This document shows positions 1 through 64,000 of a DNA stretch of 64,000 nt, piece by piece. Under the pieces are notes generated by a model, which was given only the letters and a program-made list of their open reading frames with translations, did no database searches and was not told the DNA's origin. How positions within the stretch are numbered: the stretch's first letter is position 1; every line of letters begins with the position of its first letter. Source of the DNA: an uncultured bacterium (lineage in GTDB: Bacteria; Patescibacteriota; Minisyncoccia; Phycocordibacterales; PALSA-1337); the NCBI GenBank assembly GCA_903839725.1, contig CAIMDG010000002.1, positions 241,117-305,116 on the forward strand, written 5' to 3'. The translations under genes were made by a program, and so were the position numbers.

Positions 1-24
1 AAGAGATAGGGGATCTGTTGATTC

Positions 25-61
25 AAAAATTCAAGGTTACAAATTGTAACCTTGAATTTTT
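25..61. promoter_or_regulatory. 37-bp perfect palindrome (18-bp arms around a central A, AAAAATTCAAGGTTACAA-A-TTGTAACCTTGAATTTTT) overlapping the -35 region of the ORF6N gene promoter; candidate operator
   Basis: Hand-paired from sequence: positions 25-42 pair with 44-61. A related 23-bp palindrome lies at 357-379. Confidence 0.5.
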
Positions 62-70
62 TGATATAAT
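44..70 (+). promoter_or_regulatory. Candidate sigma70-type promoter with extended -10: TTGTAA (44-49) then TGaTATAAT (62-70)
   Basis: TGnTATAAT motif at 62-70, about 65 nt upstream of the ATG at 137. A GGAGGG RBS at 124-129 is partly buried in a hairpin at 105-126. Confidence 0.4.
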
Positions 71-136
71 ACATGTGCGTCTGCCTATTATAAAATAGAA
101 AAACCTCCGTGTCGGACGGAGGGTATTTAGAATTAT

Positions 137-676
137 ATGATACAAGAAATTATTACTATCCCGAATGAAACACTTATAAGCAAAATATTTTTGATAAGAG
201 GTAAGAAGGTCATGTTTGATCGTGACTTAGTAGAACTATATGAAGTAGAAACTAAAGTACTTAATCAAGCAGTGAGAAGAAATCTCGAACGATTTCCTGA
301 AGACTTCATGTTCAAACTGAATGCTGAAGAAACTGAGATGTGGCAACATAATCCTCTAAGGTCACAAATTGTGACCTTAAAGAGGGGTCAGCATATCAAA
401 TATTTTCCAACCGTATTTACCGAACAAGGTGTAGCGATGCTCTCAAGTGTTCTCAAAAGTCCTCGAGCTATTCAAGTAAATATACAGATTATCAGAACTT
501 TCACCAAACTTCGTGAAATACTAACCGAAAATAAAAAGCTAGCGGAGAAAGTCGAAAAGATGGAAAGGAAATATGGCAAACATATTTATGAAATATTTAA
601 AGTAATCAATCATCTAACTACCAAAAAGGAAGTGCCAAAAGAAAAGATAGGATTTAGAAAAACTGATACCAAATAA
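137..676 (+). CDS. ORF6N/KilA-N domain protein (phage antirepressor-like N-terminal DNA-binding domain)
   Basis: N-terminal segment IFLIRGKKVMFDRDLVELYEVETKVLNQAVRRNLERFPEDFMF is typical of the ORF6N/KilA-N family. Good RBS upstream and rho-independent terminator downstream. Confidence 0.55.
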   Translation: MIQEIITIPNETLISKIFLIRGKKVMFDRDLVELYEVETKVLNQAVRRNLERFPEDFMFKLNAEETEMWQHNPLRSQIVTLKRGQHIKYFPTVFTEQGVAMLSSVLKSPRAIQVNIQIIRTFTKLREILTENKKLAEKVEKMERKYGKHIYEIFKVINHLTTKKEVPKEKIGFRKTDTK

Positions 677-680
677 GTAA

Positions 681-716
681 AACCGCACAGACCTATTCAG
701 GTGTGTGCGGTTTTTT
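681..716 (+). terminator. Rho-independent terminator (12-bp stem with one mismatch, 8-nt loop, T-tract)
   Basis: aaccgcacagac / gtgtgtgcggtt followed by tttt. Confidence 0.55.
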
Positions 717-755
717 CGAGCTTACGCTCCGGATTTTCACCGAGTGGACGAACCA

Positions 756-1511
756 CTATTTGTCGGCGGAAACAAGTGCTTCCATATTCCAACGTTTAAC
801 GATCTTAATTTTCTTGAAACCAGCAGCTTTGAGTGAATCAAAGACTTCTGATTCCTTGTATTTAAGATCCGGTTGATTGTCTCGAGCATAATGTTCGACC
901 CATTCGATACCATATGCCCGATCTGCAGGCGAGGAATACACATTCACAATCGTCGTGAGTTGTTTCAGGAGACTGCGCTGATGAACTTTTTCATCATTCT
1001 GCGCAATCTTGTCACCATTCACGAACCTGCCGTTCGGACGAAGCACGCGAGCAATTTCTTTGACGATTTCGCTGCGCACTTGCTGGGGGAGGTTGTGCAA
1101 TACGTATCCAGACACCACCACATCAAAACTATTTGCTTCGCATCCTTTCAAGAATTGAAGCGCATCATTCTGAGTAACGGTTATCGAGATGTTCGCATCA
1201 CGAAGAGTAGACTTCTGACCTTCGATAACACGAGCTTCATATTGTTTGAGCATGGTCGGTTCAATGTCGACACCCACGATGTGCACATTCTTCATCTCTG
1301 CACAGAGTGCCATCGTCGTCATTCCATTTCCGCACCCAAGATCAAGGACCTTCGCCTGACCAGTAAACTTCTTTGGAAGTCCTTTCCGAGCAGATGTTGC
1401 AATCCCGTGTTCAAAGGCAGGAATGTGGGGAATGGCGCGAAGGAGACGATCATAATCTTCTCCGACAATGCCCGCAAAACGACCGTCAGATGTAACGTTT
1501 GTTTTTTTCAT
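756..1511 (-). CDS. Class I SAM-dependent methyltransferase
   Basis: Motif I VLDLGCGNGMTT and Rossmann-fold pattern; 251 aa. Confidence 0.8.
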   Translation of the reverse strand: MKKTNVTSDGRFAGIVGEDYDRLLRAIPHIPAFEHGIATSARKGLPKKFTGQAKVLDLGCGNGMTTMALCAEMKNVHIVGVDIEPTMLKQYEARVIEGQKSTLRDANISITVTQNDALQFLKGCEANSFDVVVSGYVLHNLPQQVRSEIVKEIARVLRPNGRFVNGDKIAQNDEKVHQRSLLKQLTTIVNVYSSPADRAYGIEWVEHYARDNQPDLKYKESEVFDSLKAAGFKKIKIVKRWNMEALVSADK

Positions 1512-1544
1512 ATATGTTGTTGTAAAGAACTAGGTTGATGTTTT

Positions 1545-1596
1545 TCTGTTTCGTCCTTTCGGACTCATCAGTCGGAATAACACATTCCGAGACAGA
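1545..1596 (-). ncRNA. Hammerhead ribozyme, type III (open stem III), canonical core
   Basis: Minus-strand RNA reads UCUGUC|UCGGAAU-GUGUU-AUUCCGA-CUGAUGA-GUCC-GAAA-GGAC-GAA-ACAGA. This gives stem III ACAGA/UCUGU, a GUC cleavage triplet, a 7-bp stem I with a 5-nt loop, the CUGAUGA box, stem II GUCC/GGAC with a GAAA tetraloop, and the GAA box. All invariant hammerhead nucleotides are present. Confidence 0.85.
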
Positions 1597-1701
1597 GACG
1601 GATTGGCATTCTCCGTCGGTTCTGCAAACCATGCTCACGCTTTTAGAAAGGTGACAACAATGAGTGCTTTTGAATCAAAGGTGGCACTATCCTTTGGGTG
1701 A

Positions 1702-2034
1702 TTACCCGAAAATCGCCTTCATAGCAGCCTCAATTACTTCATTAGGTTTAGGACAATTAGATTCCCAAAAAAATTCACCCTTAATATCTGTTTCTCTGAG
1801 AAGAGGGGTGTCTTCGCCATCTCTCTTAATCATAATCTTGGAAGGATCGACTCCGTGCCGAAGAAGATGACAGGCGAATATTGTGGCGGTCATACACCTC
1901 CCAATCGCCCTCTGTTCCAGTGAAGTCTCCATATCACCTACTAAAGGTGAACATTCGACACATCCACATGTTCCAGCGTAAGTAAACATCTTTTGAAGTT
2001 GTTCGAGTTCTGCTTGAATCTGCTCATTTTTCAT
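1702..2034 (-). CDS. Small cysteine-rich protein, DUF1858-like (redox disulfide domain) with an insertion
   Basis: GTCGCVEC ... ETSLEQRA ... HGVDPSKIM resembles the DUF1858 pattern GMxCxGC ... ETxEEAA ... HGxDxxxLL; weak. Confidence 0.35.
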   Translation of the reverse strand: MKNEQIQAELEQLQKMFTYAGTCGCVECSPLVGDMETSLEQRAIGRCMTATIFACHLLRHGVDPSKIMIKRDGEDTPLLRETDIKGEFFWESNCPKPNEVIEAAMKAIFG

Positions 2035-2195
2035 AACTATTTCCTTTTCTGGTGTTCAATGGCACACCTACTTAAAGCCTTGTTTTAAATGTTCTGTTAT
2101 TGACTTTCTGGTATAAGTATATCATAATTTTCATTCTTGGTCAAACAAAGTAAAATAAATATGTTGTAATTTGGCTTTATATAGCCATAAAATAC

Positions 2196-2232
2196 TGTTG
2201 ACAATCAATTGACAAAATGTAATCAATTTGTT
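2196..2232 (+). promoter_or_regulatory. Candidate promoter region for the TrmB-family gene with tandem TTGACA motifs (TTGACAatcaaTTGACAaaatgtaatcaatttgttaggaTAT)
   Basis: Two TTGACA hexamers, followed by an ACAAATTG element that is also present in the 25-61 and 357-379 palindromes. Confidence 0.35.
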
Positions 2233-2245
2233 AGGATATGTATCA

Positions 2246-3007
2246 ATGAAGGAAAAACTCCAACAAATAGGCCTTAATTCAACAGAGATAGACATCTATC
2301 TAGCTCTTTTGGAGCATGGCAAAATAACACCTGCCAATATCAGTCGTATTACAGGTATCAATAGAAGCACGACCTATGCAGCTGCAGATGAATTGAAGAA
2401 AAAGGGAATTATCGAAGAAGATCTATCTGGAAAGACCAAGTATCTCATCGCTTTACCACCAGAAAGGCTGACTGATTATCTTGAAAAGAAGATTACTGAA
2501 CTCAAACGTCAGGAGCATCTCGTCAAAAGCATCATCCCCGAACTAGAACTACTTCCGAAGTCAGGGAACTACTCAATTCCAAAGGTGCAATTTATAAATG
2601 GCGCGGACATCGAGGAATTCTTGTACAAAAAAACTCCTATTTGGGAACAAAGCATGCGCGACATGAATGAAAAAACCTGGTGGGGATTCCAGGATCATAC
2701 ATTCGTAGAGAATCCTGCTTACTTGAAATGGATTCTCTGGTACTGGAAACAAGCAAAGGAAGAAATAGACTTAAAATTATTCACCAATCAATCTGAAATA
2801 GAAGAGGGGATGAAAGCTGAGAATCTTTCGCGTAGACAGCTCAAATTGTGGACCGGCGACAGCTTTACATCAACACAATGGATACTAGGGGAATACATTG
2901 TTTCGATAGTGACACGCGAAAAATTACATTATTTGGTTCAGATCAGAGACAAAGTGCTTGCGGATAGTATGCGAAATTTTGCAAAAAAATTGTGGAGTAA
3001 AGATTAA
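2246..3007 (+). CDS. TrmB-family transcriptional regulator (N-terminal winged HTH)
   Basis: MKEKLQQIGLNSTEIDIYLALLEHGKITPANISRITGINRSTTYAAADELKKKGII matches the TrmB N-terminal HTH. Start chosen at MKEKL with AGGA 10 nt upstream; the ORF track starts at 2228. Confidence 0.7.
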   Translation: MKEKLQQIGLNSTEIDIYLALLEHGKITPANISRITGINRSTTYAAADELKKKGIIEEDLSGKTKYLIALPPERLTDYLEKKITELKRQEHLVKSIIPELELLPKSGNYSIPKVQFINGADIEEFLYKKTPIWEQSMRDMNEKTWWGFQDHTFVENPAYLKWILWYWKQAKEEIDLKLFTNQSEIEEGMKAENLSRRQLKLWTGDSFTSTQWILGEYIVSIVTREKLHYLVQIRDKVLADSMRNFAKKLWSKD

Positions 3008-3009
3008 TA

Positions 3010-3042
3010 AAAAACGACGAGTTCATCCAAGTGAACTCGTCG
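3010..3042 (-). terminator. Hairpin (11-bp stem cgacgagttca/tgaactcgtcg) with a U-tract on the minus strand; terminator for 3065..3532 and possibly weakly bidirectional
   Basis: Perfect 11-bp stem at 3015-3025/3032-3042; A-tract at 3010-3014 gives a U-tract on the minus strand. Confidence 0.5.
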
Positions 3043-3064
3043 CGAAGAGACTGAAAGAGCGCCA

Positions 3065-3532
3065 TCACATCAGAAAACTCAAACACTGATCAGGCTCGAT
3101 AATATAATCGAGATACAGCCAATAGATGATAGGCATTTGGCCTCGAATATTTTGGACCTGTGGCACAAATAGATTGTTATCACTGTCACGCACGACTGAT
3201 TGCCAGAGATGAGGCTTCTTGCCCTTGAAAATTGAGTGGCAGTGTTCATACGTGGCAATCGACACCCCGTCTTCCAAATTTAAACAATCACCCAAAAGTG
3301 CTCTTGTTTTGATGGTATCGAAGGCGTCATATGCCGGAAGAGTGGAACTATTCCCGAGCTGAAATGACAGAGGGAAAATCCTCCCAATATCAAGCTTGGG
3401 ACGGTCAGTTGAAACATACTCTGGAAATACCCATGCAGAAGCCCACTCAGGAAGCGATAACGACGGCCTATATGCTACCGAACGACTGCGGCTCAATATC
3501 ACCGTAGGAATGATTATTTGTGGATTTTTCAT
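3065..3532 (-). CDS. Hypothetical protein
   Basis: 155-aa ORF with a terminator downstream; no recognisable family. Confidence 0.4.
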   Translation of the reverse strand: MKNPQIIIPTVILSRSRSVAYRPSLSLPEWASAWVFPEYVSTDRPKLDIGRIFPLSFQLGNSSTLPAYDAFDTIKTRALLGDCLNLEDGVSIATYEHCHSIFKGKKPHLWQSVVRDSDNNLFVPQVQNIRGQMPIIYWLYLDYIIEPDQCLSFLM

Positions 3533-3728
3533 TGTAAAAGAAAGTTGATATATCTTATTTATACATGTAAAAAATAGATAGTCAATTCATGCGCATTTTT
3601 ATAAATCATGCTACATTGACTGATATTAGACATTACAAACTAACCGCCTCCAGATAGGCAGGTTTGAAGATACAACAAATAATCTTGTCGCTATCAATTC
3701 AAGTCTGAAATCTGAAGGCGAAACTACA

Positions 3729-5870
3729 ATGACGAAAAAACAATACTCGATCGAAATCGGTGGCAAGATATTATCAGCCGAATTCAACGACCTCGCTGAG
3801 AATGCTGACGGGTCAGTCATCGTGCGTTACGGAAATACTGCAGTGCTCGCTACTGCTGTTATGGGCGACTTGAAAGATGGAGATTTCTTTCCTCTCACTG
3901 TTGATTTTGAGGAGCGTTTCTACGCTGCAGGAAGAATTCTTGGATCACGTTTCGTACGACGTGAAGGAAAACCTTCTACAGAGGCTATTTTGTCAGGACG
4001 TATCATCGACCGTACCATCCGCCCACTTTTCAATCAGAAAATGCGTAATGAAGTCCAGGTTATTGTCACCACTCTTGCAATAGATGAGTACGATCCAGAT
4101 GTTATCTCAGTTATCGCTGCATCACTCGCTCTTGGTACATCACGTATTCCATGGAATGGACCTGCTTCTGCTATTCGTATTGCTAAGGATCATAACTGGT
4201 TCATCAATCCTGATTATGCAACACGCGATGAGGCGAAGATAGACCTTGAATTGGTTGCATGCGGAAAAGATGGCATGATCAATATGATCGAAGTGGCTAG
4301 TAGGGAAGTTGGCGAAGACCTCATGAACGAATCACTTGCCCGAGCGAGTGAAGAAATAGAGAAAATCCAAACATGGCAAAAACAAATCATTGCTGAAATA
4401 GGCAAACCAAAAGCAACGATCGTATTACCTGAACCAACTCCTGGAACAACTGAGTTATTCAAGGCTGAAATCACACCAAAACTCAAAGAGTACATCATGA
4501 GTAGCACACCAGGTCATGCTCGTATCAATGAAATCAATGGTATCTGGTCAAATACATTTGCTGAAAAGTTTCCTGAAGGAAATAAAGCAATGGCGCAAGA
4601 AGTATTCGAAGAAGCGGTCAATGAATTGCTCCATGAAGAAGCTATCAAGAATGGTAAACGTGCTGACGGTAGAACTCTCGACGAAGTTCGCCCGTTGTTT
4701 GCGCAAGCTGGTGGAGTTTCACCGATCCTTCACGGTTCCGGAATCTTCTATCGCGGAGGTACACACATCCTTTCGGCGCTTACATTGGGAAGTCCGGGAG
4801 ATGCTCAGGTTCTCGATGGTTTGATGGAACAACCAGACAAGCGTTTCATGCACCATTACAATTTTCCTCCATTTTCAACAGGTGAAACAGGTCGTGTCGG
4901 TGGCACGAATCGCCGCATGATCGGTCACGGAGCATTGGCTGAAAAGGCATTGGTTCCGGTCATTCCTGCAAAAGATGTATTCCCCTATACGATACGCATC
5001 GTCTCTGAAGCAATGTCTTCGAACGGTTCAACGTCGATGGGATCAGTCTGTGGATCAACACTCGCACTCATGGATGCCGGCGTTCCAATCAAAGCTCCAG
5101 TGGCAGGAATCGCTTCAGGTCTCATGATGAAGAGTCCCACTGAATACAAGGTGCTCACTGACATTCAAGGCCCTGAAGATCATCACGGCGACATGGACTT
5201 CAAGGTTGCAGGTACCCGCACAGGCATCACTGCAGTACAAATGGACGTTAAAGTTGGTGGAATCCCACTCAAGATTCTTGCTGAAGCTTTTGAAAAGGCA
5301 AAGACGGCTCGCTTTACCATTCTCGACGTGATCGAAAAAGAAATCGCTACACCACGAGCAAAAATATCACCACATGCACCAGAAATCATCGTCATGAAGA
5401 TCAAACCTGATCAGATCGGACTCGTTATCGGTTCAGGAGGTAAAACAATAAATGAAATTCGCGACAATACGAAGGTTGAAGATATCACCATCGAAGATGA
5501 TGGAACAATATTTATCACCGGCAAGAATGAAACTGCACAAAAAGCGAAGGATATTATTTATGGTATGACTCGCGAATACAAGCCCGGCGAAAGATTCGAT
5601 GGGGAAGTGACTCGTCTCATGGACTTTGGTGCATTCGTAAAGATTGGACCAAATTCAGAAGGACTTGTTCATGTCTCTGAATTGGCCTCATTCCGTGTCG
5701 AACATGTCGAGACCTATGTCAAAGAAGGGGACAAAGTTCCTGTAGTTGTGAAGGAAGTCGATGAAAAGGGCAGAATAAACCTCTCAATCAAAGCTGCAAA
5801 CCCAAATTTCTTCACCAAAAAAGACGAACTCCCTCGCCCACCGCGCCCCGATTTCAAAAAGAGATACTAG
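3729..5870 (+). CDS. pnp: Polynucleotide phosphorylase (polyribonucleotide nucleotidyltransferase)
   Basis: Two RNase PH domains plus KH (IGLVIGSGGKTINEIRD) and S1 (GEVTRLMDFGAFVKI) domains; 713 aa with a short basic/proline C-terminal tail. Confidence 0.95.
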   Translation: MTKKQYSIEIGGKILSAEFNDLAENADGSVIVRYGNTAVLATAVMGDLKDGDFFPLTVDFEERFYAAGRILGSRFVRREGKPSTEAILSGRIIDRTIRPLFNQKMRNEVQVIVTTLAIDEYDPDVISVIAASLALGTSRIPWNGPASAIRIAKDHNWFINPDYATRDEAKIDLELVACGKDGMINMIEVASREVGEDLMNESLARASEEIEKIQTWQKQIIAEIGKPKATIVLPEPTPGTTELFKAEITPKLKEYIMSSTPGHARINEINGIWSNTFAEKFPEGNKAMAQEVFEEAVNELLHEEAIKNGKRADGRTLDEVRPLFAQAGGVSPILHGSGIFYRGGTHILSALTLGSPGDAQVLDGLMEQPDKRFMHHYNFPPFSTGETGRVGGTNRRMIGHGALAEKALVPVIPAKDVFPYTIRIVSEAMSSNGSTSMGSVCGSTLALMDAGVPIKAPVAGIASGLMMKSPTEYKVLTDIQGPEDHHGDMDFKVAGTRTGITAVQMDVKVGGIPLKILAEAFEKAKTARFTILDVIEKEIATPRAKISPHAPEIIVMKIKPDQIGLVIGSGGKTINEIRDNTKVEDITIEDDGTIFITGKNETAQKAKDIIYGMTREYKPGERFDGEVTRLMDFGAFVKIGPNSEGLVHVSELASFRVEHVETYVKEGDKVPVVVKEVDEKGRINLSIKAANPNFFTKKDELPRPPRPDFKKRY

Positions 5871-5954
5871 AGAAAAAATAACAATAATCAAATCTCAATT
5901 TCCAAATGATCACATTTGATGTGTAACGACCCGCACACTACATAAGTACGGGTG

Positions 5955-6003
5955 GAACAATTCCCAGCGGGATGTCGTCTCATCGTGTAATTCTTGATGA
6001 TAA
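5955..6003 (+). repeat. Family-1 structured repeat, copy A (core only, 3' part displaced by the family-2 element)
   Basis: gaACAATTCCCAGCGGGATgTCGTCtcatcgtgtaattctt matches the cores at 11201, 43693, 51063 (reverse complement) and 52176 (reverse complement). Confidence 0.6.
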
Positions 6004-6028
6004 AATGAGGTTGAATTAGAACCCCTGA

Positions 6029-6147
6029 CATATATGAATAAAATGGACACTGCGAGCCTGACTGAGGCGAGCACTAGGAATTTTTCAGCAGACGAATGAG
6101 CACATTCGCCACTGGGCAAATATCCGCGTCCATTTTATTCATATATG
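6029..6147 (-). repeat. Family-2 GC-rich structured repeat, copy 1: a 20-bp perfect inverted repeat (catatatgaataaaatggac / gtccattttattcatatatg) enclosing a ~79-nt core
   Basis: The reverse-complemented core cggatattt...gctgaaaaattcctagtgctcgcctcagtcaggctcgcagt matches 13340-13400. Confidence 0.6.
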
Positions 6148-6235
6148 CGGCTGGTTCTTCTCGCTGAGATTCTTATTTTATCTAGACACATACCAAGTAT
6201 TTCTGTTTTATCCCACACGCGCTATAATAGTCCCA

Positions 6236-7732
6236 ATGGACGACACTCAAGATCCACAAAACGACATAGTCAGCTCTGAAAATACGGAAACAACTGAGAA
6301 TGATGAATCAGAAATAAAATCTGGTCAGGTATTCGATATATCTGATGACAACATATCTCCTGCTTCAAATACTGAAGACGAGATGCCTCGCCCTATTTCA
6401 CGTACAACAATCCCTACGATAAAACCGAAGCCCCGCGTTATACCGATTCAAAATATTCCACCAGTAACAATACAATCAAAAGTCATACCTGATATTTCAG
6501 AAAAGACTCAGGAACAAACACCTATAAGACCATTCACTGGCTCCTTATCAAATTTGGAAATGGAAGTTGGTTCTCTGATCCCTCGAAACATGCAACAAAA
6601 AGAAAATCCTTTTGTTCATACAGCACCACCAGAAGAAAAAACAGAAACAGCTCATGAATACGACCAAAAAAATCTCAGAACATATGAAGGTGATGTTGCC
6701 AACATGCTCGCACATACCAAAACTTCAACCACGTCAATAGCTATTGCGGAAAGTCGTAAAACACACGGAACTGACATGATGGGAAGTGATGTCCAGACTC
6801 ATTCTACTGGAAAATTACTGCTTGTATTGGCAAGCATAGTACTTGTTGTTGGTGGGGTATTTGGTGCATATTATTTTTACAGTAAAAGCCCCTTGGCTCA
6901 AAAAGCTGTACCTGTAGTCCCCGAACAAAAAGTCACAAGTCTTATTCCCGCTGATGTACATACGAGTATAGCTATAAATAACCTCGGGCAAGCTGAAATT
7001 ATTTCACGCATCAAACAAGAAATTGCAAAACCATTACCAGGGGACACCATCAAAGATATTGTTCTTGTACGTGAAAATAATGCTGCTATTTCAACGGTCC
7101 TGTCGACTGACATATTAAAGACGATGAATATAGAGCCACCAAATATCCTTACTCGCACCCTCACACCACAATGGATGCTCGGTGTATATTCGAATGAAAA
7201 TAACGAGAAGAGTGTCTTTACTGTTTTCACAACAAATTATTTCCAAAATGCATTTTCAGGAATGCTCCAGTGGGAAAAAATAATGCCTGATGATATAAAA
7301 CAATACTTATTTGCTACACCACCACAAGGAATATCAAACAATCCTGGACAAGCAGTAAGACCAACCGTCGGTCCTGGAAGTCCTTTCGCTAACATCAATG
7401 CTCTTTTACCAAACTCAGATGTTCCAACCTCAACAAATCAAACAGGAACAACAACCAAACTTGCCAAGAAGTTGGCGCCAGCATCAACAACAGTCTCCTC
7501 GACTACAGAAATAGTAGTTCCTGAACCACCACTACAAGCATATGTGACGATCAATGGTCAATTTGAAGATCGTATTGTTAAAAACAAAGATATTCGCGCA
7601 TTCAAGACAACAGATGGTACTGTTCTTTTCCTCTACTCATTTATAGATAGCAATAAACTCATCATTACCGATAAAGAAGAGACTCTGGCCGACATATTGA
7701 TACGCCTTGAAAAACAAACATTCATGAGGTAG
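6236..7732 (+). CDS. Hypothetical membrane-anchored protein (acidic S/T-rich N-terminus, one TM helix, C-terminal domain)
   Basis: TM segment LLLVLASIVLVVGGVFGAYYFY; 498 aa; followed 3 nt later by a DksA/TraR-like gene. Confidence 0.45.
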   Translation: MDDTQDPQNDIVSSENTETTENDESEIKSGQVFDISDDNISPASNTEDEMPRPISRTTIPTIKPKPRVIPIQNIPPVTIQSKVIPDISEKTQEQTPIRPFTGSLSNLEMEVGSLIPRNMQQKENPFVHTAPPEEKTETAHEYDQKNLRTYEGDVANMLAHTKTSTTSIAIAESRKTHGTDMMGSDVQTHSTGKLLLVLASIVLVVGGVFGAYYFYSKSPLAQKAVPVVPEQKVTSLIPADVHTSIAINNLGQAEIISRIKQEIAKPLPGDTIKDIVLVRENNAAISTVLSTDILKTMNIEPPNILTRTLTPQWMLGVYSNENNEKSVFTVFTTNYFQNAFSGMLQWEKIMPDDIKQYLFATPPQGISNNPGQAVRPTVGPGSPFANINALLPNSDVPTSTNQTGTTTKLAKKLAPASTTVSSTTEIVVPEPPLQAYVTINGQFEDRIVKNKDIRAFKTTDGTVLFLYSFIDSNKLIITDKEETLADILIRLEKQTFMR

Positions 7733-7735
7733 AAT

Positions 7736-8107
7736 ATGGGCATGAATAAAAAGGAGACCGAACAATTCAAAAAGAAACTCGTCGCAGAAAAGGCTGAACT
7801 CGAAGCTGAATTAGCTTTGGTTGGTCAACGTAATCCCAATAATCCCAATACTTGGGAAGCAAATACTGGTGGTATGGAAGTTGACGCTGCTGATGAAAAT
7901 GAAGTAGCAGACAAACTCGAAGAATACGAAGGTAATGCGGGTATTGTTACACAACTTGAAAACCAACTTATCGAAGTAAATGCCGCACTTGATCGTATCG
8001 AAAAAGGAACCTATGGTCTCTGCGAGAAATGTGGCAAACCTATAGATAAGGGCCGTCTCGAAGCAAACCCATCATCACGATTTAGTATCGATCACGCAAC
8101 TAAATAA
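7736..8107 (+). CDS. DksA/TraR-family C4-type zinc-finger protein
   Basis: Coiled-coil N-terminus and C-terminal C4 finger with the GLCEKCGKPI spacing typical of DksA/TraR. Confidence 0.65.
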   Translation: MGMNKKETEQFKKKLVAEKAELEAELALVGQRNPNNPNTWEANTGGMEVDAADENEVADKLEEYEGNAGIVTQLENQLIEVNAALDRIEKGTYGLCEKCGKPIDKGRLEANPSSRFSIDHATK

Positions 8108-8112
8108 TATAA

Positions 8113-8136
8113 AAAGCCTCGAAAGAGGCTTTTTTG
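8113..8136 (+). terminator. Rho-independent terminator (6-bp stem, GAAA tetraloop, T5)
   Basis: agcctc-gaaa-gaggct-ttttt. Confidence 0.6.
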
Positions 8137-8266
8137 TTTCCGCTTATCACCGAGAGTCCAAAAGGAACATGTTGGACTTTCTGCACTATGTAGAACATTT
8201 TAAATCTTCATCAAGATTTGATTCTTTTTTCATCAATTCTTCATTCAACTGCAGTATGATCCAATC

Positions 8267-9793
8267 ATGGCAATTGCAAAAACATATACAGCTCAACTCA
8301 ATGGACTTGAAACTGAAATCATAACTGTTGAAGTAGACATAACAAATGGTCTCCATGCATTTTCAGTCGTTGGTATGGGTGACAGATCAGTAACAGAAGC
8401 CAAAGATCGCATATCAGCAGCAATAAAAAATAGTGAGTACACATCTCCGAAACAGAAAAATCAAAAAGTTGTCATATCACTTGCGCCCGCGGATCTGAAG
8501 AAGGAAGGAACCAATTTTGATCTTGCGATGGCAATAGCATATCTTTCAGCTGCGCATGAAATAGATTTTGACCCTGAACACACACTAATTCTTGGAGAAT
8601 TATCACTGGAAGGTCATGTAACTAAAATCCATGGTATTTTACCTATTCTCTGTAAGGCTCCAGAATACGGCTTTACGTCTGTATTTATACCAGAAAAAAA
8701 TAGTACTGAGGCTTCCTTGGCACGAGATATAACAATATATCCAGTCAATTCATTACAGGAAATTATACATCATATTTCTGGAACACAAATTATTAAAGCG
8801 CTCGAACATTCTCAATATAGTGATCATGCGACAGATAGTGCACATATCGACATGAAAACAATTCGAGGTAATGAGGTTGCGAAAAGGGGATTAGAAATTG
8901 CTGCAGCCGGTGGACACAATGTCATCATGTATGGACCGCCAGGTACAGGAAAGACTATGCTGGCACAAAGTTTTGCATCAATACTTCCTGCATTGTCATA
9001 TGAACATGCTGTTGAAGTTACAGGGATACATTCAGCCGCTCGTACACTACAAAATAATCTCATCTACAATCCACCATTTCGAGCGCCCCACCACACAGCC
9101 TCGTACCCATCGATTGTTGGTGGTGGAATCATTCCCAAACCAGGAGAGATAACATTAGCTCACCGAGGCGTGCTATTTGCCGATGAATTTCCGGAATTTG
9201 ATCGAAAAGTTATAGAGGCATTACGGCAACCTCTTGAAAATGGAACAATAACAATCTCTCGAGCACGTGGCGTGATAACATTTCCTGCACAATGCATCTT
9301 GATAGCTTCGATGAATCCTTGTCCTTGCGGAAAAAGTGGCACAAAAGAATGTTCGTGTTCACAACACACCATCGAAAACTACCGACGCAAAATTTCTGGA
9401 CCGATTGCTGATCGTATTGATATATGGCTCAACGTTGAGAAGGTGGATTATGAAAAACTAGCAGCAAAAGTACATATATCTGAATCTTCAGAATCGATAC
9501 GGAAAAGAGTTACTGTATGTCGTTCTCGGCAGTTCGAAAGATTTAGAAAATACAAGATAAAGAAAACATACAATAGCGAACTTTCCGCAGCTGATATAGA
9601 AACATGTGTACACATTGAAGATGGGGCCCGCTCTATATTAGCAGTATCTGCAGAAAAGCTTGAACTATCCGGCAGAGCATTCCACAGAATTATCAAAGTA
9701 GCACAAACTATAGCTGATCTAGAACAAAAAGAAATAATCTCCAAGGAACATATACTTGAAGCCCTACAATATAGACGCAAAATATCAAACTAG
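8267..9793 (+). CDS. comM: YifB/ComM-family Mg-chelatase-like AAA+ ATPase
   Basis: Lon-protease-like N-domain, Walker A MYGPPGTGKTMLA, C-terminal Mg-chelatase subunit ChlI-like domain; 508 aa. Confidence 0.9.
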   Translation: MAIAKTYTAQLNGLETEIITVEVDITNGLHAFSVVGMGDRSVTEAKDRISAAIKNSEYTSPKQKNQKVVISLAPADLKKEGTNFDLAMAIAYLSAAHEIDFDPEHTLILGELSLEGHVTKIHGILPILCKAPEYGFTSVFIPEKNSTEASLARDITIYPVNSLQEIIHHISGTQIIKALEHSQYSDHATDSAHIDMKTIRGNEVAKRGLEIAAAGGHNVIMYGPPGTGKTMLAQSFASILPALSYEHAVEVTGIHSAARTLQNNLIYNPPFRAPHHTASYPSIVGGGIIPKPGEITLAHRGVLFADEFPEFDRKVIEALRQPLENGTITISRARGVITFPAQCILIASMNPCPCGKSGTKECSCSQHTIENYRRKISGPIADRIDIWLNVEKVDYEKLAAKVHISESSESIRKRVTVCRSRQFERFRKYKIKKTYNSELSAADIETCVHIEDGARSILAVSAEKLELSGRAFHRIIKVAQTIADLEQKEIISKEHILEALQYRRKISN

Positions 9794-10878
9794 AATGGAT
9801 TCTTGGCACCTCTAATCTCAAAGTGAACGTGTGAGCCAGTTGAGTTTCCGGTAGAGCCCATGAGAGCGATATTCTGACCCTGCTTCACATAGTCACCTGC
9901 ATGAACAATGTTCTTTGAAAGGTGAGCATACACAGTCTGAGTACCATTTGGATGAGCAATAATAATAAAATTACCATATCCTCCATGCCAACCAGAATTA
10001 AATGCACTTACTATGACAGTTCCTTCTGCTGCAGCATATATAGGAGTACCTATTGGTGCAGCAAGATCAATACCATTATATCCGTGCAGACCTTGAGTCT
10101 TTCTACCACCGACGATCGGACGAATATAATATCCTGAATATGATGGGCCATTTGTACCATGAGCAATATTACCTGAAGAAACGGTTTTTGAAGAAGGTGG
10201 CTGGACCTGAAGTTCAGCATCAGGAATAATAACTGTTTGACCAATAGCGAGAGGGGATGTGAGAGTCAAATCATTATACTGAAGGACTTCAGTAAGATCC
10301 GCTTTGTAGATAGAGACAATACCTTTAATAGTATCTCCCTTCTTTACCGTATAACTAATTCCTGACACAGGCAAAATAATAAGTGTCTGACCTGTCTTGA
10401 GTGGAGAAGATCGTGAAATACCTAAATCTGAGTTTGACCACACAATAGTATTTACTGAAACATCAAACATCTTCGCAATAGTCGATAAAGTATCGCCATC
10501 ACGAACTACATATATACTAACCTGAGTATTTACTGAATCATTTGCGATAATTGGATCCGTGATTGAAATATCAGCAACAAGAATTTGACTATCACTGACT
10601 GGAATACTATCTGATGACTTTTCAACAATTTGATCATGATTAACTGTTGCCTGGAGAAGGGCAATAGTCTGTGAATTGGGATATTGTATCAAAGGCTGTA
10701 CTTTTGCAGATGCTTCCTGACCTTCAAATATCGATGAAATGAAAGAAAAAAGACCGGCGTGTGCGGTCATTGGGTATAAAAAGGGGACAAGTACAGGAAT
10801 AATAAAAAGAACTGTTCCTGTCATAGAACGCTTGAATAGACGGCTATATTTGGTTGCGAGAATGGTCTTGAATTTCAT
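9790..10878 (-). CDS. M23 family metallopeptidase with tandem LysM domains (cell-wall hydrolase)
   Basis: LysM motifs (DGDTLSTIAKMF; KKGDTIKGIVSIY) and an M23 core (HGYNGIDLAAP ... HVHFEIR). Start set at MKFKT (10878) ahead of a signal/TM segment; the ORF track extends to 11148, and an alternative start is 10824. Confidence 0.75.
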   Translation of the reverse strand: MKFKTILATKYSRLFKRSMTGTVLFIIPVLVPFLYPMTAHAGLFSFISSIFEGQEASAKVQPLIQYPNSQTIALLQATVNHDQIVEKSSDSIPVSDSQILVADISITDPIIANDSVNTQVSIYVVRDGDTLSTIAKMFDVSVNTIVWSNSDLGISRSSPLKTGQTLIILPVSGISYTVKKGDTIKGIVSIYKADLTEVLQYNDLTLTSPLAIGQTVIIPDAELQVQPPSSKTVSSGNIAHGTNGPSYSGYYIRPIVGGRKTQGLHGYNGIDLAAPIGTPIYAAAEGTVIVSAFNSGWHGGYGNFIIIAHPNGTQTVYAHLSKNIVHAGDYVKQGQNIALMGSTGNSTGSHVHFEIRGAKNPF

Positions 10879-11168
10879 AACAAAACTAGAGTTTTTGCAA
10901 ATCGTACATACTTCCTTTTTCGATACTCTAGGTAGGGCTCCCAATAAATTAAATGGCTCTGTAAAGCCATTATAATGGGTGCATCCCGAGGGGTGCTCTA
11001 CTAGCCTATCAAGCTCACAAACATTGTCAATCGGGGCTATACACAGCCACAAATAATGACTTACTGTCAATTTTTGTTGTAGCAAATTGAATGTTGCCCG
11101 TGAGTTAGAGTGAGGAGGTTGTTTGTGTGTTCCTGATTGAGATGACAACGGTTAATGGGTTGACTGTT

Positions 11169-11297
11169 GGAGCGAGGTGGCACATATACCCACATGAAAC
11201 AATTCCCAGCGGGATATCGTCCCATTACACTATTCTTTAGGCACTGACTTACTATCGTAACAGATGTTTCATGTGGGTATATGTGACACCTCGCTCC
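11169..11297 (+). repeat. Family-1 structured repeat, copy B: a 33-bp inverted repeat (one G.A mismatch) enclosing a 63-nt conserved core
   Basis: 5' arm ggagcgaggtggcacatatacccacatgaaaca, 3' arm tgtttcatgtgggtatatgtgacacctcgctcc. Core: aACAATTCCCAGCGGGATATCGTCccattacactattctTTAGGCACtgacttactatcgtaacagatgtttc. Confidence 0.7.
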
Positions 11298-11360
11298 ATA
11301 TTAAGAATTAAAAACAACTTTTATTACTCTACACCGCAGGCACATGGTATGATGCTCTTC

Positions 11361-13298
11361 ATGTCCACACTCAATAATGAACAACAACGAGCCATTGAAA
11401 CAACCGATGGACCAGTCCTTATCATTGCCGGAGCAGGATCAGGCAAAACACGCGTCATCACTCATCGAATACAGAACCTCATCAGAAAAGGTGTCGCTCC
11501 GCACGCTATTCTTGCTATAACATTCACCAATAAAGCCGCGAAAGAGATGCGCGAGCGAGTTCATGCCCTACTTTCAGAAGATTCGGGCTTGAATAGACCA
11601 GTATCAATGAGTGACCGACCATTTGTGAGTACATTTCACGCACTTGGTGTTCACATTATCCGTGAAAATGCCGCACTTCTTGGGCTCACACGACATTTCA
11701 CTATATATGACCGATCTGATTCACGTCGTGCCATCAAAGATGCTATGGAAAAGTGTTCAGTTGATCCAAAACAGTTCGAACCGGGTACTGTATTGAATCT
11801 CATATCACGCGCAAAAGGAGATGGTAGAACATTTCTCGAATACAAAGATTTTGCAAAAGGGTATACCGAGGAAATAGTTGCTCAAGTGTGGGAAAAGTAT
11901 GATGCCATCTTGGCAAAAGAGAAATCTTTAGACTTCGACGACTTGCTCTTGAAGGCCGCACGACTTCTCGCTGAGAATAAAACAGTGCGTGCACACTATC
12001 ATAACGTATGGAAATACATTCACATCGATGAATATCAAGATACGAACCGCGTGCAGTATCAAATTGCTAAATTTCTTGTTAGCGAAAGTCAGAATATTTG
12101 CGTCGTAGGAGATGCTGATCAAAATATTTATAGTTGGCGTGGTGCTACAATCGAAAATATTCTCAATTTTGAAAAGGATTATCCTAACACAACAGTTATT
12201 ACACTCGAAAAAAATTATCGTTCAACAAAAACAATTCTTGCAGCGGCAAATAATGTTATTGAATTAAATACATTACGCAAAAAGAAGACACTGTACACGG
12301 ACAATGCCGATGGCGACAAAATAACTATGATCGCTTCATATACAGAACTCGATGAAGCCCGTTCGATCGCTGATACAGCACGGGAGATTATGGAGAAGGG
12401 TACATCTGCACGACAGATTGCTGTATTGTATCGAGCAAATTTCCAATCACGCGCAATTGAAGAGGCCTTCATCAAGAAAAATATTCCGTATCAACTCGTC
12501 GGTGTTCGATTCTTCGAGAGAAAAGAAATTAAAGACATACTTTCATATATTCGTGCTGCCTTGAACCCTGAAAGTACCACTGATCTAGCTCGCATCATCA
12601 ATGTTCCTGCGCGAGGAATAGGGAAGGTTACCATCGCAAAAATAGTAGCTGGACAAGAATCAACATTACCAAGTGCTACCCGTGAAAAAATAGCCCAGTT
12701 TAGGCGTATTCTGGCTGATATTCATGCGGAGTTGCTCAGCAAAAAACCATCTGAATCCGTGCGTTTTGTGATTCAGGAAACTGGAATAGAAAAACTACTT
12801 CGCAATGGTGACAGTGAGGATGAAGAGCGTTTACTTAACATACAAGAATTGGTTTCTGTAGCTGCACAATATGACCACCTCACTCCAGAAGAGGGTATCG
12901 AATCACTTCTTTCGAATGCTGCGCTCGCAAGTGATCAAGATGATCTCCAGAAAGATGAAGACGCAGTGAAACTCATGACGGTACACGCTTCGAAAGGTCT
13001 CGAATTCGAATACGTATTCATCGCAGGACTTGAACAGGATCTTTTTCCATTCAAGCACATGGATGAAGCAGAGGTGAGTCGCGCCGAAGAGGAAGAAGAG
13101 CGCAGATTGTTCTATGTGGCACTCACTCGTGCAAAGAAAAAAGTATATTTAAGCCATACGATTATACGTACAGTGTATGGAGCACAACGTGTGAACAATC
13201 CGTCTGAATTTATCGGCAATATAAACAAAGATTTAATTGACGAACCTTCATCGCCACAAAAACCAAGTGGGGCTAAGGCGTTATTTATTGATTTTTAG
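11361..13298 (+). CDS. pcrA: ATP-dependent DNA helicase PcrA/UvrD (SF1)
   Basis: MSTLNNEQQRAIE start, Walker A AGAGSGKTRV, helicase motifs through VTRAKKKVYL. The ORF-track start at 11271 runs into the repeat stem, so start is set at 11361; 11344 is also possible. Confidence 0.9.
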   Translation: MSTLNNEQQRAIETTDGPVLIIAGAGSGKTRVITHRIQNLIRKGVAPHAILAITFTNKAAKEMRERVHALLSEDSGLNRPVSMSDRPFVSTFHALGVHIIRENAALLGLTRHFTIYDRSDSRRAIKDAMEKCSVDPKQFEPGTVLNLISRAKGDGRTFLEYKDFAKGYTEEIVAQVWEKYDAILAKEKSLDFDDLLLKAARLLAENKTVRAHYHNVWKYIHIDEYQDTNRVQYQIAKFLVSESQNICVVGDADQNIYSWRGATIENILNFEKDYPNTTVITLEKNYRSTKTILAAANNVIELNTLRKKKTLYTDNADGDKITMIASYTELDEARSIADTAREIMEKGTSARQIAVLYRANFQSRAIEEAFIKKNIPYQLVGVRFFERKEIKDILSYIRAALNPESTTDLARIINVPARGIGKVTIAKIVAGQESTLPSATREKIAQFRRILADIHAELLSKKPSESVRFVIQETGIEKLLRNGDSEDEERLLNIQELVSVAAQYDHLTPEEGIESLLSNAALASDQDDLQKDEDAVKLMTVHASKGLEFEYVFIAGLEQDLFPFKHMDEAEVSRAEEEEERRLFYVALTRAKKKVYLSHTIIRTVYGAQRVNNPSEFIGNINKDLIDEPSSPQKPSGAKALFIDF

Positions 13299-13308
13299 TT
13301 TAGTGGGT

Positions 13309-13427
13309 AAGCAAGCCCCACAACATGACTGCGGAGAGACACGGATATTTTTTTGCTGAAAAATTCCTAGTGCTCGCGCCAGTCGCGCTCGCAATGTCCC
13401 TATGTGGTAATGTTGTAGGGCTTGCTT
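13309..13427 (+). repeat. Family-2 GC-rich structured repeat, copy 2: an 18-bp inverted repeat (aagcaagccccacaacat / atgttgtagggcttgctt, one C.A mismatch that is G.U on the opposite strand) enclosing the core
   Basis: Core acggatattt...GCTGAAAAATTCCTAGTGCTCGCgCCAGTCgcGCTCGCAatgtcc matches the reverse complement of 6049-6127. Confidence 0.6.
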
Positions 13428-13452
13428 TCGTTTCACTAATACGTAATTATCA

Positions 13453-14271
13453 ATGGTATCGATGGAATTATTTGCAAAAAAATCTTTGGGGCAGCATTTT
13501 TTGAATTCAACACATGTATTGGATCAGATTATTGAGGCTGCACACATACAAAAAGGGGAGACTGTTCTTGAAATCGGACCGGGGACAGGCGTCCTTACAA
13601 AAAGATTGCTTGAAACTGGAGCAAAGGTCGTCACTATTGAAAAAGATGTGCGAGCTGAAGAGGTTCTCCGATCAAAATTTGAGGAAGAATTGAAAAGTGG
13701 GCAACTTACGCCCATTCAAGGAGATGTTTTAAGCGAAAACGTATTAGATTCCTATTTAAATAAAGAAAAATTAGCAGCATACGCGCTTGTTGCTAATATT
13801 CCGTACTACATCACTGGTGCGATACTAGAAAAATTCCTCGAGCATGAACCCCGACCTGATCGTATGGTACTTTTGGTACAAAAAGAAGTCGCTGAAAGAA
13901 TCGTGGCTCGGGATGCCAAAGAAAGTATCCTTTCTATTTCGGTCAAAGCATTTGGTATGCCGAAACTTGTCGCAAAAGTACCTCGCGGAGCTTTTACACC
14001 ACCACCAACAGTTGATTCGGCAATTCTATCAATTGAAAATATCAATGATACACTCTTTACACAAAAAAACGTTGTGATATCAAGGTTTTTTGAGATAGTT
14101 CGAGCTGGGTTTGCCCATAAGAGAAAGTATGTTATCCGAAATTTGGAGGCTACTGCGACACAAGAATCGCTCAAAAAGGCTTGGGAATACACACAATTTG
14201 ATCCAAAAAAGCGAGCTGAAGATATCACGCCCGCTCAATGGATAGAAATAGCTAGTCAACTCGGAAAATAA
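13453..14271 (+). CDS. rsmA: 16S rRNA (adenine1518/1519-N6)-dimethyltransferase
   Basis: LGQHFL motif, VLEIGPGTGVLT SAM-binding motif, NIPYYIT motif. Confidence 0.9.
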   Translation: MVSMELFAKKSLGQHFLNSTHVLDQIIEAAHIQKGETVLEIGPGTGVLTKRLLETGAKVVTIEKDVRAEEVLRSKFEEELKSGQLTPIQGDVLSENVLDSYLNKEKLAAYALVANIPYYITGAILEKFLEHEPRPDRMVLLVQKEVAERIVARDAKESILSISVKAFGMPKLVAKVPRGAFTPPPTVDSAILSIENINDTLFTQKNVVISRFFEIVRAGFAHKRKYVIRNLEATATQESLKKAWEYTQFDPKKRAEDITPAQWIEIASQLGK

Positions 14272-14280
14272 GAAGATATC

Positions 14281-15348
14281 TTATGACGAACCGAGGAATG
14301 GAGTAATCCAACCTTCATTTGGATAAGGGATGCATGAATATCCTACGGTCATATAACACATTTGAGTACCTATTTGGTATTTGCCCAACAACTGAGTAGC
14401 TCCCAATGCGGAATATGTCATATACATCTGAGTACCCATTGTGTAAGAAAGTAACACAGGGAATGTTGGGGGAAGTGGACTCATATAAATCAACCATACA
14501 TCGCCACTACAGGTACAATACACTGTTGAAGAAATGAGAGGGGTTCCAAAATCTGTACCAGTTTGAGCTACAGCTGTATTTGGAGAAAAGAATGTTACTA
14601 ATTTTGTAAGAGAATCCTGCATAATACCTGCGACTCCGGTTGGTTTTGTATTTGCTTTAGCCATATTTTTCCTTGCGAGTTCAACAAATTTCTCACGCAT
14701 ATTGGTCGTAGTTGAAAGATCTTTGAGTACTTGATTCTTCAGGTCAGTAGACAATGGTGGTAGCCCTTGTTTTGCAGCGATAGCATTTGTTGCTGCAAAC
14801 ATTTCATCTACATGTGCCAAATTGGGATTTGTATAATCAATTGTAGAAGCTGAACCAGGTTGTGAAGGGGTGGTTTGTGGAACAAATGTGGTTTCATTTG
14901 GTAGGTCCTTAACCAATCCTTGCTGAGCAAGACTAGGGGCAACATAACTGCTCCCAGGTGTGCTTGTAGGTTGTAACAGAGCCGTTTTATTGGATCTATT
15001 GAGTACTTTTATGGTTGAAGGTCCAACATATCCCGTACCAGAAGAAAGACCGTTTGGTGTCAAAATATCATTTCTATACATTTCCTGGAAACGAATGACT
15101 GCTTGTTTCGTAAGTTGACCAAAATACATACTTTCTTGACCAGGCGATCCTATACCTGAGGCACTAATTTGTGTTTTGGAATCACTATTCAGAACTTTCT
15201 GTAATTCACGGACATCACTACCAGACATCCCTACCTGTAAAGAGCGAGTGAACTGAAAATTTGACGCGTTGGCATGTTGAGCATAGACACTAGCAACACT
15301 CACGACACACATGAGTAAAAAATATGAGAATCGATTTGATATATTCAT
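14281..15348 (-). CDS. Secreted protein with a peptidoglycan-binding (PG_binding_1-like) domain
   Basis: Signal peptide MNISNRFSYFLLMCVVSVASVYA; segment LQVGMSGSDVRELQKVLN...FGQLTKQAVIRFQEMY resembles a PG-binding domain. Confidence 0.5.
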   Translation of the reverse strand: MNISNRFSYFLLMCVVSVASVYAQHANASNFQFTRSLQVGMSGSDVRELQKVLNSDSKTQISASGIGSPGQESMYFGQLTKQAVIRFQEMYRNDILTPNGLSSGTGYVGPSTIKVLNRSNKTALLQPTSTPGSSYVAPSLAQQGLVKDLPNETTFVPQTTPSQPGSASTIDYTNPNLAHVDEMFAATNAIAAKQGLPPLSTDLKNQVLKDLSTTTNMREKFVELARKNMAKANTKPTGVAGIMQDSLTKLVTFFSPNTAVAQTGTDFGTPLISSTVYCTCSGDVWLIYMSPLPPTFPVLLSYTMGTQMYMTYSALGATQLLGKYQIGTQMCYMTVGYSCIPYPNEGWITPFLGSS

Positions 15349-15447
15349 GTCTGAATTGTATCACGCTCAATTCAAAAATAGCCTGAGGAATTGTCCCCAG
15401 ATTACAAGAGAATATATGGTTTGATTCTCTGATATAATTATCCGAGT

Positions 15448-16323
15448 ATGGCGTTATCCTACCCACACAGACAAACAATTATCATTGGAGTGATATGTCT
15501 TGTTGCAATTGCAGCTGTTGCCTTTTACACTCAACGAAATAAAGCAGAGACAAATGATGCATTAGGAGTCCAGGCATCAGCAAAAGAAAATACCCGAGAC
15601 GTAACTCTTACCGCAACATCAACAAACTGGCAAAAAGACTTTTTCACTGTATCTACAAGTACAAAATCAACACAAATTTCTAAGTCAGGAAATACCACAT
15701 CTCCTACTCTTACTGACACAGTAGGGAAGGATTTCTTTACTCGATTCATGGTACTCAAGCAAGCAGGTCAAACAACTGATCAAGAGTCAGTCAAGAACGC
15801 AATGGATCAAACGATTGCAAATGCCGCTGCATCAGCTGCACAACCAAAAATATATTCTCTCAGTAACATAAAAATTTCTACAGACACAAGTCTAGATGCT
15901 ATTCATATGTATGCAAACACTGTAGGTTCAACTCTTCTTACAAACATCTCAAGACAAGATCCAACAGAAATTGCCATGAATGCTCTCGACAGACAAAACA
16001 TGGATGAACTCAAAAATATTGACCCTATTATCTCTGGCTACCAAAAAGCAATCAGTGAACTACTTCTCGTAAACGTTCCGCAAGATTTGGCGTCAAGTCA
16101 TGTTGGTATTATTAATGGACTCAGTATATTGCTGTACGTATCTCAAGGATTACGCCGTATCCAAGAAGACTCGATGCAATCAATGGTTTCATTGGGATTA
16201 TATACGACTGGCCAAGATACACTTCGAGCTTCACTTCTCGATACACAAGCGTATCTTCAGGTAAAAAATGTTCCCGTACTTTCAACAGAACCAGGATATT
16301 TATTCCTCACCATAACAAAATAA
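15448..16323 (+). CDS. Hypothetical membrane-anchored protein (first gene of the co-directional T4SS-like cluster)
   Basis: N-terminal TM helix IIIGVICLVAIAAVAFY; 291 aa. Confidence 0.4.
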   Translation: MALSYPHRQTIIIGVICLVAIAAVAFYTQRNKAETNDALGVQASAKENTRDVTLTATSTNWQKDFFTVSTSTKSTQISKSGNTTSPTLTDTVGKDFFTRFMVLKQAGQTTDQESVKNAMDQTIANAAASAAQPKIYSLSNIKISTDTSLDAIHMYANTVGSTLLTNISRQDPTEIAMNALDRQNMDELKNIDPIISGYQKAISELLLVNVPQDLASSHVGIINGLSILLYVSQGLRRIQEDSMQSMVSLGLYTTGQDTLRASLLDTQAYLQVKNVPVLSTEPGYLFLTITK

Positions 16324-16333
16324 TAGTATTACT

Positions 16334-17989
16334 ATGAAGACCTCATTCAAAAAATTTATTGCAACGATCTGTCTCATCAGTATCCTGGTTCCTTCTGTTG
16401 CATTTGTTTCATATCCGAAACCAGCAAATGCAATACTCGGGGTTCAGATTGGTACTGATTGGGATTTCAATAACATTATGGCGCACCTCAAGGATTTCGT
16501 CCTTGATAAACTCGCAGTTACGATCGCAAAACAAATCCTCCACCAACTTACCATGAGTGTCATCGACTGGATCAATGGCGGTTTCAATGGAAGTCCTTCA
16601 TTCCTCACCAACCCTCAATCATTCTTTCTTGATGCTGCAGACCAGGTAACTGGAGTATTCCTTGCATCAGAAACAACCCCTCTCAAAAACCTGTGTGGAA
16701 ACTTGGGAATAGACATCGGTTTGGCTCTCGCATATGGTCAAGTTGCACCGATAAATGCACGTTACAAATGTACACTCGGAAAGATATTTAGTAATGTTCA
16801 AAATCTTCCAAATAGAATAACTGTCCAAGGAAAAAGTCTAACCAAGTTCATGCAAGGGGACTTTTCTCAAGGTGGATGGAAAGGATTCTTGTCGCTTAGT
16901 CAAAATCCAAAAAATAATGCGACCGGAGCATATCTACGAGCACACGGGGATCTCTTAGAAGCTATTGGCATACGAAAAAATGCATTAAACAAAAAACTTG
17001 CTGATGGTAGCGGATTCCTTTCATGGGATTCATGTGAGACACTTGATGCATCTGAAGCAACAATATCACTAGGAGCATCGTCACCAAATGCTAGTTTTTC
17101 TGATCTGCAATCTAATGCTGTCCAAAATGCAAATGATAATGGGGGAGTGGGGCAAGCATCCATCGATACTGGGGATGGAACAAGTGTTCAGGCGAAACTG
17201 GATGCCAATGGAAATATGACCTATAAAGACTGTCACACGGAAACTCCAGGATCTCTCGTTTCTTCACAAATAGTAGGAGCCATGAATGTGCCCTCAGTAG
17301 AGCTTGAATTGGCAAATGATATCAATGCGGTTATCAATGCACTTATTACACAATTGATCACGCAACTCATGAGTGGAGGTCTCGGCGCTTTGAGCAAGTC
17401 TGGATCTGGAGGTGGATTGTCAGCAACTCGAAATGTCATCAGAGACCTCGAACAGAGACAGGCGCAAACAGCTGGCAGTGTAAATCTCACCGGTTCAAAT
17501 AACACTGTTGCAGCCATCAAGGCTCAGTACGACACGGCTGTAAGTCTTTTGAAGACAAGTAAAACAAACTATCAATCTGCTCGCAGTTGTTTTGCAAATA
17601 AGACAGGCTTGTCAGCAACACAACAAACGTATGCACTCAATCAAATCGCCCTTATCGATACCGCAATCAATACACGTGTAAATCCACTCTTAAATCAAAT
17701 GCTTCAAAAGCAGGCGGATCTTGCGTCCTCAATGCCTACACTGAATGTAAGTAGTACAACTGATGCACAAAATCTTGATGCACTACAGGGTCAGCTTGAT
17801 ACATTGCAAGGATCTATAGCAGGAAGCAATAGTTCGCAGGTATATCAAAGCGGTTCAAACACAACAAATACATCCTCGACAACCACCTCGGGTATTGCTG
17901 CTACTGATCTCCAGAATACGCGAACAAGCACAACACAGTTCAATGCCGAAGCTTCACAATTCTTAAACCTGTGCCTTAACCTCCGCTAA
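16334..17989 (+). CDS. Hypothetical secreted protein
   Basis: Signal peptide; 551 aa; S/T/N/Q-rich C-terminus. Confidence 0.4.
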   Translation: MKTSFKKFIATICLISILVPSVAFVSYPKPANAILGVQIGTDWDFNNIMAHLKDFVLDKLAVTIAKQILHQLTMSVIDWINGGFNGSPSFLTNPQSFFLDAADQVTGVFLASETTPLKNLCGNLGIDIGLALAYGQVAPINARYKCTLGKIFSNVQNLPNRITVQGKSLTKFMQGDFSQGGWKGFLSLSQNPKNNATGAYLRAHGDLLEAIGIRKNALNKKLADGSGFLSWDSCETLDASEATISLGASSPNASFSDLQSNAVQNANDNGGVGQASIDTGDGTSVQAKLDANGNMTYKDCHTETPGSLVSSQIVGAMNVPSVELELANDINAVINALITQLITQLMSGGLGALSKSGSGGGLSATRNVIRDLEQRQAQTAGSVNLTGSNNTVAAIKAQYDTAVSLLKTSKTNYQSARSCFANKTGLSATQQTYALNQIALIDTAINTRVNPLLNQMLQKQADLASSMPTLNVSSTTDAQNLDALQGQLDTLQGSIAGSNSSQVYQSGSNTTNTSSTTTSGIAATDLQNTRTSTTQFNAEASQFLNLCLNLR

Positions 17990-17997
17990 TATCTTTT

Positions 17998-20304
17998 ATG
18001 AACATGAAACGTTTTAATCGCTACATAATTCCAGTCAGTGCAATCGCTATTGTAGTGATACTCTTTTCAGTTCAATTTGCATTAGCGCAAGCTAACAATG
18101 CAAACTCAGGAGATAGTGGTACTAGTTTCCTCAAGTGGTTTGGACTCAATCTTCCACAGTTTATCGCCGAATCTCTCGCTCACTTATTCTTCACCCTGCA
18201 AACGATTTGTAGTTGGTTCATTGCTGTTGCTGGAGCATTGCTCAACTTTTCAATTAACCAAACCCTCAATATAAAGTCATTCGTTGAACATACTCCAGCT
18301 ATATATAGTGTATGGAGAGCCGTTCGCGACATCTCGGGCATGATCATTATCTTCTCACTGCTCTACGCTGCACTACGTTTGATACTGGGCTTTGATGCAA
18401 AGTTTGGGGATCTCATCAAAAATATCGTGATTGCTGGCCTACTCATAAACTTCAGTTTCTTTGTAACAGGAGTTGGAATAGACGCATCAAACGTTATATC
18501 GATACAACTGTACAATACGATTGCTCCAGCAAATAGTTTGAATCCTGCCAATATGAACCCAAGTAATATTGAACAGTCACTTGGTGATGGAGGTCTTTCA
18601 GACGTGTTCATGAGATCACTTAATGTAAGTAGTTTGTACGACAACAGTGCCAGCCTTTCTGCAACAGCAAAGAATGATGGTGGTGATTGGACTTTGCCTC
18701 TTTCTATCATCATTCGAGGAGTAACTTCGATTATCATCATGGTGACAGCGGCGCTCAGCTTCTTCTTCGCGGCCTTGGCATTCATGATTAGAATTGTTGT
18801 ATTAATCTTATTGCTCGGATTTTCACCAATTTGGTTTGCGTCCCACGTACTTCCTCAACTCAAAGAATACTCTTCAAAATGGACTGACCTCTACGTTGGG
18901 CAGCTTCTATTCATGCCGGTATATCTTCTTTTGATGTATTTTGCATTAAATGTTCTTACCACGAGTGATTATTTGCAAAATGTTGGACAACAGATATCTA
19001 CTGGTTCAATGTCAGATCAGGGTAAACTTATGGGTTTGGTGATAAACGCTATCTTCGTCATCATCATGATCAATATACCTCTTTTGGCAGCCGTCAAAAT
19101 AGGAGGTGCCACAACAAGTTGGATCAATACCAAGAAATATGGTGCGGAGGGAGTATCGAAGTGGATCGGTAGTCGCACTGGTAATTATGTAGGTAAAAAT
19201 ACAGTTGGTAAGGCTGCTTACGCCTTGAATGATAGTAAGGCTATGAAGAATTTTGCTGCATTCATGCCAGGTCTTGGCGGGGCAGTTTCGAAGGGATTGG
19301 GCAAGGCAGGTAATGCTGGGTTTGGCATGAAGAAGGGTGGATATGAAGATAGTCTCAAGGAAACAAAGAAGGAACAGGCGGCTATGTTCAAGAAGATTGG
19401 AAGTGTTGATAGAAGTAAATATGATTCAGAAGAAGCCTTCCAGAAGGCACAAGCTCAAGCAGGTGAATTCCAAAAACAATATGCGAAGAATGTTGAGTCG
19501 AGTATTCTGTCAACTCCAATACAGACTATTGCTGATAAGATCGGAAATGATAGAAGAAAAGCTGCAAGAATTGCTGAAGTTGATGCAAAGGGAATCGCTC
19601 ATTATGGTTCAGAGGAAGAATATCAAAATGCTCGAGCTGAAGCTGCAAAAGATGCGTGGTATGCAGCACCAAATGTTGGAAAGGTTCTTAGTTATATGTT
19701 TGACAGTAGGGCACACAAAGAAAGTGGCTTTACTTTGAACGAAGAGGCTAATATAAAACAAACTGAAGCAGATCACAAAGCAATAACCGAGCGAATAGAG
19801 GAAACGACTAAGAAAGAAACGGATGCACTGAATGCGGTTGTGGACAGAATCAAAGACAAAGATACTGCTATAGAAAAAGTTGAAGAGGAGATAGAGAAAT
19901 TTAACAGTAACCCAAGTCTAAATCCAATAGAGGAGGAACAGAAGAATAGAGCATTAAGGAATTTGGAAGATTTGAAGAGAGAGAAGCAAACAATAGAGGC
20001 GACGAAAGGAACAAAGGAAATGCTTCAAGATAGAATCAATCAATTTGGAGACTTCAAAGCATTAGCAAATGCTGGAAAGTTTGAGAAGCTTATGGCCACA
20101 ACAACAGTATTGACTGAAGCAGACAAGAAAAAAATATTTGAACTTGCAGTAAAAAGAATACCGCTCACAGGAACGATAGAACGTGTAAACAAGACAAAGG
20201 AAAAAGAGAGGGAAGGATCAATCCTTAGTGAATTCGCAAAGAAAGCAAAAGAAAGTGGCGGTGGAGGTAGTGAACCAAAAGAAGAAAAGCCAAAGACTAC
20301 ATAA
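17998..20304 (+). CDS. VirB6/TrbL-like polytopic membrane protein (T4SS channel component) with a long charged C-terminal tail
   Basis: Signal peptide plus at least 6 TM helices in the first 400 aa, then about 350 aa of K/E-rich coiled-coil-like tail. This architecture is typical of VirB6/TrbL/ConG; assignment is by architecture only. Confidence 0.45.
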   Translation: MNMKRFNRYIIPVSAIAIVVILFSVQFALAQANNANSGDSGTSFLKWFGLNLPQFIAESLAHLFFTLQTICSWFIAVAGALLNFSINQTLNIKSFVEHTPAIYSVWRAVRDISGMIIIFSLLYAALRLILGFDAKFGDLIKNIVIAGLLINFSFFVTGVGIDASNVISIQLYNTIAPANSLNPANMNPSNIEQSLGDGGLSDVFMRSLNVSSLYDNSASLSATAKNDGGDWTLPLSIIIRGVTSIIIMVTAALSFFFAALAFMIRIVVLILLLGFSPIWFASHVLPQLKEYSSKWTDLYVGQLLFMPVYLLLMYFALNVLTTSDYLQNVGQQISTGSMSDQGKLMGLVINAIFVIIMINIPLLAAVKIGGATTSWINTKKYGAEGVSKWIGSRTGNYVGKNTVGKAAYALNDSKAMKNFAAFMPGLGGAVSKGLGKAGNAGFGMKKGGYEDSLKETKKEQAAMFKKIGSVDRSKYDSEEAFQKAQAQAGEFQKQYAKNVESSILSTPIQTIADKIGNDRRKAARIAEVDAKGIAHYGSEEEYQNARAEAAKDAWYAAPNVGKVLSYMFDSRAHKESGFTLNEEANIKQTEADHKAITERIEETTKKETDALNAVVDRIKDKDTAIEKVEEEIEKFNSNPSLNPIEEEQKNRALRNLEDLKREKQTIEATKGTKEMLQDRINQFGDFKALANAGKFEKLMATTTVLTEADKKKIFELAVKRIPLTGTIERVNKTKEKEREGSILSEFAKKAKESGGGGSEPKEEKPKTT

Positions 20305-20310
20305 ATACCC

Positions 20311-20970
20311 ATGAAACAATTTACTCAACAAGAAATCCAAGATCAATTTGATAGACTTCCTACGGAAGTACAGAATGCTATCAATGCAAGTGACTTGCCT
20401 GACAAGATCAGCAGTATAGGCAAAAAGTACGCACTGCATACTGATCAACTTGGTGAACTTGTTGATGAAATAGGTCTCGTTATACTCGGACTTCGACGAT
20501 CATCAGCATTCATAGGTGACATGATCGAGCGCGCTTCACTCAGCTCAAAAGATGCTCATGCAATCGCTGAGGAGGTTAACACTAGTATCTTTTCGACGAT
20601 AAAAGCACATCTCCAAAACGTTGAAAGATTAAATACTGACTCAGCGGATATGGTTCAAGCGGCATCAGATATATCAACGCTCGAACGAGCAGGGGATTTC
20701 ACTATAGACAAGCAAGCTGTTGAGCCAAAGATTGACGTAACAGCAGCTGACAGGCCTCAAATCCTAGATAATGTAGAATATCCAAAGCCTACAACTCCAA
20801 CACCATATAAACAAATTGATCCATTGATAGACCACTTATTGAGCAACCCTGTTTCATCGACCGTCCAAAACGTAAAAATCGTTGAGGCACCAACCAAACC
20901 TACTGAAACTAAGCCCACAGCTCCACCACTAGTACGTAAAGTAGACACTTACCGAGAACCAATTAAATAA
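20311..20970 (+). CDS. Hypothetical protein (T4SS-like cluster)
   Basis: 219-aa ORF, no recognisable motif; P/T-rich C-terminus. Confidence 0.35.
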   Translation: MKQFTQQEIQDQFDRLPTEVQNAINASDLPDKISSIGKKYALHTDQLGELVDEIGLVILGLRRSSAFIGDMIERASLSSKDAHAIAEEVNTSIFSTIKAHLQNVERLNTDSADMVQAASDISTLERAGDFTIDKQAVEPKIDVTAADRPQILDNVEYPKPTTPTPYKQIDPLIDHLLSNPVSSTVQNVKIVEAPTKPTETKPTAPPLVRKVDTYREPIK

Positions 20971-21020
20971 TCGAGTTATACTCTTAGCTCCCACGACATA
21001 CCTCTGATATAATAGAGTCA

Positions 21021-21455
21021 ATGCGTTTTCAAGTTCCCCAATTCATCGAGATTGAAGATAAGATCTTCGGATCACTGACTCTCAAGCAGTTTATTTATCT
21101 TGCTGGAGGAGGCGGGCTTTCATTCTTGGTATATGTATTCATTGGCAATCTCTTCATCTCACTCATACCGATCGCTATTATTCTTGGTATTTCTGGTGCT
21201 CTCGCTTTTTATAAAATAAACAGAAAGCCCTTTGTGGCAGTACTTGAATCTGCATTCAAATATTATCTTGGTACAAAACTCTACATTTGGAAAAAAGAAG
21301 AAAAACCTCGTGCTGATAATGTACAGATGGCAGTAAAGGATGCGAAATTATACGCATCAGTTATGGTTCCTAAGATTTCTGATAGCAAACTCAAGGACCT
21401 AACATGGAGTCTCGATATCAAAGAAAGTATGTATTCAAACAATAACCAGAGATAA
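21021..21455 (+). CDS. VirB3/PrgI-like small membrane protein
   Basis: 144 aa with two adjacent TM helices (LAGGGGLSFLVYVFIGNLF; LIPIAIILGISGALAFY); lies immediately upstream of the VirB4 ORFs as in Gram-positive-type T4SS. Confidence 0.45.
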   Translation: MRFQVPQFIEIEDKIFGSLTLKQFIYLAGGGGLSFLVYVFIGNLFISLIPIAIILGISGALAFYKINRKPFVAVLESAFKYYLGTKLYIWKKEEKPRADNVQMAVKDAKLYASVMVPKISDSKLKDLTWSLDIKESMYSNNNQR

Positions 21456-21456
21456 T

Positions 21457-22098
21457 ATGGCGAACAAATCCCAAACAACTCAAGATTTCGTACCCGTACA
21501 AGAAGTACGTGATGGTGTCGTTATTCTCAAGAATGGGGGAATGCGTTCAATCGTATTGGCATCATCATTGAACTTTGCCCTCAAATCACAAGATGAACAA
21601 GGTTCTATTTTGATGCAATTTCAAAACTTCTTGAATTCTCTCGATTTCTCAGTACAAATATTCATACAATCAAAAAAGCTTGATATACGACCATATCTTG
21701 CACTTCTCGAAGATCGCTACAAAGACCAAGTGACTGAACTTATGAAGATACAGGTGCGAGAATATATCGAATTCATCCGAACATTCGTTGAAAGTACTAG
21801 TATTATGTCCAAGAGTTTCTTCGTAGTTATTCCGTATGATCCACCAATGATCAATTCCAAGAATAATATACTTGGATCAATGATGCCAAGTAAAAATAAA
21901 TCAGACACTGCAAAACAAACTGCTGATGCTCAATTCCAGGAATACAGAAGTCAGCTTGAACAGCGCGTAGCCGTTGTTGAACAGGGACTCGTTCGTTGTG
22001 GAGTTCGTACCGCTGAGCTTGGTACCGAAGAAGTGGTAGAATTGTTCTACAAGCTCTTCAACCCAGGAGAAACCGAGAAACCAATACAAATAACATGA
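21457..22098 (+). CDS. VirB4-like N-terminal domain protein (apparently the separately encoded N-terminal part of VirB4)
   Basis: VQEVRDGVVILKNGGMRSIVLASSLNFALKSQDEQ matches the conserved VirB4/TrbE N-terminal pattern (kdGsl.av.eV.Gidf.l.seeeq). It overlaps the next ORF by 4 nt (ATGA). Confidence 0.45.
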   Translation: MANKSQTTQDFVPVQEVRDGVVILKNGGMRSIVLASSLNFALKSQDEQGSILMQFQNFLNSLDFSVQIFIQSKKLDIRPYLALLEDRYKDQVTELMKIQVREYIEFIRTFVESTSIMSKSFFVVIPYDPPMINSKNNILGSMMPSKNKSDTAKQTADAQFQEYRSQLEQRVAVVEQGLVRCGVRTAELGTEEVVELFYKLFNPGETEKPIQIT

Positions 22099-23903
22099 GT
22101 ATATTTTCAAACATATTTAAAAAGAAAGACTCACCAATCGTCTCTATCCTCCCTGAAGAGATCTACCAGGCCGGTGTTCTCGAACTCAAGGATGTTATTG
22201 CTCCTTCTGCACTCAAGGTAACACCAAAAGAGATCAATCTTGGTGAAAAGGTTGGCCGTACACTCTTTGTTATTTCATATCCACGCTTCCTTGATGAAAG
22301 TTGGTTTGCTCCTATCATCAACCTCGACAAGGTATTCAACGTTTCTATATTTATTCATCCTGTTGACACTGCTCGAGTTCTCCGTCATTTCCAGAAGAAG
22401 GTTGCTGAAGTACAAAGTCAGATATCACGCCGAGAAGAGAAGGGTCTGGTGCGTGATCCAAGTCTCGATACTGCGTATCAGGACCTCGAAATGCTTCGTG
22501 ACCAGCTCATGCAAGCGCAAGAACACCTCTTTGATGTTGGTGTGTATATCACTATTTACGCCAACAATGACAGTGAATTGGACAAGCTCGAATCTGAAAT
22601 CAAATCAATTCTCGAGTCAAAACTTGTCTATGTTAAGCCTGCTCTATTCCAGCAAGAACAAGGATTCAAGAGTGTTATTCCAATAGCCGACGACCAGTTG
22701 GCAGTGTACTCGAAGCTCAATTCTTCGCCACTTTCAAGTCTTTTCCCATTTGTTTCATTCGACCTTACTTCAGACAAGGGTATTCTCTATGGTATCAACC
22801 GCCACAACTCATCATTGGTGCTTTTTGATCGTTACAGTCTCGAAAACTACAACTCCGTAACTTTTGCTACTGCCGGTGCCGGAAAATCATACTGTACGAA
22901 ACTAGAAATCCTCCGCACACTGATGTTCGATGTCGATGTTCTCGTGATTGACCCTGAAAAAGAATACGAATACATGGCCGAAGCAACTGGTGGAAAATAT
23001 TTCAACATATCTCTTAACTCAGAACACCATATCAACCCATTCGACCTTCCTATAGCTCATGAAGGGGAGTCGGCGTCTGACATTCTCCGCTCGAACATCA
23101 TCAACTTGGTTGGATTGTTCCGTATTATGCTTGGAGGTTTGACCCAAGAGGAAGATGCTATCGTCGATCGTGCTATTTCTGAAACATATGCTTTGAAGGA
23201 TATTACTCCAGAATCTGATTTCAGAAATATTGAACCACCGCTTCTTTCAGACTTTGAACTCGTATTGGCAGGAATGGAAGGCGCCGATTCGTTGGTACAG
23301 CGTTTGTCAAAATATACCAAGGGAACATGGGCAGGATTCATCAATCGCCCCTCGAACGTAGATATCAACAATAAATTCGTTGTCTTTTCATTGCGCGACA
23401 TGGAAGATGAACTCAAGCCGGTAGCTATGTATATCGTTACACACTATATTTGGAATGCTATTCGTAAGAATCTCAAGAAACGTCTTCTTGTTATCGATGA
23501 GGCATGGTGGATGATGAAATCCGAAGACACAGCTTCATTCTTGTTCGGTTTGGCAAAACGTGGACGCAAATACTTCCTCGGACTTTCTACTATTACACAG
23601 GACGTGGACGACTTCTTGAAATCTCCATATGGTATGCCAATCGTATCAAACTCATCTATCCAAATTCTTCTCAAACAATCACCAACTGTTATTGATCACA
23701 TTCAGCAAACATTCAACCTTACTGATGAAGAGAAATACTTGCTTCTCGAATCAGATGTTGGAGAGGGAATATTCTTCGTAGGACTCAAACACGTTGCCCT
23801 CAAAATCATTGGTTCATATACAGAAGATCAAATTATCACTACAAACCCTGCTCAAGTTATGCAAATACGCCAGGCCAAGAAAGATCTCGAGAATGCAGGA
23901 TAA
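22095..23903 (+). CDS. virB4: VirB4/TraC/ConE-family T4SS ATPase
   Basis: Walker A TFATAGAGKSY, Walker B LLVIDEAWWMM, and the surrounding motifs are typical of VirB4/CagE; 602 aa. Confidence 0.8.
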   Translation: MSIFSNIFKKKDSPIVSILPEEIYQAGVLELKDVIAPSALKVTPKEINLGEKVGRTLFVISYPRFLDESWFAPIINLDKVFNVSIFIHPVDTARVLRHFQKKVAEVQSQISRREEKGLVRDPSLDTAYQDLEMLRDQLMQAQEHLFDVGVYITIYANNDSELDKLESEIKSILESKLVYVKPALFQQEQGFKSVIPIADDQLAVYSKLNSSPLSSLFPFVSFDLTSDKGILYGINRHNSSLVLFDRYSLENYNSVTFATAGAGKSYCTKLEILRTLMFDVDVLVIDPEKEYEYMAEATGGKYFNISLNSEHHINPFDLPIAHEGESASDILRSNIINLVGLFRIMLGGLTQEEDAIVDRAISETYALKDITPESDFRNIEPPLLSDFELVLAGMEGADSLVQRLSKYTKGTWAGFINRPSNVDINNKFVVFSLRDMEDELKPVAMYIVTHYIWNAIRKNLKKRLLVIDEAWWMMKSEDTASFLFGLAKRGRKYFLGLSTITQDVDDFLKSPYGMPIVSNSSIQILLKQSPTVIDHIQQTFNLTDEEKYLLLESDVGEGIFFVGLKHVALKIIGSYTEDQIITTNPAQVMQIRQAKKDLENAG

Positions 23904-23928
23904 TAAAAGGGGGTGATATAATGAATCT

Positions 23929-25140
23929 ATGGCAGAACAAATCGGAAAACCCACATATAGAGTAGGAATTATGGGAGGAATTGTGTGGCTTACCATAGCT
24001 ACTGTGGCTGATTTGTTTACTCTTATCCCATTTGTTGGGGATTTTGTTGGGCCTATATTCTGGGTATGTTTCAGTATATATCTCTGGAAAATCGGTTGTG
24101 GTTTTATAAATGCACGACGATTGGCTACTGAAGTCGTGTCTGCTGTAGGGGAGATGATACCTGTAGTACAAGAATTGCCACTCATTCTTGCAGGAGTACT
24201 TGTTGTCCTTATCATGATTCGATTTGAAGATAAAACGGGTATAAGTGTTATGCCTGCAAAAGGTAAATTTGGAATAGCTAAAAAGGGGTCAGATGGTAAT
24301 TACCTCAATCAAGGTAAGACAAAGGAGTTATTCAATAAAGGCTACGGAAACCCACTCAATGAAAATGGAGTACGAGCTCCACAAACAGGGAATACGTACC
24401 GACCTGAACAAGGTGGTCAAACAATAACAGCCAATATGTCAGGGGCTGGGAGATCATTTAATGTGAATGGTGTCAGAGTGCCATCACAACCAAGAGCTTC
24501 TGTGGCAGGAGTGTCGAATACGGCTACGGCTTACAGTGAACCAACTTTTTCGAAAGGGCCATCAACTGGTTATGATGCAAAAAATGCATTTATGTCTTCA
24601 CAAAAAGGTGCCAACCCCGATAAAGATCTCGCAGATGCTCAGGCGGCGTATGAAAAAGCTAAGCAATCAAATGTTGATGTAGAAAGTTCACAGCACGCAT
24701 ACTCTGAACGAAATATGGATGAGGCATACAGGAATATGCAATCAGCAAAAGAAAATCAGAGAAGAAAGGCTGAGCTTGGCGACAAAGCGTACGCAACTGA
24801 ACATAAAGCTAATCTTGAATCTAGGTGGGATGAACAAAATAAACGAGAGGAGGGGGATGGTTCAATAAAAATGAATACCAGAAGAGTAGGTGATGGTGCA
24901 AATACGACCAATACTTCCTCATCAGAACTTGGCACAGATTCTTCAACCGGTATGGAATGGTCTCATGCAGGAATTATACGAAAAATGGATTCCGCTACAG
25001 GTGGACGAGCAGGGAGATTGGCTGACAAAATAGGTAAAGTCGCAGGCGTTGATGGATCTGTTGCTCATTCGCTTGCTACCGGAGAAGGTATTCAGGCGGG
25101 TACATCTAAAAAAGAGCTTGGGGACAAAATGAACCCATAA
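23929..25140 (+). CDS. Hypothetical polytopic membrane protein with a polar N/G/Q/K-rich C-terminal tail (T4SS-like cluster)
   Basis: 3-4 TM helices in the first 110 aa; 403 aa. Confidence 0.4.
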   Translation: MAEQIGKPTYRVGIMGGIVWLTIATVADLFTLIPFVGDFVGPIFWVCFSIYLWKIGCGFINARRLATEVVSAVGEMIPVVQELPLILAGVLVVLIMIRFEDKTGISVMPAKGKFGIAKKGSDGNYLNQGKTKELFNKGYGNPLNENGVRAPQTGNTYRPEQGGQTITANMSGAGRSFNVNGVRVPSQPRASVAGVSNTATAYSEPTFSKGPSTGYDAKNAFMSSQKGANPDKDLADAQAAYEKAKQSNVDVESSQHAYSERNMDEAYRNMQSAKENQRRKAELGDKAYATEHKANLESRWDEQNKREEGDGSIKMNTRRVGDGANTTNTSSSELGTDSSTGMEWSHAGIIRKMDSATGGRAGRLADKIGKVAGVDGSVAHSLATGEGIQAGTSKKELGDKMNP

Positions 25141-25202
25141 TTATTGTTATAACTGGTGATAACTTCTTATGCCCATTCAGATATTCATGATAAAATACTG
25201 TC

Positions 25203-26231
25203 ATGAATCGTCGTTTTATTTCTCTTTTTATACTCTCATTCGTACTCCTTACCGGCATTGCACATGCCCAAATCCCGACACTTTCTAGTACTGGACTCAA
25301 TCTGAATGCGTCAACAAATAACCCAATACCAGGACAAAACGTCACCATCACTGCGACAAGCTATAGTGCCGACTTGGATACGTCTCAAATTTCATGGATT
25401 GTAAATGGAAAACTCTTTCAAAGTGGTATTGGTATGAAGAAGCTCGATGTCAAAGCACCCCCTCTCGGCAAAGAATTGAGTATTGATGTGAACGCTGTCA
25501 CTTCAAGTGGCAGAAAAATGATTTCAAACATTGTCGTTGGATCTGGCTCAGTTGATTTGATCATAGAGTCTGATGGCTACGTACCACCTCTCTTTCTCGG
25601 AAAAATTGCTCCTGTAGTACAAAACAAAGTTACTGTTATTGCCATGCCTCATATCGCTGATTCTTCAGGCAAGGAATATGATCCGAAAGATCTCGTGTAC
25701 AAGTGGGAGCGAAATGACAGTGTTCTTCAGGACCAATCAGGTTATGGAAAACAATCTGTTTCTATAAAGGGAACTGTGCTGCCACGAGGGTATACTCTCA
25801 ATGTCACTGTGCAATCTCGTGATAATAAAGCTCAAGCAAAAGGTTCGATAGGTATCGGTTACGCAGGCCCTTCTGCGCAGTTTTATGTGAATGATTCCTT
25901 GTATGGGGTATTTTACAACCGAGCAATTAAAAATTCACTCTCAATCGGTTCAAGTAGGGAATCGGGAGTGCGTGTAGTTCCTTATGGCTTCAATAAGCCA
26001 TCAAATGACATTGGTGATCTATCTCTTGCATGGACAATCAATAGTACTGATCATCCAGAATTAAATACGAATGAATCTATCATCATCCGTGCGCCGGAAA
26101 ATTCTGACGGAGTTTCAAATGTTTCACTCAGTATAAATAATACAAAAGAAATACTTCAAAGTGTGCAAGCAAATTTTTCTGTAAAATTTAAGAAAAATAC
26201 AGGTTCAGCAAGTGATGCGGTAACTTTTTAA
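25203..26231 (+). CDS. Hypothetical secreted protein (T4SS-like cluster)
   Basis: Signal peptide MNRRFISLFILSFVLLTGIAHA; beta-rich, 342 aa. Confidence 0.4.
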   Translation: MNRRFISLFILSFVLLTGIAHAQIPTLSSTGLNLNASTNNPIPGQNVTITATSYSADLDTSQISWIVNGKLFQSGIGMKKLDVKAPPLGKELSIDVNAVTSSGRKMISNIVVGSGSVDLIIESDGYVPPLFLGKIAPVVQNKVTVIAMPHIADSSGKEYDPKDLVYKWERNDSVLQDQSGYGKQSVSIKGTVLPRGYTLNVTVQSRDNKAQAKGSIGIGYAGPSAQFYVNDSLYGVFYNRAIKNSLSIGSSRESGVRVVPYGFNKPSNDIGDLSLAWTINSTDHPELNTNESIIIRAPENSDGVSNVSLSINNTKEILQSVQANFSVKFKKNTGSASDAVTF

Positions 26232-26234
26232 ATC

Positions 26235-27452
26235 ATGAATTCATTTTACACAAAAATACATATCATCATTCTTGTTCTTATTCTTAGTATTTTCTGCATA
26301 CCAACAGTCCAATCGACACATGCACAAAATGGAAATATCCAAGGTGGTTATACACTTCTCGAACCACTTCCAGATATTACAAATGGGGGAGGGTCAGTAA
26401 CAAATGTACAATTTCAGGATTATATTGGATACGCATTCAATCTCATGATTGCTTTGGCCGCTGTTGCTGCAGTCTTCATGATTGTTTGGGGAGGTCTCCA
26501 ATACATGAGTACAGATGCATGGGAAGGGAAGTCTGCCGGTATATCCAAACTCAAAAATGCAGTGCTTGGTTTATTACTTATTCTTTGCTCCTATTTAATA
26601 CTGAGAACAATAGACCCAAGACTCGTTACAATACCGTCAACACTGGTACCTCCACTTACAGGACTTGACTACACTCCACAAATCAATAATTTCCTCAAAG
26701 GGATTACTGGTGAAATGAATAGCATGCGAGTTGAAAATGCACAAATACTTACTGATGTGAACTCAGCAAGACAAACTGTTGATGATTTGGAAATACAGAT
26801 TCAAGAGCTTATGGGTGAAGAAGGTTGGACTGATAGTTCAGACTATGAATCAGTATGTCAAACAGAAAACACAGATTTGCCAGCAGCATGTGCACAATAT
26901 GCAGCACTTATCGACCAACAAAAAACTGCTGAAGTTGCCATATCTGGTGGAGTCGCAAGAGGTGTCATGAATGACATAGTTGTCGGATGTACAGCCGGTT
27001 CTCCTGACGGGGCTTCGGACGCAGACCTGGCAACATGTCGATCAAAACTCTTGGCAGCTCGCGACAAACGTGTTGCGGAACTTAACGCACTTGGTGATCC
27101 TGCCGCTGCAGCCAAAGTAATGGACTATGGAGTATACGCATCTACATTACTCGACATGAATCAGTCAGTTACAAGCAAGATCGGCTCGGGAAACTGGATT
27201 ACCAGCGGACTCAAAAGTACTACCGAGGCAGCACTCTATGCAACAGGTCCAGTTAATGGTTTGATTGGTGGTGTTGTTATAAATGCAACTAGTAATGCAT
27301 GGGATAGATCAAATGCCGCCTTAGCTGTTACGGAGATTAACTCTGCCATGAGTAGAAACGTGGGACATATAACTGATCCAACAATAAAAGCAAAGTTAGT
27401 TAGCCAAGCAACAGCCATCGTAAGATCACTAGGTGGTACTCCAACTTTCTAA
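26235..27452 (+). CDS. VirB2/TrbC-like pilin domain (N-terminal ~130 aa) fused to a ~270-aa C-terminal extension
   Basis: Signal peptide, then two hydrophobic helices (AFNLMIALAAVAAVFMIVWGGLQYM; AVLGLLLILCSYLILRTI) separated by a short polar loop, as in TrbC/VirB2 pilins; assignment by architecture only. Confidence 0.3.
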   Translation: MNSFYTKIHIIILVLILSIFCIPTVQSTHAQNGNIQGGYTLLEPLPDITNGGGSVTNVQFQDYIGYAFNLMIALAAVAAVFMIVWGGLQYMSTDAWEGKSAGISKLKNAVLGLLLILCSYLILRTIDPRLVTIPSTLVPPLTGLDYTPQINNFLKGITGEMNSMRVENAQILTDVNSARQTVDDLEIQIQELMGEEGWTDSSDYESVCQTENTDLPAACAQYAALIDQQKTAEVAISGGVARGVMNDIVVGCTAGSPDGASDADLATCRSKLLAARDKRVAELNALGDPAAAAKVMDYGVYASTLLDMNQSVTSKIGSGNWITSGLKSTTEAALYATGPVNGLIGGVVINATSNAWDRSNAALAVTEINSAMSRNVGHITDPTIKAKLVSQATAIVRSLGGTPTF

Positions 27453-27482
27453 TAAATTAATGATGAAAATCTATTAAAAGAT

Positions 27483-28754
27483 ATGAAAAACCGAAATACA
27501 CAAATAATCATAGCGTTCATCATTCTGATCCTTGTGGCCGCGGCTATCTTTTGGTTTTTCTTTTTGAAAACTACACCGGTAACAACTCCAGGTGGGGATA
27601 CGACTCAACCAGGCTTTTCTCCTTTTGGAACAAGCACCCGTAGGACAGGCCCTGGAACGCCTCCTGGACAAGGAGGGGCCACAAGTACTACTAGCGCGAG
27701 TCCTATTCCTGTACTACGCCTTCTTAGTAATACGCCTGTTGGAGGATATGGCGCAAGCACTACTGCAAGCACAACAATTATTCGCTGGGTTGACCGTGGA
27801 CGAGGTAGTATACTCGAAACAACAGGGGATTCATTGGATATCAAGAAACTCTCAAATACTCTCGTTCCTCGTATATATCAAAGTCAGTGGAATAAAAACA
27901 TAAGTGCATTCATCGCCTCAGTAATACCTGAGAATAGTGCTCGCCAGAATACTATCTATACAGAAATGATGCCTCAAGCATCTTCGACCGGTGGCACTGA
28001 CTCAAGTACTTCTCTTTTTGAACTCAAAGGAAAAACTCTACCAGATGGTATTACTTCCTACTCAGTCTCACCAAAGAAAGACAAGGTGTTCTTCTTCAGT
28101 GTCCAAAATGGACGAGGTACAGGATACATATCAGCAATTACCGGTGGGGCTCTTACCCAAATCTTCGACACCCCTATCACTCAAGTTACAACTGATTGGC
28201 CAGAAGAAAATACTATTGTTATAACAACAAAGGGCGTTTCAAATGAAAATGGATTCTTGTATTTCATCAATCCAAAAACTGGTGTATGGAAAAAGATTGC
28301 GGGACCTATCCCAGGACTTACAGCTGTAGTAAACCACGATGCTTCGTACGCTCTTATATCTGCACGAGGAGTGGATGGAACAATTCAGACTGGAATATAT
28401 CGAGTAGCAAGCAGTACGATGATTAATGCCGTGATTCAAACGCTCGCAGATAAGTGTACGTGGGGTAACTTCTACAAAAATCTTATATACTGTGCAGTTC
28501 CAAGCAGACCAGTTGCTGGCTCATACCCAGAAGATTGGTATACAGGAATAGTTTCATTCTCAGATAAAATATGGCAAATGAATGCAACCACGGGAGAAAT
28601 TAACTTGGTTGCAAATATCATCGGCCAGAGTGATCGTCCAATAGATGGCTTCAATCTTGGTACAGATTCAAAAGATAACTTCCTCTTCTTCATGAATAAG
28701 ACCGACTTGTCATTATGGTCATTAGACTTGGTAAGTAGTAAAAGTACAAACTAA
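27483..28754 (+). CDS. Hypothetical membrane-anchored protein with a P/G/T-rich linker and beta-rich C-domain (last gene of the cluster)
   Basis: N-terminal TM IIIAFIILILVAAAIFWFFFL; 423 aa. Confidence 0.4.
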   Translation: MKNRNTQIIIAFIILILVAAAIFWFFFLKTTPVTTPGGDTTQPGFSPFGTSTRRTGPGTPPGQGGATSTTSASPIPVLRLLSNTPVGGYGASTTASTTIIRWVDRGRGSILETTGDSLDIKKLSNTLVPRIYQSQWNKNISAFIASVIPENSARQNTIYTEMMPQASSTGGTDSSTSLFELKGKTLPDGITSYSVSPKKDKVFFFSVQNGRGTGYISAITGGALTQIFDTPITQVTTDWPEENTIVITTKGVSNENGFLYFINPKTGVWKKIAGPIPGLTAVVNHDASYALISARGVDGTIQTGIYRVASSTMINAVIQTLADKCTWGNFYKNLIYCAVPSRPVAGSYPEDWYTGIVSFSDKIWQMNATTGEINLVANIIGQSDRPIDGFNLGTDSKDNFLFFMNKTDLSLWSLDLVSSKSTN

Positions 28755-28760
28755 TACATT

Positions 28761-28792
28761 AAAAAATCCCACCGATCTGGTGGGATTTTTTA
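28761..28792. terminator. Bidirectional rho-independent terminator (A-tract, 8-bp stem atcccacc/ggtgggat, T-tract)
   Basis: Between the convergent genes 27483..28754 (+) and yidC (-). Confidence 0.6.
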
Positions 28793-28798
28793 ATGCGA

Positions 28799-29548
28799 CT
28801 ATTCTTTGAAATATTTCTTACGAATATATAATTCTTGACCGAGGGTGAATAGGGAACTGACTGACCAATATATAGCAATTATAGAAGCTGCTTGGGGAAA
28901 CTGTGACGGAATAAGCCAATATGTTGAAGCGAAAGCGAGGAGAGGCAACATGTATTTCATCTGTGTTGTCATTGAGCCAGATAACTTTGATGCAAAGTCA
29001 GAAGGAAGAACACCTCCATTTTTAGCAACCATCTCCTTGTGCTGACGTGAAGCAATAGAATAATGCATCTGGAAGAACTGTATAATTGCTGTCACAAGAG
29101 ACAATATAATGCTCTTTCCACTAATATTGAGACCGAGGAGGGTCAATGTAACTACGGGAACATGAACGAAGCTATATAACAATTCTGGATGGATTGCGGG
29201 ACTGATCTTATAAAACACTGAGATCAGTGCGATAAGTATCGGTAATTGAATAATAAGCAAAAGAACACCTGAAAAGGGCTTAATATTCTTTGTTTTGTAC
29301 AATTCCATCACTTTTGCAGCTTGCAACTGACGATCTTTACTGTATTGGGCCTTGATTTTGTTTGCCTCGGGCTCAATTTCTTTCATGCGAACCTGAGTGA
29401 GGAGGGCACTCTTCGAAAGAGGGAAGAGAATAAGTCGAATAATAACGGTAAATATAATAACAGCAACACCGACATCTACCCATGGAAGTACATCCATAAT
29501 ACCGACAAGCCCATTATAGAGAGGGCGAAATACAATTTCATTATACAT
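28799..29548 (-). CDS. yidC: Membrane protein insertase YidC/Oxa1 family (short form)
   Basis: 249 aa with the conserved YidC core TM pattern; gene order rpmH-rnpA-yidC. Confidence 0.85.
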   Translation of the reverse strand: MYNEIVFRPLYNGLVGIMDVLPWVDVGVAVIIFTVIIRLILFPLSKSALLTQVRMKEIEPEANKIKAQYSKDRQLQAAKVMELYKTKNIKPFSGVLLLIIQLPILIALISVFYKISPAIHPELLYSFVHVPVVTLTLLGLNISGKSIILSLVTAIIQFFQMHYSIASRQHKEMVAKNGGVLPSDFASKLSGSMTTQMKYMLPLLAFASTYWLIPSQFPQAASIIAIYWSVSSLFTLGQELYIRKKYFKE

Positions 29549-29559
29549 AGGCTTTAATG

Positions 29560-29895
29560 TTACCTCAAAAGTCTCGATTTCACAAAGACTTCCTTTACTT
29601 CAGTTTCAATAGCTTTTTGAGTTGCCTGGAATAATTGTGGCTTGGCAATAATCGCAATATGGGTGTTAGGAACTATTTCTGAAAAAATTACTCTTACTGC
29701 TTCATACATTTTCTTTCTAAATTTATTGCGCTGCACAGCTGTTTTAGCGATTTTCACAGGAACTGTTGTAGAAATTCTGGTATCAGGAGATCCGGGAAGG
29801 GCACGTAACAGAAAAAGGGCAGAGTGAGATACTCTCCCATTTTTCATAACTAATGCGAATTGTTCACCAGACAATCTCTGAGAACGAGGCAACAT
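29560..29895 (-). CDS. rnpA: Ribonuclease P protein component
   Basis: MLPRSQRLSGEQFALVMKNGRVSHSALFLL matches the RnpA N-terminus; lies immediately downstream of rpmH. Confidence 0.85.
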   Translation of the reverse strand: MLPRSQRLSGEQFALVMKNGRVSHSALFLLRALPGSPDTRISTTVPVKIAKTAVQRNKFRKKMYEAVRVIFSEIVPNTHIAIIAKPQLFQATQKAIETEVKEVFVKSRLLR

Positions 29896-29896
29896 G

Positions 29897-30031
29897 TTAT
29901 ACAGCTACGCGCTTGCGACCCTTGGCTCGGCGACGTGCCAAAACCTTGCGACCAGGAGCAGTTTTCATGCGAACACGAAATCCGTGTGACTTGGCACGCT
30001 TTCTTTTGTTTGGATTATACGTAAATGACAT
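29897..30031 (-). CDS. rpmH: 50S ribosomal protein L34
   Basis: Hand translation of the minus strand gives [44 protein letters not shown], the L34 consensus. Below the ORF-track size cut-off. Confidence 0.85.
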
Positions 30032-30071
30032 GGGGATACTATAGTGTAAAAAGCTAATATATGCAAGCTAG

Positions 30072-30187
30072 GAGGCACAAGGGGTGTCTGTACTCATTTT
30101 CTGTACAAGTTTGTAAACATTGTGGTACGCGGTGTAATGTACATGTCTCTAAACTTGTACAGAAAATGAGTACAGACACCCCTTGTG
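30072..30187. repeat. 38-bp perfect inverted repeat (ggcacaaggggtgtctgtactcattttctgtacaagtt ... aacttgtacagaaaatgagtacagacaccccttgtgcc) flanking a 40-nt spacer, in the rpmH-dnaA intergenic region
   Basis: Hand-verified complementarity; DnaA-box-like TTATCaACA and cTcTCCACA motifs lie just downstream, around 30230-30260. Confidence 0.6.
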
Positions 30188-30298
30188 CCTACCAAACAGG
30201 GAAAACAATTTTACTATCCCCAACTTATCAACATATTTTATCGCTCTCCACAAGTTTGCATATTTATAAACAGGTATATACTTAGAGACACCAAACCT

Positions 30299-31645
30299 AT
30301 GAATCCTCACTCAAAAATGTGGCAGACTGCTTTAATAGAAATCGAGACCGCAGTCTCACAGGCAAATTTTTCAACTTGGTTCAAAGAGACACGTATATTA
30401 AAAGAAGAGGAGGGTGTCATATTTCTCGGAGTCCCTAACTCATTCACCCAAGAATGGCTCTATAAGAAGTTTCATAACTCTATTCTGCGTATATTGAGAC
30501 AAATGAATGATGGTGTGAGAGCACTCGAATACGTCGTAGTCAAAGATGAAGAGAAGCGTGGTGGTGAATCAAAGAAAAATGGCTTTGTAGCACCTACTCT
30601 TTCTATGCCTTTGCAGGATTTCTACATAAACAAAGAAGATAACCTCAATCCACGCTATACATTTGATAACTTTGTTGTTGGACCATTCAATGAACTGGCT
30701 CATGCAGCCTCACAGACAGTTATAAAGAACCCTGGACATACCTATAACCCACTATTCATCTACGGAGATACTGGTCGTGGTAAAACACACCTTATGCAGG
30801 CAGTGGGGAACCAGATCAAGAAGCTATACCCAGACAAGAAGTTGTTCTATATGACATCAGAACGTTTTGGTTCAGAGCTATTCATCGCCATCCAAGAAAA
30901 TAAGGTTCAACAATTCAAGGACAGATATAGAAAATATGATGTTGTGATCATGGACGATATCCAATTCTTCGCAAACAAGGAGAAGTTCCAGGAAGAACTC
31001 TTCCATTTCTTCAATACATTCAAGGATAGTGGTCGCCAACTCATCTTTTCTTCAGATAAACACCCAAATATCATCACGGGCCTTGAAGATCGCCTCCGTG
31101 GACGATTTAGTGCGGGAATGGTTGTAGATATACCTGAACCTGACCTAGAATCTCGTATGGTAATAGTGCGTGCAAAGTGTGCAACACACAATATAACTCT
31201 TCCTGAAGATGTTATTGAACACCTCGCTTCATCCATCGAAGACAATATCCGTGAAATAGAGGGGATTATCAACGTTATCTCATGCCAAACACAACTCAAA
31301 AATAAACAGTTATCATTGAATGAAATAAAGAATATCCTCAAAAATAACACCAAACCAAAGAAAACTCTCTCAGTAAAAGAGGTAGTAAAGATTGTTTCTG
31401 ACTTCTATAACATAGACGAGGAGAGTATTAACAATAAAACTCGCAGAAAAGAGGTTGTTCGCCCTCGCCAGGTTGTTATGTACATCCTCAGAGAAGATTT
31501 TGGTATGTCATTTCCTTCAATAGGGGAGAAGTTGGGAGGAAGAGATCACACAACAGTCATTCACTCGTACGAAAAAGTGAAGGAGGAAATAAAAACTGAT
31601 ACATTATTGTCTCAGGAGATTGGACAGGTGCGTTCAATGTTATAA
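30299..31645 (+). CDS. dnaA: Chromosomal replication initiator DnaA
   Basis: Walker A IYGDTGRGKTHL, sensor motifs, C-terminal DNA-binding domain (RDHTTVIHSYEKV). Start placed at MNPHSKMWQTAL; the ORF track starts at 30185. Confidence 0.9.
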   Translation: MNPHSKMWQTALIEIETAVSQANFSTWFKETRILKEEEGVIFLGVPNSFTQEWLYKKFHNSILRILRQMNDGVRALEYVVVKDEEKRGGESKKNGFVAPTLSMPLQDFYINKEDNLNPRYTFDNFVVGPFNELAHAASQTVIKNPGHTYNPLFIYGDTGRGKTHLMQAVGNQIKKLYPDKKLFYMTSERFGSELFIAIQENKVQQFKDRYRKYDVVIMDDIQFFANKEKFQEELFHFFNTFKDSGRQLIFSSDKHPNIITGLEDRLRGRFSAGMVVDIPEPDLESRMVIVRAKCATHNITLPEDVIEHLASSIEDNIREIEGIINVISCQTQLKNKQLSLNEIKNILKNNTKPKKTLSVKEVVKIVSDFYNIDEESINNKTRRKEVVRPRQVVMYILREDFGMSFPSIGEKLGGRDHTTVIHSYEKVKEEIKTDTLLSQEIGQVRSML

Positions 31646-31866
31646 GTATGTGGATAAGGTGGGGTATATATGTGAATAGTACTGGGAATAGTATCTTATA
31701 AGAAAATGTTTTTAAAAGAGAAAGGGTAATAAGAAAAAGATGTTGGAATGTTTCCACATACAAATTTAACAAAGACATATAAAATAAACTTATATATAGC
31801 CATATAAAAAGATATCAACATATTCACAGATATAATGACACTATTTTAAATATATAAACTAAAAAC
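31646..31866. promoter_or_regulatory. Candidate oriC: AT-rich dnaA-dnaN spacer with a perfect DnaA box TGTGGATAA (about 31652-31660) and a very AT-rich unwinding region
   Basis: Conserved gene order rpmH-rnpA-yidC / dnaA-dnaN; perfect 9-mer DnaA box; a run of more than 150 nt at about 80 percent AT. Confidence 0.55.
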
Positions 31867-32973
31867 ATGAAATTCGAAACAAATTTACAAAAGTTAAAGG
31901 AGGCAGTGACTCTCGCAGAGCATATAGCGGGAATACATATCACTCTACCAGTCCTCTCTTGTATTCTGATAGAGGTAAAAAAGAATATTGCTATGCTCCG
32001 TGCAACAAATTTGGATGTTGGCATGGAAATTTTATTGTCTGTTAAGACCCATGAAGAGGGGGTTGTGGCTATTCCTGCGAAAACACTCTCTTCTTTCCTT
32101 TCTCAAATTCCCGATCAAAATCATGTCGTTCAACTGGAACTTATTTCTGGAAACATTCAAATAATTTCTGCAAAAACCCGCGGTGTTATAAAAACGATGC
32201 CAATAGAGGACTTTCCTTCAATTCCTTCAATTCCAGATGCTGAACAATTTACTCTTTCTAGCGAACTTTTTGTGAAAGGTTTGAAGTCTGTTTGTTATAG
32301 TGCTTCAATATCGAGCGTAAAACCAGAACTTTCCAGTGTATATGTATATAAAGATGCTGGAAATGTGACCTTTGTTGCAACAGACTCCTTCCGCTTGGCC
32401 GAGAAGAAGATAAAAATAAACATTCCTTCACAGTTTAATGATATCTTGATTCCCTCCAAGAATGTGTCTGAAATAATCCGTACACTCGAATATATTGCTT
32501 CTGATGTTCAGGTTGCCTCAAATAAAAACCTTATTTCATTCAAATCAGGGGATATATACATCGTTTCTCGCGTGATTGATGGTGTATTTCCCGATTATCG
32601 ACAAATTATACCCAAGAATTTCAGTACGGAGGCAATTGTGCTTAAGCAAGATTTCCTCAATGCTCTCAAGGTTTCGAATATATTTTCTGATAAATTCAAT
32701 CAAGTTCATATTACCGTTGATCCAAAAGGGAAGGTGTTCGAAATACAGACAAAAAATGTTGATGTGGGAGAAAATAAGACCCTTGTTGACGCCGCACTTA
32801 CTGGCGAACGTGTTGAAATAAATTTTAACTACAAATACATCGCTGATAGTTTTCAGTCAGTTGATTCAGACAGTGTATCCCTTCAGTTTACTGGCTTGAA
32901 TAGACCGATGGTGGTCAGACCAATTTCTGGAGAACAATCATTCATGTACTTGGTGATGCCAATGAATAGGTAA
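31867..32973 (+). CDS. dnaN: DNA polymerase III beta sliding clamp
   Basis: 368 aa, three-domain clamp pattern; follows dnaA. Confidence 0.9.
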   Translation: MKFETNLQKLKEAVTLAEHIAGIHITLPVLSCILIEVKKNIAMLRATNLDVGMEILLSVKTHEEGVVAIPAKTLSSFLSQIPDQNHVVQLELISGNIQIISAKTRGVIKTMPIEDFPSIPSIPDAEQFTLSSELFVKGLKSVCYSASISSVKPELSSVYVYKDAGNVTFVATDSFRLAEKKIKINIPSQFNDILIPSKNVSEIIRTLEYIASDVQVASNKNLISFKSGDIYIVSRVIDGVFPDYRQIIPKNFSTEAIVLKQDFLNALKVSNIFSDKFNQVHITVDPKGKVFEIQTKNVDVGENKTLVDAALTGERVEINFNYKYIADSFQSVDSDSVSLQFTGLNRPMVVRPISGEQSFMYLVMPMNR

Positions 32974-32977
32974 TACC

Positions 32978-33238
32978 ATGTTCAATATAGGACAGTTTTT
33001 CAAGAATATACAAAACCGTCACACAAAGGAGCTTTTTGTACGTTCTGTTATTCAAGAATCAATCAATCAGAATGTTGGTGTAAAGATTCCTCTTGAAGAT
33101 ATAACCCTTTCTTCAGGGGTTATTACTTTGAAAAACATTAGTTCAGGTCTACAATCTACTATTTTTATCAAGAATCAAAAAATAATAGATTCTATAAATA
33201 GTACGCAAACGATTCAGAATATCACTACAATTCGATAG
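32978..33238 (+). CDS. DUF721/DciA-like small protein (weak)
   Basis: The segment LEDITLSSGVITLKNISSGLQSTIFIKNQKIIDSIN fits the DUF721 pattern usually found after dnaN/recF. Confidence 0.3.
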   Translation: MFNIGQFFKNIQNRHTKELFVRSVIQESINQNVGVKIPLEDITLSSGVITLKNISSGLQSTIFIKNQKIIDSINSTQTIQNITTIR

Positions 33239-33239
33239 A

Positions 33240-35780
33240 TTACTGTTGAGTGGCGAAGTCTACAGAAGCCTCGGCTTTATTGAATACCGAGTCGTAAACG
33301 GTCACGGAGAGGGTGCTGGTTGAAGAAAGATCGCCACCTACATCTGCAGGAACAAAAGATATATTGAGTGGGTTATTTTCTGTACTTAGAACATATTTAC
33401 CATTGAGAGATACTTCAGTCTTCTGTATAGGATACATTCCCGATGATTGTAATTGAAGAGAGAGGGGTACGCTCGGATTGATGATCGAATTTGAAATAGG
33501 AGAAAGGATTGATATGTGAGGAGCTGTTGCCGGTGTGTGAACAGTGTCTTTTTCAGTAGGAACAGAGAATGTTGCACCTTCAACAAATTCAGGATGAGCT
33601 ACTTTCCATGTATCAAACCACTTTCGTGCCCCATATTCCCAGTAAGAATATTGTGAGTCTTTGGTTGGATCAGCAGGCGCTGGACCACGAGGATTACTTG
33701 GGTCGACCCATTGAAGAATAGTATGAACACTCGGAACAACAAGATCTTTTTGTGTTTCAGCAGGTGTGTATTCAGTAGCTAGTTTTCCAGAGATTGAATC
33801 TATCTTATATGAAACACCTCCTTGCCAAATACCACGTAAAGGAGTTGGGCCATCAGTAAGTGGGGGTGGGGGAGTTTGAAAATTTTCAGGAGGGAAATTC
33901 TTTGCAACTTGTGATACGAATGCTCCCCAGAGAGGAGAAATAATCAGACCAGCCACATTCTGGGACATAGGAGTGTTATCATTTTTTCCTGCCCATGCAC
34001 CAACAACAAGGTTCGGTGTGTATCCAAGGATCCACACATCACGGAAGTCGTTGGTTGTACCTGTTTTGATGGCTACTTGTCTACCAACACTATCGGCAAT
34101 TTGTCTCAAGCTTGCCATGCGTACCGCAGGATCAGAGAGGATATCTGATATTTGTCGAGCAATTTCTGGGGCAAGAACTTGCGCGGGGTTAGTTTTTGAT
34201 TCTTCGAGAACATTTCCCTTATTGTCTATAACTTTCAATATTGAGCGATACGGATTGCGTATACCATCGTTCGCAAATACACCATACGCACTTGTCATAT
34301 CGAGTAAACTCACTTCGCCTCCTCCGAGAGTAAGGCTGAGACCATACCTGTCAGGATCATTGAGGCTTGTAATACCCATGTCGTGTGCTGTTTGTATAGA
34401 ATCTTTGATCCCTGCGAGGTATAGAGCCTTTACCGCGGGGATATTTCTCGATTCAGCGAGTGCTTGTTTGATAGTGAGTGGGCCCTCAAACTTTGAGTCA
34501 TAGTCATTGGGGGAATAACAGACTTTTGTTGGATCGTCATTTGGATTGTTCGGTTTTCCATCAACAGAGCAGAGTGTCGAAAATTCTGTTTCAGCATCAA
34601 AGAGGATAGTTTGAGGAGTGTAACCTTTCTTGAAAAGAGTTGAATAGACAAAAGGTTTGATTGTTGATCCTGGTTGACGTTGTGCAAGTGCAATATTGAA
34701 GTTTCCATCGACAGAAGAGTCAAAATAATCCTTTGATCCGATCATGGTTAGTATATCTCCCGTTTTGGGGTCAATCGCAACCATAGCAGTATTACTTGCA
34801 TTGAATGTTGAGGTCATTGAAGGAGCAAATTTCTTTACAGAATCCTCAGCTTTCTGTTGCATTGCATAGTCCAATGTCGTTATGATTTTAAGACCGCCAC
34901 TCATGGCTGCCTCCTCTCCATATTTTTGAGTTATGTAGTCACGGACGAACATAACAAAATGTGGTGCACGAATACTTCCTGAATTTTTTGAGAGGAATTC
35001 AACTTTTTCTTTGACTGAAGTATTGTAGTCGGCCTGTGTAATCATTCCTACGTCGAGCATGCGCTGAAGGACGAGTCTGTGACGAGAATCAAGTTCTGCT
35101 CGATGTGTACCGTATGGTGAATAGTAGGTTGGGGCTTGGGGGATAGCGGCAAGATATGCAGCCTGTGCTAATGTGAGGTCTTTTGCAGGGTGTCCGAAGA
35201 ATTGCTGACTAGCTTCTTCAACACCAAAAGTCGTTCCTCCGTACGAAGTTTCATTAAGATATGTCTCCAATATCTTCTCCTTACTCATGATTTGAGTGAG
35301 CTTGATAGCGAGCACCCATTCCTTTATTTTTCTTGATATTGTCTTGTCTTGGGTGAGTAAAGAGTTTTTGACCACCTGTTGAGTGATAGTTGAAGCTCCT
35401 TGACCATAGCCACCTGAAGCAATGTTTGCAAAAACCGCACGAATGATTGATGTTGGTTCAATACCTATGTTGTTGTAGAAGTTTGTGTCCTCAATAGCTA
35501 TCGTCGCTCGTTGTACGAGAGGGGATATGTCTGACAGAGCGAGAGTTGTTCGTTTTGCATCTGTGCCGGTATCATACAAAAGTATTGTTCCTGTACGATC
35601 GTATATTTTTGTTGAATCTGAAACTTTTCGATTCTCAAATGAACTCAAATCAGGAATCTTGAGTGTAGCTACCCATAGTGAAGTTAGTCCAGCACCAATA
35701 AAGAATAAAGATATGGCAACAAGTATCGCTGAGCGAATGTGGCGTCTATGTTTGTGATGATGTTTTGGGTGCTGGGTCAT
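33240..35780 (-). CDS. Class A penicillin-binding protein (PBP1A-type transglycosylase/transpeptidase) with a C-terminal extension
   Basis: GT51 motifs (EDxxFYxHxG-like; RAVFANIASGGYGQGASTITQQVVKN), transpeptidase SxxK (STIKP) and KTG (KTGTTND); 846 aa. Confidence 0.85.
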   Translation of the reverse strand: MTQHPKHHHKHRRHIRSAILVAISLFFIGAGLTSLWVATLKIPDLSSFENRKVSDSTKIYDRTGTILLYDTGTDAKRTTLALSDISPLVQRATIAIEDTNFYNNIGIEPTSIIRAVFANIASGGYGQGASTITQQVVKNSLLTQDKTISRKIKEWVLAIKLTQIMSKEKILETYLNETSYGGTTFGVEEASQQFFGHPAKDLTLAQAAYLAAIPQAPTYYSPYGTHRAELDSRHRLVLQRMLDVGMITQADYNTSVKEKVEFLSKNSGSIRAPHFVMFVRDYITQKYGEEAAMSGGLKIITTLDYAMQQKAEDSVKKFAPSMTSTFNASNTAMVAIDPKTGDILTMIGSKDYFDSSVDGNFNIALAQRQPGSTIKPFVYSTLFKKGYTPQTILFDAETEFSTLCSVDGKPNNPNDDPTKVCYSPNDYDSKFEGPLTIKQALAESRNIPAVKALYLAGIKDSIQTAHDMGITSLNDPDRYGLSLTLGGGEVSLLDMTSAYGVFANDGIRNPYRSILKVIDNKGNVLEESKTNPAQVLAPEIARQISDILSDPAVRMASLRQIADSVGRQVAIKTGTTNDFRDVWILGYTPNLVVGAWAGKNDNTPMSQNVAGLIISPLWGAFVSQVAKNFPPENFQTPPPPLTDGPTPLRGIWQGGVSYKIDSISGKLATEYTPAETQKDLVVPSVHTILQWVDPSNPRGPAPADPTKDSQYSYWEYGARKWFDTWKVAHPEFVEGATFSVPTEKDTVHTPATAPHISILSPISNSIINPSVPLSLQLQSSGMYPIQKTEVSLNGKYVLSTENNPLNISFVPADVGGDLSSTSTLSVTVYDSVFNKAEASVDFATQQ

Positions 35781-35875
35781 ATGGTCGTCATTATATCATT
35801 AAGGATAATCAAAAACGCCCCCTAACTGTGGGCATTTTTTGATTATTACTCATTGAGTAATTAAAGAAAAGTCTT

Positions 35876-36151
35876 TTATATTTCGTATTTGTCTCCAAAT
35901 GGATCAACTTCTTCGTCATCGAGGCCAACTTCTTCAGAACCAAGTGAATCCTCATCATCTGTTACCACAGGCAGATCATCATCAGTTTTTTCTTCTACAG
36001 CACCAACCACAGGTTCAGGCTCATCGATTTCGATGATTTTTGGAGCCTTTGCGGGAAGTTCCTCTTCTTCGTGTTCCTCTGTATGATCAACACGTTTCTT
36101 TTCTACGGCCTTACCTTTTTGTTTAGTTTTTGTTGCTCGATTGTGTGGCAT
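35876..36151 (-). CDS. Hypothetical small basic/acidic protein
   Basis: Start set at MPHNRATKTKQKGK, with AAGGAG 6 nt upstream on the minus strand; highly acidic C-terminus. Confidence 0.35.
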   Translation of the reverse strand: MPHNRATKTKQKGKAVEKKRVDHTEEHEEEELPAKAPKIIEIDEPEPVVGAVEEKTDDDLPVVTDDEDSLGSEEVGLDDEEVDPFGDKYEI

Positions 36152-36267
36152 GCTCCTTAAATTAAGCTCGTAATTTTTGTATGTGAATAGTTGTAACAAA
36201 GCTTGGGGTTTTTTGCAATAAAAGAGAGCTGTGGATAGTGTGGTCGTGTCCTCGCACAACATGACTC

Positions 36268-36366
36268 TCTTCCGTCGCCTGCCCAGTGGAGGCCGTGCTC
36301 GCCCTCGGGCGCTGATCGCTGGGCCTTCGGCGGCCCGACTCGCTAGTCGTCATCCTCGGCGCACTT
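36268..36366 (+). repeat. Family-3 GC-rich structured repeat, copy 1 (expanded by two GC-rich hairpin insertions, no flanking inverted repeat)
   Basis: Shares the segments tccgtcgcctgc / gggcgctSatcgctgg / catcctcggcgcact with the reverse complement of 56029-56080. Confidence 0.55.
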
Positions 36367-36407
36367 CAGAAAGTTTTGCTGCGCAGTAATACGTTTTTGC
36401 GGGGACA

Positions 36408-36884
36408 CTAATTCTTCACATGAGCCGAATGGGTGAGTGCTACGGCAATCGCATCATATTCATCGTCGAGGGCTTTCTTCGTTGGTAGGATAATGAGTAG
36501 GCCAAGCATTTTGAATATACGATCCTTGCTACTTGTACCATCACTCGTTATGGCCATTTTGACTTGCATAGGAGCATATTCGAATACTGATACATTTCTC
36601 CGTGTAGCTTCATAGATGATAATTCCACGAGCCTCAGCAACACGCATGGCCGTCTTTTGATTCTTGGTGATGAATAGTGTTTCTAGCGCTATTGCGTCAG
36701 GCTTGAATCGGTCGAGGATTTTTCCTGTTTCAGTACCAACTTGGTTGAGTCGGGTGTAGATGGAATCTTTTGAATTGGTTTGTAGACAGTCAGAATAGAG
36801 AAGGGTTTCTTTACCTATTTTTGGTTTCTCTATGATGGCCATACCGAGACGGTCATAGCCCGGATCAATGCCGAGGATTTTCAT
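36408..36884 (-). CDS. ruvC: Crossover junction endodeoxyribonuclease RuvC
   Basis: MKILGIDPGYDRLGMAII start and RNase H-like fold motifs. Start placed at MKIL (36884); the ORF track starts at 36932. Confidence 0.85.
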   Translation of the reverse strand: MKILGIDPGYDRLGMAIIEKPKIGKETLLYSDCLQTNSKDSIYTRLNQVGTETGKILDRFKPDAIALETLFITKNQKTAMRVAEARGIIIYEATRRNVSVFEYAPMQVKMAITSDGTSSKDRIFKMLGLLIILPTKKALDDEYDAIAVALTHSAHVKN

Positions 36885-37762
36885 TATTTTTTTACTGTAA
36901 TCCCACGTCGTTCGAGAGTTGCACTGACCCAAGGATTCACTGAAAGAACTTTCTCTATAAATTCAGGCGTGAAGTGTCTTCTGTCTAGCGTGTCTAGGAG
37001 TTGATGACTTTTTTTAATAGCTTTAACTAACAAATCTTGATTTTTGAATATCATACCCCCTTCAGCTGAACTTTCTCCATCTATGAACGGTGTCGCGATG
37101 AGGGCTTTGAGTAGAAAGTCTTCATTTGCCAACAATTCCGGGGATAGAAATCTGACATATGATTCCCTTATCTTTATGAGAGCAAGGCCAAAATCTATAT
37201 TTGTATTGAGTTCAGGAAGTGTTGCTATGCCGCGTATGTCTAAGCCATATAGCTTTTTGAAAGTAGCAAGACCATACCCGCCGTAATTATTTGTAAACTC
37301 ATTGATCAAACGAATGGCTGCTTCTGGATTTTTCTTGAGTATAGATATGAGACATTCTGGAGAACCTCCGGGGAGGAGCTCGTATATCTCGAGAATACTT
37401 CGGGGACTTTTGTTGATAACACCTTCAAATAAGTCTGCGTCGGCAATTACTTCACTTTTCTTTTTTTCAGATAAGTATTTGAAACAGTAGAAATTATATG
37501 AGAGTGCGTCTTTGATAAATTCCTTATTTAGCAACAAACTATCATCAGCATCCTGAATAAGAGAGGGGTGAAGTCCTATTACCCGTGCCATAAATTCAGG
37601 GTCTTTATTCAGACCACTTCTTCGAACTGCACCAGCTTGCTGTATAGTTGCAAGTTTTTTGATACGTTCAAATTCCTCGTCACGAAGTTCATTCCAGGCT
37701 GTTTTTTCGGCTTCTGATGACTGATCGATTTTCCCTACAACAGCTTTGAAGGCATCTTCCAT
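36884..37762 (-). CDS. Hypothetical protein
   Basis: 292-aa ORF between yebC and ruvC, same strand. Confidence 0.45.
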   Translation of the reverse strand: MEDAFKAVVGKIDQSSEAEKTAWNELRDEEFERIKKLATIQQAGAVRRSGLNKDPEFMARVIGLHPSLIQDADDSLLLNKEFIKDALSYNFYCFKYLSEKKKSEVIADADLFEGVINKSPRSILEIYELLPGGSPECLISILKKNPEAAIRLINEFTNNYGGYGLATFKKLYGLDIRGIATLPELNTNIDFGLALIKIRESYVRFLSPELLANEDFLLKALIATPFIDGESSAEGGMIFKNQDLLVKAIKKSHQLLDTLDRRHFTPEFIEKVLSVNPWVSATLERRGITVKK

Positions 37763-37774
37763 ATATTTTGGGAA

Positions 37775-38305
37775 TTACTCCGCATTCGTATATACATTTT
37801 GAACCTCATCATTTTCTTCAAGTTCTTCAACGAGTTTGGTGAGCACTTCGATGTCCGCATCCTCGAGTGGCATAGTAGATGTTGCTTCCCAGACATTATT
37901 CTTCTTATGAAAGGCCCATGAAGCACTACCAGGGGAGGCGAGTTCGAAACCATTCTTGCTCAGGATGTGTTTCACTTCTTGAGCAGCCTTGTTTCTGTTA
38001 TCGGTAAGAGCATCGATAAGAATAGCTACACCGCCAGGACCATAACTCTCATACACGATTGATTCCATGTCTGCAGAATTGTCAGTTGTTGCTTTCTTGA
38101 CCGCACGATCGATAGTATCGTTAGGCATATTTTCTGCACGAGCCTTTTCGATAGCTGCTGCAAGACCTGGTGAAGAGAGAACACCTTTTGCTTTCTTTGC
38201 TTCAACGGTAATGAGGCGAACGAGCTTACCAAAATTTTTACTCTTCTGAGCATCATTCTTGGCTTTGATATGCTTTATTTTTGAATATTTGTTATGGCCT
38301 GACAT
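37775..38305 (-). CDS. yebC: YebC/PmpR-family DNA-binding transcriptional regulator
   Basis: MSGHNKYSKIKHIKAKNDAQKSKNFGKL is the YebC N-terminal consensus. Confidence 0.9.
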   Translation of the reverse strand: MSGHNKYSKIKHIKAKNDAQKSKNFGKLVRLITVEAKKAKGVLSSPGLAAAIEKARAENMPNDTIDRAVKKATTDNSADMESIVYESYGPGGVAILIDALTDNRNKAAQEVKHILSKNGFELASPGSASWAFHKKNNVWEATSTMPLEDADIEVLTKLVEELEENDEVQNVYTNAE

Positions 38306-38306
38306 A

Positions 38307-38780
38307 AGGATAGTTTACAGTGAAAAGTGCAAAATGCAAAGTTATGAAATGACTATTTATTTTTTAATGATTTTACGGTTGAACCGAGGATTTTTGATAT
38401 TTCCTGAGCTTCTTTCAATAGTAAAGTTGCAGATTCTTTACTTTTTGGCTCAGTATCTTTAAGGAGAGCAATCCAATACCTACTTTCATTCGAAGACTTA
38501 AGGGCATGATTAATAAAATGAGAAAAATCTTTTCTGGTAGAGCAAGCTTGGGCCTCTACAATATTTGCTCCAATACTGGTTGCACTACGGATTAACTGTT
38601 TTGAAATTACTTCAGTAACAAAATCTTTACTAGAGATAGATCTTATTAGTTTAATTACAGAGATAGAAAAACCGTATGTACGCTTTATTAAGGCTTCTTT
38701 ATATGTCTTATTATCCATACTTAAAACTATATCATTAACAACTTAAACTTTGCATTTTGCACTATAAACTTTTCACTATA
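38307..38780. mobile_element. Cassette of a four-helix-bundle (23S rRNA IVS) protein gene bounded by ~35-bp imperfect inverted repeats, inserted between ruvB and yebC
   Basis: Left inverted repeat at 38307-38343 (ggatagtttacagtgaaaagtgcaaaatgcaaagtt). The reverse complement of the right repeat at 38746-38780 is ...agtgaaaagtttatagtgcaaaatgcaaagtt. The right repeat overlaps the ruvB stop, and the left repeat abuts the yebC start. Confidence 0.55.
38353..38718 (-). CDS. Four-helix-bundle protein (23S rRNA intervening-sequence protein family, TIGR02436-like)
   Basis: 121 aa; the pattern SIGANIVEAQACSTRKDFSHFINHALKSSNESRYWIALL is typical of this family. Confidence 0.7.
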   Translation of the reverse strand: MDNKTYKEALIKRTYGFSISVIKLIRSISSKDFVTEVISKQLIRSATSIGANIVEAQACSTRKDFSHFINHALKSSNESRYWIALLKDTEPKSKESATLLLKEAQEISKILGSTVKSLKNK

Positions 38781-39786
38781 ATAATTTCCCCGACCCCTTC
38801 ACTCCAAGATGATTGTACGCTTTATCAGTTGCGATTCTTCCACGAGGTGTTCTTTCGAGAAGTCCGAGTTGGATCAAATATGGTTCATATACTTCCTCGA
38901 TTGTTGCTTGTTCTTCAGAGAGAGCAGCTGCGACCGTATTCAAGCCAACAGGCCCACCACCAAATTTATTAATGATGACATTGAGGATTTCGCGGTCAGC
39001 GCTAGTGAGACCGATCTTGTCGACACCGAGCATAGATAAAGCCTTCTCAACAACTTCCTTGGTGAGTGTTGTTTTGTTGATCTGAGCATAATCACGACAA
39101 CGTTTGAGATGATAGTTGGCAGTACGTGGCGTGAATCGGGAACGAATAGCAATTTCTTTCACTGCATCAGGGTGTATTTCTATGTCGAGAATCTTCGCAG
39201 ACCTCTTGATGATCTCTGCAATTTCGTTATCCGAATAAAATTCAAGCTTGAATACTCCTCCCGAGAATCGGGAACGAAGTGGTGCGGATATCATAGCTAC
39301 ACGAGTCGTTGCTGCTATCAATGTGAAAGCAGGAAGGTCAAGCTGAATCGTTCGTGCCGAAGGACCTTTGCCGATAATGATATCAAGCATGCCTGATTCC
39401 ATGGCAGGGTAGAGAACTTCCTCGATAGCTTTGTTGAGACGATGAATTTCATCGATGAATAGAATATCTCCTGCAGATAAGTTGGTGAGTATTGATGCAA
39501 GATCTCCGATTTTCAAAATCGCAGGTCCAGAAGTTACTTTCATCTGTGTACCCGTTTCTTTTGCGATGAGGTGGGCGAGTGTGGTTTTTCCGAGACCTGG
39601 AGGGCCATAGAAAAGGATGTGCTCAGGTGGATGATTGCGCTCTTTTGCTGCGGTGAGGAGAATATGGAGGTTGTCTTTGATGTTCTTTTGCCCAATGTAT
39701 TCAGCCCACTTCGCAGGACGTAGGGTTTGGTCCAAAAAACCAACGTCTTTCTCATCTATAGGGTTTTGTGGGGAAGTACTTGACAT
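38776..39786 (-). CDS. ruvB: Holliday junction branch-migration helicase RuvB
   Basis: Walker A FYGPPGLGKTTLA, AAA+ motifs, C-terminal winged helix. Confidence 0.9.
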   Translation of the reverse strand: MSSTSPQNPIDEKDVGFLDQTLRPAKWAEYIGQKNIKDNLHILLTAAKERNHPPEHILFYGPPGLGKTTLAHLIAKETGTQMKVTSGPAILKIGDLASILTNLSAGDILFIDEIHRLNKAIEEVLYPAMESGMLDIIIGKGPSARTIQLDLPAFTLIAATTRVAMISAPLRSRFSGGVFKLEFYSDNEIAEIIKRSAKILDIEIHPDAVKEIAIRSRFTPRTANYHLKRCRDYAQINKTTLTKEVVEKALSMLGVDKIGLTSADREILNVIINKFGGGPVGLNTVAAALSEEQATIEEVYEPYLIQLGLLERTPRGRIATDKAYNHLGVKGSGKLL

Positions 39787-39811
39787 TTATATTAGTGTAT
39801 GCTAAGGTGTT

Positions 39812-39897
39812 ACAGAAGAAGCAGGATTCACGATCCAAGATTCAAGAATAGTCGCAATACCATATTGTGTCTATTCTTGAATCTTGAATCCTACATC
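39812..39897. repeat. Long imperfect hairpin (gattcaagaatag / ctattcttgaatc core with extended arms, ~19-nt loop) in the ruvB upstream region
   Basis: Hand-paired; it sits within a 425-nt noncoding stretch (39790-40216). Confidence 0.4.
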
Positions 39898-40216
39898 ATG
39901 TTTTTTAATGCGCTCCTTTCGAACGTATGAACCTCTAAGCAATGGCCTTCCCAGGTTTGGGTGTAATGCTAAGGACATGTTGGTTGTTATGCTTGCATAA
40001 CGTACTGAAATTATCCTCGGGATTCCACCTCGCTTGACGCATCACGCGACAAGATATTGCTTAGAGATTCCTATGTTTGAATATACATCGCCGACAAGGC
40101 GGTTTATTCGTATATGAGGTGATACTTCTGGATATATCCTACTCTTGTCGCACTATAAAAATCAATTGACAGTGGGGATAAAATGGTTGGTAAGATGACG
40201 ATGGTAAACCTAGTTT

Positions 40217-40546
40217 CTATCGAAGATCTTTGACTCCCGATTTTTTGAAACTTTCACTCATACCACGTTGTGCTTGGATGAGCTCTTCATTGAGTTCACG
40301 AATACGCTGTTCGTTGGTACGTATTCTTGTATTCATTTCCATCATTTCTTTTTGATCTTTCATTCTTTTTCCAACGTCCGTGTGCATTTTTTGTTGCATC
40401 TCAGCCATTTCTGCGTCGATATTGTTTACTTCGACTTGTTTTTTTGCTAGAAATTCACGCTCAACTTGTAATTCATGGAGCTCTTTTTGTATTTCTTGTT
40501 TACTTTTCTGGATTGCTTCTGTGAAATTTTTATTGATTGGTTGCAT
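40217..40546 (-). CDS. Hypothetical coiled-coil protein
   Basis: 109 aa, heptad-rich, no TM helix; immediately downstream of pilB. Confidence 0.4.
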   Translation of the reverse strand: MQPINKNFTEAIQKSKQEIQKELHELQVEREFLAKKQVEVNNIDAEMAEMQQKMHTDVGKRMKDQKEMMEMNTRIRTNEQRIRELNEELIQAQRGMSESFKKSGVKDLR

Positions 40547-40557
40547 ATATGTATATG

Positions 40558-42231
40558 TTAATCATTAAGCGAGATAACACGTTCAAGTTCTTCGATCGAC
40601 GTACGACCATCGAGCACTTTAAGAATACCATCTTGTTTCATTGTAAGTAACCCTTGTCCTTTTGCTGCTGCCCAAATTTCACGTTCACTCGGACTCATTT
40701 CAACTGCATCCTCAACTTTCTCATCAGTAAGAATCGCCTCATAAACACCGACACGGCCTTTGTAGCCAGTTCCGTTACATGCATCACAACCTACAGCAGT
40801 CCACATCTTTCCTCGTTCTGCAGGAATGAGAGCCTTGTCTTCAATGGATTGGATAGTTGATTCTATTTCTTTTTGATTTTCTCCTTCAATGGAAATTTCT
40901 TTTTTACATACTTTACAGAGAGTGCGCACGAGACGTTGTGCCATCGCCACACGCAATGCAGACGTAATGATCTTTGGGTTGATACCGAGGTCGATCAAGC
41001 GGGGGAATGTACCTGCAGCATCATTGGTGTGTAGAGTAGAGAACACCAAGTGGCCAGTAAGGGCCGAGTTGATGGCTATATCAGCGGTTTCATTGTCACG
41101 GATTTCACCGATCATGATAACGTCAGGGTCTTGTCGAACCGCAGCACGGAGACCTTCGGCAAAGCTATATCCCTTCTCATTCACTTGAGTTTGTACGATA
41201 CCAGGAAGGTGGTATTCGATAGGGTCTTCGAGGGTAATGATCTTGATCTGTGGGTCACGGATTTTTTTCAAGAATGCATAGAGCGTCGTGGTTTTTCCTG
41301 AACCTGTTGGGCCAGTGGTGAGGAGCATGCCGTCAGGACGATTCATTTCTCTTTCGAGGATAGCAAGTAACTTTGGGTGAATACCCATGTCCTCGAGTTT
41401 TACGTCGATTGATTTTGGGTTGAGGAGACGCATAACGATAGATTCATTGTATGCACCAGGAAGTACGGATACACGGACTTCAATATCCCCGATGGGAAGA
41501 CGGATACTGAAACGTCCATCCTGAGAATCTTTTTTGATGTTCAATTTCATTCCTGAGAGCAGTTTGATACGTGACAACATCAGTGCATATGTTTCAGGAT
41601 CAAAACGGGTGACTTCCTGGAGCACACCATCGAGACGATATCTGAGTAATATGTACATTTCCTCTGGCTCAAGGTGCACGTCGGAAGCGTTGACAGCAAG
41701 TGCTCCTGCAAGAATCGTTTCGAGGATGCGGGATATGCGATAGCTCTTATTTGTTTTCAAGAGTTCTTCGATGGCTGTCACGATAGAAGGGAGGCTCTTT
41801 GCCTTATCGATGATTTCTGTTATTTCATCGCTTGATATTTCGAGTGATCCACCTTTACTTTCATATGCGAATGAAAGGTCTTTGTACATGAGCCATGCTT
41901 TTTCGAGACCTTGTGTAGAGGTGATATAGAGTTCGGGTTTGTATCCTTTTGCAACAATCTTATTGAGAACCTCTCCAACTTGAGGGTCTTGCGGATTTCG
42001 CGCAGCAATTTTGATCAGTTTGTCAGACAGTGCGTACGCTGCCATCTTTGTAGTACGAGCTGTTGTCTCGTCTATGAAACGAAGTGCATCAGTATTGATG
42101 GGAGTTCCAAGAAGGTTCACATACTCGATATTGTATTTTGCTGAGAGGATTTGTACGAGATCCTCTTCTTCTTTGTGCATAAGGTCGCCAAGTCTGCGAT
42201 TTTGCTTATCTTCGTCAAAATGGATAGTCAT
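40558..42231 (-). CDS. pilB: Type IV pilus assembly ATPase PilB (GspE family)
   Basis: Walker A LLTTGPTGSGKTTTL, Asp box, His box, tetracysteine CDACNGTGYKGR motif; 557 aa. Confidence 0.85.
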   Translation of the reverse strand: MTIHFDEDKQNRRLGDLMHKEEEDLVQILSAKYNIEYVNLLGTPINTDALRFIDETTARTTKMAAYALSDKLIKIAARNPQDPQVGEVLNKIVAKGYKPELYITSTQGLEKAWLMYKDLSFAYESKGGSLEISSDEITEIIDKAKSLPSIVTAIEELLKTNKSYRISRILETILAGALAVNASDVHLEPEEMYILLRYRLDGVLQEVTRFDPETYALMLSRIKLLSGMKLNIKKDSQDGRFSIRLPIGDIEVRVSVLPGAYNESIVMRLLNPKSIDVKLEDMGIHPKLLAILEREMNRPDGMLLTTGPTGSGKTTTLYAFLKKIRDPQIKIITLEDPIEYHLPGIVQTQVNEKGYSFAEGLRAAVRQDPDVIMIGEIRDNETADIAINSALTGHLVFSTLHTNDAAGTFPRLIDLGINPKIITSALRVAMAQRLVRTLCKVCKKEISIEGENQKEIESTIQSIEDKALIPAERGKMWTAVGCDACNGTGYKGRVGVYEAILTDEKVEDAVEMSPSEREIWAAAKGQGLLTMKQDGILKVLDGRTSIEELERVISLND

Positions 42232-42308
42232 ATGAGTACTAGTATATCAGCCCTATGAGCTCTCGTGAACGTCGAAAACAGGGTATAACAGAGCCCTTTT
42301 ATGGGTAT

Positions 42309-42343
42309 TGACAATGCCCCTCAATATGGTATAATAGTAACAA
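42309..42343 (+). promoter_or_regulatory. Near-consensus sigma70 promoter (TTGACA, N17, TATAAT)
   Basis: ttgacaatgcccctcaatatggtataat upstream of the lipoprotein gene. Confidence 0.5.
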
Positions 42344-42409
42344 ATCTCGGAGGTGGCCCTCTTGAGATACATTTCAACAAAAACGTCGGTTGTCGGTCTT
42401 TAAAAACTT

Positions 42410-43099
42410 ATGAAAACAAACAAGATTGGCCTGTTGGCCATGTCGGTAATGGTCGTCATGTTGGCGACCGGGTGTGCAGTAACCAAGAATAACATCACTC
42501 AAGATGCGTCTGGTTATCGGAACACGTCGTTCCAGATCGGGACTCCGACCATAGACACCCACACGCCGGGCATGCACTTCAAGAAACCGGTCATGATTCC
42601 GGTTCCTACGGGTGCCAAGCAGCCCAAGCAACTCTCCCAAGCCCAAGGTCAGCAAGACCAACAGGTGCAGGGGGCAGTGGTGGTTCCGGATGTGTCGAGC
42701 ATCTGCTCGACGTGCGACGTTCAAGTCGCATCGTCGGATTGGACGAGTTCCACTCCGAACAACCAACAGACCCAAGACTTGCAAGCCTCGGAACCCAAGC
42801 CTCAATACCTGATGGCTTGGGAGGAAGGAGCTTCGCAAGCCTCTCCCGGAAACGTCATCGTTCATGATGGCATCTGGGGAAATGGTTGGGTCACTGGTGG
42901 GACTTGGTTCGGCGGTAGTCGTTCCTCCGGTTGGTTCGGAGGTTCGCGCGGCCATAGTATTCACAACAGATCAGTTGTGAGCCGTGGGCACTACAGTAGT
43001 TGTCGTCCAACGGTCAGTCGCACTCGTTGTGTGACGCCAAGCCGCTCGACGTGCACAACGCCGGCGCGTAGTGGTCATTCAGGCCATTCAGGCCGCTAG
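42410..43099 (+). CDS. Lipoprotein (lipobox LATGC) with a G/S/R/T-rich low-complexity C-terminus; gene lies in a GC-rich islet
   Basis: Signal peptide plus a Cys lipobox. Local GC is visibly higher than the surroundings, and the antisense ORF 42374..42964 is a GC artefact. Confidence 0.45.
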   Translation: MKTNKIGLLAMSVMVVMLATGCAVTKNNITQDASGYRNTSFQIGTPTIDTHTPGMHFKKPVMIPVPTGAKQPKQLSQAQGQQDQQVQGAVVVPDVSSICSTCDVQVASSDWTSSTPNNQQTQDLQASEPKPQYLMAWEEGASQASPGNVIVHDGIWGNGWVTGGTWFGGSRSSGWFGGSRGHSIHNRSVVSRGHYSSCRPTVSRTRCVTPSRSTCTTPARSGHSGHSGR

Positions 43100-43177
43100 T
43101 AGTTCTTTTGCAATCGCGAGCCAGCCATCTTTCACAAGGTGGCTGTCTTTTTTTATACGGTGCGCTATGATTCGAGC

Positions 43178-43651
43178 ATGAAGATATTTACGTCACATTC
43201 TCTCGATGAAACACGCGACATTGCAAAGCAATGGTTAATCGATATTTCAAATATATATAATGATCCTGACGAAGCACTGGTAGTTGGTCTCTCAGGCCAC
43301 CTTGGTGCAGGTAAAACTGCTTTTGTAAAATGTATTGCGAGTGAGCTCGGAATTCAAGGTGAAATAACCAGTCCAACATTCGTACTCATGAAGATGTATG
43401 AAATTAAGTTAAAAGGAAAAGATCAAAAGGTAAAAGTAGACGTGCCATGGAAGCGTCTTGTGCACATTGATGCGTATAGACTTGAAAGGAGAGAGGAGCT
43501 CGATGCTTTGAATTGGGAACAGTTAGTAGCTGACAAGAATAATCTCATCCTTATAGAGTGGCCAGAACAGGTTGGTTTGAAGGATTTTGAGAAATCTGCA
43601 CATATTAAATTTGAAATAAAAGAGGGGGTGCATACTATTGCAGTTGCGTAG
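43178..43651 (+). CDS. tsaE: tRNA threonylcarbamoyladenosine biosynthesis protein TsaE
   Basis: P-loop GLSGHLGAGKTAFVK and the TSPTFVLMKMYE motif. Start placed at MKIFTSH; the ORF track starts at 43139. Confidence 0.75.
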   Translation: MKIFTSHSLDETRDIAKQWLIDISNIYNDPDEALVVGLSGHLGAGKTAFVKCIASELGIQGEITSPTFVLMKMYEIKLKGKDQKVKVDVPWKRLVHIDAYRLERREELDALNWEQLVADKNNLILIEWPEQVGLKDFEKSAHIKFEIKEGVHTIAVA

Positions 43652-43663
43652 TTTAAGCTTATC

Positions 43664-43786
43664 GTATCTCTAGACACACTGCCCGTCGAAACAATTCCCA
43701 GCGGGATATCGTCTTTTAATATTATACTTTAGGCACATATATTAGAACGTCACGGATGTTTCGACGGGCAGTGTGTCTAGAGATAC
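43664..43786 (+). repeat. Family-1 structured repeat, copy C: a 30-bp perfect inverted repeat (gtatctctagacacactgcccgtcgaaaca / tgtttcgacgggcagtgtgtctagagatac) enclosing a 63-nt core
   Basis: Core aACAATTCCCAGCGGGATATCGTCttttaatattatacTTTAGGCACatatattagaacgtcacggatgtttc; about 30 nt upstream of the polA start. Confidence 0.75.
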
Positions 43787-43816
43787 GTTACTTCAATACT
43801 GGTGTACAATATACCT

Positions 43817-46324
43817 ATGGCAAAGAAATCAGCCGAACATAATAAAAGACTCATATTGCTCGATGCACACGCTATTTTGCATCGTGCATATCATGCGCTA
43901 CCTGATTTCGCGACTGCAAAAGGAGAACCAACCGGTGCTTTGTACGGACTTTCAACTATGGTAATCAAAGCGATTGAAGATTTGAAACCTGATTATCTCG
44001 TTGCATGTTACGACTTGAAAGGTCCTACATATCGTCATGAATTGTATAAAGAATATAAAGCAGGTAGAAAAGCTGTTGAGGATGATTTGATTGCTCAGAT
44101 GAAACGATCACGCGATATTTTTACTGTTCTCAATATTCCCATTTATGATAAACAAGGATTTGAAGCTGACGACATGCTCGGCACTATTGTTGAACAAGTA
44201 AAAAAACAGAAACTACCAATCGATATCATTATTGCTTCAGGAGATATGGACACGTTGCAGCTCGTAGATGATAAGCGTGTTCAGGTGTACACCTTGAAGA
44301 AGGGTATCAAAGACACCATCATGTATGACGAGGAAGGCGTGAAGACTCGATTTGGTTTTGGACCCGAACTCATTCCTGACTACAAAGGTCTTCGAGGTGA
44401 TCCGTCTGATAATATCGTCGGTGTAAAAGGTATTGGCGAAAAGACTGCAACAATTCTTATTACTACATTTGGAACGATCGAGAACATGTATGTTGAGCTT
44501 GAAGCAGGTCATGAACAGAAATTTAGTGATGCAGGTATCACTCCACGCATAATCCAGTTACTCAAAGATAATAAAGAAGAAGCAGAATTCAGTAAGATGC
44601 TCGCAACCATTCGTCGTGATGCACCTATCGAATTTGTTGTACCCGAGAAAACATTCAAGGAAGCCCTCGACACAAAAAAAGTCACCGAACTCTGGAACGA
44701 ACTCGAATTTCGCACTCTTTCCCAGCGTCTCAAAAATGTTGTTGAAGGCAAAGCAAAGGGGATGAGCGTTACGTCTGCATCTAGTAACGGCACAGTCGAC
44801 TCCGCAGGCGCAAGCGATCTCCCGACTTCGACCGAAGGGAGAACGAAGGGAGATACGCTTACGCCGAAAGGAGGCGGTGTAAATACATCAGAAACCGACG
44901 GTCAGTCAGGCCTTTTTCCAGTAATCCCCAAAGCAGAGCTTGAAACAACATCCCTCGCGCTCTGGTTGGCAAACTCCAACCTCACCAACCCAACTCTCGA
45001 AGACATACTTACATTCGCGAATGTTGAAGATTTCGCTAGCGCAAAGAAAATTATCTTTGATCAACTCGACGCAAAGGGTCTTCGAAAAGTGTATGAAAAT
45101 ATCGAACTACCACTTATTCCTATTGTAGAAAAAATGGAAAAGCGTGGGGTGAAGATAGATCGAAAGGTCTTGAATCATTTGGCGACAACATATCACGCAG
45201 AAGTGGCATCGTTAGAAAAAAGAATTTACGAGTTAGCAGGCATGGAATTTAATATTAGTTCACCAAAACAGTTAGGTGAGGTTCTTTTTGATAAACTTGG
45301 GCTCGTTGGTAAAAATATGAAGAAGACTGGTAGTGGGGCACGATCAACACGTGAATCCGAACTTGAGAAATTGAGAGATCTACATCCAATCGTGCCACTT
45401 ATTTTCGAATATCGAGAATTATCAAAACTTCTTGGAACATATATAGATGCTATTCCGCCACTACTCGATGATCAGGATCGTTTGCATACACACTTCCTGC
45501 AGACAGGAACTACGACTGGTCGTATGGCTTCACAAAATCCAAATATTCAGAATATTCCGATAAAGTCGGAATTGGGCAAAGCGATTCGTACCGCATTTAT
45601 CGCCGAAAAGGGATATGTATTAGCAAGTTTTGATTATTCGCAGGTTGAATTGCGTATTGCTGCCTTCATGTCAGGTGATCAAAGGTTGATTGATATTTTC
45701 AAAAATGGTGAAGATGTACATACGTCAGTGGCGGCTTCCGTATTCAAGGTACCGATGAATGAAGTAACTTCAGAAATGCGTCGTCGTGCAAAGGTTATTA
45801 ACTTCGGCATCATGTATGGTATGGGTGTTCTTGCGCTCAAACAGAATCTCGGAACAAGTCGTGACGAAGCACAACAGTATTTGAATAATTATTTTGAAAC
45901 ATTTTCGGGTTTGGCGAGTTATCTCGACAAGGTCAAAGCAGAGACTGCTCAAAGAGGGTATACAGAAACATTTTTTGGTCGTCGTCGTTATTTTGAAGGT
46001 ATCAATTCCAAGATTCCATTTATTCGTGCGGCCGCTGAACGTATGGCTATCAATGCACCAGTGCAGGGAACAGGTGCGGACATCATCAAACTCGCGATGA
46101 TAAAGATCGATCAGTATATAGCTGAACACACGTTGGCGGATGTTATATCACCACTTCTCCAAGTGCATGATGAACTTATCTATGAGATCAAGAAAGATGC
46201 GGCTGAAAAGATCGTTTCTGAGATTAAAAAGCTTATGGAAACAGTTATTGACGCCAAAGACATTCACGGTATTGTGCTCAAAGCATCTGCTGATGTGGGT
46301 ATGAATTGGGGAGAGCTGAAATAG
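43817..46324 (+). CDS. polA: DNA polymerase I (5'-3' exonuclease plus polymerase domains; the 3'-5' exonuclease region is replaced or shortened by a low-complexity linker)
   Basis: 5' nuclease motifs (LILLDAHAILHRAYHA), pol motifs A/B/C (DYSQVELRI; RRRAKVINFGIMYG; HDEL), and an S/T/G-rich segment at about residues 330-400. Start placed at MAKKS. Confidence 0.9.
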   Translation: MAKKSAEHNKRLILLDAHAILHRAYHALPDFATAKGEPTGALYGLSTMVIKAIEDLKPDYLVACYDLKGPTYRHELYKEYKAGRKAVEDDLIAQMKRSRDIFTVLNIPIYDKQGFEADDMLGTIVEQVKKQKLPIDIIIASGDMDTLQLVDDKRVQVYTLKKGIKDTIMYDEEGVKTRFGFGPELIPDYKGLRGDPSDNIVGVKGIGEKTATILITTFGTIENMYVELEAGHEQKFSDAGITPRIIQLLKDNKEEAEFSKMLATIRRDAPIEFVVPEKTFKEALDTKKVTELWNELEFRTLSQRLKNVVEGKAKGMSVTSASSNGTVDSAGASDLPTSTEGRTKGDTLTPKGGGVNTSETDGQSGLFPVIPKAELETTSLALWLANSNLTNPTLEDILTFANVEDFASAKKIIFDQLDAKGLRKVYENIELPLIPIVEKMEKRGVKIDRKVLNHLATTYHAEVASLEKRIYELAGMEFNISSPKQLGEVLFDKLGLVGKNMKKTGSGARSTRESELEKLRDLHPIVPLIFEYRELSKLLGTYIDAIPPLLDDQDRLHTHFLQTGTTTGRMASQNPNIQNIPIKSELGKAIRTAFIAEKGYVLASFDYSQVELRIAAFMSGDQRLIDIFKNGEDVHTSVAASVFKVPMNEVTSEMRRRAKVINFGIMYGMGVLALKQNLGTSRDEAQQYLNNYFETFSGLASYLDKVKAETAQRGYTETFFGRRRYFEGINSKIPFIRAAAERMAINAPVQGTGADIIKLAMIKIDQYIAEHTLADVISPLLQVHDELIYEIKKDAAEKIVSEIKKLMETVIDAKDIHGIVLKASADVGMNWGELK

Positions 46325-46439
46325 GGAAGATACGTTTGCTTACGAATGATAGACGAAGAGGAATGTATTGACATTGACACTACTATCTAGTTGTGGTATT
46401 TTTTGCCTTGAACATACGCAACAACGGAATCTTTGTCCT

Positions 46440-46751
46440 ATGAAAAATCAATCGCTTCATGAAGGTGTAGGGCCGTTTTTGGCCTTAGAATTGGGGGTTG
46501 AAATAACTCACCAATGGACCAGTAACAACTCTGTCGACTTCGAATTTAAACCAAATCCCGAGAAGCAGATATTCGGGACGCACATGAAAGATGCGTTACA
46601 AAAATACTACTCACCCAGCAAAGGTAATCAATTTTCAGCACTGGATGAACACTCAGGTATGGGATCGCTGATTGATGGGGTAAATATCAGTCACTCAGTG
46701 GCCTTTTCGATTTACACAGGCAGCATCAGATTAACCATTGAGGAAATATGA
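46440..46751 (+). CDS. Hypothetical small protein (first of a translationally coupled pair)
   Basis: Start placed at MKNQSL; the ORF track starts at 46368 inside a promoter-like TTGACA region. Overlaps the next ORF by 4 nt. Confidence 0.3.
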   Translation: MKNQSLHEGVGPFLALELGVEITHQWTSNNSVDFEFKPNPEKQIFGTHMKDALQKYYSPSKGNQFSALDEHSGMGSLIDGVNISHSVAFSIYTGSIRLTIEEI

Positions 46752-47047
46752 GCAATACACTAAGCAGGTTTCTCAACAATAAACTTGGAGGCAAACTCAT
46801 TCTGGATTCTCGTTGGATTCCAGACCGTAAATTCAAGATCGAATGCGGACAGATCGTCCCTTCGGTTTCATCAATTGCGAAACTCGTGCGTGAATACTAC
46901 GGGGCACAGTTTGTTGATGTTGTATTTGATGAATTCGACAATTTGATGAGTGAGTTTACAATGCTCGGCCAGCGGTATTGGATCGTCATCACTCCGATCT
47001 ATTTGTCACACCCACCCTTCATTCTTGTGAATATCGTGCCGTTATAA
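46748..47047 (+). CDS. Hypothetical small protein (second of the coupled pair)
   Basis: 99 aa; ATGA overlap with the previous ORF. Confidence 0.3.
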   Translation: MSNTLSRFLNNKLGGKLILDSRWIPDRKFKIECGQIVPSVSSIAKLVREYYGAQFVDVVFDEFDNLMSEFTMLGQRYWIVITPIYLSHPPFILVNIVPL

Positions 47048-47117
47048 TTTTAGTTTGAACCAAGGTGTCCAGAGAGCAGTCTCTGGCACTTTTTTTATTA
47101 GAGCATATACTGTAGGC

Positions 47118-47855
47118 ATGTTATATGTTTTTCATGGCACCGATATGGCTCAGTCAGCTCACAAAGCTCATGCCTTGGTCAATTCACTGCGTAGTAAGAA
47201 ACCTGATGCGTCATTTGTCAGGATTGAGGCAAGTTCCTGGAATTCATCGATAATTCAAGAACATGGGGGAGGGCAAGGCCTCTTTTCTAATAAATATATT
47301 ATTTTACTTGATCGTATCTCTGAGAATGCTGAAGCCAAAGAGGCATTTTCTGATACAGCTTCTATCCTGCACGAATCAACAAACATTTTTATTGTTCTTG
47401 AAGGAAAGTTGAATGCGGATTGGAAAAAAGCATGCGAAAAATATGCAGAGAAAATAGTGGTAAGTGATGAAAAAGTTGATGTTGGCGGAGCGTCAAAAAA
47501 ATCTGATTTTAATATTTTTGCATTGGCCGACGCACTCGGTAGCCGTGATTCATTCATGACATGGTCTATCTATAGACAAGCGGTAGATGCGGGAATAGAA
47601 GCCGAAAGTATTATTGGCACATTATTTTGGCAAGTTAAGTCTATGATTCTTGCCTCAACAGGGAAGAGTGCTGGAGAAACAGGGCTTAGTCCTTTTGTAT
47701 TTAGTAAAGCAAAGAAGCATGCAGGGAATTATTCAAGTGCGGAATTGTATGACCTTGTGAAAGGTTTGATTACTGTGTATCATGATAGTCATCGTGGACT
47801 TGTAGATGCGGAGAGTGGGCTTGAGGTGTTGTTGCTCAAGAATAGGAAGGGGTAA
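47118..47855 (+). CDS. holA: DNA polymerase III delta subunit-like protein
   Basis: MLYVFHGTD start and a C-terminal helical region resemble HolA. Start placed at MLYV; the ORF track starts at 47055. Confidence 0.4.
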   Translation: MLYVFHGTDMAQSAHKAHALVNSLRSKKPDASFVRIEASSWNSSIIQEHGGGQGLFSNKYIILLDRISENAEAKEAFSDTASILHESTNIFIVLEGKLNADWKKACEKYAEKIVVSDEKVDVGGASKKSDFNIFALADALGSRDSFMTWSIYRQAVDAGIEAESIIGTLFWQVKSMILASTGKSAGETGLSPFVFSKAKKHAGNYSSAELYDLVKGLITVYHDSHRGLVDAESGLEVLLLKNRKG

Positions 47856-47875
47856 TTATTATTTTAACAACTATC

Positions 47876-48409
47876 ATGAATACAGTTCAAAAATTTACAC
47901 TTTTATTTGCACATGTTTTTATTACATATGTAGTTTTCCTGGTTATATTTTGGCCTCTCGCATTTTTGGGAAGTTCCCTAGTCTCTCAAGGCAAATACAT
48001 TAGTGGTGGTATCACTGTGATGATTGCTACTTTTGTTGTTACCTATATTTCGTCGAGAATAATTTCAAAGATGTTTCCTTTTGATAAGGGTGTTAAGCGC
48101 TTTATTATTACAGCCGGTATTATAGGAATTATTTGTTCTGTGGTTAGATTTTTTTACTTGCATAATCCAGTAGAGTCACTGAATATGGCTCTCTTGGGTT
48201 TTGCTCTACTTGGATATGTCCCAGGGTCATTTTTCTTGAGACCACGTTTGCTTGAAGATGGAACAATTCTGCCTGAAAGTAAATCAAAGATTATTAGTAC
48301 GATTAGTCATAGAATCCATTCAATTAAGACAAGTCCAATAATTATTTTGGGAATTGCCGCTCTTATTCTATTGGTAGTAGTTACTTTAATAAATTTAAAA
48401 TATAAGTAG
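47876..48409 (+). CDS. Hypothetical polytopic membrane protein
   Basis: Four predicted TM helices; 177 aa. Confidence 0.4.
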   Translation: MNTVQKFTLLFAHVFITYVVFLVIFWPLAFLGSSLVSQGKYISGGITVMIATFVVTYISSRIISKMFPFDKGVKRFIITAGIIGIICSVVRFFYLHNPVESLNMALLGFALLGYVPGSFFLRPRLLEDGTILPESKSKIISTISHRIHSIKTSPIIILGIAALILLVVVTLINLKYK

Positions 48410-48415
48410 TGATAC

Positions 48416-49249
48416 TTACCCATACACTTCTACCGCTTCGGCAAGCGTGCGAGGGTAACGTTTTGTTTTGTCTGTAGAAAGATTATTTTCCATCATTTCA
48501 GTACTTGTGATGGTATCAGTCCATATTCTTTCACCTTCTGGACCAAGTTCCTGTAGTTTTTTAATGAATAATTTTCTATATTTTTTTATTCCCCCACCAA
48601 TATCGAGATGAAACATCAAGCTAAGGCTCGATGATACTTTTTCAGGGAAATGAGGTTTAGCTTTCTCGCGGGCAATCAATTCATCAACACTACTCGTGCC
48701 TCGGGTTGGATAATTTTTAAACCATAAAGTTGAAGCTTCTTTGTACACATCAAGATCTTTGAAGTATGTAAGAAATGATGAAATTTCTTTGTCTATTACT
48801 TTTTCTGATATAGGGCGAGTACGTACATGCCCCACGTCCTTGTCTTTAAGGTCAGATTTATTTTTTATACTATCTCTAAATTCAAGAATATATTTTTTTG
48901 CAACCTCTTCAGTAAGATAGGTCATATTGGGTGATTGTCCCTCAATTGCCCTGAGAACTTGGTCTTCAGGAACTCCATCTTTCTGGGCTATACGTTCCGA
49001 ATCTATAAATAAGTACCCATCAATGTCACTTCCTACGTGTGCTGTACCTTTTGTCATTGATCCGAACATGCAAAAAGAAAGTACTTCATCGTGCTTTTCT
49101 TTTATTTCATCAACCGCCTCTCTCACCGCTTGCATTCGCTCTTGTGCGAATGTTTCTTTTGATAAAACAAAACGTTTGTTGGTCTCATTCTTGGGACGTT
49201 CTTTGGTGAGTGATTCGAGTTGTTCGGGGGTGTAACCTTCTTTGTTCAT
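48416..49249 (-). CDS. Pol-beta-superfamily nucleotidyltransferase domain protein
   Basis: hGS-x9-DxD signature FGSMTKGTAHVGSDIDGYLFID; 277 aa with a helical C-terminal region. Confidence 0.55.
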   Translation of the reverse strand: MNKEGYTPEQLESLTKERPKNETNKRFVLSKETFAQERMQAVREAVDEIKEKHDEVLSFCMFGSMTKGTAHVGSDIDGYLFIDSERIAQKDGVPEDQVLRAIEGQSPNMTYLTEEVAKKYILEFRDSIKNKSDLKDKDVGHVRTRPISEKVIDKEISSFLTYFKDLDVYKEASTLWFKNYPTRGTSSVDELIAREKAKPHFPEKVSSSLSLMFHLDIGGGIKKYRKLFIKKLQELGPEGERIWTDTITSTEMMENNLSTDKTKRYPRTLAEAVEVYG

Positions 49250-49309
49250 TAACCTATTATAATAGAAAGCCCCGATCCTTTCGGATGGGGCGTGAGAGTT
49301 TTGAAAGCT

Positions 49310-49822
49310 TTATCGGCTACAGTCCCACTTGGCACATTCGGCGCAGGGTTTACCTTTTTCTTTTTCCGTCGGAATATGTCCGCAGATTTTACAGCGGAGA
49401 TTGTTTCCGGACTGTTGCTCGCGCATCCCAAGAGTGGCCAGTATTATGCGCAAATTAGCAGCATTCTTGTCCAAGCGATTTGCCAACTCCACAGTCGTCT
49501 CTTGGAACGTGCGAACTATTCTTTGAGATATAAATTCAGATGCGTTCTCGCGACAGACCATATCGAAACTACTTTCGAGCCTCGTTTGTCCTTGTTCCCG
49601 CGGACCATAAGGATCGATGCTCAATATGACAACCTTCACGTTGATGAACAGTGTGTCACACTGACCTTTCTCGTGAGGGGTGATCTTGATGACCTCGATT
49701 GTTTCAGCTGCCTGATTCAATCTTTCGAGGGCAGCGAAGGTGCCTTCGAATATGAGTTGCATCATCTTCCTCGTGGAAGGGTCATTTCCGTAACATTTCT
49801 CATCTATGCTTATCTTGGCCAT
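49310..49822 (-). CDS. Hypothetical protein with a C-terminal C4 zinc ribbon (CKICG ... CAECAKWDC)
   Basis: 170-aa ORF 60 nt upstream of the nucleotidyltransferase gene, same strand. Confidence 0.4.
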   Translation of the reverse strand: MAKISIDEKCYGNDPSTRKMMQLIFEGTFAALERLNQAAETIEVIKITPHEKGQCDTLFINVKVVILSIDPYGPREQGQTRLESSFDMVCRENASEFISQRIVRTFQETTVELANRLDKNAANLRIILATLGMREQQSGNNLRCKICGHIPTEKEKGKPCAECAKWDCSR

Positions 49823-49943
49823 ACGGCCTCCTTCTTTGTTGTGGTGTTAAACACCTTTAATTTCTGCATTTAAATGGTGCAGTTCCATTTCAGATACTAC
49901 TCCGAGGGAATTGATTGTCAACTAGATTGAGGTGTTTGTTCAG

Positions 49944-50018
49944 GTGCGCCCAGTTGGATTCGAACCAACGACCCACTCCTTAAAAGGGAGTTGCTCTACC
50001 ACCTGAGCTATGGGCGCA
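49944..50018 (-). tRNA. tRNA-Lys (anticodon TTT)
   Basis: Hand-folded cloverleaf: acceptor GCGCCCA, anticodon loop CTTTTAA, T-loop TTCGAAT. Confidence 0.85.
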
Positions 50019-50079
50019 TGCATGAAAGAGTACCACAAATTTGTAGTTAGGCAATATTGATACTGTGCCACACAACTTT

Positions 50080-50454
50080 TTATATTCCCCCAGCGTAATC
50101 GAATCCCCAGAATCCTGGACCCAAGAATATTGATGCTACTGCCAATGTGAGCAGAAGAACATAGTAATTCACACCATCAGAAAAGAGTTTTCCTTCACTT
50201 GCTTTGAATCCAAGTTTTATAACAAGGATAGCGGCATTGAGGAGTGCAGCGAGTTGAGTATACAACCCAATAACCAAAAATACTCCAATAACTAGTTCCG
50301 CAATTCCGTAGAGGGTTGTATTGCTTCCTGAACTTTGTCCATGTTTTTTGACTTTCTGATATCCAAAATAGATAAGTGTTCCTCCGAGAACGACGCGAAT
50401 GAGGAACGGTGCGAATTGCTCGTAGGTGTAGAGGGTAGGGAATAGTGAAAGCAT
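50080..50454 (-). CDS. DoxX-family membrane protein
   Basis: 124 aa with the DoxX-like TM pattern (FLIRVVLGGTLIYFGYQK). Confidence 0.65.
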   Translation of the reverse strand: MLSLFPTLYTYEQFAPFLIRVVLGGTLIYFGYQKVKKHGQSSGSNTTLYGIAELVIGVFLVIGLYTQLAALLNAAILVIKLGFKASEGKLFSDGVNYYVLLLTLAVASIFLGPGFWGFDYAGGI

Positions 50455-50497
50455 GATAGTTATTGTTATTGCTATGTTGGTATTATAGTATGCCTAT

Positions 50498-50989
50498 ATG
50501 ATAAAAGGGAAATCAATGCCAAGAGATATTCGACTAATTTTGGACAATATCCGTAGTGTTCATAATGTAGGCTCTATTTTCCGTACAGCTGACACCCTCG
50601 GTATTTCAAAGATATATTGTCTTGATACGACACCTACTCCTGTAGATCGATTCAAAAATAAGAGGAAGGACTTTGCGAAAGTTTCATTGGGTGCTGAGGA
50701 TACTGTGTTATGGGAACACGTGAGTAATTTCAAATCTATAATCTCAAATCTAAAAAAAGAAGGTTTTACCATTATTGCTCTTGAACAGGCGAATAATTCT
50801 GTTGACTATAAGCTGGTTGAATCGACCAATAAGACTGTAGTCATTCTCGGCAATGAAGTAGACGGTGTCTCAAAAGAATTATTACAGGAATGTGACATTG
50901 TTGCTGAAATACCTTTGATAGGGAAGAAAGAGTCCTTGAATGTATCGGTATCAGCGGGAATATTTTTGTATAGGTTGTTGGATAATTGA
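50498..50989 (+). CDS. SPOUT (TrmH/SpoU-family) RNA 2'-O-methyltransferase
   Basis: SpoU motifs HNVGSIFRTADTLG, ILGNEVDGVS, ESLNVSVSAGIFLY. Confidence 0.8.
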   Translation: MIKGKSMPRDIRLILDNIRSVHNVGSIFRTADTLGISKIYCLDTTPTPVDRFKNKRKDFAKVSLGAEDTVLWEHVSNFKSIISNLKKEGFTIIALEQANNSVDYKLVESTNKTVVILGNEVDGVSKELLQECDIVAEIPLIGKKESLNVSVSAGIFLYRLLDN

Positions 50990-50996
50990 TTATTTC

Positions 50997-51131
50997 GAGC
51001 CGGACGCGGTGACATGTGCACCTGCGAACAACTCCGTGACGATAGTGAATAAGTGCCTGAAGAATTACATAATGAGACGATATCCCGCTGGGAATGTTGT
51101 TCGCGGGTGCACATGTCACCGTGTCCGGCTC
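50997..51131 (-). repeat. Family-1 structured repeat, copy D: a 36-bp inverted repeat (perfect except for two G.U wobbles on the + strand) enclosing the core in reverse orientation
   Basis: 5' arm gagccggacgcggtgacatgtgcacctgcgaacaac, 3' arm gttgttcgcgggtgcacatgtcaccgtgtccggctc. Loop: ...GTGCCTgAAGaattacataatgaGACGATATCCCGCTGGGAATgTTg. Confidence 0.75.
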
Positions 51132-51148
51132 TGAATTGTGATTCGTCC

Positions 51149-52075
51149 TTACACTTTACTCAACTTTTGATGAGTGTCACAAAAATGAGTACCGCGACCA
51201 CCAAGAACGATGCGAACAATAGTTCCATTGCACCCCTTCTTATCACAAGGCGTTCCTGTTCTTTGGTAGGCATGATGACCTTCATGAAAACTTCCTTTTT
51301 CTCCGAGCACATTGCGATAGTCGGACGTCGAATCACCACCAAAATCGATACCTTTTGCAAGCGTTTGTTTGATTGCCTTGAATAGGTCGGTGAGCTGTTT
51401 TGTTGTTACATTCTCTACAGGTTCCTGTGGGTGTATACCTGCACGCCATAAAGATTCATCAGCATAAATATTCCCGATACCCGCAATGATGGATTGATCC
51501 ATAAGTACCTGTTTTATTTTCCCGTGAGGTCTTAGCAGTATTCTTTCTTCAAAAACTTTTTGAGTAAATGTATCTTCAAGAGGTTCGGGACCGATTCTTT
51601 CTAGATGTAGTGATGTAGTTTTTTCATGTGATGGTATCAATGTTACCTTGGCGAATTTTCGAACATCAGAAAGAGCGAGATTCTTCTTATTTGAAAAACT
51701 GAGCATGAAACGGATATACGCATTAAATGGATCTTTCAGTGCTTCTGGTTCAATAGCTTCCCACGGATCTTTTGTATTCGAGGTATTAAAACGATATGTG
51801 CCATAGAGTAAGTGGCCGGTCATTTTCATATGCACCAAGATAGTATCTCCATGTTCAAGATTGATTAGAATATTTTTTGCACGACGATGTACGGATATAA
51901 CTTTCTTTCCAAGAATAGTTTTTTTGAATTGGCTGAAATAAGCTCGATCTTTAATGGTATCTGAACCTTTGAAGTATGGACTATTATAATTTGACCATAC
52001 ATCCACTATAGTAAGCCCTACTATATGTTCTTGTAGGCCATTCACAGTGGTTTGTACTTCTGGTAGTTCGGGCAT
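51149..52075 (-). CDS. mutM: Formamidopyrimidine-DNA glycosylase (Fpg/MutM; Fpg/Nei family)
   Basis: N-terminal PELPEVQT with catalytic Pro2/Glu3, H2TH region, C-terminal zinc finger CDKKGCNGTIVRIVLGGRGTHFC. Confidence 0.85.
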   Translation of the reverse strand: MPELPEVQTTVNGLQEHIVGLTIVDVWSNYNSPYFKGSDTIKDRAYFSQFKKTILGKKVISVHRRAKNILINLEHGDTILVHMKMTGHLLYGTYRFNTSNTKDPWEAIEPEALKDPFNAYIRFMLSFSNKKNLALSDVRKFAKVTLIPSHEKTTSLHLERIGPEPLEDTFTQKVFEERILLRPHGKIKQVLMDQSIIAGIGNIYADESLWRAGIHPQEPVENVTTKQLTDLFKAIKQTLAKGIDFGGDSTSDYRNVLGEKGSFHEGHHAYQRTGTPCDKKGCNGTIVRIVLGGRGTHFCDTHQKLSKV

Positions 52076-52142
52076 ATATAGATACTAGTCCGTAAAAGGG
52101 AATCAGTAAACTGTGAAGCCTCCCAGATGAGTACACCCTGAT

Positions 52143-52215
52143 AAAACATCCGTTACGTACTAATATGAGTGCCTGAAGAATACGATAATGAGACGATATC
52201 CCGCTGGGAATGTTG
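52143..52215 (-). repeat. Family-1 structured repeat, copy E (complete core in reverse orientation, no flanking inverted repeat detected)
   Basis: aaaacatccgttacgtactaatatgaGTGCCTgAAGaatacgataatgaGACGATATCCCGCTGGGAATgTTg. Confidence 0.6.
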
Positions 52216-52268
52216 CGCGCAACTAGTATGAGTGAGGTGTTCTTCAAAATTATTGATATACTATACGC

Positions 52269-53531
52269 ATGCGTTATTATCTCGCAGTACTTTTTACTCT
52301 CGTAGCATTCGGCCTCCCTTGGGTTGCTATTCAATATCCCGACGCAACATCAAGTGTAGTACGTGCCCTTGAAGACGTCGGTAGTCAGCTTGCAGCGGTG
52401 ATCCTATCTCACAATCCAAAATCTATTGTTGAAATCCAGTCAAAATATGTTGCAGTATCCACTCCAGCCGCACCAAAAGTTCGTATTCTGATTGTTCCAG
52501 GTCATGAACCTGATTTCGGGGGAGCGGAATACAGTACTCTCAAGGAAAGAGATATGACAGTAATGCTTGCTGATAATCTCGCAGCATTTCTCAATAGAAA
52601 TACTCATTATCAAGTATTCCAAACACGCTCGTATCATTCATGGAATCCTGACTTTGAAACATACTTTACTAATTCGTGGGACGACATTGTCGCGTGGTCG
52701 AAAGCTTCACACGCAGAATTTTCACAATTAGTTTCAGCAGGCACGGTCAAAAAAAGTGCACCAGTGATATATCACAATAGGGCACCTGAGAAAGTTGCCA
52801 CACATCTGTTTGGTATTACCAAATGGGCAAATGAAAATAATATCGACATTACTATTCACGTTCACTTCAACGATGTCCCTGGTCACAGCCGGAATAGTCC
52901 TGGAAAAAATACAGGATTCTCTATCTATGTCCCTCAAAAACAATATTTGAATAGCACCACCACCAAGGCTGTTGCAGAAACTGTATTCAAACGTCTCGCA
53001 AAATATAACGGAGTGAGTGATTTGGCGGGGGAGTCTGCGGGAATAGTCGAAGAACCAGATCTCATTGCTATCGGGGTTAATAATACATCTGATGCCGCAA
53101 GTTTACTTATAGAATATGGATATATATACGAACCTCAATTTACTAACCCAGACACACAGCCTCTAGCGATACAGGATCTCGCATTTCAAACATATTTAGG
53201 ACTTGAAGATTTCTTTGGTGCGCAAGCGGGAGTATCTTTTGGGTATGATACATTGATGATTCCTCACCAGTGGAATACGACAATTACAAAAAAAGAGGCA
53301 CCAACAGAAGATGTGTTCGCACTTCAGACAGCATTGTTACTTGAAGGTACATATCCGCCAAGTAATAGAAGTATGAATGATTGTCCTCGATCAGGAACAT
53401 TTGGTCCTTGTACCAAAGCAGCTCTCGATTCATTCCAAAAAAAATATAATATTACTTCAGAAAAAGAAATAGTTGGTCCACAAACACTCAATATTTTAAA
53501 TAATTTGTACTCCGTGAAGTCTATTAACTAA
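52269..53531 (+). CDS. N-acetylmuramoyl-L-alanine amidase (Amidase_3-like) with a C-terminal peptidoglycan-binding domain
   Basis: Signal/TM start, amidase_3-like region (ILIVPGHEPDFGGAEY ... HVHFNDV), C-terminal PG_binding_1-like region (DVFALQTALLLEG ... PCTKAALDSFQKKYNI). Confidence 0.55.
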   Translation: MRYYLAVLFTLVAFGLPWVAIQYPDATSSVVRALEDVGSQLAAVILSHNPKSIVEIQSKYVAVSTPAAPKVRILIVPGHEPDFGGAEYSTLKERDMTVMLADNLAAFLNRNTHYQVFQTRSYHSWNPDFETYFTNSWDDIVAWSKASHAEFSQLVSAGTVKKSAPVIYHNRAPEKVATHLFGITKWANENNIDITIHVHFNDVPGHSRNSPGKNTGFSIYVPQKQYLNSTTTKAVAETVFKRLAKYNGVSDLAGESAGIVEEPDLIAIGVNNTSDAASLLIEYGYIYEPQFTNPDTQPLAIQDLAFQTYLGLEDFFGAQAGVSFGYDTLMIPHQWNTTITKKEAPTEDVFALQTALLLEGTYPPSNRSMNDCPRSGTFGPCTKAALDSFQKKYNITSEKEIVGPQTLNILNNLYSVKSIN

Positions 53532-54093
53532 GTACTTTGAGCGCAGCTTTGACCTTGGCACCTGTGTCAGTGATATCTTTGTGTACTTTTTTGAGTGCCT
53601 CGCGAGCCTCGTTCGCATCATATCCGAGAGCTTTGAGGGCTTCGATTGCGTCCGCATCGGCAGACATACCTGCTGACATATCTTCTCCGGAAATACCTCC
53701 GAGCTTGTCGCGTAATTCAAGGACAATCTTTTCTGCAGTTTTTCTACCAATACCTGAAACTTTGACCAAGTGAGCTGTTGAACCAGAACGGATAGCGCTT
53801 GCGAGAGTGTCACTTGATACTATTGAAAGTATATTCAATGCACTCTTCGGGCCAATACCAGAAATGGAAATAAGTAGTTCAAAAAAGTCCTTTTCTTTTC
53901 TACTAGTGAATCCGTATAAGTCGAGAGCATCTTCACGTACAACGAGATGAGTAAGAAGGGTGGCCTCGGCGCCGATTTTGAGCATATGTAATGACTCGTC
54001 AGTGACGAATACTTTATAGCCAAGTCCATTGATATCTATGGATACATAGCGATTGCCCAATTCAAGTACATTTCCTCGTATAGATGAGATCAT
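53524..54093 (-). CDS. ruvA: Holliday junction DNA helicase subunit RuvA
   Basis: MISSIRGNVLE start, OB fold, two HhH motifs (ISGIGPKSALNIL; VSGIGRKTAEKIV), C-terminal domain III. Confidence 0.85.
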   Translation of the reverse strand: MISSIRGNVLELGNRYVSIDINGLGYKVFVTDESLHMLKIGAEATLLTHLVVREDALDLYGFTSRKEKDFFELLISISGIGPKSALNILSIVSSDTLASAIRSGSTAHLVKVSGIGRKTAEKIVLELRDKLGGISGEDMSAGMSADADAIEALKALGYDANEAREALKKVHKDITDTGAKVKAALKVLS

Positions 54094-54168
54094 AGGCCTA
54101 TTATAGCAGGTTTCTTTACTTTTTCTCGATATCATGATAAGTTCTTGGTACGTAAAACATATATAACC

Positions 54169-54432
54169 ATGCCTATTACCTCATCAGCCAAGAAAGCTCT
54201 CCGCGCCTCAAAGAAGAAGCGTGTTTTTAATATTCGTCGTAGTAATGCTATCGAGAGAGAAATGAAGGATTTTCGTCGTTTGATCGCCGCAAAGAAGGTT
54301 GCTGATGCAACAAAGCTCGTTCCTGCTATTTATCAAGCTCTTGATAAGGCAGTAAAGACCAATCTCATCAAAGCCAACACTTCATCACGTACCAAATCTC
54401 GCGTGATGGCAGCACTCAAGCGTGCAGCATAA
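54169..54432 (+). CDS. rpsT: 30S ribosomal protein S20
   Basis: MPITSSAKKALRASKKKRVFNIRR matches the S20 N-terminus. Start placed at MPIT; the ORF track starts at 54145. Confidence 0.8.
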   Translation: MPITSSAKKALRASKKKRVFNIRRSNAIEREMKDFRRLIAAKKVADATKLVPAIYQALDKAVKTNLIKANTSSRTKSRVMAALKRAA

Positions 54433-54437
54433 GGATT

Positions 54438-54519
54438 TAGTTTACAGTTGTAAGTTTACAATGAAAAGTTGTGGCACATGTGCAACAACTTTTCATTTTG
54501 CATTTTTCACTGTAAACTA
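54438..54519. repeat. Gene-less ~80-bp imperfect palindrome whose outer arms (tagtttacagt / actgtaaacta) match the inverted-repeat ends of the four-helix-bundle cassette at 38307-38780
   Basis: Left arm ttagtttacagttgtaagtttacaatgaaaagttgtggcacatg, right arm catgtgcaacaacttttcattttgcatttttcactgtaaactag. The shared motif ataaggat(t)agtttacag occurs at both loci. Confidence 0.5.
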
Positions 54520-54527
54520 GTTTAATT

Positions 54528-54599
54528 GCCCTCGTCGTTCAATGGATAGGACGCAAGATTGCGGATCTTGCAATGTAGGTTCGATTCCTACCGGGGGCA
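54528..54599 (+). tRNA. tRNA-Arg (anticodon GCG by hand fold; check with tRNAscan)
   Basis: Acceptor GCCCTCG/CGGGGGC (one G.U), anticodon stem CAAGA/TCTTG, loop TTGCGGA, T-loop TTCGATT. Homologous to the tRNA-Arg at 60224. Confidence 0.7.
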
Positions 54600-54650
54600 C
54601 AACAGGGGAAAGTTAAAAGTCTAAAGAAAAAAAGGTATAATCTACATACC

Positions 54651-55460
54651 ATGTTAGAACAGGCACCACAATCATATCAAGAAATATATCGTGAACGATT
54701 TGATAATGATCACATAATAGGGAATACTTTTTCTTTTGATGATCCAGATCAAGGTAAATCAACTGTTTTAAAAATAAGTAAACTCAATAGTATTTTAGGT
54801 GAAGGTGCGTACGCATCTTGGGTTGCAGATGTTGATGTGGAGCTTGCCGGCGATTCTGGAACAGAAAAGAAGACTCATCGTATGGCCCTAAAGAAGTATC
54901 GTGAAAATGAACCGCGTGTTGATGAACATGTTCAACAGTCATATAAAAATTTTCGTTTACTTAAATCAAAGGGAATAGCGACGTGGGATACCTATCGAAT
55001 CAATCAGGAACATAAGCTCGCACTGATGACACTAGGTGCTCGCAATGAAGGTGTGCTTGTTACTGTAAATGACAAAGGAGAACATGCAAGCAAAGAAGTC
55101 TTTGAAAAGAATCCCATGGATGCAGTAGCCAATTTCGGTGAATTTATTTCTCAAACAAAATCAATCATCGCTAAGTTACGTGAGCACGTATTACGTGTGA
55201 ATACAGATGCGTGGGGCATTGAGTTTGTTCCTGTTGAGGGAAAACCAGGGGCGTATAAGCTTCGATTGCTTGTAGCCGATCTCGATGGGATTGATACCTC
55301 AGATAATCCATACAATATTGAGAATTACGGTGCGGATATACAAGACGCATGGAATAGAGAAAATTTATATTTTTTACATATTGCTCTTCGGGGAATTTTA
55401 CCAGGAGACAAAAAAGAAAAAGAAGCATTTGCTGATGTTGTTGTACACAAGAGTATGTAA
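54651..55460 (+). CDS. Protein-kinase-like fold protein (atypical; possible small-molecule or protein phosphotransferase)
   Basis: Gly-rich loop LGEGAYAS, putative VAIK-like Lys (MALKKY), catalytic-loop-like VNTDAWG and a DFG-like DLDG about 26 aa later. Weak, pattern-based. Confidence 0.3.
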   Translation: MLEQAPQSYQEIYRERFDNDHIIGNTFSFDDPDQGKSTVLKISKLNSILGEGAYASWVADVDVELAGDSGTEKKTHRMALKKYRENEPRVDEHVQQSYKNFRLLKSKGIATWDTYRINQEHKLALMTLGARNEGVLVTVNDKGEHASKEVFEKNPMDAVANFGEFISQTKSIIAKLREHVLRVNTDAWGIEFVPVEGKPGAYKLRLLVADLDGIDTSDNPYNIENYGADIQDAWNRENLYFLHIALRGILPGDKKEKEAFADVVVHKSM

Positions 55461-55486
55461 CAAAAATACCGATCTCTCGGTATTTT

Positions 55487-55954
55487 TTAGAAGCCAAATT
55501 TCTCGAGTATCTTCTTGAGTATAGGTTCGTAGTGTTCTGTTTCTGCAATATATCGAAGAAGGATTTCACGAACTTTCTCAGGGTCAATATTTTCATCGAT
55601 ATAGATCACGATAAGAGGCATGAATGTCTTACTCGACTTCAAAATAAGTTTTGCAGGAAGTTCATCGTGTGGTACCCAGAATGAATCAAGCGATAAGAAA
55701 GGGTAGAGTACTTTGTCGAGAATGATGCCGCGGTCATTGATCTCGCAGTACAGCTCATGTGGTGGGTGTGAGGCGTGAAGTACCAATGCCCCCGCTGCCA
55801 CAATCACGAGTACGCCACTGATGATGTCACCAAATATAAAAGCAACGACTGCAAGTGCAAGCGCAATAATACCAACTGACCAATACCAGTCAGAAGTTTT
55901 TTCTACGTAGAGGTGCGATGGAGCGTTCCAAGAGATGAGAGCTTCAGTTGCCAT
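55487..55954 (-). CDS. Hypothetical membrane protein
   Basis: Two TM helices (WYWSVGIIALALAVVAFIFG; ISGVLVIVAAGALVL); 155 aa. Confidence 0.4.
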   Translation of the reverse strand: MATEALISWNAPSHLYVEKTSDWYWSVGIIALALAVVAFIFGDIISGVLVIVAAGALVLHASHPPHELYCEINDRGIILDKVLYPFLSLDSFWVPHDELPAKLILKSSKTFMPLIVIYIDENIDPEKVREILLRYIAETEHYEPILKKILEKFGF

Positions 55955-56000
55955 GAAAGAATTATAGCATTCATTTTTTATTAGTGCTGTGTATAAACAG

Positions 56001-56108
56001 AAACATACGACTGCACAATAAGGCTTTCTGTAGTGCGCCGAGGATGGGTAGCCAGCGATGAGCGCCCGCAGGCGACGGAAGAAAGCCTTATTGTGCAGTC
56101 GTATGTTT
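56001..56108 (-). repeat. Family-3 GC-rich structured repeat, copy 2: a 26-28-bp perfect inverted repeat (acatacgactgcacaataaggctttc / gaaagccttattgtgcagtcgtatgt) enclosing a 52-nt GC-rich core
   Basis: Core tgtagtgcgccgaggatgggtagccagcgatgagcgcccgcaggcgacgga is the reverse complement of the conserved segments of 36268-36366. Confidence 0.65.
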
Positions 56109-56209
56109 ATGCAAAAAACATTCTTAGCTAACTATCCCATTTGAAAATAATCCCAAACTATGTCAGTATTTCCTGACGCTCCTACGCTATAGCTTCGGAG
56201 TGGAGACCT

Positions 56210-56296
56210 GGATGGGTGGCTGAGTGGTCTAAGGCAACGGTCTTGAAAACCGTCGCCCTCGCAAGGGGGCCGTGAGTTCGAATCTCACCCCATCCG
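56210..56296 (+). tRNA. tRNA-Ser (anticodon TGA), long variable arm
   Basis: Acceptor GGATGGG/CCCATCC, anticodon loop CTTGAAA, variable arm TCGCCCTCGCAAGGGGGCC, T-loop TTCGAAT. Confidence 0.85.
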
Positions 56297-56297
56297 C

Positions 56298-56684
56298 ATG
56301 AGAATACTTGGAATCGATTATGGTTCAAAACGCATAGGTATTGCAGTGTCCGATGAAGCGGCACAATTTGCATTACCAGTGAGTGTAGTTAAAAATTCTG
56401 ACACGGCAATATCGGAGATAGTAGAAATTGCTCGCCAGCATGCAATTCAAGAAATTGTCATGGGCGAATCTCGGAACTACAAGGGTGAACCAAATACTAT
56501 TTTTCTCGACAGCCTTACATTCAAGGGACTACTCGAAAAAGAAGGGTATACAGTTCGTCTTGAACCAGAATTTATGACAAGCATGAATGCGGAACGATTC
56601 CAGGGCAAGAATGAATTGCACGATGCATCAGCTGCGGCACTTATATTACAAAGTTTTTTGGATACACGAAGAAATAGTGCATAA
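56298..56684 (+). CDS. ruvX: Putative pre-16S rRNA nuclease / Holliday junction resolvase-like protein RuvX (YqgF)
   Basis: MRILGIDYGSKRIGIAVSDE is the YqgF N-terminal consensus. Confidence 0.85.
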   Translation: MRILGIDYGSKRIGIAVSDEAAQFALPVSVVKNSDTAISEIVEIARQHAIQEIVMGESRNYKGEPNTIFLDSLTFKGLLEKEGYTVRLEPEFMTSMNAERFQGKNELHDASAAALILQSFLDTRRNSA

Positions 56685-56693
56685 TATACACAT

Positions 56694-57095
56694 ATGATTT
56701 CATACGATGATTTTAAAAAAGTAGAAATTCGTGCAGGAAAAATACTTTCAGCGGAAAAAATTCCTGACACTGACAAGCTCTTGGAGCTATCAGTTGATTT
56801 TGGGGAGACCAAAGAAGTTGCTCCTATTGCCGTAGAAGGTGATGTAATCCCAACTGATGCCCCCGTTCCAGTAAAGGTTCCTGCTCCACGTCAGATTGTC
56901 TCTGGTATATCAATGCATTTTCCTGATCCAGCCGTGCTTGTAGGTAAGACGTGTATGTTCGTCGCTAATCTCGAACCCCGAACAATCCGTGGTTTTGAAA
57001 GTAACGGTATGATATTTGCTGTTTCAACTCCTGAAGGCGGTTTTTCATTACTTGAGCCCAATGCGTCAATTCCTCCGGGCACAAAGGCTGCATAA
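56694..57095 (+). CDS. tRNA-binding domain protein (CsaA/EMAP-like OB fold)
   Basis: FKKVEIRAGKILSAEKIPDTDKLLELSVDFGE ... IVSGISMHFPDPAVLVGKTCMFVANLEPRTIRG matches the tRNA-binding arm pattern. Confidence 0.55.
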   Translation: MISYDDFKKVEIRAGKILSAEKIPDTDKLLELSVDFGETKEVAPIAVEGDVIPTDAPVPVKVPAPRQIVSGISMHFPDPAVLVGKTCMFVANLEPRTIRGFESNGMIFAVSTPEGGFSLLEPNASIPPGTKAA

Positions 57096-57098
57096 TAT

Positions 57099-57710
57099 AT
57101 GTCTATTTCTGCATTCATCAATCCTGAGACGATTATCTCTACGTTAGGAACGCTTGGAGTCATCACGATCATATTCCTTGAGACTGGGGTTTTCTTTGGT
57201 TTCTTTTTTCCAGGAGATACTCTGCTTTTTACTGCTGGGTATCTATCGATTCATGGCTATGTATCACTGCCCGTTCTTCTTGTTGGTGCATGTATCGCTG
57301 CGATAGTAGGGGATACCGTTGGGTATGCATTCGGAAAGAAGATTGGTCCTGCATTATTTACAAAAGAAAATTCAGTTCTTTTTGATAAGAAGCATATCCT
57401 CCGTGCGCAATCGTTTTATGAATTATATGGAAAGAAGACTATTATTTTGGCACGATTCTTGCCCATAATTAGAACATTTGCCCCTATTGTTGCCGGTGTT
57501 GGAAATATGAAATATAGAACTTTCATTACGTACAATGTTATTGGAGGTTGTTTGTGGACATGGCTCATGTTGCTATTGGGCTATGGATTTGGCTCAGTAA
57601 TTCCAAATCCTGATAGATATATCATTCCCGTCATTATCGTCATTATGCTTGTTTCAGCCGCACCAGCACTTCGTGAGATATTCAAGAAAAGAAAGGATAT
57701 ACACCGATAA
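57099..57710 (+). CDS. DedA-family membrane protein
   Basis: LETGVFFGFFFPGDTLLFTAGYL is the SNARE-associated/DedA signature. Confidence 0.7.
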   Translation: MSISAFINPETIISTLGTLGVITIIFLETGVFFGFFFPGDTLLFTAGYLSIHGYVSLPVLLVGACIAAIVGDTVGYAFGKKIGPALFTKENSVLFDKKHILRAQSFYELYGKKTIILARFLPIIRTFAPIVAGVGNMKYRTFITYNVIGGCLWTWLMLLLGYGFGSVIPNPDRYIIPVIIVIMLVSAAPALREIFKKRKDIHR

Positions 57711-57755
57711 CATACTTCATGTTTGTGGCTCTTGTAGTATAATTGACGCATGCAC

Positions 57756-58709
57756 ATGTCTGTCTTTGATACATTATTCCCCGCACCTCGATTTCTCGTG
57801 ATGGATCACGCAGGCTTGGAGATATCAGACGACTCTATACGTTGCGTACAATTTGCTCGAACTATTCATGGAATGAGAATTAAAAAATATGCTTCGATGG
57901 ATATTCCAGCGGGTATTATTGAAGGAGGAGATATCAAGAATGAAGCGGAATTCAAGAGAATTCTTACGGAATTCGATGAAAAAAATGATTTGTCGTACGT
58001 AAAAGTTTCTATACCTGAAGAAAAGGCGTACATGTTCCAAACTGATGTACCTAGTACCGATCCTCACATCGCAACTCAGAATATTGAATTCAAGCTCGAG
58101 GAAAACGTTCCACTCTCTGCAGCGGATGCGGTATTTTATTTTGATTTGATCCCCGCAGCTCTTACGGGAGGAGCAATTCGAGCGAGTGTATCAGTTGTTC
58201 CTCGAAGTTACATTGAACGATACATACACATACTTCGAGAATGTGATATTTTTCCAATTGCATTTGAAGTTATCCCGACAGCAGTGGCTCGCTCAGTCGC
58301 TTCTCCTGATATGTCCACGACGGAGCTCATAGTTCATGGCATGAAGAATAAGACGGGCATATATATCATTTCTGGAGGCGTGGTGACATTCACCTCAACT
58401 GTTGACTACGGTAGTAGTACAGCACCTGAAGCGTATAGTGACTTGCTTGCCAAAGAAATAACACGAGTCAATTCGTATTGGTTGTCTCGAACAGGTATTC
58501 ATCCCAATATACAAAGAGTAGTTTTGACAGGAAGTGGCGTATCGGGATATCGAGCGACTTTGACCACTGCAATTACGGGAATCATTCCACATATCGAAGT
58601 TGCACAGGTATGGTCGCATGTATTGGATCTTGCTACATACACCCCACCTATAGTTCAGGAAGAATCTTTGAATTACGCTGTCGCGGCAGGACTTGGTTTA
58701 GATTCATAA
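57756..58709 (+). CDS. pilM: Type IV pilus assembly protein PilM-like (actin-like ATPase fold)
   Basis: ~318 aa with a PilM-like N-terminus (LVMDHAGLEISDDSIRCVQF) and an actin-fold pattern; followed by PilN/PilO-like single-TM proteins. The ORF track starts at 57750. Confidence 0.55.
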   Translation: MSVFDTLFPAPRFLVMDHAGLEISDDSIRCVQFARTIHGMRIKKYASMDIPAGIIEGGDIKNEAEFKRILTEFDEKNDLSYVKVSIPEEKAYMFQTDVPSTDPHIATQNIEFKLEENVPLSAADAVFYFDLIPAALTGGAIRASVSVVPRSYIERYIHILRECDIFPIAFEVIPTAVARSVASPDMSTTELIVHGMKNKTGIYIISGGVVTFTSTVDYGSSTAPEAYSDLLAKEITRVNSYWLSRTGIHPNIQRVVLTGSGVSGYRATLTTAITGIIPHIEVAQVWSHVLDLATYTPPIVQEESLNYAVAAGLGLDS

Positions 58710-58713
58710 TTAT

Positions 58714-59256
58714 ATGAGACACACACTTATACCAACTGAAGAGAAAAAGGCATTACATCGAGAATATCATATACGATTGTTTGTAGTGGCTTTGTTCGCA
58801 CTTTCAGCGGTTAGTATTATTGGCATGGTCGGTCTTTTCCCAGCATTCATGGAAGCTTCAGTCGAAGAAGTCTCCCAAATTCACGTAGTTGGTTCACTCG
58901 CTGAACAACAAAAGAATGATCAAACTAGCCAATTTAAAGATGAATTAATAGCGGCAAAAAATATTAGTCTCGGACTTTCTTCACAGATCAAGACGTCACT
59001 CCTGTCTGATGCTGTTATCGCAGTAGTTGCGGCTCGTGGAGATGCAATCATATCTTCGATTTCAGCAATGCGTAATGCAAGTTCAACCGTGATCGTCTCA
59101 GTGCAGGGTAGTGCATCCACACGTAAGGTATTGTTGGCCTTTGAAGATAAAATAAAATCAACAATTTCAGGTGTGACGGTTGTCGTTCCTCCAGAAGAAT
59201 TGGTACAGGCCAAGAATGTGAAGTTTTCGTTTAAAGTATATTTTGACACACCATGA
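58714..59256 (+). CDS. PilN-like single-pass membrane protein
   Basis: N-terminal TM LFVVALFALSAVSIIGMVGLFPAF; 180 aa; position in the pilM operon. Confidence 0.4.
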   Translation: MRHTLIPTEEKKALHREYHIRLFVVALFALSAVSIIGMVGLFPAFMEASVEEVSQIHVVGSLAEQQKNDQTSQFKDELIAAKNISLGLSSQIKTSLLSDAVIAVVAARGDAIISSISAMRNASSTVIVSVQGSASTRKVLLAFEDKIKSTISGVTVVVPPEELVQAKNVKFSFKVYFDTP

Positions 59257-59828
59257 AATCAGTAACTATTTCACAACATAAAAAGTTAATAGTAATTGCA
59301 TGCGTAGCATGTGTTGTTCTGGTTGCGTTGTATGCATATATGTATTACAGCGTAAATATTGCAACCGAACGAGCAGTTGCTGCAAAAGTCCTTATTCAAG
59401 AACATACCTTCAGTGATGCGAATGCGAATAAAATAAAAAAACTGTACCAAACTACCGAAAAACAGCGTGCAGATATACTGAAGCACGTTATACCTTCAAA
59501 TAAAATGCTTACATTTATTGAAACACTCGAGGCAGTGGGGGATGAGGCAGGGAGTACACTCACATTGTCTGCGGTAAGTGGTAGTAAAATGAGTGATACA
59601 GTTCCTACAGGAATGGAGCTCTTCCACGCACATGCAAATGTTTCAGGTTCATGGTCATCAGTGATGCAAACCTTGATGCTTGCTGAGGCACTACCATTCG
59701 TTACTGTGCTTGATTCAGTTCAGCTTGATACTTCAGCTACGGCAGGTACAAAAAATACCCACAGATGGCAGGCTTCATTCGACATTACTATGCTTGCCAG
59801 TCTCGCAACTTCAACCCCACAAAAATAA
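59253..59828 (+). CDS. PilO-like single-pass membrane protein
   Basis: TM LIVIACVACVVLVALYAYMYY, coiled coil, C-terminal domain; 4-nt overlap with the previous gene. Confidence 0.4.
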   Translation: MKSVTISQHKKLIVIACVACVVLVALYAYMYYSVNIATERAVAAKVLIQEHTFSDANANKIKKLYQTTEKQRADILKHVIPSNKMLTFIETLEAVGDEAGSTLTLSAVSGSKMSDTVPTGMELFHAHANVSGSWSSVMQTLMLAEALPFVTVLDSVQLDTSATAGTKNTHRWQASFDITMLASLATSTPQK

Positions 59829-59829
59829 C

Positions 59830-60168
59830 ATGCACATGTTCCACCCTACATCTTCACAAGCACCTACCATTCCTTCATCGGTTTCTTCATGGAAATCATT
59901 CGGTCATCGGATAGGGCGCGACCCATTCACTGACTGGGCAACTGTTATTGCAACTTCAGTCGTACTTATTATTGTAAGTGTTGTTGTTGGAATAAATATC
60001 TACTTCAGTGTTGAGGCGACATTGAATCAAGTTCCAGATGATCAATTCCAAGCTGCTATCGTCAAGCCGGATGTATTCAAACAAGTGCTTACGAGCTTCG
60101 ATGAACGTGCTCAAAAGTATTCAACAATACTTCATGGTTACAATGGGCCACGAGATCCTTCGATGTAG
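59830..60168 (+). CDS. Small single-pass membrane protein (pilus operon, hypothetical)
   Basis: Start placed at MHMFHPTSS; TM ATVIATSVVLIIVSVVVGINIYF. Confidence 0.3.
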   Translation: MHMFHPTSSQAPTIPSSVSSWKSFGHRIGRDPFTDWATVIATSVVLIIVSVVVGINIYFSVEATLNQVPDDQFQAAIVKPDVFKQVLTSFDERAQKYSTILHGYNGPRDPSM

Positions 60169-60223
60169 AGAAGATCTCGCATTTATTGGTGATTTTTGAA
60201 AGGTGTGCTAACTTTTGTGTATC

Positions 60224-60295
60224 GCCCTTGTAGTTCAATGGATAGAACTGCGGACTTCTAAGCCGTCGATGTTGGTTCGATTCCAACCAAGGGCA
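60224..60295 (+). tRNA. tRNA-Arg (anticodon TCT)
   Basis: Acceptor GCCCTTG/CAAGGGC, anticodon loop CTTCTAA, T-loop TTCGATT. Confidence 0.8.
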
Positions 60296-60306
60296 CAACG
60301 TTAAAC

Positions 60307-60344
60307 AACCACTAGCGAGCCAAGCAGTTGGCTCGCTAGTGGTT
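60307..60344. terminator. 15-bp perfect hairpin (aaccactagcgagcc-aagcagtt-ggctcgctagtggtt) between convergent tRNA genes
   Basis: Hand-paired. The 32-nt 3' half recurs exactly at about 62022-62052. Confidence 0.55.
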
Positions 60345-60355
60345 ATATTATGTAG

Positions 60356-60428
60356 TGCGCGATGCAGGACTTGAACCTGCGACCTTCTCTGTGTAAAAGA
60401 GTTGCTCTACCAACTGAGCTAATCGCGC
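60356..60428 (-). tRNA. tRNA-Val (anticodon TAC)
   Basis: Reverse complement gives GCGCGATTAGCTCAGTTGGTAGAGCAACTCTTTTACACAGAGAAGGTCGCAGGTTCAAGTCCTGCATCGCGCA, with anticodon loop TTTACAC. Confidence 0.8.
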
Positions 60429-60578
60429 GAATTTCGCATAGTTTAGTAATAATTATATATTATTACTGATTCTTGCGAAATTCGGATCGGACAATTTCTT
60501 TTGGCGAAGCCTAAAGAAATTTCCGACCAGAATTTCACTTAAATTGCGAACAAGGCTACTTTAGCGTATATTCTCTCT

Positions 60579-61352
60579 ATGAGCAAGAAAGATGTAAAAG
60601 ACATACCAATCCTCTATGAGGATGATCAGTGCCTCGTGGTCAACAAACCAGCGGGTCTAATGGTGCATGCAGATGGTAGATCAGAAGGTCCATTCCTGAC
60701 TGATTGGGTTATAAAGAACTATCCAGAAACTGCCAATGTCGGTGAACCTATCCGCACCCCAGAAGGGGAAGTTGTTGTACGTCCTGGCATTGTTCACCGC
60801 CTCGACAGAGAGACAACTGGCGCACTTATCATTGCAAAAACAGCAGAAGCACACGCGCATCTCAAGGCGCAATTCAAGGATCGTACCGTTCATAAAAAAT
60901 ATCTTGTATTTGTATGGGGAGAGTTTACTGAAGAATTCGGAACAATCAATCGCTCGATCGGCCGCAGTAGTAGTGACTTCCGTCGATGGTCAGCGCAGCG
61001 TGGTATTCGTGGGGAAGTACGAAAAGCTGAGACATATTGGACACGTATCGGTAAAGCGCAAATCGGAGATGATCCACATGCCAAGTTTTCATTGTTGATA
61101 GCTGAACCAAAGACTGGTCGTACGCACCAGATTCGCGTGCATATGCTTGCAGTACAGCATCCAGTTGTCGGAGATACACTCTACGCTGAAAAGAAGCCTA
61201 TGGCTCTTGGATTCAAGAGATTGGCCCTTCATTCATGGTCAATCGAGTTCGAAAACATGGAAGGAAAGAGTATTCACGTCATTGCACCACTTCCTCGAGA
61301 TTTCACTCATGCATGTAAAGAATTGGGCGTTGATCCTAAAAAGATCAAATAG
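60579..61352 (+). CDS. RluA-family pseudouridine synthase
   Basis: Catalytic motif HRLDRETTGALIIAKT and the RluA core; no S4 domain. Confidence 0.85.
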   Translation: MSKKDVKDIPILYEDDQCLVVNKPAGLMVHADGRSEGPFLTDWVIKNYPETANVGEPIRTPEGEVVVRPGIVHRLDRETTGALIIAKTAEAHAHLKAQFKDRTVHKKYLVFVWGEFTEEFGTINRSIGRSSSDFRRWSAQRGIRGEVRKAETYWTRIGKAQIGDDPHAKFSLLIAEPKTGRTHQIRVHMLAVQHPVVGDTLYAEKKPMALGFKRLALHSWSIEFENMEGKSIHVIAPLPRDFTHACKELGVDPKKIK

Positions 61353-61392
61353 TCTTGAATATTTAATGGCTATATGATAAGGTAGTCCCACT

Positions 61393-61839
61393 ATGGCAAC
61401 TAAGGTAATTTCAACCGTCAATATTGAAGAGCGCAAGAAACTCGACATTCGTCCTGGTGACCTTGTTCGTGTATGGCAGAAAATCGAAGAAGACAAGGGT
61501 AAGTTCCGTCTTCAGGCATTCGAAGGTATCGTTATGTCACACAAGCATGGCCGTGAAGCCGGAGGTATGTTCGCTGTTCGTAAGGTTGTCGGTGGTATTG
61601 GAGTAGAACGCATTTTCCCATTATATTCTCCTATGGTTGATGAGATCGAACTCGTTCGCCGCTCAAAGGTCCGCCGCGCAAAGCTTTATTTCATCCGTCG
61701 CAAGGCAGCAAAGGAAATTCGTCACCAGATGCGTCGCATTCTCGACACAAAGGATCCCAATGAAGTTGTTAAAACAGACGTCATCAAAAAGGGAACAAAG
61801 GCTGATGCAAAGGAAGAGGTTACTGCAGAAGCAAAATAA
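61393..61839 (+). CDS. rplS: 50S ribosomal protein L19 (with a C-terminal K/E-rich extension)
   Basis: GDLVRVWQKIEEDKGKFRLQAFEGIVMS ... matches the L19 consensus. Confidence 0.85.
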   Translation: MATKVISTVNIEERKKLDIRPGDLVRVWQKIEEDKGKFRLQAFEGIVMSHKHGREAGGMFAVRKVVGGIGVERIFPLYSPMVDEIELVRRSKVRRAKLYFIRRKAAKEIRHQMRRILDTKDPNEVVKTDVIKKGTKADAKEEVTAEAK

Positions 61840-61852
61840 TACAAACAAAAAA

Positions 61853-61875
61853 ACCGCTGAGAAGCGGTTTTTTTG
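61853..61875 (+). terminator. Rho-independent terminator (accgct-gaga-agcggt, T7)
   Basis: 6-bp stem, GAGA loop, T-tract. Confidence 0.65.
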
Positions 61876-61897
61876 TTGCCCACTAGCAATTATGTAA

Positions 61898-62060
61898 CGT
61901 GTGCGCGGGAGAAGACTCGGCCTCGCCTCTCACTCGGCTACCCGCCTCGTTCGGGCTGGCCACCGGCTCGCGGTTTCGTGTTGCTACACGAAACATCGCT
62001 CCGCCGTTCGAGTCTTGAACGCGAGCCAAGCAGTTGGCTCGCTAGTGGTTATTTAATGTG
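61898..62060. repeat. GC-rich insert bounded by a 21-nt direct repeat of the tRNA-Leu 3' end (gtgtgcgcgggagaagactcg at 61898-61918 and 62061-62081); it also contains a partial copy of the 60307 hairpin
   Basis: Exact 21-mer duplication; GC of the intervening ~140 nt is visibly far above the local background. Confidence 0.5.
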
Positions 62061-62062
62061 TG

Positions 62063-62146
62063 TGCGCGGGAGAAGACTCGAACTTCCATGCCCTAACGGG
62101 CGCTACCACCTCAAGGTAGTGCGTCTACCAATTTCGCCACCCGCGC
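62063..62146 (-). tRNA. tRNA-Leu (anticodon GAG), long variable arm
   Basis: Reverse complement gives GCGCGGGTGGCGAAATTGGTAGACGCACTACCTTGAGGTGGTAGCGCCCGTTAGGGCATGGAAGTTCGAGTCTTCTCCCGCGCA. Confidence 0.85.
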
Positions 62147-62247
62147 ATGGGTGTGGGGACACTATAGCTGAATGTGTGTACTTTTTCAATCTTTTAAAGT
62201 TATTACCAAAACTTTTCACTTTTCACTTTTAACTGTAAACTTGAATC

Positions 62248-62823
62248 ATGTTATATACCCGCAAAGGTGACGACGGTACAACGAGTGCTTTCAATTCCAA
62301 GAAAGGTCAGCGTATGTCCAAAAGTTCATGCCAGACAGAGTCCCTCGGAGCACTCGATGAACTCAACTCATTCCTCGGTTTACTCAAAGTGAAGTCAGTA
62401 GATATTTCATGGGGCCTACCTACGCAGGCAGGCGTGAATGGAAAAACACTCTCATATATAGTTGGTTGGACTCAAGATTGTTTGTTTACTATTCAAGCCG
62501 AAGTTGCTGGAGCGGGGAAGACTATTACTGCCGAAAAAATAACAGAGATCGAAATGATGGTGGATAGTGCGGAAAAAGAATTACCACCGATCACTACTTT
62601 TTTTATTTCAGGAGGAACAGAAATTGCAGCACTGTGTGACATTTCTCGTACACTTGCACGTAAGGCAGAGCGTCGTGTTGTCGCTGCTGTCGAAGAAAAA
62701 GAGATTATCGTAAGTCCAGAAACACTCGCATTCCTCAATCGACTTTCTTCGCTATTCTATGTTCTCGCTCGACTTATGAACCATAAATCTGGTATAAAGG
62801 AGGTATCGCCCAGTTACCACTAG
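62248..62823 (+). CDS. PduO-type ATP:cob(I)alamin adenosyltransferase-family protein
   Basis: MLYTRKGDDGTTSAFNSKKGQRMSKSS ... LDELNSFLGL matches the PduO/MMAB N-terminal signature. Confidence 0.65.
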   Translation: MLYTRKGDDGTTSAFNSKKGQRMSKSSCQTESLGALDELNSFLGLLKVKSVDISWGLPTQAGVNGKTLSYIVGWTQDCLFTIQAEVAGAGKTITAEKITEIEMMVDSAEKELPPITTFFISGGTEIAALCDISRTLARKAERRVVAAVEEKEIIVSPETLAFLNRLSSLFYVLARLMNHKSGIKEVSPSYH

Positions 62824-62914
62824 CTGGCGGTATATCTGGGAAGGTCATTGCTTCGGTTCGTTCGGCCTTTTTGTGTCCCTTAAAAGGGGATAGTCCTTCT
62901 CATGATGTGTATAT

Positions 62915-62990
62915 GGTGCCTATGGTGTAATGGTTAGCACTAGAGCTTGTGGAGCTTTCAGTTCGGGTTCGAATCCCGATAGGCACCCCA
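62915..62990 (+). tRNA. tRNA-His (anticodon GTG) with encoded G-1 and 3' CCA
   Basis: G-1 pairs with C73; acceptor GTGCCTA/TAGGCAC, anticodon loop TTGTGGA, T-loop TTCGAAT, then CCA. Confidence 0.85.
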
Positions 62991-63022
62991 TTCGAGAATG
63001 AGGATATAAATAATTTTACTAC

Positions 63023-63310
63023 TTGACTTCTTTTTTCTTTACTATATCATTCAAATATACGTTTGAATGTATGTTGTGTGCGTGGTGTCAATTTATTAAG
63101 TTCTTAGCTTCAAATAAACATATGAAAAATGAAAGTAATAATGATCGTATTGTCCGTGTCATTGTGGGTATTGTATTGATTGTTATTGGGTATGTAACTT
63201 CGGGGTATATCTCAGCTATTTCTTATATCGTTGGGATAATCTCACTCTTTACCGCAGTAACTGGTTTTTGCTTACTTTATACACTCCTTGGTTTTTCGAC
63301 AAAGAAATAA
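63023..63310 (+). CDS. DUF2892-family small inner-membrane protein (YgaP-associated)
   Basis: Two TM helices (RIVRVIVGIVLIVIGYV; IVGIISLFTAVTGFCLLY); lies upstream of a rhodanese gene. Confidence 0.5.
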   Translation: MTSFFFTISFKYTFECMLCAWCQFIKFLASNKHMKNESNNDRIVRVIVGIVLIVIGYVTSGYISAISYIVGIISLFTAVTGFCLLYTLLGFSTKK

Positions 63311-63323
63311 TTAAGCAACATAC

Positions 63324-63782
63324 ATGTCTTCTCACACTCAAATGAATACACCTGTGCATACAAATAGCCCCCAAAAAAAGATTTTTGTCTGGTTAGGTAT
63401 TGTCGTAGTTGTTGTAGTCTTGTTCTTTTTGATAGGTAGTTTGGGCAGCACGACATCAGTAAGTAATAGCGCCTATAACACATTATTGGGTTCCCAAGAA
63501 TTTATATCGATGTACAAAGCTACTCCACATGCCGAATTGATTGATGTCCGAACTCCTGCCGAATTCAGTACAAGTCACATTGCAGGTGCAATCGATATTG
63601 ATTATGAAGGTTCAGATTTTGAAACAGCAGTGAAAGCACTTGATCCTTCAAAGACATATTTTGTTTATTGTCGTTCAGGCAATAGGTCCGGAAAGGCTAC
63701 GGCTATTATGCAACAAGATGGTATAGCGCATATTTATCAGCTTCAAGGTGGCATTATCGCTGCCCCTGCTTTATTGAAGTAG
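63324..63782 (+). CDS. Rhodanese-domain protein (sulfurtransferase-like) with an N-terminal TM anchor
   Basis: Rhodanese pattern LIDVRTPAEF ... active-site loop CRSGNRSG. Confidence 0.75.
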   Translation: MSSHTQMNTPVHTNSPQKKIFVWLGIVVVVVVLFFLIGSLGSTTSVSNSAYNTLLGSQEFISMYKATPHAELIDVRTPAEFSTSHIAGAIDIDYEGSDFETAVKALDPSKTYFVYCRSGNRSGKATAIMQQDGIAHIYQLQGGIIAAPALLK

Positions 63783-63801
63783 ATCAGTCCGCTCATTTTC
63801 T

Positions 63802-64000
63802 ATGAAAAAAGAAACAAAACAACTTGAAATAGAATCTTTGGCCAAGAAGCTTCTCGTAGCTGGAGATTCAACAAGACTCAAAATCCTATGTCTTATCTTT
63901 GAAGACAAGAAGGTGTGCGTATCGGAGATGGCAAAAAAACTTGGTATGAGTGTCGCGATTGTGTCGCATCATTTACAGTCGCTTGCAAAGACTGGATTTC
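63802..64000 (+). CDS. ArsR-family transcriptional regulator (3'-truncated by the window edge)
   Basis: LKILCLIFEDKKVCVSEMAKKLGMSVAIVSHHLQSL is the ArsR HTH. Confidence 0.6.
   Translation, partial: MKKETKQLEIESLAKKLLVAGDSTRLKILCLIFEDKKVCVSEMAKKLGMSVAIVSHHLQSLAKTGF

Follow-up and report, generated by a model that had tools for sequence, protein, structure and literature searches.

What does a compact set of type IV secretion system (T4SS)-like genes do when no relaxase or coupling protein lies beside it? We addressed this question in a window of 64,000 nucleotides from an uncultured member of the Patescibacteriota (contig CAIMDG010000002.1). There, a first-pass annotation had marked 11 consecutive, co-directional genes at 15448-28754 with tight spacing or overlaps, preceded by a divergent gene for a secreted peptidoglycan-binding protein at 14281-15348. 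All 11 plus-strand ORFs were recovered with identical coordinates, with gaps of 10, 8, 6, 50, 1, -4, 25, 62, 3, and 30 nt from g1 to g11, i.e., a range of -4 to 62 nt. Our analysis identifies them as the T4SS cluster common to most ultra-small Patescibacteria: chromosomal, adjacent to the replication origin, and with a two-gene motor ATPase. The features are as follows.

14281-15348, minus strand: g0, secreted PG_binding_1 protein, divergent from the cluster
15448-16323, plus strand: g1, bitopic membrane protein with an all-alpha ectodomain
16334-17989, plus strand: g2, secreted or anchored protein of 551 aa, Cys-containing
17998-20304, plus strand: g3, extended VirB6/TrbL-like polytopic membrane protein
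20311-20970, plus strand: g4, soluble protein of 219 aa with a Pro-rich tail
21021-21455, plus strand: g5, VirB3/PrgI-family protein, two-TM hairpin
21457-22098, plus strand: g6, VirB4 N-terminal segment as its own protein, TrsD/TraD-type (Pfam PF26593, "TraC-like")
22095-23903, plus strand: g7, VirB4 ATPase body, TrsE-type
23929-25140, plus strand: g8, membrane protein with a low-complexity tail
25203-26231, plus strand: g9, secreted, beta-rich, possibly Ig-like protein
26235-27452, plus strand: g10, VirB2-like T4SS pilin module with a long variable C-terminal domain
27483-28754, plus strand: g11, bitopic membrane protein with a probable beta-propeller ectodomain
28756-28796, no strand: hairpin with an 18-bp stem, between g11 and the convergent yidC

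The hairpin probably acts as a terminator in both directions, closing off the cluster. A sigma-70 consensus scan returned fewer promoter-like sites than shuffled sequences did and was set aside; leaderless-type -10 boxes were recognised by eye.

Every class of T4SS has a VirB4-family ATPase bearing Walker A and B motifs, and g7 is such a protein. Its motifs are ATAGAGKS at residue 258 and LLVIDE at residue 464, its Pfam matches are P-loop_TraG, AAA_10, and DUF87 (E 6e-25), and in the PDB it matches 4AG5, a structure of the C-terminal domain of VirB4 (E 5.6e-37), as well as TrwK residues 446-735. The first-pass reading of VirB4 as two ORFs of 213 and 602 aa was borne out: g6 and g7 overlap by ATGA at 22095-22098. 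The NCBIfam matches of g6 were VirB4_plasma (E 5.9e-10), TrsD (E 4e-6, under the curated whole-protein cut-off), the CD1110 VirB4 family (E 1e-4), and TrbE (E 1.7e-4). A precomputed annotation assigns PF26593 to g6; our own Pfam search, using a copy that lacks or misses this family, gave no match. Searches with the g6 profile were likewise negative against PDB sequences (best E 0.84) and not significant against the single pSK41 TrsD sequence (E 0.015, probability 3%). A clostridial VirB4 in which both parts are fused (797 aa) is colinear with the two ORFs: its residues 24-198 align with residues 5-206 of g6 (hhalign E 2.7e-6), and g7 aligns with it from its residue ~186. The start of g7 coincides with that of pSK41 TrsE (alignment from residue 9 to residue 8), and because g7 begins where TrsE begins, g6 would be a TrsD-type protein. 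A TrsD/TraD-type protein directly 5' of a shortened VirB4 marks the pGO1/pSK41 subclass of MPF-FATA systems, and this is the order found here. Judged from these alignments, the split is shared with other loci: it corresponds to the TrsD/TrsE arrangement seen in Gram-positive conjugation systems of the pGO1/pSK41 type.

VirB3 and VirB6, the inner-membrane partners expected near virB4 in a T4SS, were also encoded here, VirB3 with a PrgI match above threshold and VirB6 with weaker support. The PrgI match of g5 (E 8.6e-10) exceeds the Pfam gathering threshold; the protein has a hydrophobic hairpin at residues 24-57 and is present in 38 of 38 syntenic genomes (median identity 56%). In g3, seven predicted hydrophobic segments precede a 388-aa tail that is 34% charged. 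The window copy matches TrbL below threshold (E 0.005), 5 of 31 orthologues match it (best E 4e-5), a precomputed annotation gives a weak TrbL_3 match, and the gene is present in all 38 syntenic genomes. At the sequence level, these results weakly suggest an extended VirB6/TrbL-like protein whose tail would be cytoplasmic.

The pilin module of g10 spans residues ~1-130, with a signal peptide, a YTLLxPLP motif, and two TM helices. Against T4SS_pilin (PF18895), the window copy scored just under the cut-off (25.5 versus 26.6 bits), and 46 of 48 orthologues matched (best E 2.6e-9); the NCBIfam match was Mbov_0395 pilin-like (E 0.007). The C-terminal domain of ~270 aa is lineage-variable: tails could not be aligned across the clade and reach at least 100 aa in 43 of 54 orthologues. 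Some orthologues carry NlpC/P60, CHAP, or M15-like tails. The LAS/M15-like assignment, made from a motif regular expression and one Pfam match at E 1e-3, is only a hint, and these tails had no match among PDB sequences. Profile searches thus agreed with the first-pass assignments throughout. VirB4 and the two-TM VirB3/PrgI-like protein were supported directly, whereas the window copies of the VirB6/TrbL-like protein with its charged tail and of the VirB2/TrbC-like module with its 270-aa extension scored weakly or near threshold and drew support from their orthologues, and g3 also from its polytopic topology.

Among the accessory genes, g11 was present in 38, g2 and g9 in 37, g1 in 26, and g4 in 22 of the 38 genomes; g8, which has ~3 TM segments near its N-terminus and ends in a long tail of low complexity, is poorly conserved and was detectable in 7. 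For g1, g2, g4, and g5, NCBIfam matches beyond those cited were at chance level. g1 is Patescibacteria-specific, has a TM segment at residues 10-28, and has no Pfam or NCBIfam family. As the best topological candidate for VirB8 it was rejected: its AF2 model is confident (block-mean pLDDT about 79-98 over residues ~90-290) but consists of helices only, and a fold search against the PDB found no match (best E 0.48). Alignments of g2 revealed invariant Cys residues, the N-terminal motifs WINxGFxGSP, GDFxQGGW, and TPGS, and a C-terminal coiled coil; its AF2 model was of low confidence (pTM 0.36), and the fold search gave coiled-coil noise and nothing significant. g4 has no TM segment and no credible family match in Pfam or NCBIfam. 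g9 carries a signal peptide, and g11 a TM segment at residues 8-26 followed by a Pro/Gly/Thr linker. The profiles of g1, g2, g9, and g11 gave only sub-threshold hints against PDB sequences, namely the Ig-like protein Hoc for g9 (E 0.008) and TolB beta-propellers for g11 (E 0.09), and those of g9 and g11 did not match VirB8, TcpC, or PrgL structures. Monoderm MPF-FATA systems are expected to include a VirB8-like bitopic protein of NTF2 fold and a VirB1-like peptidoglycan hydrolase; in the window we recognised neither.

The divergent g0 has a signal-peptide-like N-terminus, a PG_binding_1 domain (E 2e-6), as first annotated, and a Cys-rich C-terminal domain, and was detected in 13 of 38 syntenic genomes. 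It is possibly a cell-wall-active accessory, and its membership in the T4SS is uncertain. The cluster in the window contains no hydrolase domain, and g0 carries PG_binding_1 only. A gene for an M23/LysM protein lies 4 kb upstream of the cluster (9790-11148).

Several known systems resemble this locus. Patescibacteria-clade T4SSs share the TrsD-type gene adjoining VirB4, PrgI/VirB3, VirB6, a VirB2-like pilin, the lack of a relaxase in the locus, the location beside dnaA, dnaN, rnpA, and ksgA, and the monoderm type without VirB7, VirB9, and VirB10. Quinonero-Coronel et al. (2025, Microb Genom, PMC12102498) described them as an MPF-FATA-derived clade with TrsD beside VirB4, PrgI, VirB6, and VirB2-like pilins, without a relaxase and positioned near dnaA, ksgA, and rnpA. 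They reported VirD4-like matches elsewhere in most Patescibacteria genomes and found VirB8 rarely. Two of the features used in that study are found in the window: virB4 has a VirB2-like pilin gene nearby, and the locus sits close to dnaA, rnpA, and ksgA. The Saccharimonadia locus differs in its pilins, about six short and divergent ones in an array, and in the peptidase and lysozyme genes close by; the Paceibacteria-type locus studied here encodes one pilin module, fused to a long variable tail, and its own accessories g1, g2, g9, and g11. The pGO1/pSK41 trs systems, and pIP501 tra, serve conjugation in Gram-positive cocci and form a subclass of MPF-FATA. pSK41 shares the order VirB3-like (TrsC), TrsD (227 aa), TrsE/VirB4 (672 aa), the VirB4 split point, a small pilin-like "CagC family" gene, and a TrbL-family VirB6; g7 is 23% identical to its TrsE. 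Unlike the cluster in the window, pSK41 is plasmid-borne and conjugative and encodes the VirD4-like TrsK, a relaxase, topoisomerase III, SSB, and a CHAP hydrolase. The CD1110-family VirB4 of clostridial and Bacillota plasmids and ICEs (e.g., pCDC3875) is 31-35% identical to g7, occurs in the same local order of VirB6, PrgI, and VirB4, and, at 797 aa, is colinear with the N- and C-terminal ORFs together; there, however, VirB4 is made in one piece, its gene has VirD4 and an SLT hydrolase as neighbours, and a relaxase is encoded on the plasmid. Bordetella Ptl, Brucella VirB, and Helicobacter ComB are also powered by VirB4 and work without a coupling protein; they have no relaxase, no T4CP is encoded in their loci, and they export proteins or take up DNA and do not serve conjugation (PMC12857230). 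These systems, however, belong to diderms and have an outer-membrane core of VirB7/9/10, whereas homology places our locus in the monoderm class.

Could the two VirB4 ORFs instead be a product of a frameshift, a sequencing error, or pseudogenisation? In 80 of 80 related species genomes (the best 80 of 551 loci), g6 and g7 are separate ORFs that stop and restart at the same point, the first ending at residue ~210-213 and the second opening with a fresh ATG. Their stop-to-start spacing is mostly -4 to +30 nt, with a few of up to several hundred, and they occur in the same and in different frames. This conservation with varying frames settles the question raised at first pass and rules out a frameshift. 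The ATGA overlap at the junction and the absence of the N-terminal ORF from our local Pfam matches are what such an accident might leave behind, but the best 120 of at least 8000 homologues of this ORF are all 211-230 aa, and the ORF has 45 invariant columns at a mean column identity of 67%. An identical copy occurs on at least 18 independent contigs, with the same split layout in the three displayed, and pSK41 TrsD/TrsE shares the architecture. We therefore give an artefactual or degenerate origin practically no credence; to judge by these comparisons, the split is genuine and ancient.

An ordinary ICE or ICE remnant, with its relaxase and coupling protein outside the window, is a second alternative, which we consider highly improbable. 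Synteny is conserved across the class: of the 38 species-level genomes having both flanks, 37 show the colinear order uvrD-ksgA-[cluster]-yidC-rnpA-dnaA-dnaN. We found no integrase, flanking tRNA, flanking repeats, or compositional shift at the cluster, whose GC content equals that of its flanks; its surroundings are thus housekeeping genes and not the integrase and variable presence or location among relatives of a mobile element. Among window ORFs of at least 200 aa there was no relaxase (MOB), VirD4/TcpA-type coupling protein, or integrase, and the three such ORFs without any Pfam match also lack a Walker A motif. The first-pass statement that a VirD4-like ATPase and a relaxase are missing therefore holds only for the window; given the VirD4-like genes reported elsewhere in most Patescibacteria genomes (PMC12102498), this genome may encode a distal coupling protein. 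In favour of an ICE, VirB4, VirB3, and VirB6 have homologues among conjugation proteins, and VirD4-like matches exist elsewhere in many Patescibacteria genomes (PMC12102498), but relaxases were reported in just 103 of 3035 genomes of the group (PMC12102498). g7 is 77-98% identical to its counterparts in the best 80 of 551 related Patescibacteria loci, nearly all titled as Patescibacteria lineages and the rest as generic "bacterium", and at most 37% identical to plasmid VirB4s (best matches 27-37%). Judged by these identities, it belongs to the Patescibacteria-specific VirB4 clade (PMC12102498). VirB4-C is also more conserved than DnaA (median identity 80% versus 59%, higher in 38 of 38 genome pairs), a comparison that slightly favours VirB4-C, as the 80 loci were picked by VirB4-C similarity. 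Synteny largely refutes an ICE: given the colinear flanks and the absence of integrase, relaxase, and coupling protein from the window ORFs of at least 200 aa, the cluster is not a mobile element, in line with the first-pass view of a secretion or contact apparatus. A DNA-uptake or nucleotide-scavenging machine, like the relaxase-less Helicobacter ComB or the archaeal Ced T4SS-like importers, would suit a locus without relaxase or T4CP, the absence of de novo nucleotide synthesis in Patescibacteria (PMC10633639), and the proximity of T4SS genes to comF, recG, and radA in class ABY1 (PMC12102498). This reading is unlikely, however: in Southlakia epibionticum, competence is ComEC-dependent and dispensable whereas the T4SS is essential (PMC10633639; PMC12857230), and no DNA-binding or competence genes were found in or beside the cluster with Pfam and NCBIfam.

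Taken as a whole, the cluster is very probably a Patescibacteria T4SS of MPF-FATA (pGO1/pSK41-like) descent with a two-piece VirB4, serving an epibiotic role and not conjugation. The analysis establishes its gene content, homologies, conserved split, synteny, and conservation; from homologous T4SSs we infer how it may be assembled, what it may carry, and how it may engage a host. The cluster would descend from monoderm conjugation machinery. Its motor would be a VirB4 ATPase split into a TrsD-type N-terminal polypeptide and a TrsE-type body, made from overlapping genes and presumably joined again in the usual hexamer. This motor would dock on VirB3/PrgI and the extended VirB6 channel protein in a single membrane, and the VirB2-like pilin with its variable ectodomain, together with the lineage-specific secreted or anchored proteins g1, g2, g9, and g11, may form the part that spans the cell wall and contacts the host. 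The system most likely serves the epibiotic lifestyle by protein export, as a contact conduit, or as a pilus to the host cell; the lack of a relaxase or coupling protein in the locus and its fixed position beside the replication origin make such a role likelier than conjugation. The proposed host interaction is extrapolated from the homologous S. epibionticum locus SEML1_0006-0019, which Tn-seq showed to be essential for epibiotic growth and which is the only genetically tested Patescibacteria example (Wang et al. 2023, Cell, PMC10633639). More tentatively, the Paceibacteria "pilin" might be more than a plain pilus subunit, namely a conserved export and anchor module that presents a lineage-variable ectodomain to the host, in some lineages a cell-wall hydrolase (M15/LAS-like, NlpC/P60, or CHAP). 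The two-piece VirB4 machine would then be an essential conduit for piercing the host or feeding on it, and exchange of the pilin tail would determine its specificity.

The whole picture is already in the literature (PMC10633639; PMC12102498; and a 2025 FEMS review, PMC12857230), and the window is a clean Paceibacteria example that confirms it, not a new kind of system. It adds details: the universality and age of the TrsD/TrsE-type VirB4 split, the very slow evolution of VirB4-C, more conserved than DnaA, a pilin tail that varies between lineages, and an all-alpha g1 that is negative for a VirB8 fold. These details concern an important T4SS, found almost throughout a very large assemblage of host-dependent bacteria, whose homologue is essential in the one species tested.

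The first-pass annotation described a 13-kb type IV secretion-like cluster with a split VirB4 and without a relaxase or coupling protein in the window. Our ORF map reproduced its coordinates exactly, recovering eleven plus-strand ORFs (g1 to g11) with intergenic gaps of -4 to 62 nt and a divergently oriented neighbor, g0:

14281-15348, minus strand: g0, divergent from the cluster
15448-28754, plus strand: the cluster, g1 to g11
22095-22098, plus strand: ATGA in which the stop of g6 overlaps the start of g7

Searches against profiles and solved structures identified the core components with different degrees of support. The 602-aa ORF g7 is the VirB4 ATPase body (VirB4-C), matching Pfam P-loop_TraG, AAA_10 and DUF87 (E 6e-25) and, among solved structures, the VirB4 C-terminal domain (4AG5, E 5.6e-37) and residues 446-735 of TrwK, with Walker A and B motifs at aa 258 and 464. 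The 144-aa ORF g5 is PrgI/VirB3 (Pfam E 8.6e-10, above threshold), and both earlier assignments are thus upheld. For the 768-aa ORF g3, previously read as VirB6/TrbL-like, the polytopic topology was borne out (seven hydrophobic segments and a tail, 34% charged), whereas sequence similarity to TrbL was weak: E 0.005 for the window copy, matches in five of 31 orthologues (best E 4e-5) and a weak precomputed TrbL_3 match. Similarly, the VirB2-like pilin assignment of the 405-aa ORF g10 draws its support from relatives, since 46 of 48 orthologues matched T4SS_pilin (best E 2.6e-9) while the window copy itself scored slightly below the cut-off. The conserved portion of g10 spans its signal peptide, YTLLxPLP motif and pair of TM helices.

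The claim of a VirB4 encoded by two overlapping ORFs was also confirmed. The 213-aa product of g6 (the N-ORF) had no matches in the local Pfam copy or against PDB sequences; its NCBIfam matches were to the TrsD/TraD family and to full-length VirB4 families, in the latter case over the N-terminal ~200 residues:

Mycoplasma ICE VirB4: E 5.9e-10, profile positions 99-233 of 894
TrsD/TraD: E 4e-6, profile positions 10-144 of 201
CD1110 VirB4: E 1e-4, profile positions 2-104 of 752
TrbE: E 1.7e-4, profile positions 53-205 of 852

All N-ORF homologues in the public collection carried the PF26593 'TraC-like' tag. Residues 5-206 of the N-ORF profile aligned with residues 24-198 of the fused 797-aa VirB4 of C. 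botulinum pCDC3875 (hhalign E 2.7e-6), and g7 with about residue 186 to 757 of the same protein. Could the split be a frameshift? Among the 80 species-representative genomes retrieved with g7, all 80 had a stop at aa ~210-213 of the N-ORF followed by a fresh ATG, mostly -4 to +30 nt away (several hundred nt in a few genomes), in the same or a different frame. An identical N-ORF occurred on at least 18 independent contigs, with the same split in the three inspected; the contigs bearing it reach 378 kb in length. Each of the 120 best-ranked among more than 8000 homologues was 211-230 aa long. An artefact is therefore ruled out, and the split is conserved.

In pSK41, a 227-aa TrsD and the VirB3-like TrsC precede TrsE. 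Since g7 aligned with TrsE from the outset (residues 9 to 571 with 8 to 617, E 3e-37), the split point, judged by alignment, is identical to that of TrsD/TrsE in pGO1/pSK41-type systems, a minor addition to the published picture. Directly upstream of TrsC, the pSK41 gene at 25115-25432 carries the annotation 'CagC family type IV secretion system protein', which denotes a VirB2-like product; among monoderm systems, Patescibacteria may thus not be alone in having a pilin-like module beside VirB3-TrsD-TrsE.

The best topological candidate for VirB8, g1, was rejected: its AF2 model is confident in the ectodomain (pLDDT block means of about 79-98 for residues ~90-290), yet this is purely helical and had no PDB fold match. 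The conserved ORF g2 has invariant Cys residues together with WINxGFxGSP, GGW and TPGS motifs; it gave a poor structure model and no fold match. Sub-threshold hints pointed to an Ig-like fold in g9 and a TolB-type propeller in g11; g8 and g0 showed low conservation. The ~270-aa tail of g10 is not alignable across the clade and reaches at least 100 aa in 43 of 54 orthologues, a few being nearly tail-less. An H..D...HxH (LAS/M15-like) motif lies in the tails of eight of the 54, and single orthologues matched Peptidase_M15_4, NlpC/P60, CHAP or He_PIG, tentatively suggesting hydrolase-like domains in some. Examples of this variability are L040:12922-13770, L046:13008-13979 and L062:12286-13131, from related loci. 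The pilin module with a variable tail is a second minor addition.

Elsewhere in the window, three further ORFs of 229-498 aa lacked a Pfam family. The 498-aa ORF combines a disordered, acidic N-terminus with a single TM segment and an ectodomain, and the 229-aa ORF is lipoprotein-like with a Gly/Ser/Trp-rich tail:

6236-7732, plus strand: ORF without Pfam family
42410-43099, plus strand: ORF without Pfam family
54651-55460, plus strand: ORF without Pfam family

Shine-Dalgarno motifs were nearly absent (7 of 66 window ORFs), and a TAnAAT box, often TGnTAnAAT, ended about 3-9 nt before the ATG in 13 of 66, which together suggest leaderless mRNAs. Within the cluster, boxes preceded the starts at 15348 (minus strand), 15448, 21021, 23929 and 25203 (plus strand). 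From these positions, the cluster appears to form leaderless-type units g1-g4, g5-g7, g8 and g9-g11, a further minor addition, implying that downstream genes would rely on tight spacing or overlap. Some 32 nt upstream of an ORF for a SAM-methyltransferase (756-1511, minus strand) is a type III hammerhead ribozyme (1543-1598, minus strand; Rfam RF00008, 50.5 bits against a gathering threshold of 48.5), whose CUGAUGA...GAAAC core is intact and which includes a GUC site. A tRNA-Leu(GAG) (62062-62146, minus strand) lies inside the mechanically called ORF 61873-62232 (plus strand), which is therefore probably spurious.

The cluster is bounded by uvrD/pcrA and ksgA at one end and by yidC, rnpA, dnaA and dnaN at the other, and thus adjoins the chromosomal origin region. 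Scanning one genome per species yielded at least 599 pattern matches, of which 551 were related loci. Nearly all of these bore titles naming Patescibacteria lineages (Paceibacterota, Parcubacteria, Taylor-, Zambryski- and Campbellbacteria), and many were titled generically as 'Saccharibacteria' or plain 'bacterium'. The best 80 of the 551 shared 77-98% identity with g7. When 18 window proteins were compared with these 80 loci by tblastn, the whole block was colinear in 37 of the 38 genomes containing both flanks. VirB4-C was more conserved than DnaA in all 38 comparisons, in loci that were ranked by VirB4-C similarity.

Median identity to window proteins in the 38 genomes with both flanks
VirB4-C: 80%
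VirB4-N: 62%
DnaA: 59%
VirB3: 56%
UvrD: 55%
DnaN: 51%
Accessory proteins: about 30%

In the 15448-30185 region, the 13 kb of plus-strand genes converge on minus-strand yidC-rnpA(-rpmH), directly beside dnaA, an orientation shared by 37 of 38 related genomes. With oriC at dnaA, cluster transcription would run head-on to the leftward replication fork; GC skew was too noisy within the window to place oriC.

No integrase, relaxase or coupling protein was found among window ORFs of at least 200 aa, and the unannotated ORFs in this size range lacked a Walker A motif. Together with the uniform GC content, housekeeping flanks and colinearity, this rules out the ICE reading and agrees with the first-pass view that the locus is not a conjugative element.

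The finding is real, was read correctly and is already known. Of 3035 Patescibacteria genomes, 2417 were reported to have VirB4, almost always from one monophyletic clade nested in MPF-FATA, with PrgI/VirB3, VirB6 and VirB2-like pilins nearby, relaxases in only 103 genomes, VirD4-like matches mostly distant from virB4, and a Paceibacteria location adjoining dnaA, dnaN, rnpA, ksgA and rpmH (PMC12102498, 2025). Tn-seq showed that S. epibionticum cannot grow epibiotically without the homologous locus SEML1_0006-0019; pilins were noted, and no recognisable relaxase or coupling protein (PMC10633639, 2023). A December 2025 review sums up both studies (PMC12857230). Type IV pilus genes are also in the window, at 40558-42231 (minus strand; PilB/T2SSE ATPase, E 1e-114) and 57750-58709 (plus strand; PilM-like protein), so that this machinery is present alongside the T4SS, which has likewise been reported in Saccharibacteria.

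We envisage that g6 and g7 would be translationally coupled and yield a two-piece VirB4 hexamer docked on VirB3 and the extended VirB6, with the pilin-module protein and clade-specific surface proteins spanning the cell wall. A minority alternative is that the cluster imports DNA. Overall, a role in host interaction would be more likely than one in conjugation.

Follow-up and report, generated by a model that had tools for sequence, protein, structure and literature searches.

The window analyzed here, a stretch of 64,000 nucleotides, encodes a four-helix-bundle (4HB) protein of 121 aa (38353-38718) between ruvB (38776-39786; RuvB_N, E 5e-70) and a yebC-like gene (37775-38305), beyond which follow a DUF4116 gene and ruvC, all of them on the minus strand. 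The 4HB protein is assigned to PF05635 (23S_rRNA_IVP; E 1.9e-21) and TIGR02436 (E 1.3e-24) with scores above the curated profile cut-offs (76.7 bits against 33.8 for Pfam and 86.5 bits against 24 for TIGR02436), and family profile A1 matches PDB 2RLD (E 1.8e-25). Members of this family are best known as the open reading frame of the 23S rRNA intervening sequence (IVS). Membership of an rRNA IVS was considered for the present gene and rejected, as it sits between ruvB and yebC with no rRNA gene involved, and Rfam detected no rRNA in the window or at 20 related loci. Residues R44, S48, N52, and E55 do not vary across 30 homologues, and the protein carries the conserved family motif GxxRxxxSxxxNxxE (PMC3936711), except that Q41 replaces the glycine of the first position in its subfamily. 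The family comprises 13,752 clusters (50% identity) at E <= 1e-3 and was called functionally uncharacterised in a 2024 study of rRNA insertions in Patescibacteria (PMC11270868). The 4HB gene has an extended -10 box of its own, TGaTATAGT (38726-38734, minus strand), 7 nt before its ATG; read from the sequence, this putative -10 fits the TGnTATAAT-like box that is found 6-9 nt before ATG genome-wide.

The gene is bracketed by two inverted arms (38301-38343 and 38746-38788) of 43 nt each, which are 77% complementary, lie 402 nt apart, and share the perfect 18-nt core AGTGCAAAATGCAAAGTT. The ruvB stop codon (38776-38778) is contained in the ruvB-proximal arm (38746-38788, minus strand), upstream of the 4HB gene, and the other arm stops 6 nt short of the yebC ATG. 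Gene calls and arms thus agree with an earlier note made from the sequence, which had described a 4HB gene between ruvB and yebC bracketed by inverted repeats, one overlapping the ruvB stop codon and the other abutting the yebC start. Absent from that description is a 7-nt periodicity in both arms. On the gene strand, the ruvB-proximal arm consists of the A-rich units TAGTGAA AAGTTTA TAGTGCA AAATGCA AAGTT.., with a TRF period of 14 at 38760-38788 and an nhmmer match to the motif at 38743-38771 (plus strand); the yebC-proximal arm, downstream of the gene (38311-38343, minus strand), consists of the T-rich units AACTTTG CATTTTG CACTTTT CACTGTA AACTA. The arms are arrays of 7-nt units (heptads) rather than ordinary terminal repeats. 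As a control within the window, a flanking inverted repeat with z > 5 occurs at one of 65 genes, namely the 4HB gene.

A gene-less palindrome of the same heptads (54438-54519) lies between the rpsT stop codon (54430-54432) and a tRNA-Arg gene (54528-54600). Its 41-nt arms are 80% complementary and have no spacer, and as RNA it forms a predicted hairpin of -33.4 kcal/mol (z -5.9). The right arm (54487-54519, plus strand) is the promoter-like array, with TAAACT at 54513-54518, 9 nt before the tRNA-Arg gene. Its minus strand matches the plus strand of the cassette arm (38311-38343) at 31 of 33 bases, which no shuffle matched (0 expected). The resemblance to the cassette termini is therefore far closer than had been reported, with 2 mismatches in 33. 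Palindrome and cassette have their repeat units in common, and the palindrome may be a MITE-like derivative of the cassette, as the earlier note proposed; relatives have an ordinary terminator and promoter in the rpsT/tRNA-Arg slot. A third copy of the terminal repeat, overlooked previously, is a solo heptad array (62207-62242, plus strand) composed of ACTTTTC x3.4 and then AACTGTAAACT, which ends 6 nt before the ATG at 62248 of a gene of the PduO-type cob(I)alamin adenosyltransferase family.

Inverted heptad arrays surround the 4HB gene at 62 of 72 distinct homologous loci, and a heptad array is present on at least one side at 70 of the 72. That homologous genes elsewhere are likewise bracketed by repeats supports the idea of a discrete unit. 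The flanking inverted repeat beats every shuffle in 50 of the 65 metagenome loci with full flanks, the lag-7 autocorrelation of the arms is 0.53-0.55 (versus 0.27 in control intergenic regions), and TRF identifies a period-7 array in 127 of 142 flanks. The arm sequences vary widely between loci and are tandem 7-nt arrays with no conserved terminal motif. At 40 of 51 loci, the genes on either side of the 4HB gene have the same orientation, and the gaps measure ~50-60 nt. Two loci, Treponema L152 among them, have direct instead of inverted arrays. Three of five plasmid loci from cultured organisms have clear inverted heptamer arrays (scores of 49-63, shuffle maxima of 18-25), the Chlorohelix plasmid locus is weaker (score of 25 versus a shuffle maximum of 19), and the fifth, from Treponema, is the one with direct arrays. 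We conclude that the inverted-array architecture is the rule for the 4HB family, in Patescibacteria-type metagenome loci as well as in cultured Cyanobacteriota, Bacteroidota, and Chloroflexota.

All five 4HB genes of the Nostoc plasmid pNFSY06 have arrays, each paralog with its own heptamer, and gene-less inverted pairs of those heptamers are scattered over the plasmid. Cassettes in other genomes (L049, L053, L044, and L046) likewise occur together with gene-less inverted arrays of the same repeat units. We found that each 4HB protein lineage keeps its own heptamer: identity is 92% between two CAATTCG proteins and 85% between two TAATTCG proteins, compared with 73-78% across types. The median array length is 6.6 units at the metagenome loci, with a broad spread, and 4.3 units in Nostoc. 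A correspondence of five heptads per array to a protein pentamer fits the Nostoc arrays but not the metagenome loci; because array length is variable, a pentamer model with one heptad per subunit is not general.

Six pairs of related cassettes have unrelated surroundings in every case, and in five of them no homology was found past the arrays. In three pairs (L076/L101, L073/L087, and L077/L082), homology is limited to the gene and ~40-90 nt on either side. The cassette of Nostoc punctiforme and that of N. flagelliforme paralog 3 are 85% identical over 464 nt, a stretch that begins and stops at the outer ends of the two arrays and is bordered by unrelated flanks, and the Dolichospermum cassette shows the same pattern relative to paralog 4. 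The sixth pair (L095/L142) has 80% nucleotide identity over 429 nt that comprise the gene and its arms, and the homology is confined to the cassette; the neighbours identified by Pfam are different housekeeping genes, namely an RsmI-like gene and MetRS in L095, and LigT and RecA in L142. Furthermore, one cassette family occupies two slots, ruvB/yebC (the window and L056) and scpA/scpB (L053 and L057). Since related cassettes lie in unrelated surroundings and their homology ends at the arrays, the alignments show that the 4HB gene and its arrays relocate together, as a unit, over evolutionary time.

The suggestion that the gene travels as a small mobile inverted-repeat unit is thus in part borne out by the unrelated contexts of the six pairs. 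Junctions inspected by eye reveal no target-site duplication at either window locus or at the Nostoc cassettes with perfect arrays, and neither a recombinase nor a transposase accompanies the cassette, lies next to it, or was found in the window neighbourhood. There is no near-identical second copy of the 4HB gene, the nearest non-self homologue being 65-68% identical, and contigs with an identical 4HB protein all have it in the same context.

The cassette between ruvB and yebC is old: L056, a more distant relative, has it as well, and in the closer relative L007/L008 something else takes its place. L056 aligns contiguously with the window at 73% through ruvB, the 4HB gene, and yebC, and the amino acid identities are 88% for RuvB, 91% for YebC, and 66% for the 4HB protein. 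In L007/L008 (RuvB identity of 98%), the slot holds a MazG-like gene and 350 nt without the motif. There is accordingly no sign of a recent insertion at this locus: the nearest homologue is 68% identical and L056 has the cassette in the same slot. A clean uninterrupted ruvB-yebC junction was not found either; the closest relative (L007/L008) holds a different insert. Conversely, the same gene in the same place devoid of repeats, which would have spoken for an ancient resident gene, is not what L056 has, as its cassette includes the repeats. The arms of the two orthologous cassettes (window and L056) can still be aligned at 70-77%, a divergence too small for a test of concerted evolution, and they therefore display no clear compensatory covariation.

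The T-rich arm in Patescibacteria terminates with TGTAAACT, as a rule 6 nt ahead of an ATG or 9-14 nt ahead of a tRNA, and we infer that this distance is the spacing of a leaderless-mRNA promoter. For yebC, the putative promoter reads as a -35 element TTTGCA (38335-38340), a 17-nt spacer, a -10 element TAAACT (38312-38317), and 6 nt to the ATG (38303-38305). The combination of TTTGCA, 17 nt, and TAAACT recurs in the solo array, again 6 nt from the ATG (62248), and upstream of the tRNA-Arg gene at a distance of 9 nt. The sequences thus agree with a sigma-70-type promoter for a leaderless mRNA, in which a -10 of the form TAnnnT is expected 6-9 nt before the start and a -35-like element 16-18 nt upstream of it; genes of the window are without a Shine-Dalgarno sequence, and a -10 box precedes their ATG by 6-9 nt. 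Scanning species-representative genomes with the motif returned 34 matches, nearly all of 32 nt and mostly in Patescibacteria of several classes, and the motif is also present in a Ruminiclostridium metagenome-assembled genome; none of the 34 carries the exact motif sequence and flank of the window. An ATG-initiated open reading frame begins exactly 6 nt downstream in 12 of 27 matches and within 3-9 nt in 17 of 27. Among the genes downstream are dnaE (four times), dnaX, ftsZ, adk, rplP, scpB, and xth, and two tRNA genes follow the motif after 9 and 14 nt. No 4HB gene lies near any of the 34 matches in other genomes, so a 4HB gene next to it is not needed for the T-rich array to function or persist. 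The promoter reading of the T-rich array is drawn from consensus and spacing; a simple sigma-70 scan made no such call, and the array-to-ATG spacing in L057 does not fit it. As to an SOS/LexA reading, the motif is a direct 7-nt array and not a LexA-type palindrome, and the genes downstream include repair genes (dnaE, recG-like, xth, and yebC-ruvC), yet also rplP, adk, thrS, ftsZ, and tRNA genes.

In the predicted RNA of 38296-38795 (minus strand), the arms pair across 400 nt in both the minimum-free-energy and the centroid fold (z -2.95). On the sense strand, arm mismatches comprise 123 G-U versus 72 A-C pairs (p = 3e-4), with G-U exceeding A-C in 29 loci and A-C exceeding G-U in 10; at 1.7-fold, the excess is a moderate one, to which strand-biased mutation may have contributed. 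A terminator scan found no intrinsic terminator in the cassette region. Rfam returned nothing at either window locus, the 20 related loci, or the Nostoc plasmid segments L153-L155, and an E-value scan of one gene-less pair (L156) yielded chance matches only.

The cassette represents a widespread and discrete type of unit, a 4HB gene between inverted 7-nt arrays that is co-oriented with housekeeping neighbours. As a whole, the best explanation, to which we assign a probability of roughly 0.6, joins this unit and its relocation with promoter, stem, and recognition functions. The ruvB-yebC-ruvC neighbourhood would tolerate the cassette because the 4HB gene is self-sufficient through its putative TGaTATAGT box. 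The -35/-10 promoter of the T-rich yebC-proximal array would start a leaderless yebC mRNA; an array of the same type on its own, folding back as a hairpin in place of the rpsT terminator, would drive tRNA-Arg, and the solo array would drive the gene at 62248. In read-through RNA, the two arrays may pair into a long stem, which resembles the stem of the 23S rRNA IVS with the same gene family and would therefore be a likely RNase III-type processing site. The 4HB protein itself would recognise its own heptad arrays.

Some of the same observations could be read as a classical DNA transposon/MITE pair, in which the arms are terminal inverted repeats acted on by a transposase in trans, the insertion between ruvB and yebC is recent, and the palindrome at 54438-54519 is a non-autonomous derivative. 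The gene lies exactly within inverted arms that reach from one neighbour's stop codon to the other's start codon, the gene-less relative has 31 of 33 bases of one arm, the slot varies among close relatives, and related cassettes occur in unrelated contexts. We nevertheless regard this reading as improbable, given the lack of a target-site duplication and of a transposase in the window neighbourhood, a nearest homologue of just 68% identity, and a cassette that is syntenic with L056 and has diverged as much as its flanks. Nor do terminal repeats of a transposon agree with arms that differ widely between loci as tandem 7-nt arrays with no conserved terminal motif, or with a motif that is found by itself, in different Patescibacteria classes, at a constant distance from many start codons. 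At the other extreme, nothing would travel: the gene would be an ordinary resident, its repeats the lineage's promoter and terminator signals (a yebC promoter and an inverted copy as hairpin), and the likeness between loci a shared promoter class. The flanking inverted repeats are, however, specific to 4HB genes (1 of 65 window genes versus 62 of 72 4HB loci), the same architecture is built from very different, non-promoter-like heptamers in cyanobacteria and Bacteroidota, and related pairs lie in unrelated contexts in six of six cases, in five of which no homology was found past the arrays. Arms 400 nt apart also cannot be an intrinsic terminator, which the terminator scan did not find. Thus, although the promoter-like T-rich arm is kept upstream of dnaE and others, the rpsT/tRNA-Arg slot of relatives holds a terminator and promoter, and the L056 cassette is vertically inherited, we consider a purely resident gene very unlikely.

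Avd, an accessory protein of diversity-generating retroelements, is basic, forms pentamers, and binds nucleic acids. Its resemblance to the 4HB domain family (PMC10053308) is among the points in favour of a regulator with operators, that is, a trans-acting 4HB protein that binds heptad arrays and autoregulates between its own sites, with a regulon made up of the remaining arrays (those at yebC, tRNA-Arg, the 62248 gene, dnaE, and others) and with mobility as secondary. Protein lineage and heptamer co-vary across genera, each paralog on one plasmid has its own heptamer with the same heptamers at other sites, and start-codon-proximal heptamer arrays whose binding partner is unidentified occur in Nostoc and Beggiatoaceae (bioRxiv 10.1101/2022.06.06.494920; PMC4679880). 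Co-inheritance of gene and array as one unit, however, accounts for the co-variation without binding, array lengths are variable, and no 4HB gene is near the motif matches in other Patescibacteria, which leaves regulation as the primary role with little probability. Beyond the relocating unit that we favour, a tentative extension is that TIGR02436 4HB proteins may be sequence-specific partners of heptamer arrays, forming cognate pairs that would constitute a new class of mobile/regulatory module with gene-less derivatives. If true, such modules would spread into operon spacers and rRNA genes across many phyla and would explain the orphan heptamer repeats known from cyanobacteria, Beggiatoaceae, Bacteroidota, and Patescibacteria. 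As 4HB genes come packaged between heptad arrays, the 4HB protein is a testable candidate binder of the start-codon heptamer repeats that are a puzzle in Nostoc and Beggiatoaceae, and the repeat element may supply promoters to essential genes (dnaE, yebC, tRNA) in organisms with leaderless mRNAs such as Patescibacteria. We found no paper in the open-access literature that links 4HB genes, inverted heptad arrays, and orphan repeats.

Ralph and McClelland reportedly described in 1993 a 23S rRNA IVS with a conserved open reading frame in Leptospira and others. Similar open reading frames occur in 16S and 23S rRNA insertions of Patescibacteria (PMC11270868). The cassette resembles the 23S rRNA IVS in its PF05635 family, in inverted repeats that are able to pair, and in its co-orientation within a transcribed region, and the terminal repeats pair into a transcript stem in predicted folds; in contrast to the IVS, it lies between protein-coding genes, and its arms are tandem 7-nt arrays, one of which doubles as a putative promoter. 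4HB genes are also scattered among cas genes, and the rRNA IVS, these cas-associated genes, and the present cassettes may be readable as a single kind of element (PMC3936711 for the cas-associated genes). Avd is related to the cassette protein in fold and family (PMC10053308), but the immediate neighbours of the cassette are ruvB and yebC, with neither a reverse transcriptase gene nor a template or variable repeat next to it.

As with TIR transposons and MITEs, relatives of the cassette sit in unrelated sites and their homology stops at the repeat ends; those elements differ from the cassette in having target-site duplications, near-identical copies, and a cognate transposase. Integron cassettes (an open reading frame with attC) are likewise small single-gene units with an imperfect palindrome at the boundary and varied contexts, whereas the units described here have no integrase, cassette array, or attC consensus, and are solitary copies with two flanking arrays in housekeeping operons. 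Correia and REP/BIME elements are short, have inverted repeats, and lie between co-directional genes; the Correia repeat-enclosed elements of Neisseria have outward promoters and form hairpins in read-through RNA that RNase III can cleave. The gene-less palindrome at 54438-54519 is like these elements, which are, however, restricted to particular species, come with target-site duplications or transposases of their own, and are not heptad arrays, whereas the cassette motif is common to several Patescibacteria classes and a Ruminiclostridium metagenome-assembled genome. Cyanobacterial STRR repeats are tandem heptamer repeats. TAACTGA heptamer repeats are found near start codons in Beggiatoaceae, Cyanobacteria, and Bacteroidetes (PMC4679880), and tandem heptamer repeats occur in Nostoc 7120 (bioRxiv 10.1101/2022.06.06.494920). 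Neither of these two studies reports 4HB genes or an inverted-pair arrangement, and the possible link is drawn here from sequence comparison: like the orphan heptamer repeats, the cassette arms are tandem 7-nt arrays a few nt from start codons or promoters, in phyla that are rich in 4HB genes.

The four-helix-bundle (4HB) gene (38353-38718, minus strand; 121 aa), a member of the PF05635/TIGR02436 "23S rRNA intervening-sequence protein" family, lies between ruvB (38776-39786, minus strand, by gene call) and a short yebC homologue (37775-38305, minus strand), beyond which a DUF4116 gene and then ruvC follow on the same strand. The inverted repeat that an earlier note had described around the gene was borne out: its arms (38301-38343 and 38746-38788) measure 43 nt each, are 77% complementary, and share a perfect core of 18 nt. 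The ruvB stop codon falls within one of them, and the opposite arm stops 6 nt short of the yebC ATG. The arms are heptad arrays; the yebC-proximal one reads, towards yebC, AACTTTG CATTTTG CACTTTT CACTGTA AACTA, and the ruvB-proximal one is its imperfect complement. After rpsT there is a palindrome with 41-nt arms and no spacer (54438-54519), the right arm of which agrees with the yebC-proximal arm in 31 of 33 positions (chance expectation 0), a closer likeness than first noticed. A third, solo copy (62207-62242) sits immediately upstream of the start codon of a gene of the PduO-type adenosyltransferase family. Nearest homologues of the window proteins, where their source is named, belong to Patescibacteria or Paceibacterota. 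Elsewhere in the window, Rfam identifies a type III hammerhead ribozyme (RF00008; 1543-1598, minus strand) at 50.5 bits, which exceeds the gathering score. It precedes a SAM-dependent methyltransferase gene (756-1511, minus strand), with about 32 nt between the ribozyme and the start codon.

Homologous 4HB loci were gathered by exact look-ups, a plasmid search, and one metagenome scan, which yielded 80 loci with protein identities of 44-64%; the family itself comprises 13,752 clusters (50% identity) at E <= 1e-3. In 50 of 65 fully flanked loci, the alignment of the upstream flank with the reverse-complemented downstream flank beats all 30 shuffles (z mostly 5-20), and with a slightly different cut-off an inverted repeat is present in 62 of 72 distinct loci. 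A 7-periodic array occurs on at least one side in 70 of these 72, TRF detected period-7 arrays in 127 of 142 flanks, and lag-7 autocorrelation is 0.53-0.55 in the arms versus 0.27 in control intergenic DNA. On the gene strand, the upstream arm is A-rich and the downstream arm T-rich. Among 65 window genes examined as a control, the only one with such a flanking repeat is the 4HB gene. Most loci have protein-coding ORFs close by on both sides, and in 40 of 51 loci the neighbours point the same way as the 4HB gene, with spacers of about 50-60 nt on either side. Rfam, run on the 20 loci whose distance to an adjacent gene is greatest, detected no rRNA.

Cultured organisms from several phyla show the same architecture to varying degrees. 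Clear and largely perfect inverted tandem heptamers bracket the 4HB gene of the Dolichospermum and Nostoc punctiforme plasmids ((TAATTCG)n/(CGAATTA)n and (CAATTCG)4/(TTGCGAA)4); the (GATTAGT)n arrays of Bernardetia are recognisable and degenerate, more so on the downstream side, Chlorohelix has a weaker inverted repeat, and the arrays of Treponema are direct, not inverted. On pNFSY06, a 239-kb plasmid of Nostoc flagelliforme with 77 period-7 arrays in total, each of the five annotated 4HB genes is flanked by inverted arrays, and the heptamer differs for each paralog. Many other arrays on this plasmid are paired in inverted orientation at distances of 70-180 nt; these pairs contain no 4HB gene and share heptamers with the paralogs. 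Pairs of this kind at record coordinates 97316-97533, 155753-155960, 85854-86071, 163239-163425, and 200908-201092 (loci L154, L156, and L157) surround a conserved core of roughly 130 nt, which by eye could contain a mini-ORF of 22-35 aa with a common ..AWG.. motif; Rfam matched no family in the one pair scanned (155753-155960). On plasmids from two unrelated phyla (L148, Dolichospermum; L151, Chlorohelix), the cassette of gene and arms has a helicase-related gene on one side and a DNA methyltransferase gene on the other, a setting that looks like a restriction or defence operon and echoes the reported 4HB genes between cas genes (PMC3936711).

Across the family, the 4HB gene and its arrays travel as a unit. 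The cassettes of N. punctiforme and N. flagelliforme paralog 3 are 85% identical over 464 nt, from outer array end to outer array end, and their 1.4-kb flanks showed no relation by blastn or tblastx; Dolichospermum and paralog 4 give the same picture. Proteins with the same heptamer are mutual closest relatives across genera, at 92% and 85% identity versus 73-78% between these two heptamer types. Metagenome loci L095 (RsmI-like gene|4HB|MetRS) and L142 (LigT|4HB|RecA) are 80% identical at the nucleotide level across the 429 nt of gene and arms, and in three more metagenome pairs homology is limited to the cassette. Among the closest relatives of the window gene, the cassette occupies ruvB|yebC (L056) or scpA|scpB (L053 and L057), and in another genome (L049) scpA|scpB is occupied by a gene-less pair.

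The interpretation in the earlier note was partly supported: the inverted-repeat-bounded unit is real and general and it relocates, although at ruvB/yebC it is an old resident. The nearest non-self homologue of the window protein is 65-68% identical, and the identical protein has the same context on every contig carrying it. L056 aligns contiguously through ruvB, 4HB, and yebC at 73%, with amino acid identities of 88% for RuvB, 91% for YebC, and 66% for 4HB. This synteny indicates that the cassette is old here, and the slot turns over, since in the much closer L007 and L008 (RuvB 98%, YebC 100%) it holds a MazG-like gene and 350 nt of non-coding DNA, and the motif is absent before yebC. In these two loci (5258-6000), the MazG-like gene start overlaps the ruvB stop, and a 306-aa gene on the opposite strand takes the place of the DUF4116 gene as well. 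Neither a target-site duplication nor a recombinase was seen, and nothing points to a recent insertion.

Gene-less relatives, which had been suspected from the rpsT palindrome, likewise proved real and general, on pNFSY06 and in other genomes. In L046 (rpsC|rplP), L044 (secY|adk), L049 (scpA|scpB), and L053 (scpB|ftsW), the inverted arm begins directly after the upstream stop, and in the first three only 3-7 nt separate the direct arm from the downstream ATG, the same anatomy as that of the rpsT|tRNA-Arg palindrome. In L145 and L146 (S20 89% and 85%), the rpsT|tRNA-Arg slot has a terminator of the ordinary GC-stem/T-tract kind and, after it, an ordinary promoter; L144 (S20 97%) has a homologous promoter with a hairpin of only 10 bp. 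Together with the predicted fold of the palindrome (-33.4 kcal/mol, z -5.9), these contents indicate that it occupies a terminator-plus-promoter slot. It may be cassette-derived, have arisen in place, or be a landing site. In CAIMKX01 (bin-0381; L019, L022, L030, L041, and L042), heptad pairs are nested with two further repeats, a second palindromic family (ggattcccgccttcgcgggaatgac) and a conserved palindromic spacer (gtgaatagtt...aactattcac).

The T-rich yebC-proximal array probably serves as a yebC promoter, a prediction from sequence and spacing. Nearly all window genes (about 65 upstream regions) lack a Shine-Dalgarno sequence, and in most of them a TGnTATAAT-like box precedes the ATG by 6-9 nt, which suggests that leaderless mRNAs are the rule in this Patescibacteria genome; the 4HB gene has its own box (TGaTATAGT, 7 nt, ATG). 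The yebC-proximal arm reads TTTGCA, 17 nt, TAAACT, 6 nt, ATG, the solo copy has identical spacing, and in the right arm of the palindrome TAAACT lies 9 nt before tRNA-Arg. Scanning one genome per species for AACTTTKCAYT-N(8-16)-ACTGTAAACT returned 34 matches, nearly all of 32 nt and most in Saccharibacteria, Paceibacterota, Parcubacteria, and related genomes. An ATG-initiated ORF follows exactly 6 nt downstream in 12 of 27 matches and within 3-9 nt in 17; dnaE appears four times among the downstream genes, which also include dnaX, ftsZ, adk, rplP, scpB, xth, and thrS, and one match lies 14 nt before a tRNA-Leu gene. The fixed short spacing to tRNA genes as well as ATGs favours transcription initiation over a translational signal. 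A generic sigma-70 scan did not call the motif sites. Heptads as in Patescibacteria (AACTTTG/CACTGTA/AACTGTA) also occur in a Firmicute, in Ruminiclostridium MAGs (L032 5380-5860; L038 2250-2500, 5380-5720, and 6800-7200), where they build inverted modules that carry no gene and have GC-rich hairpins inside; in L032 these modules recur in tandem, and one module in L038 is followed by a Shine-Dalgarno sequence and ATG.

In the predicted fold of a read-through RNA, the two arms pair across 400 nt (minimum-free-energy and centroid). Sense-strand mismatches in arm pairing across 53 loci comprise 123 G-U versus 72 A-C (p = 3e-4), with G-U exceeding A-C in 29 loci and the reverse in 10. This moderate excess would be expected from selection on an RNA stem in the gene direction; strand-biased mutation could also contribute. 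If the parallel with the rRNA intervening sequence, another carrier of this gene family, holds, the stem would be cut by an RNase III-type enzyme.

The window protein matches PDB 2RLD, the entry of an uncharacterised protein with five chains; five heptads per pentamer fails as a general rule. Because each protein lineage is paired with its own heptamer, the 4HB protein is a candidate, putative binding partner of the arrays, and co-inheritance of gene and arrays as one unit explains the same pairing without binding. We found no earlier description of the association between 4HB genes and heptad arrays in the open-access literature searched. Tandem heptamers beside start codons, binding partner unknown, have been described in Beggiatoaceae, Cyanobacteria, and Bacteroidetes (PMC4679880) and in Nostoc 7120 (bioRxiv 10.1101/2022.06.06.494920), and neither report mentions 4HB genes. 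Such genes also occur in rRNA insertions of Patescibacteria (PMC11270868), and Avd of diversity-generating retroelements resembles the 4HB domain family (PMC10053308).
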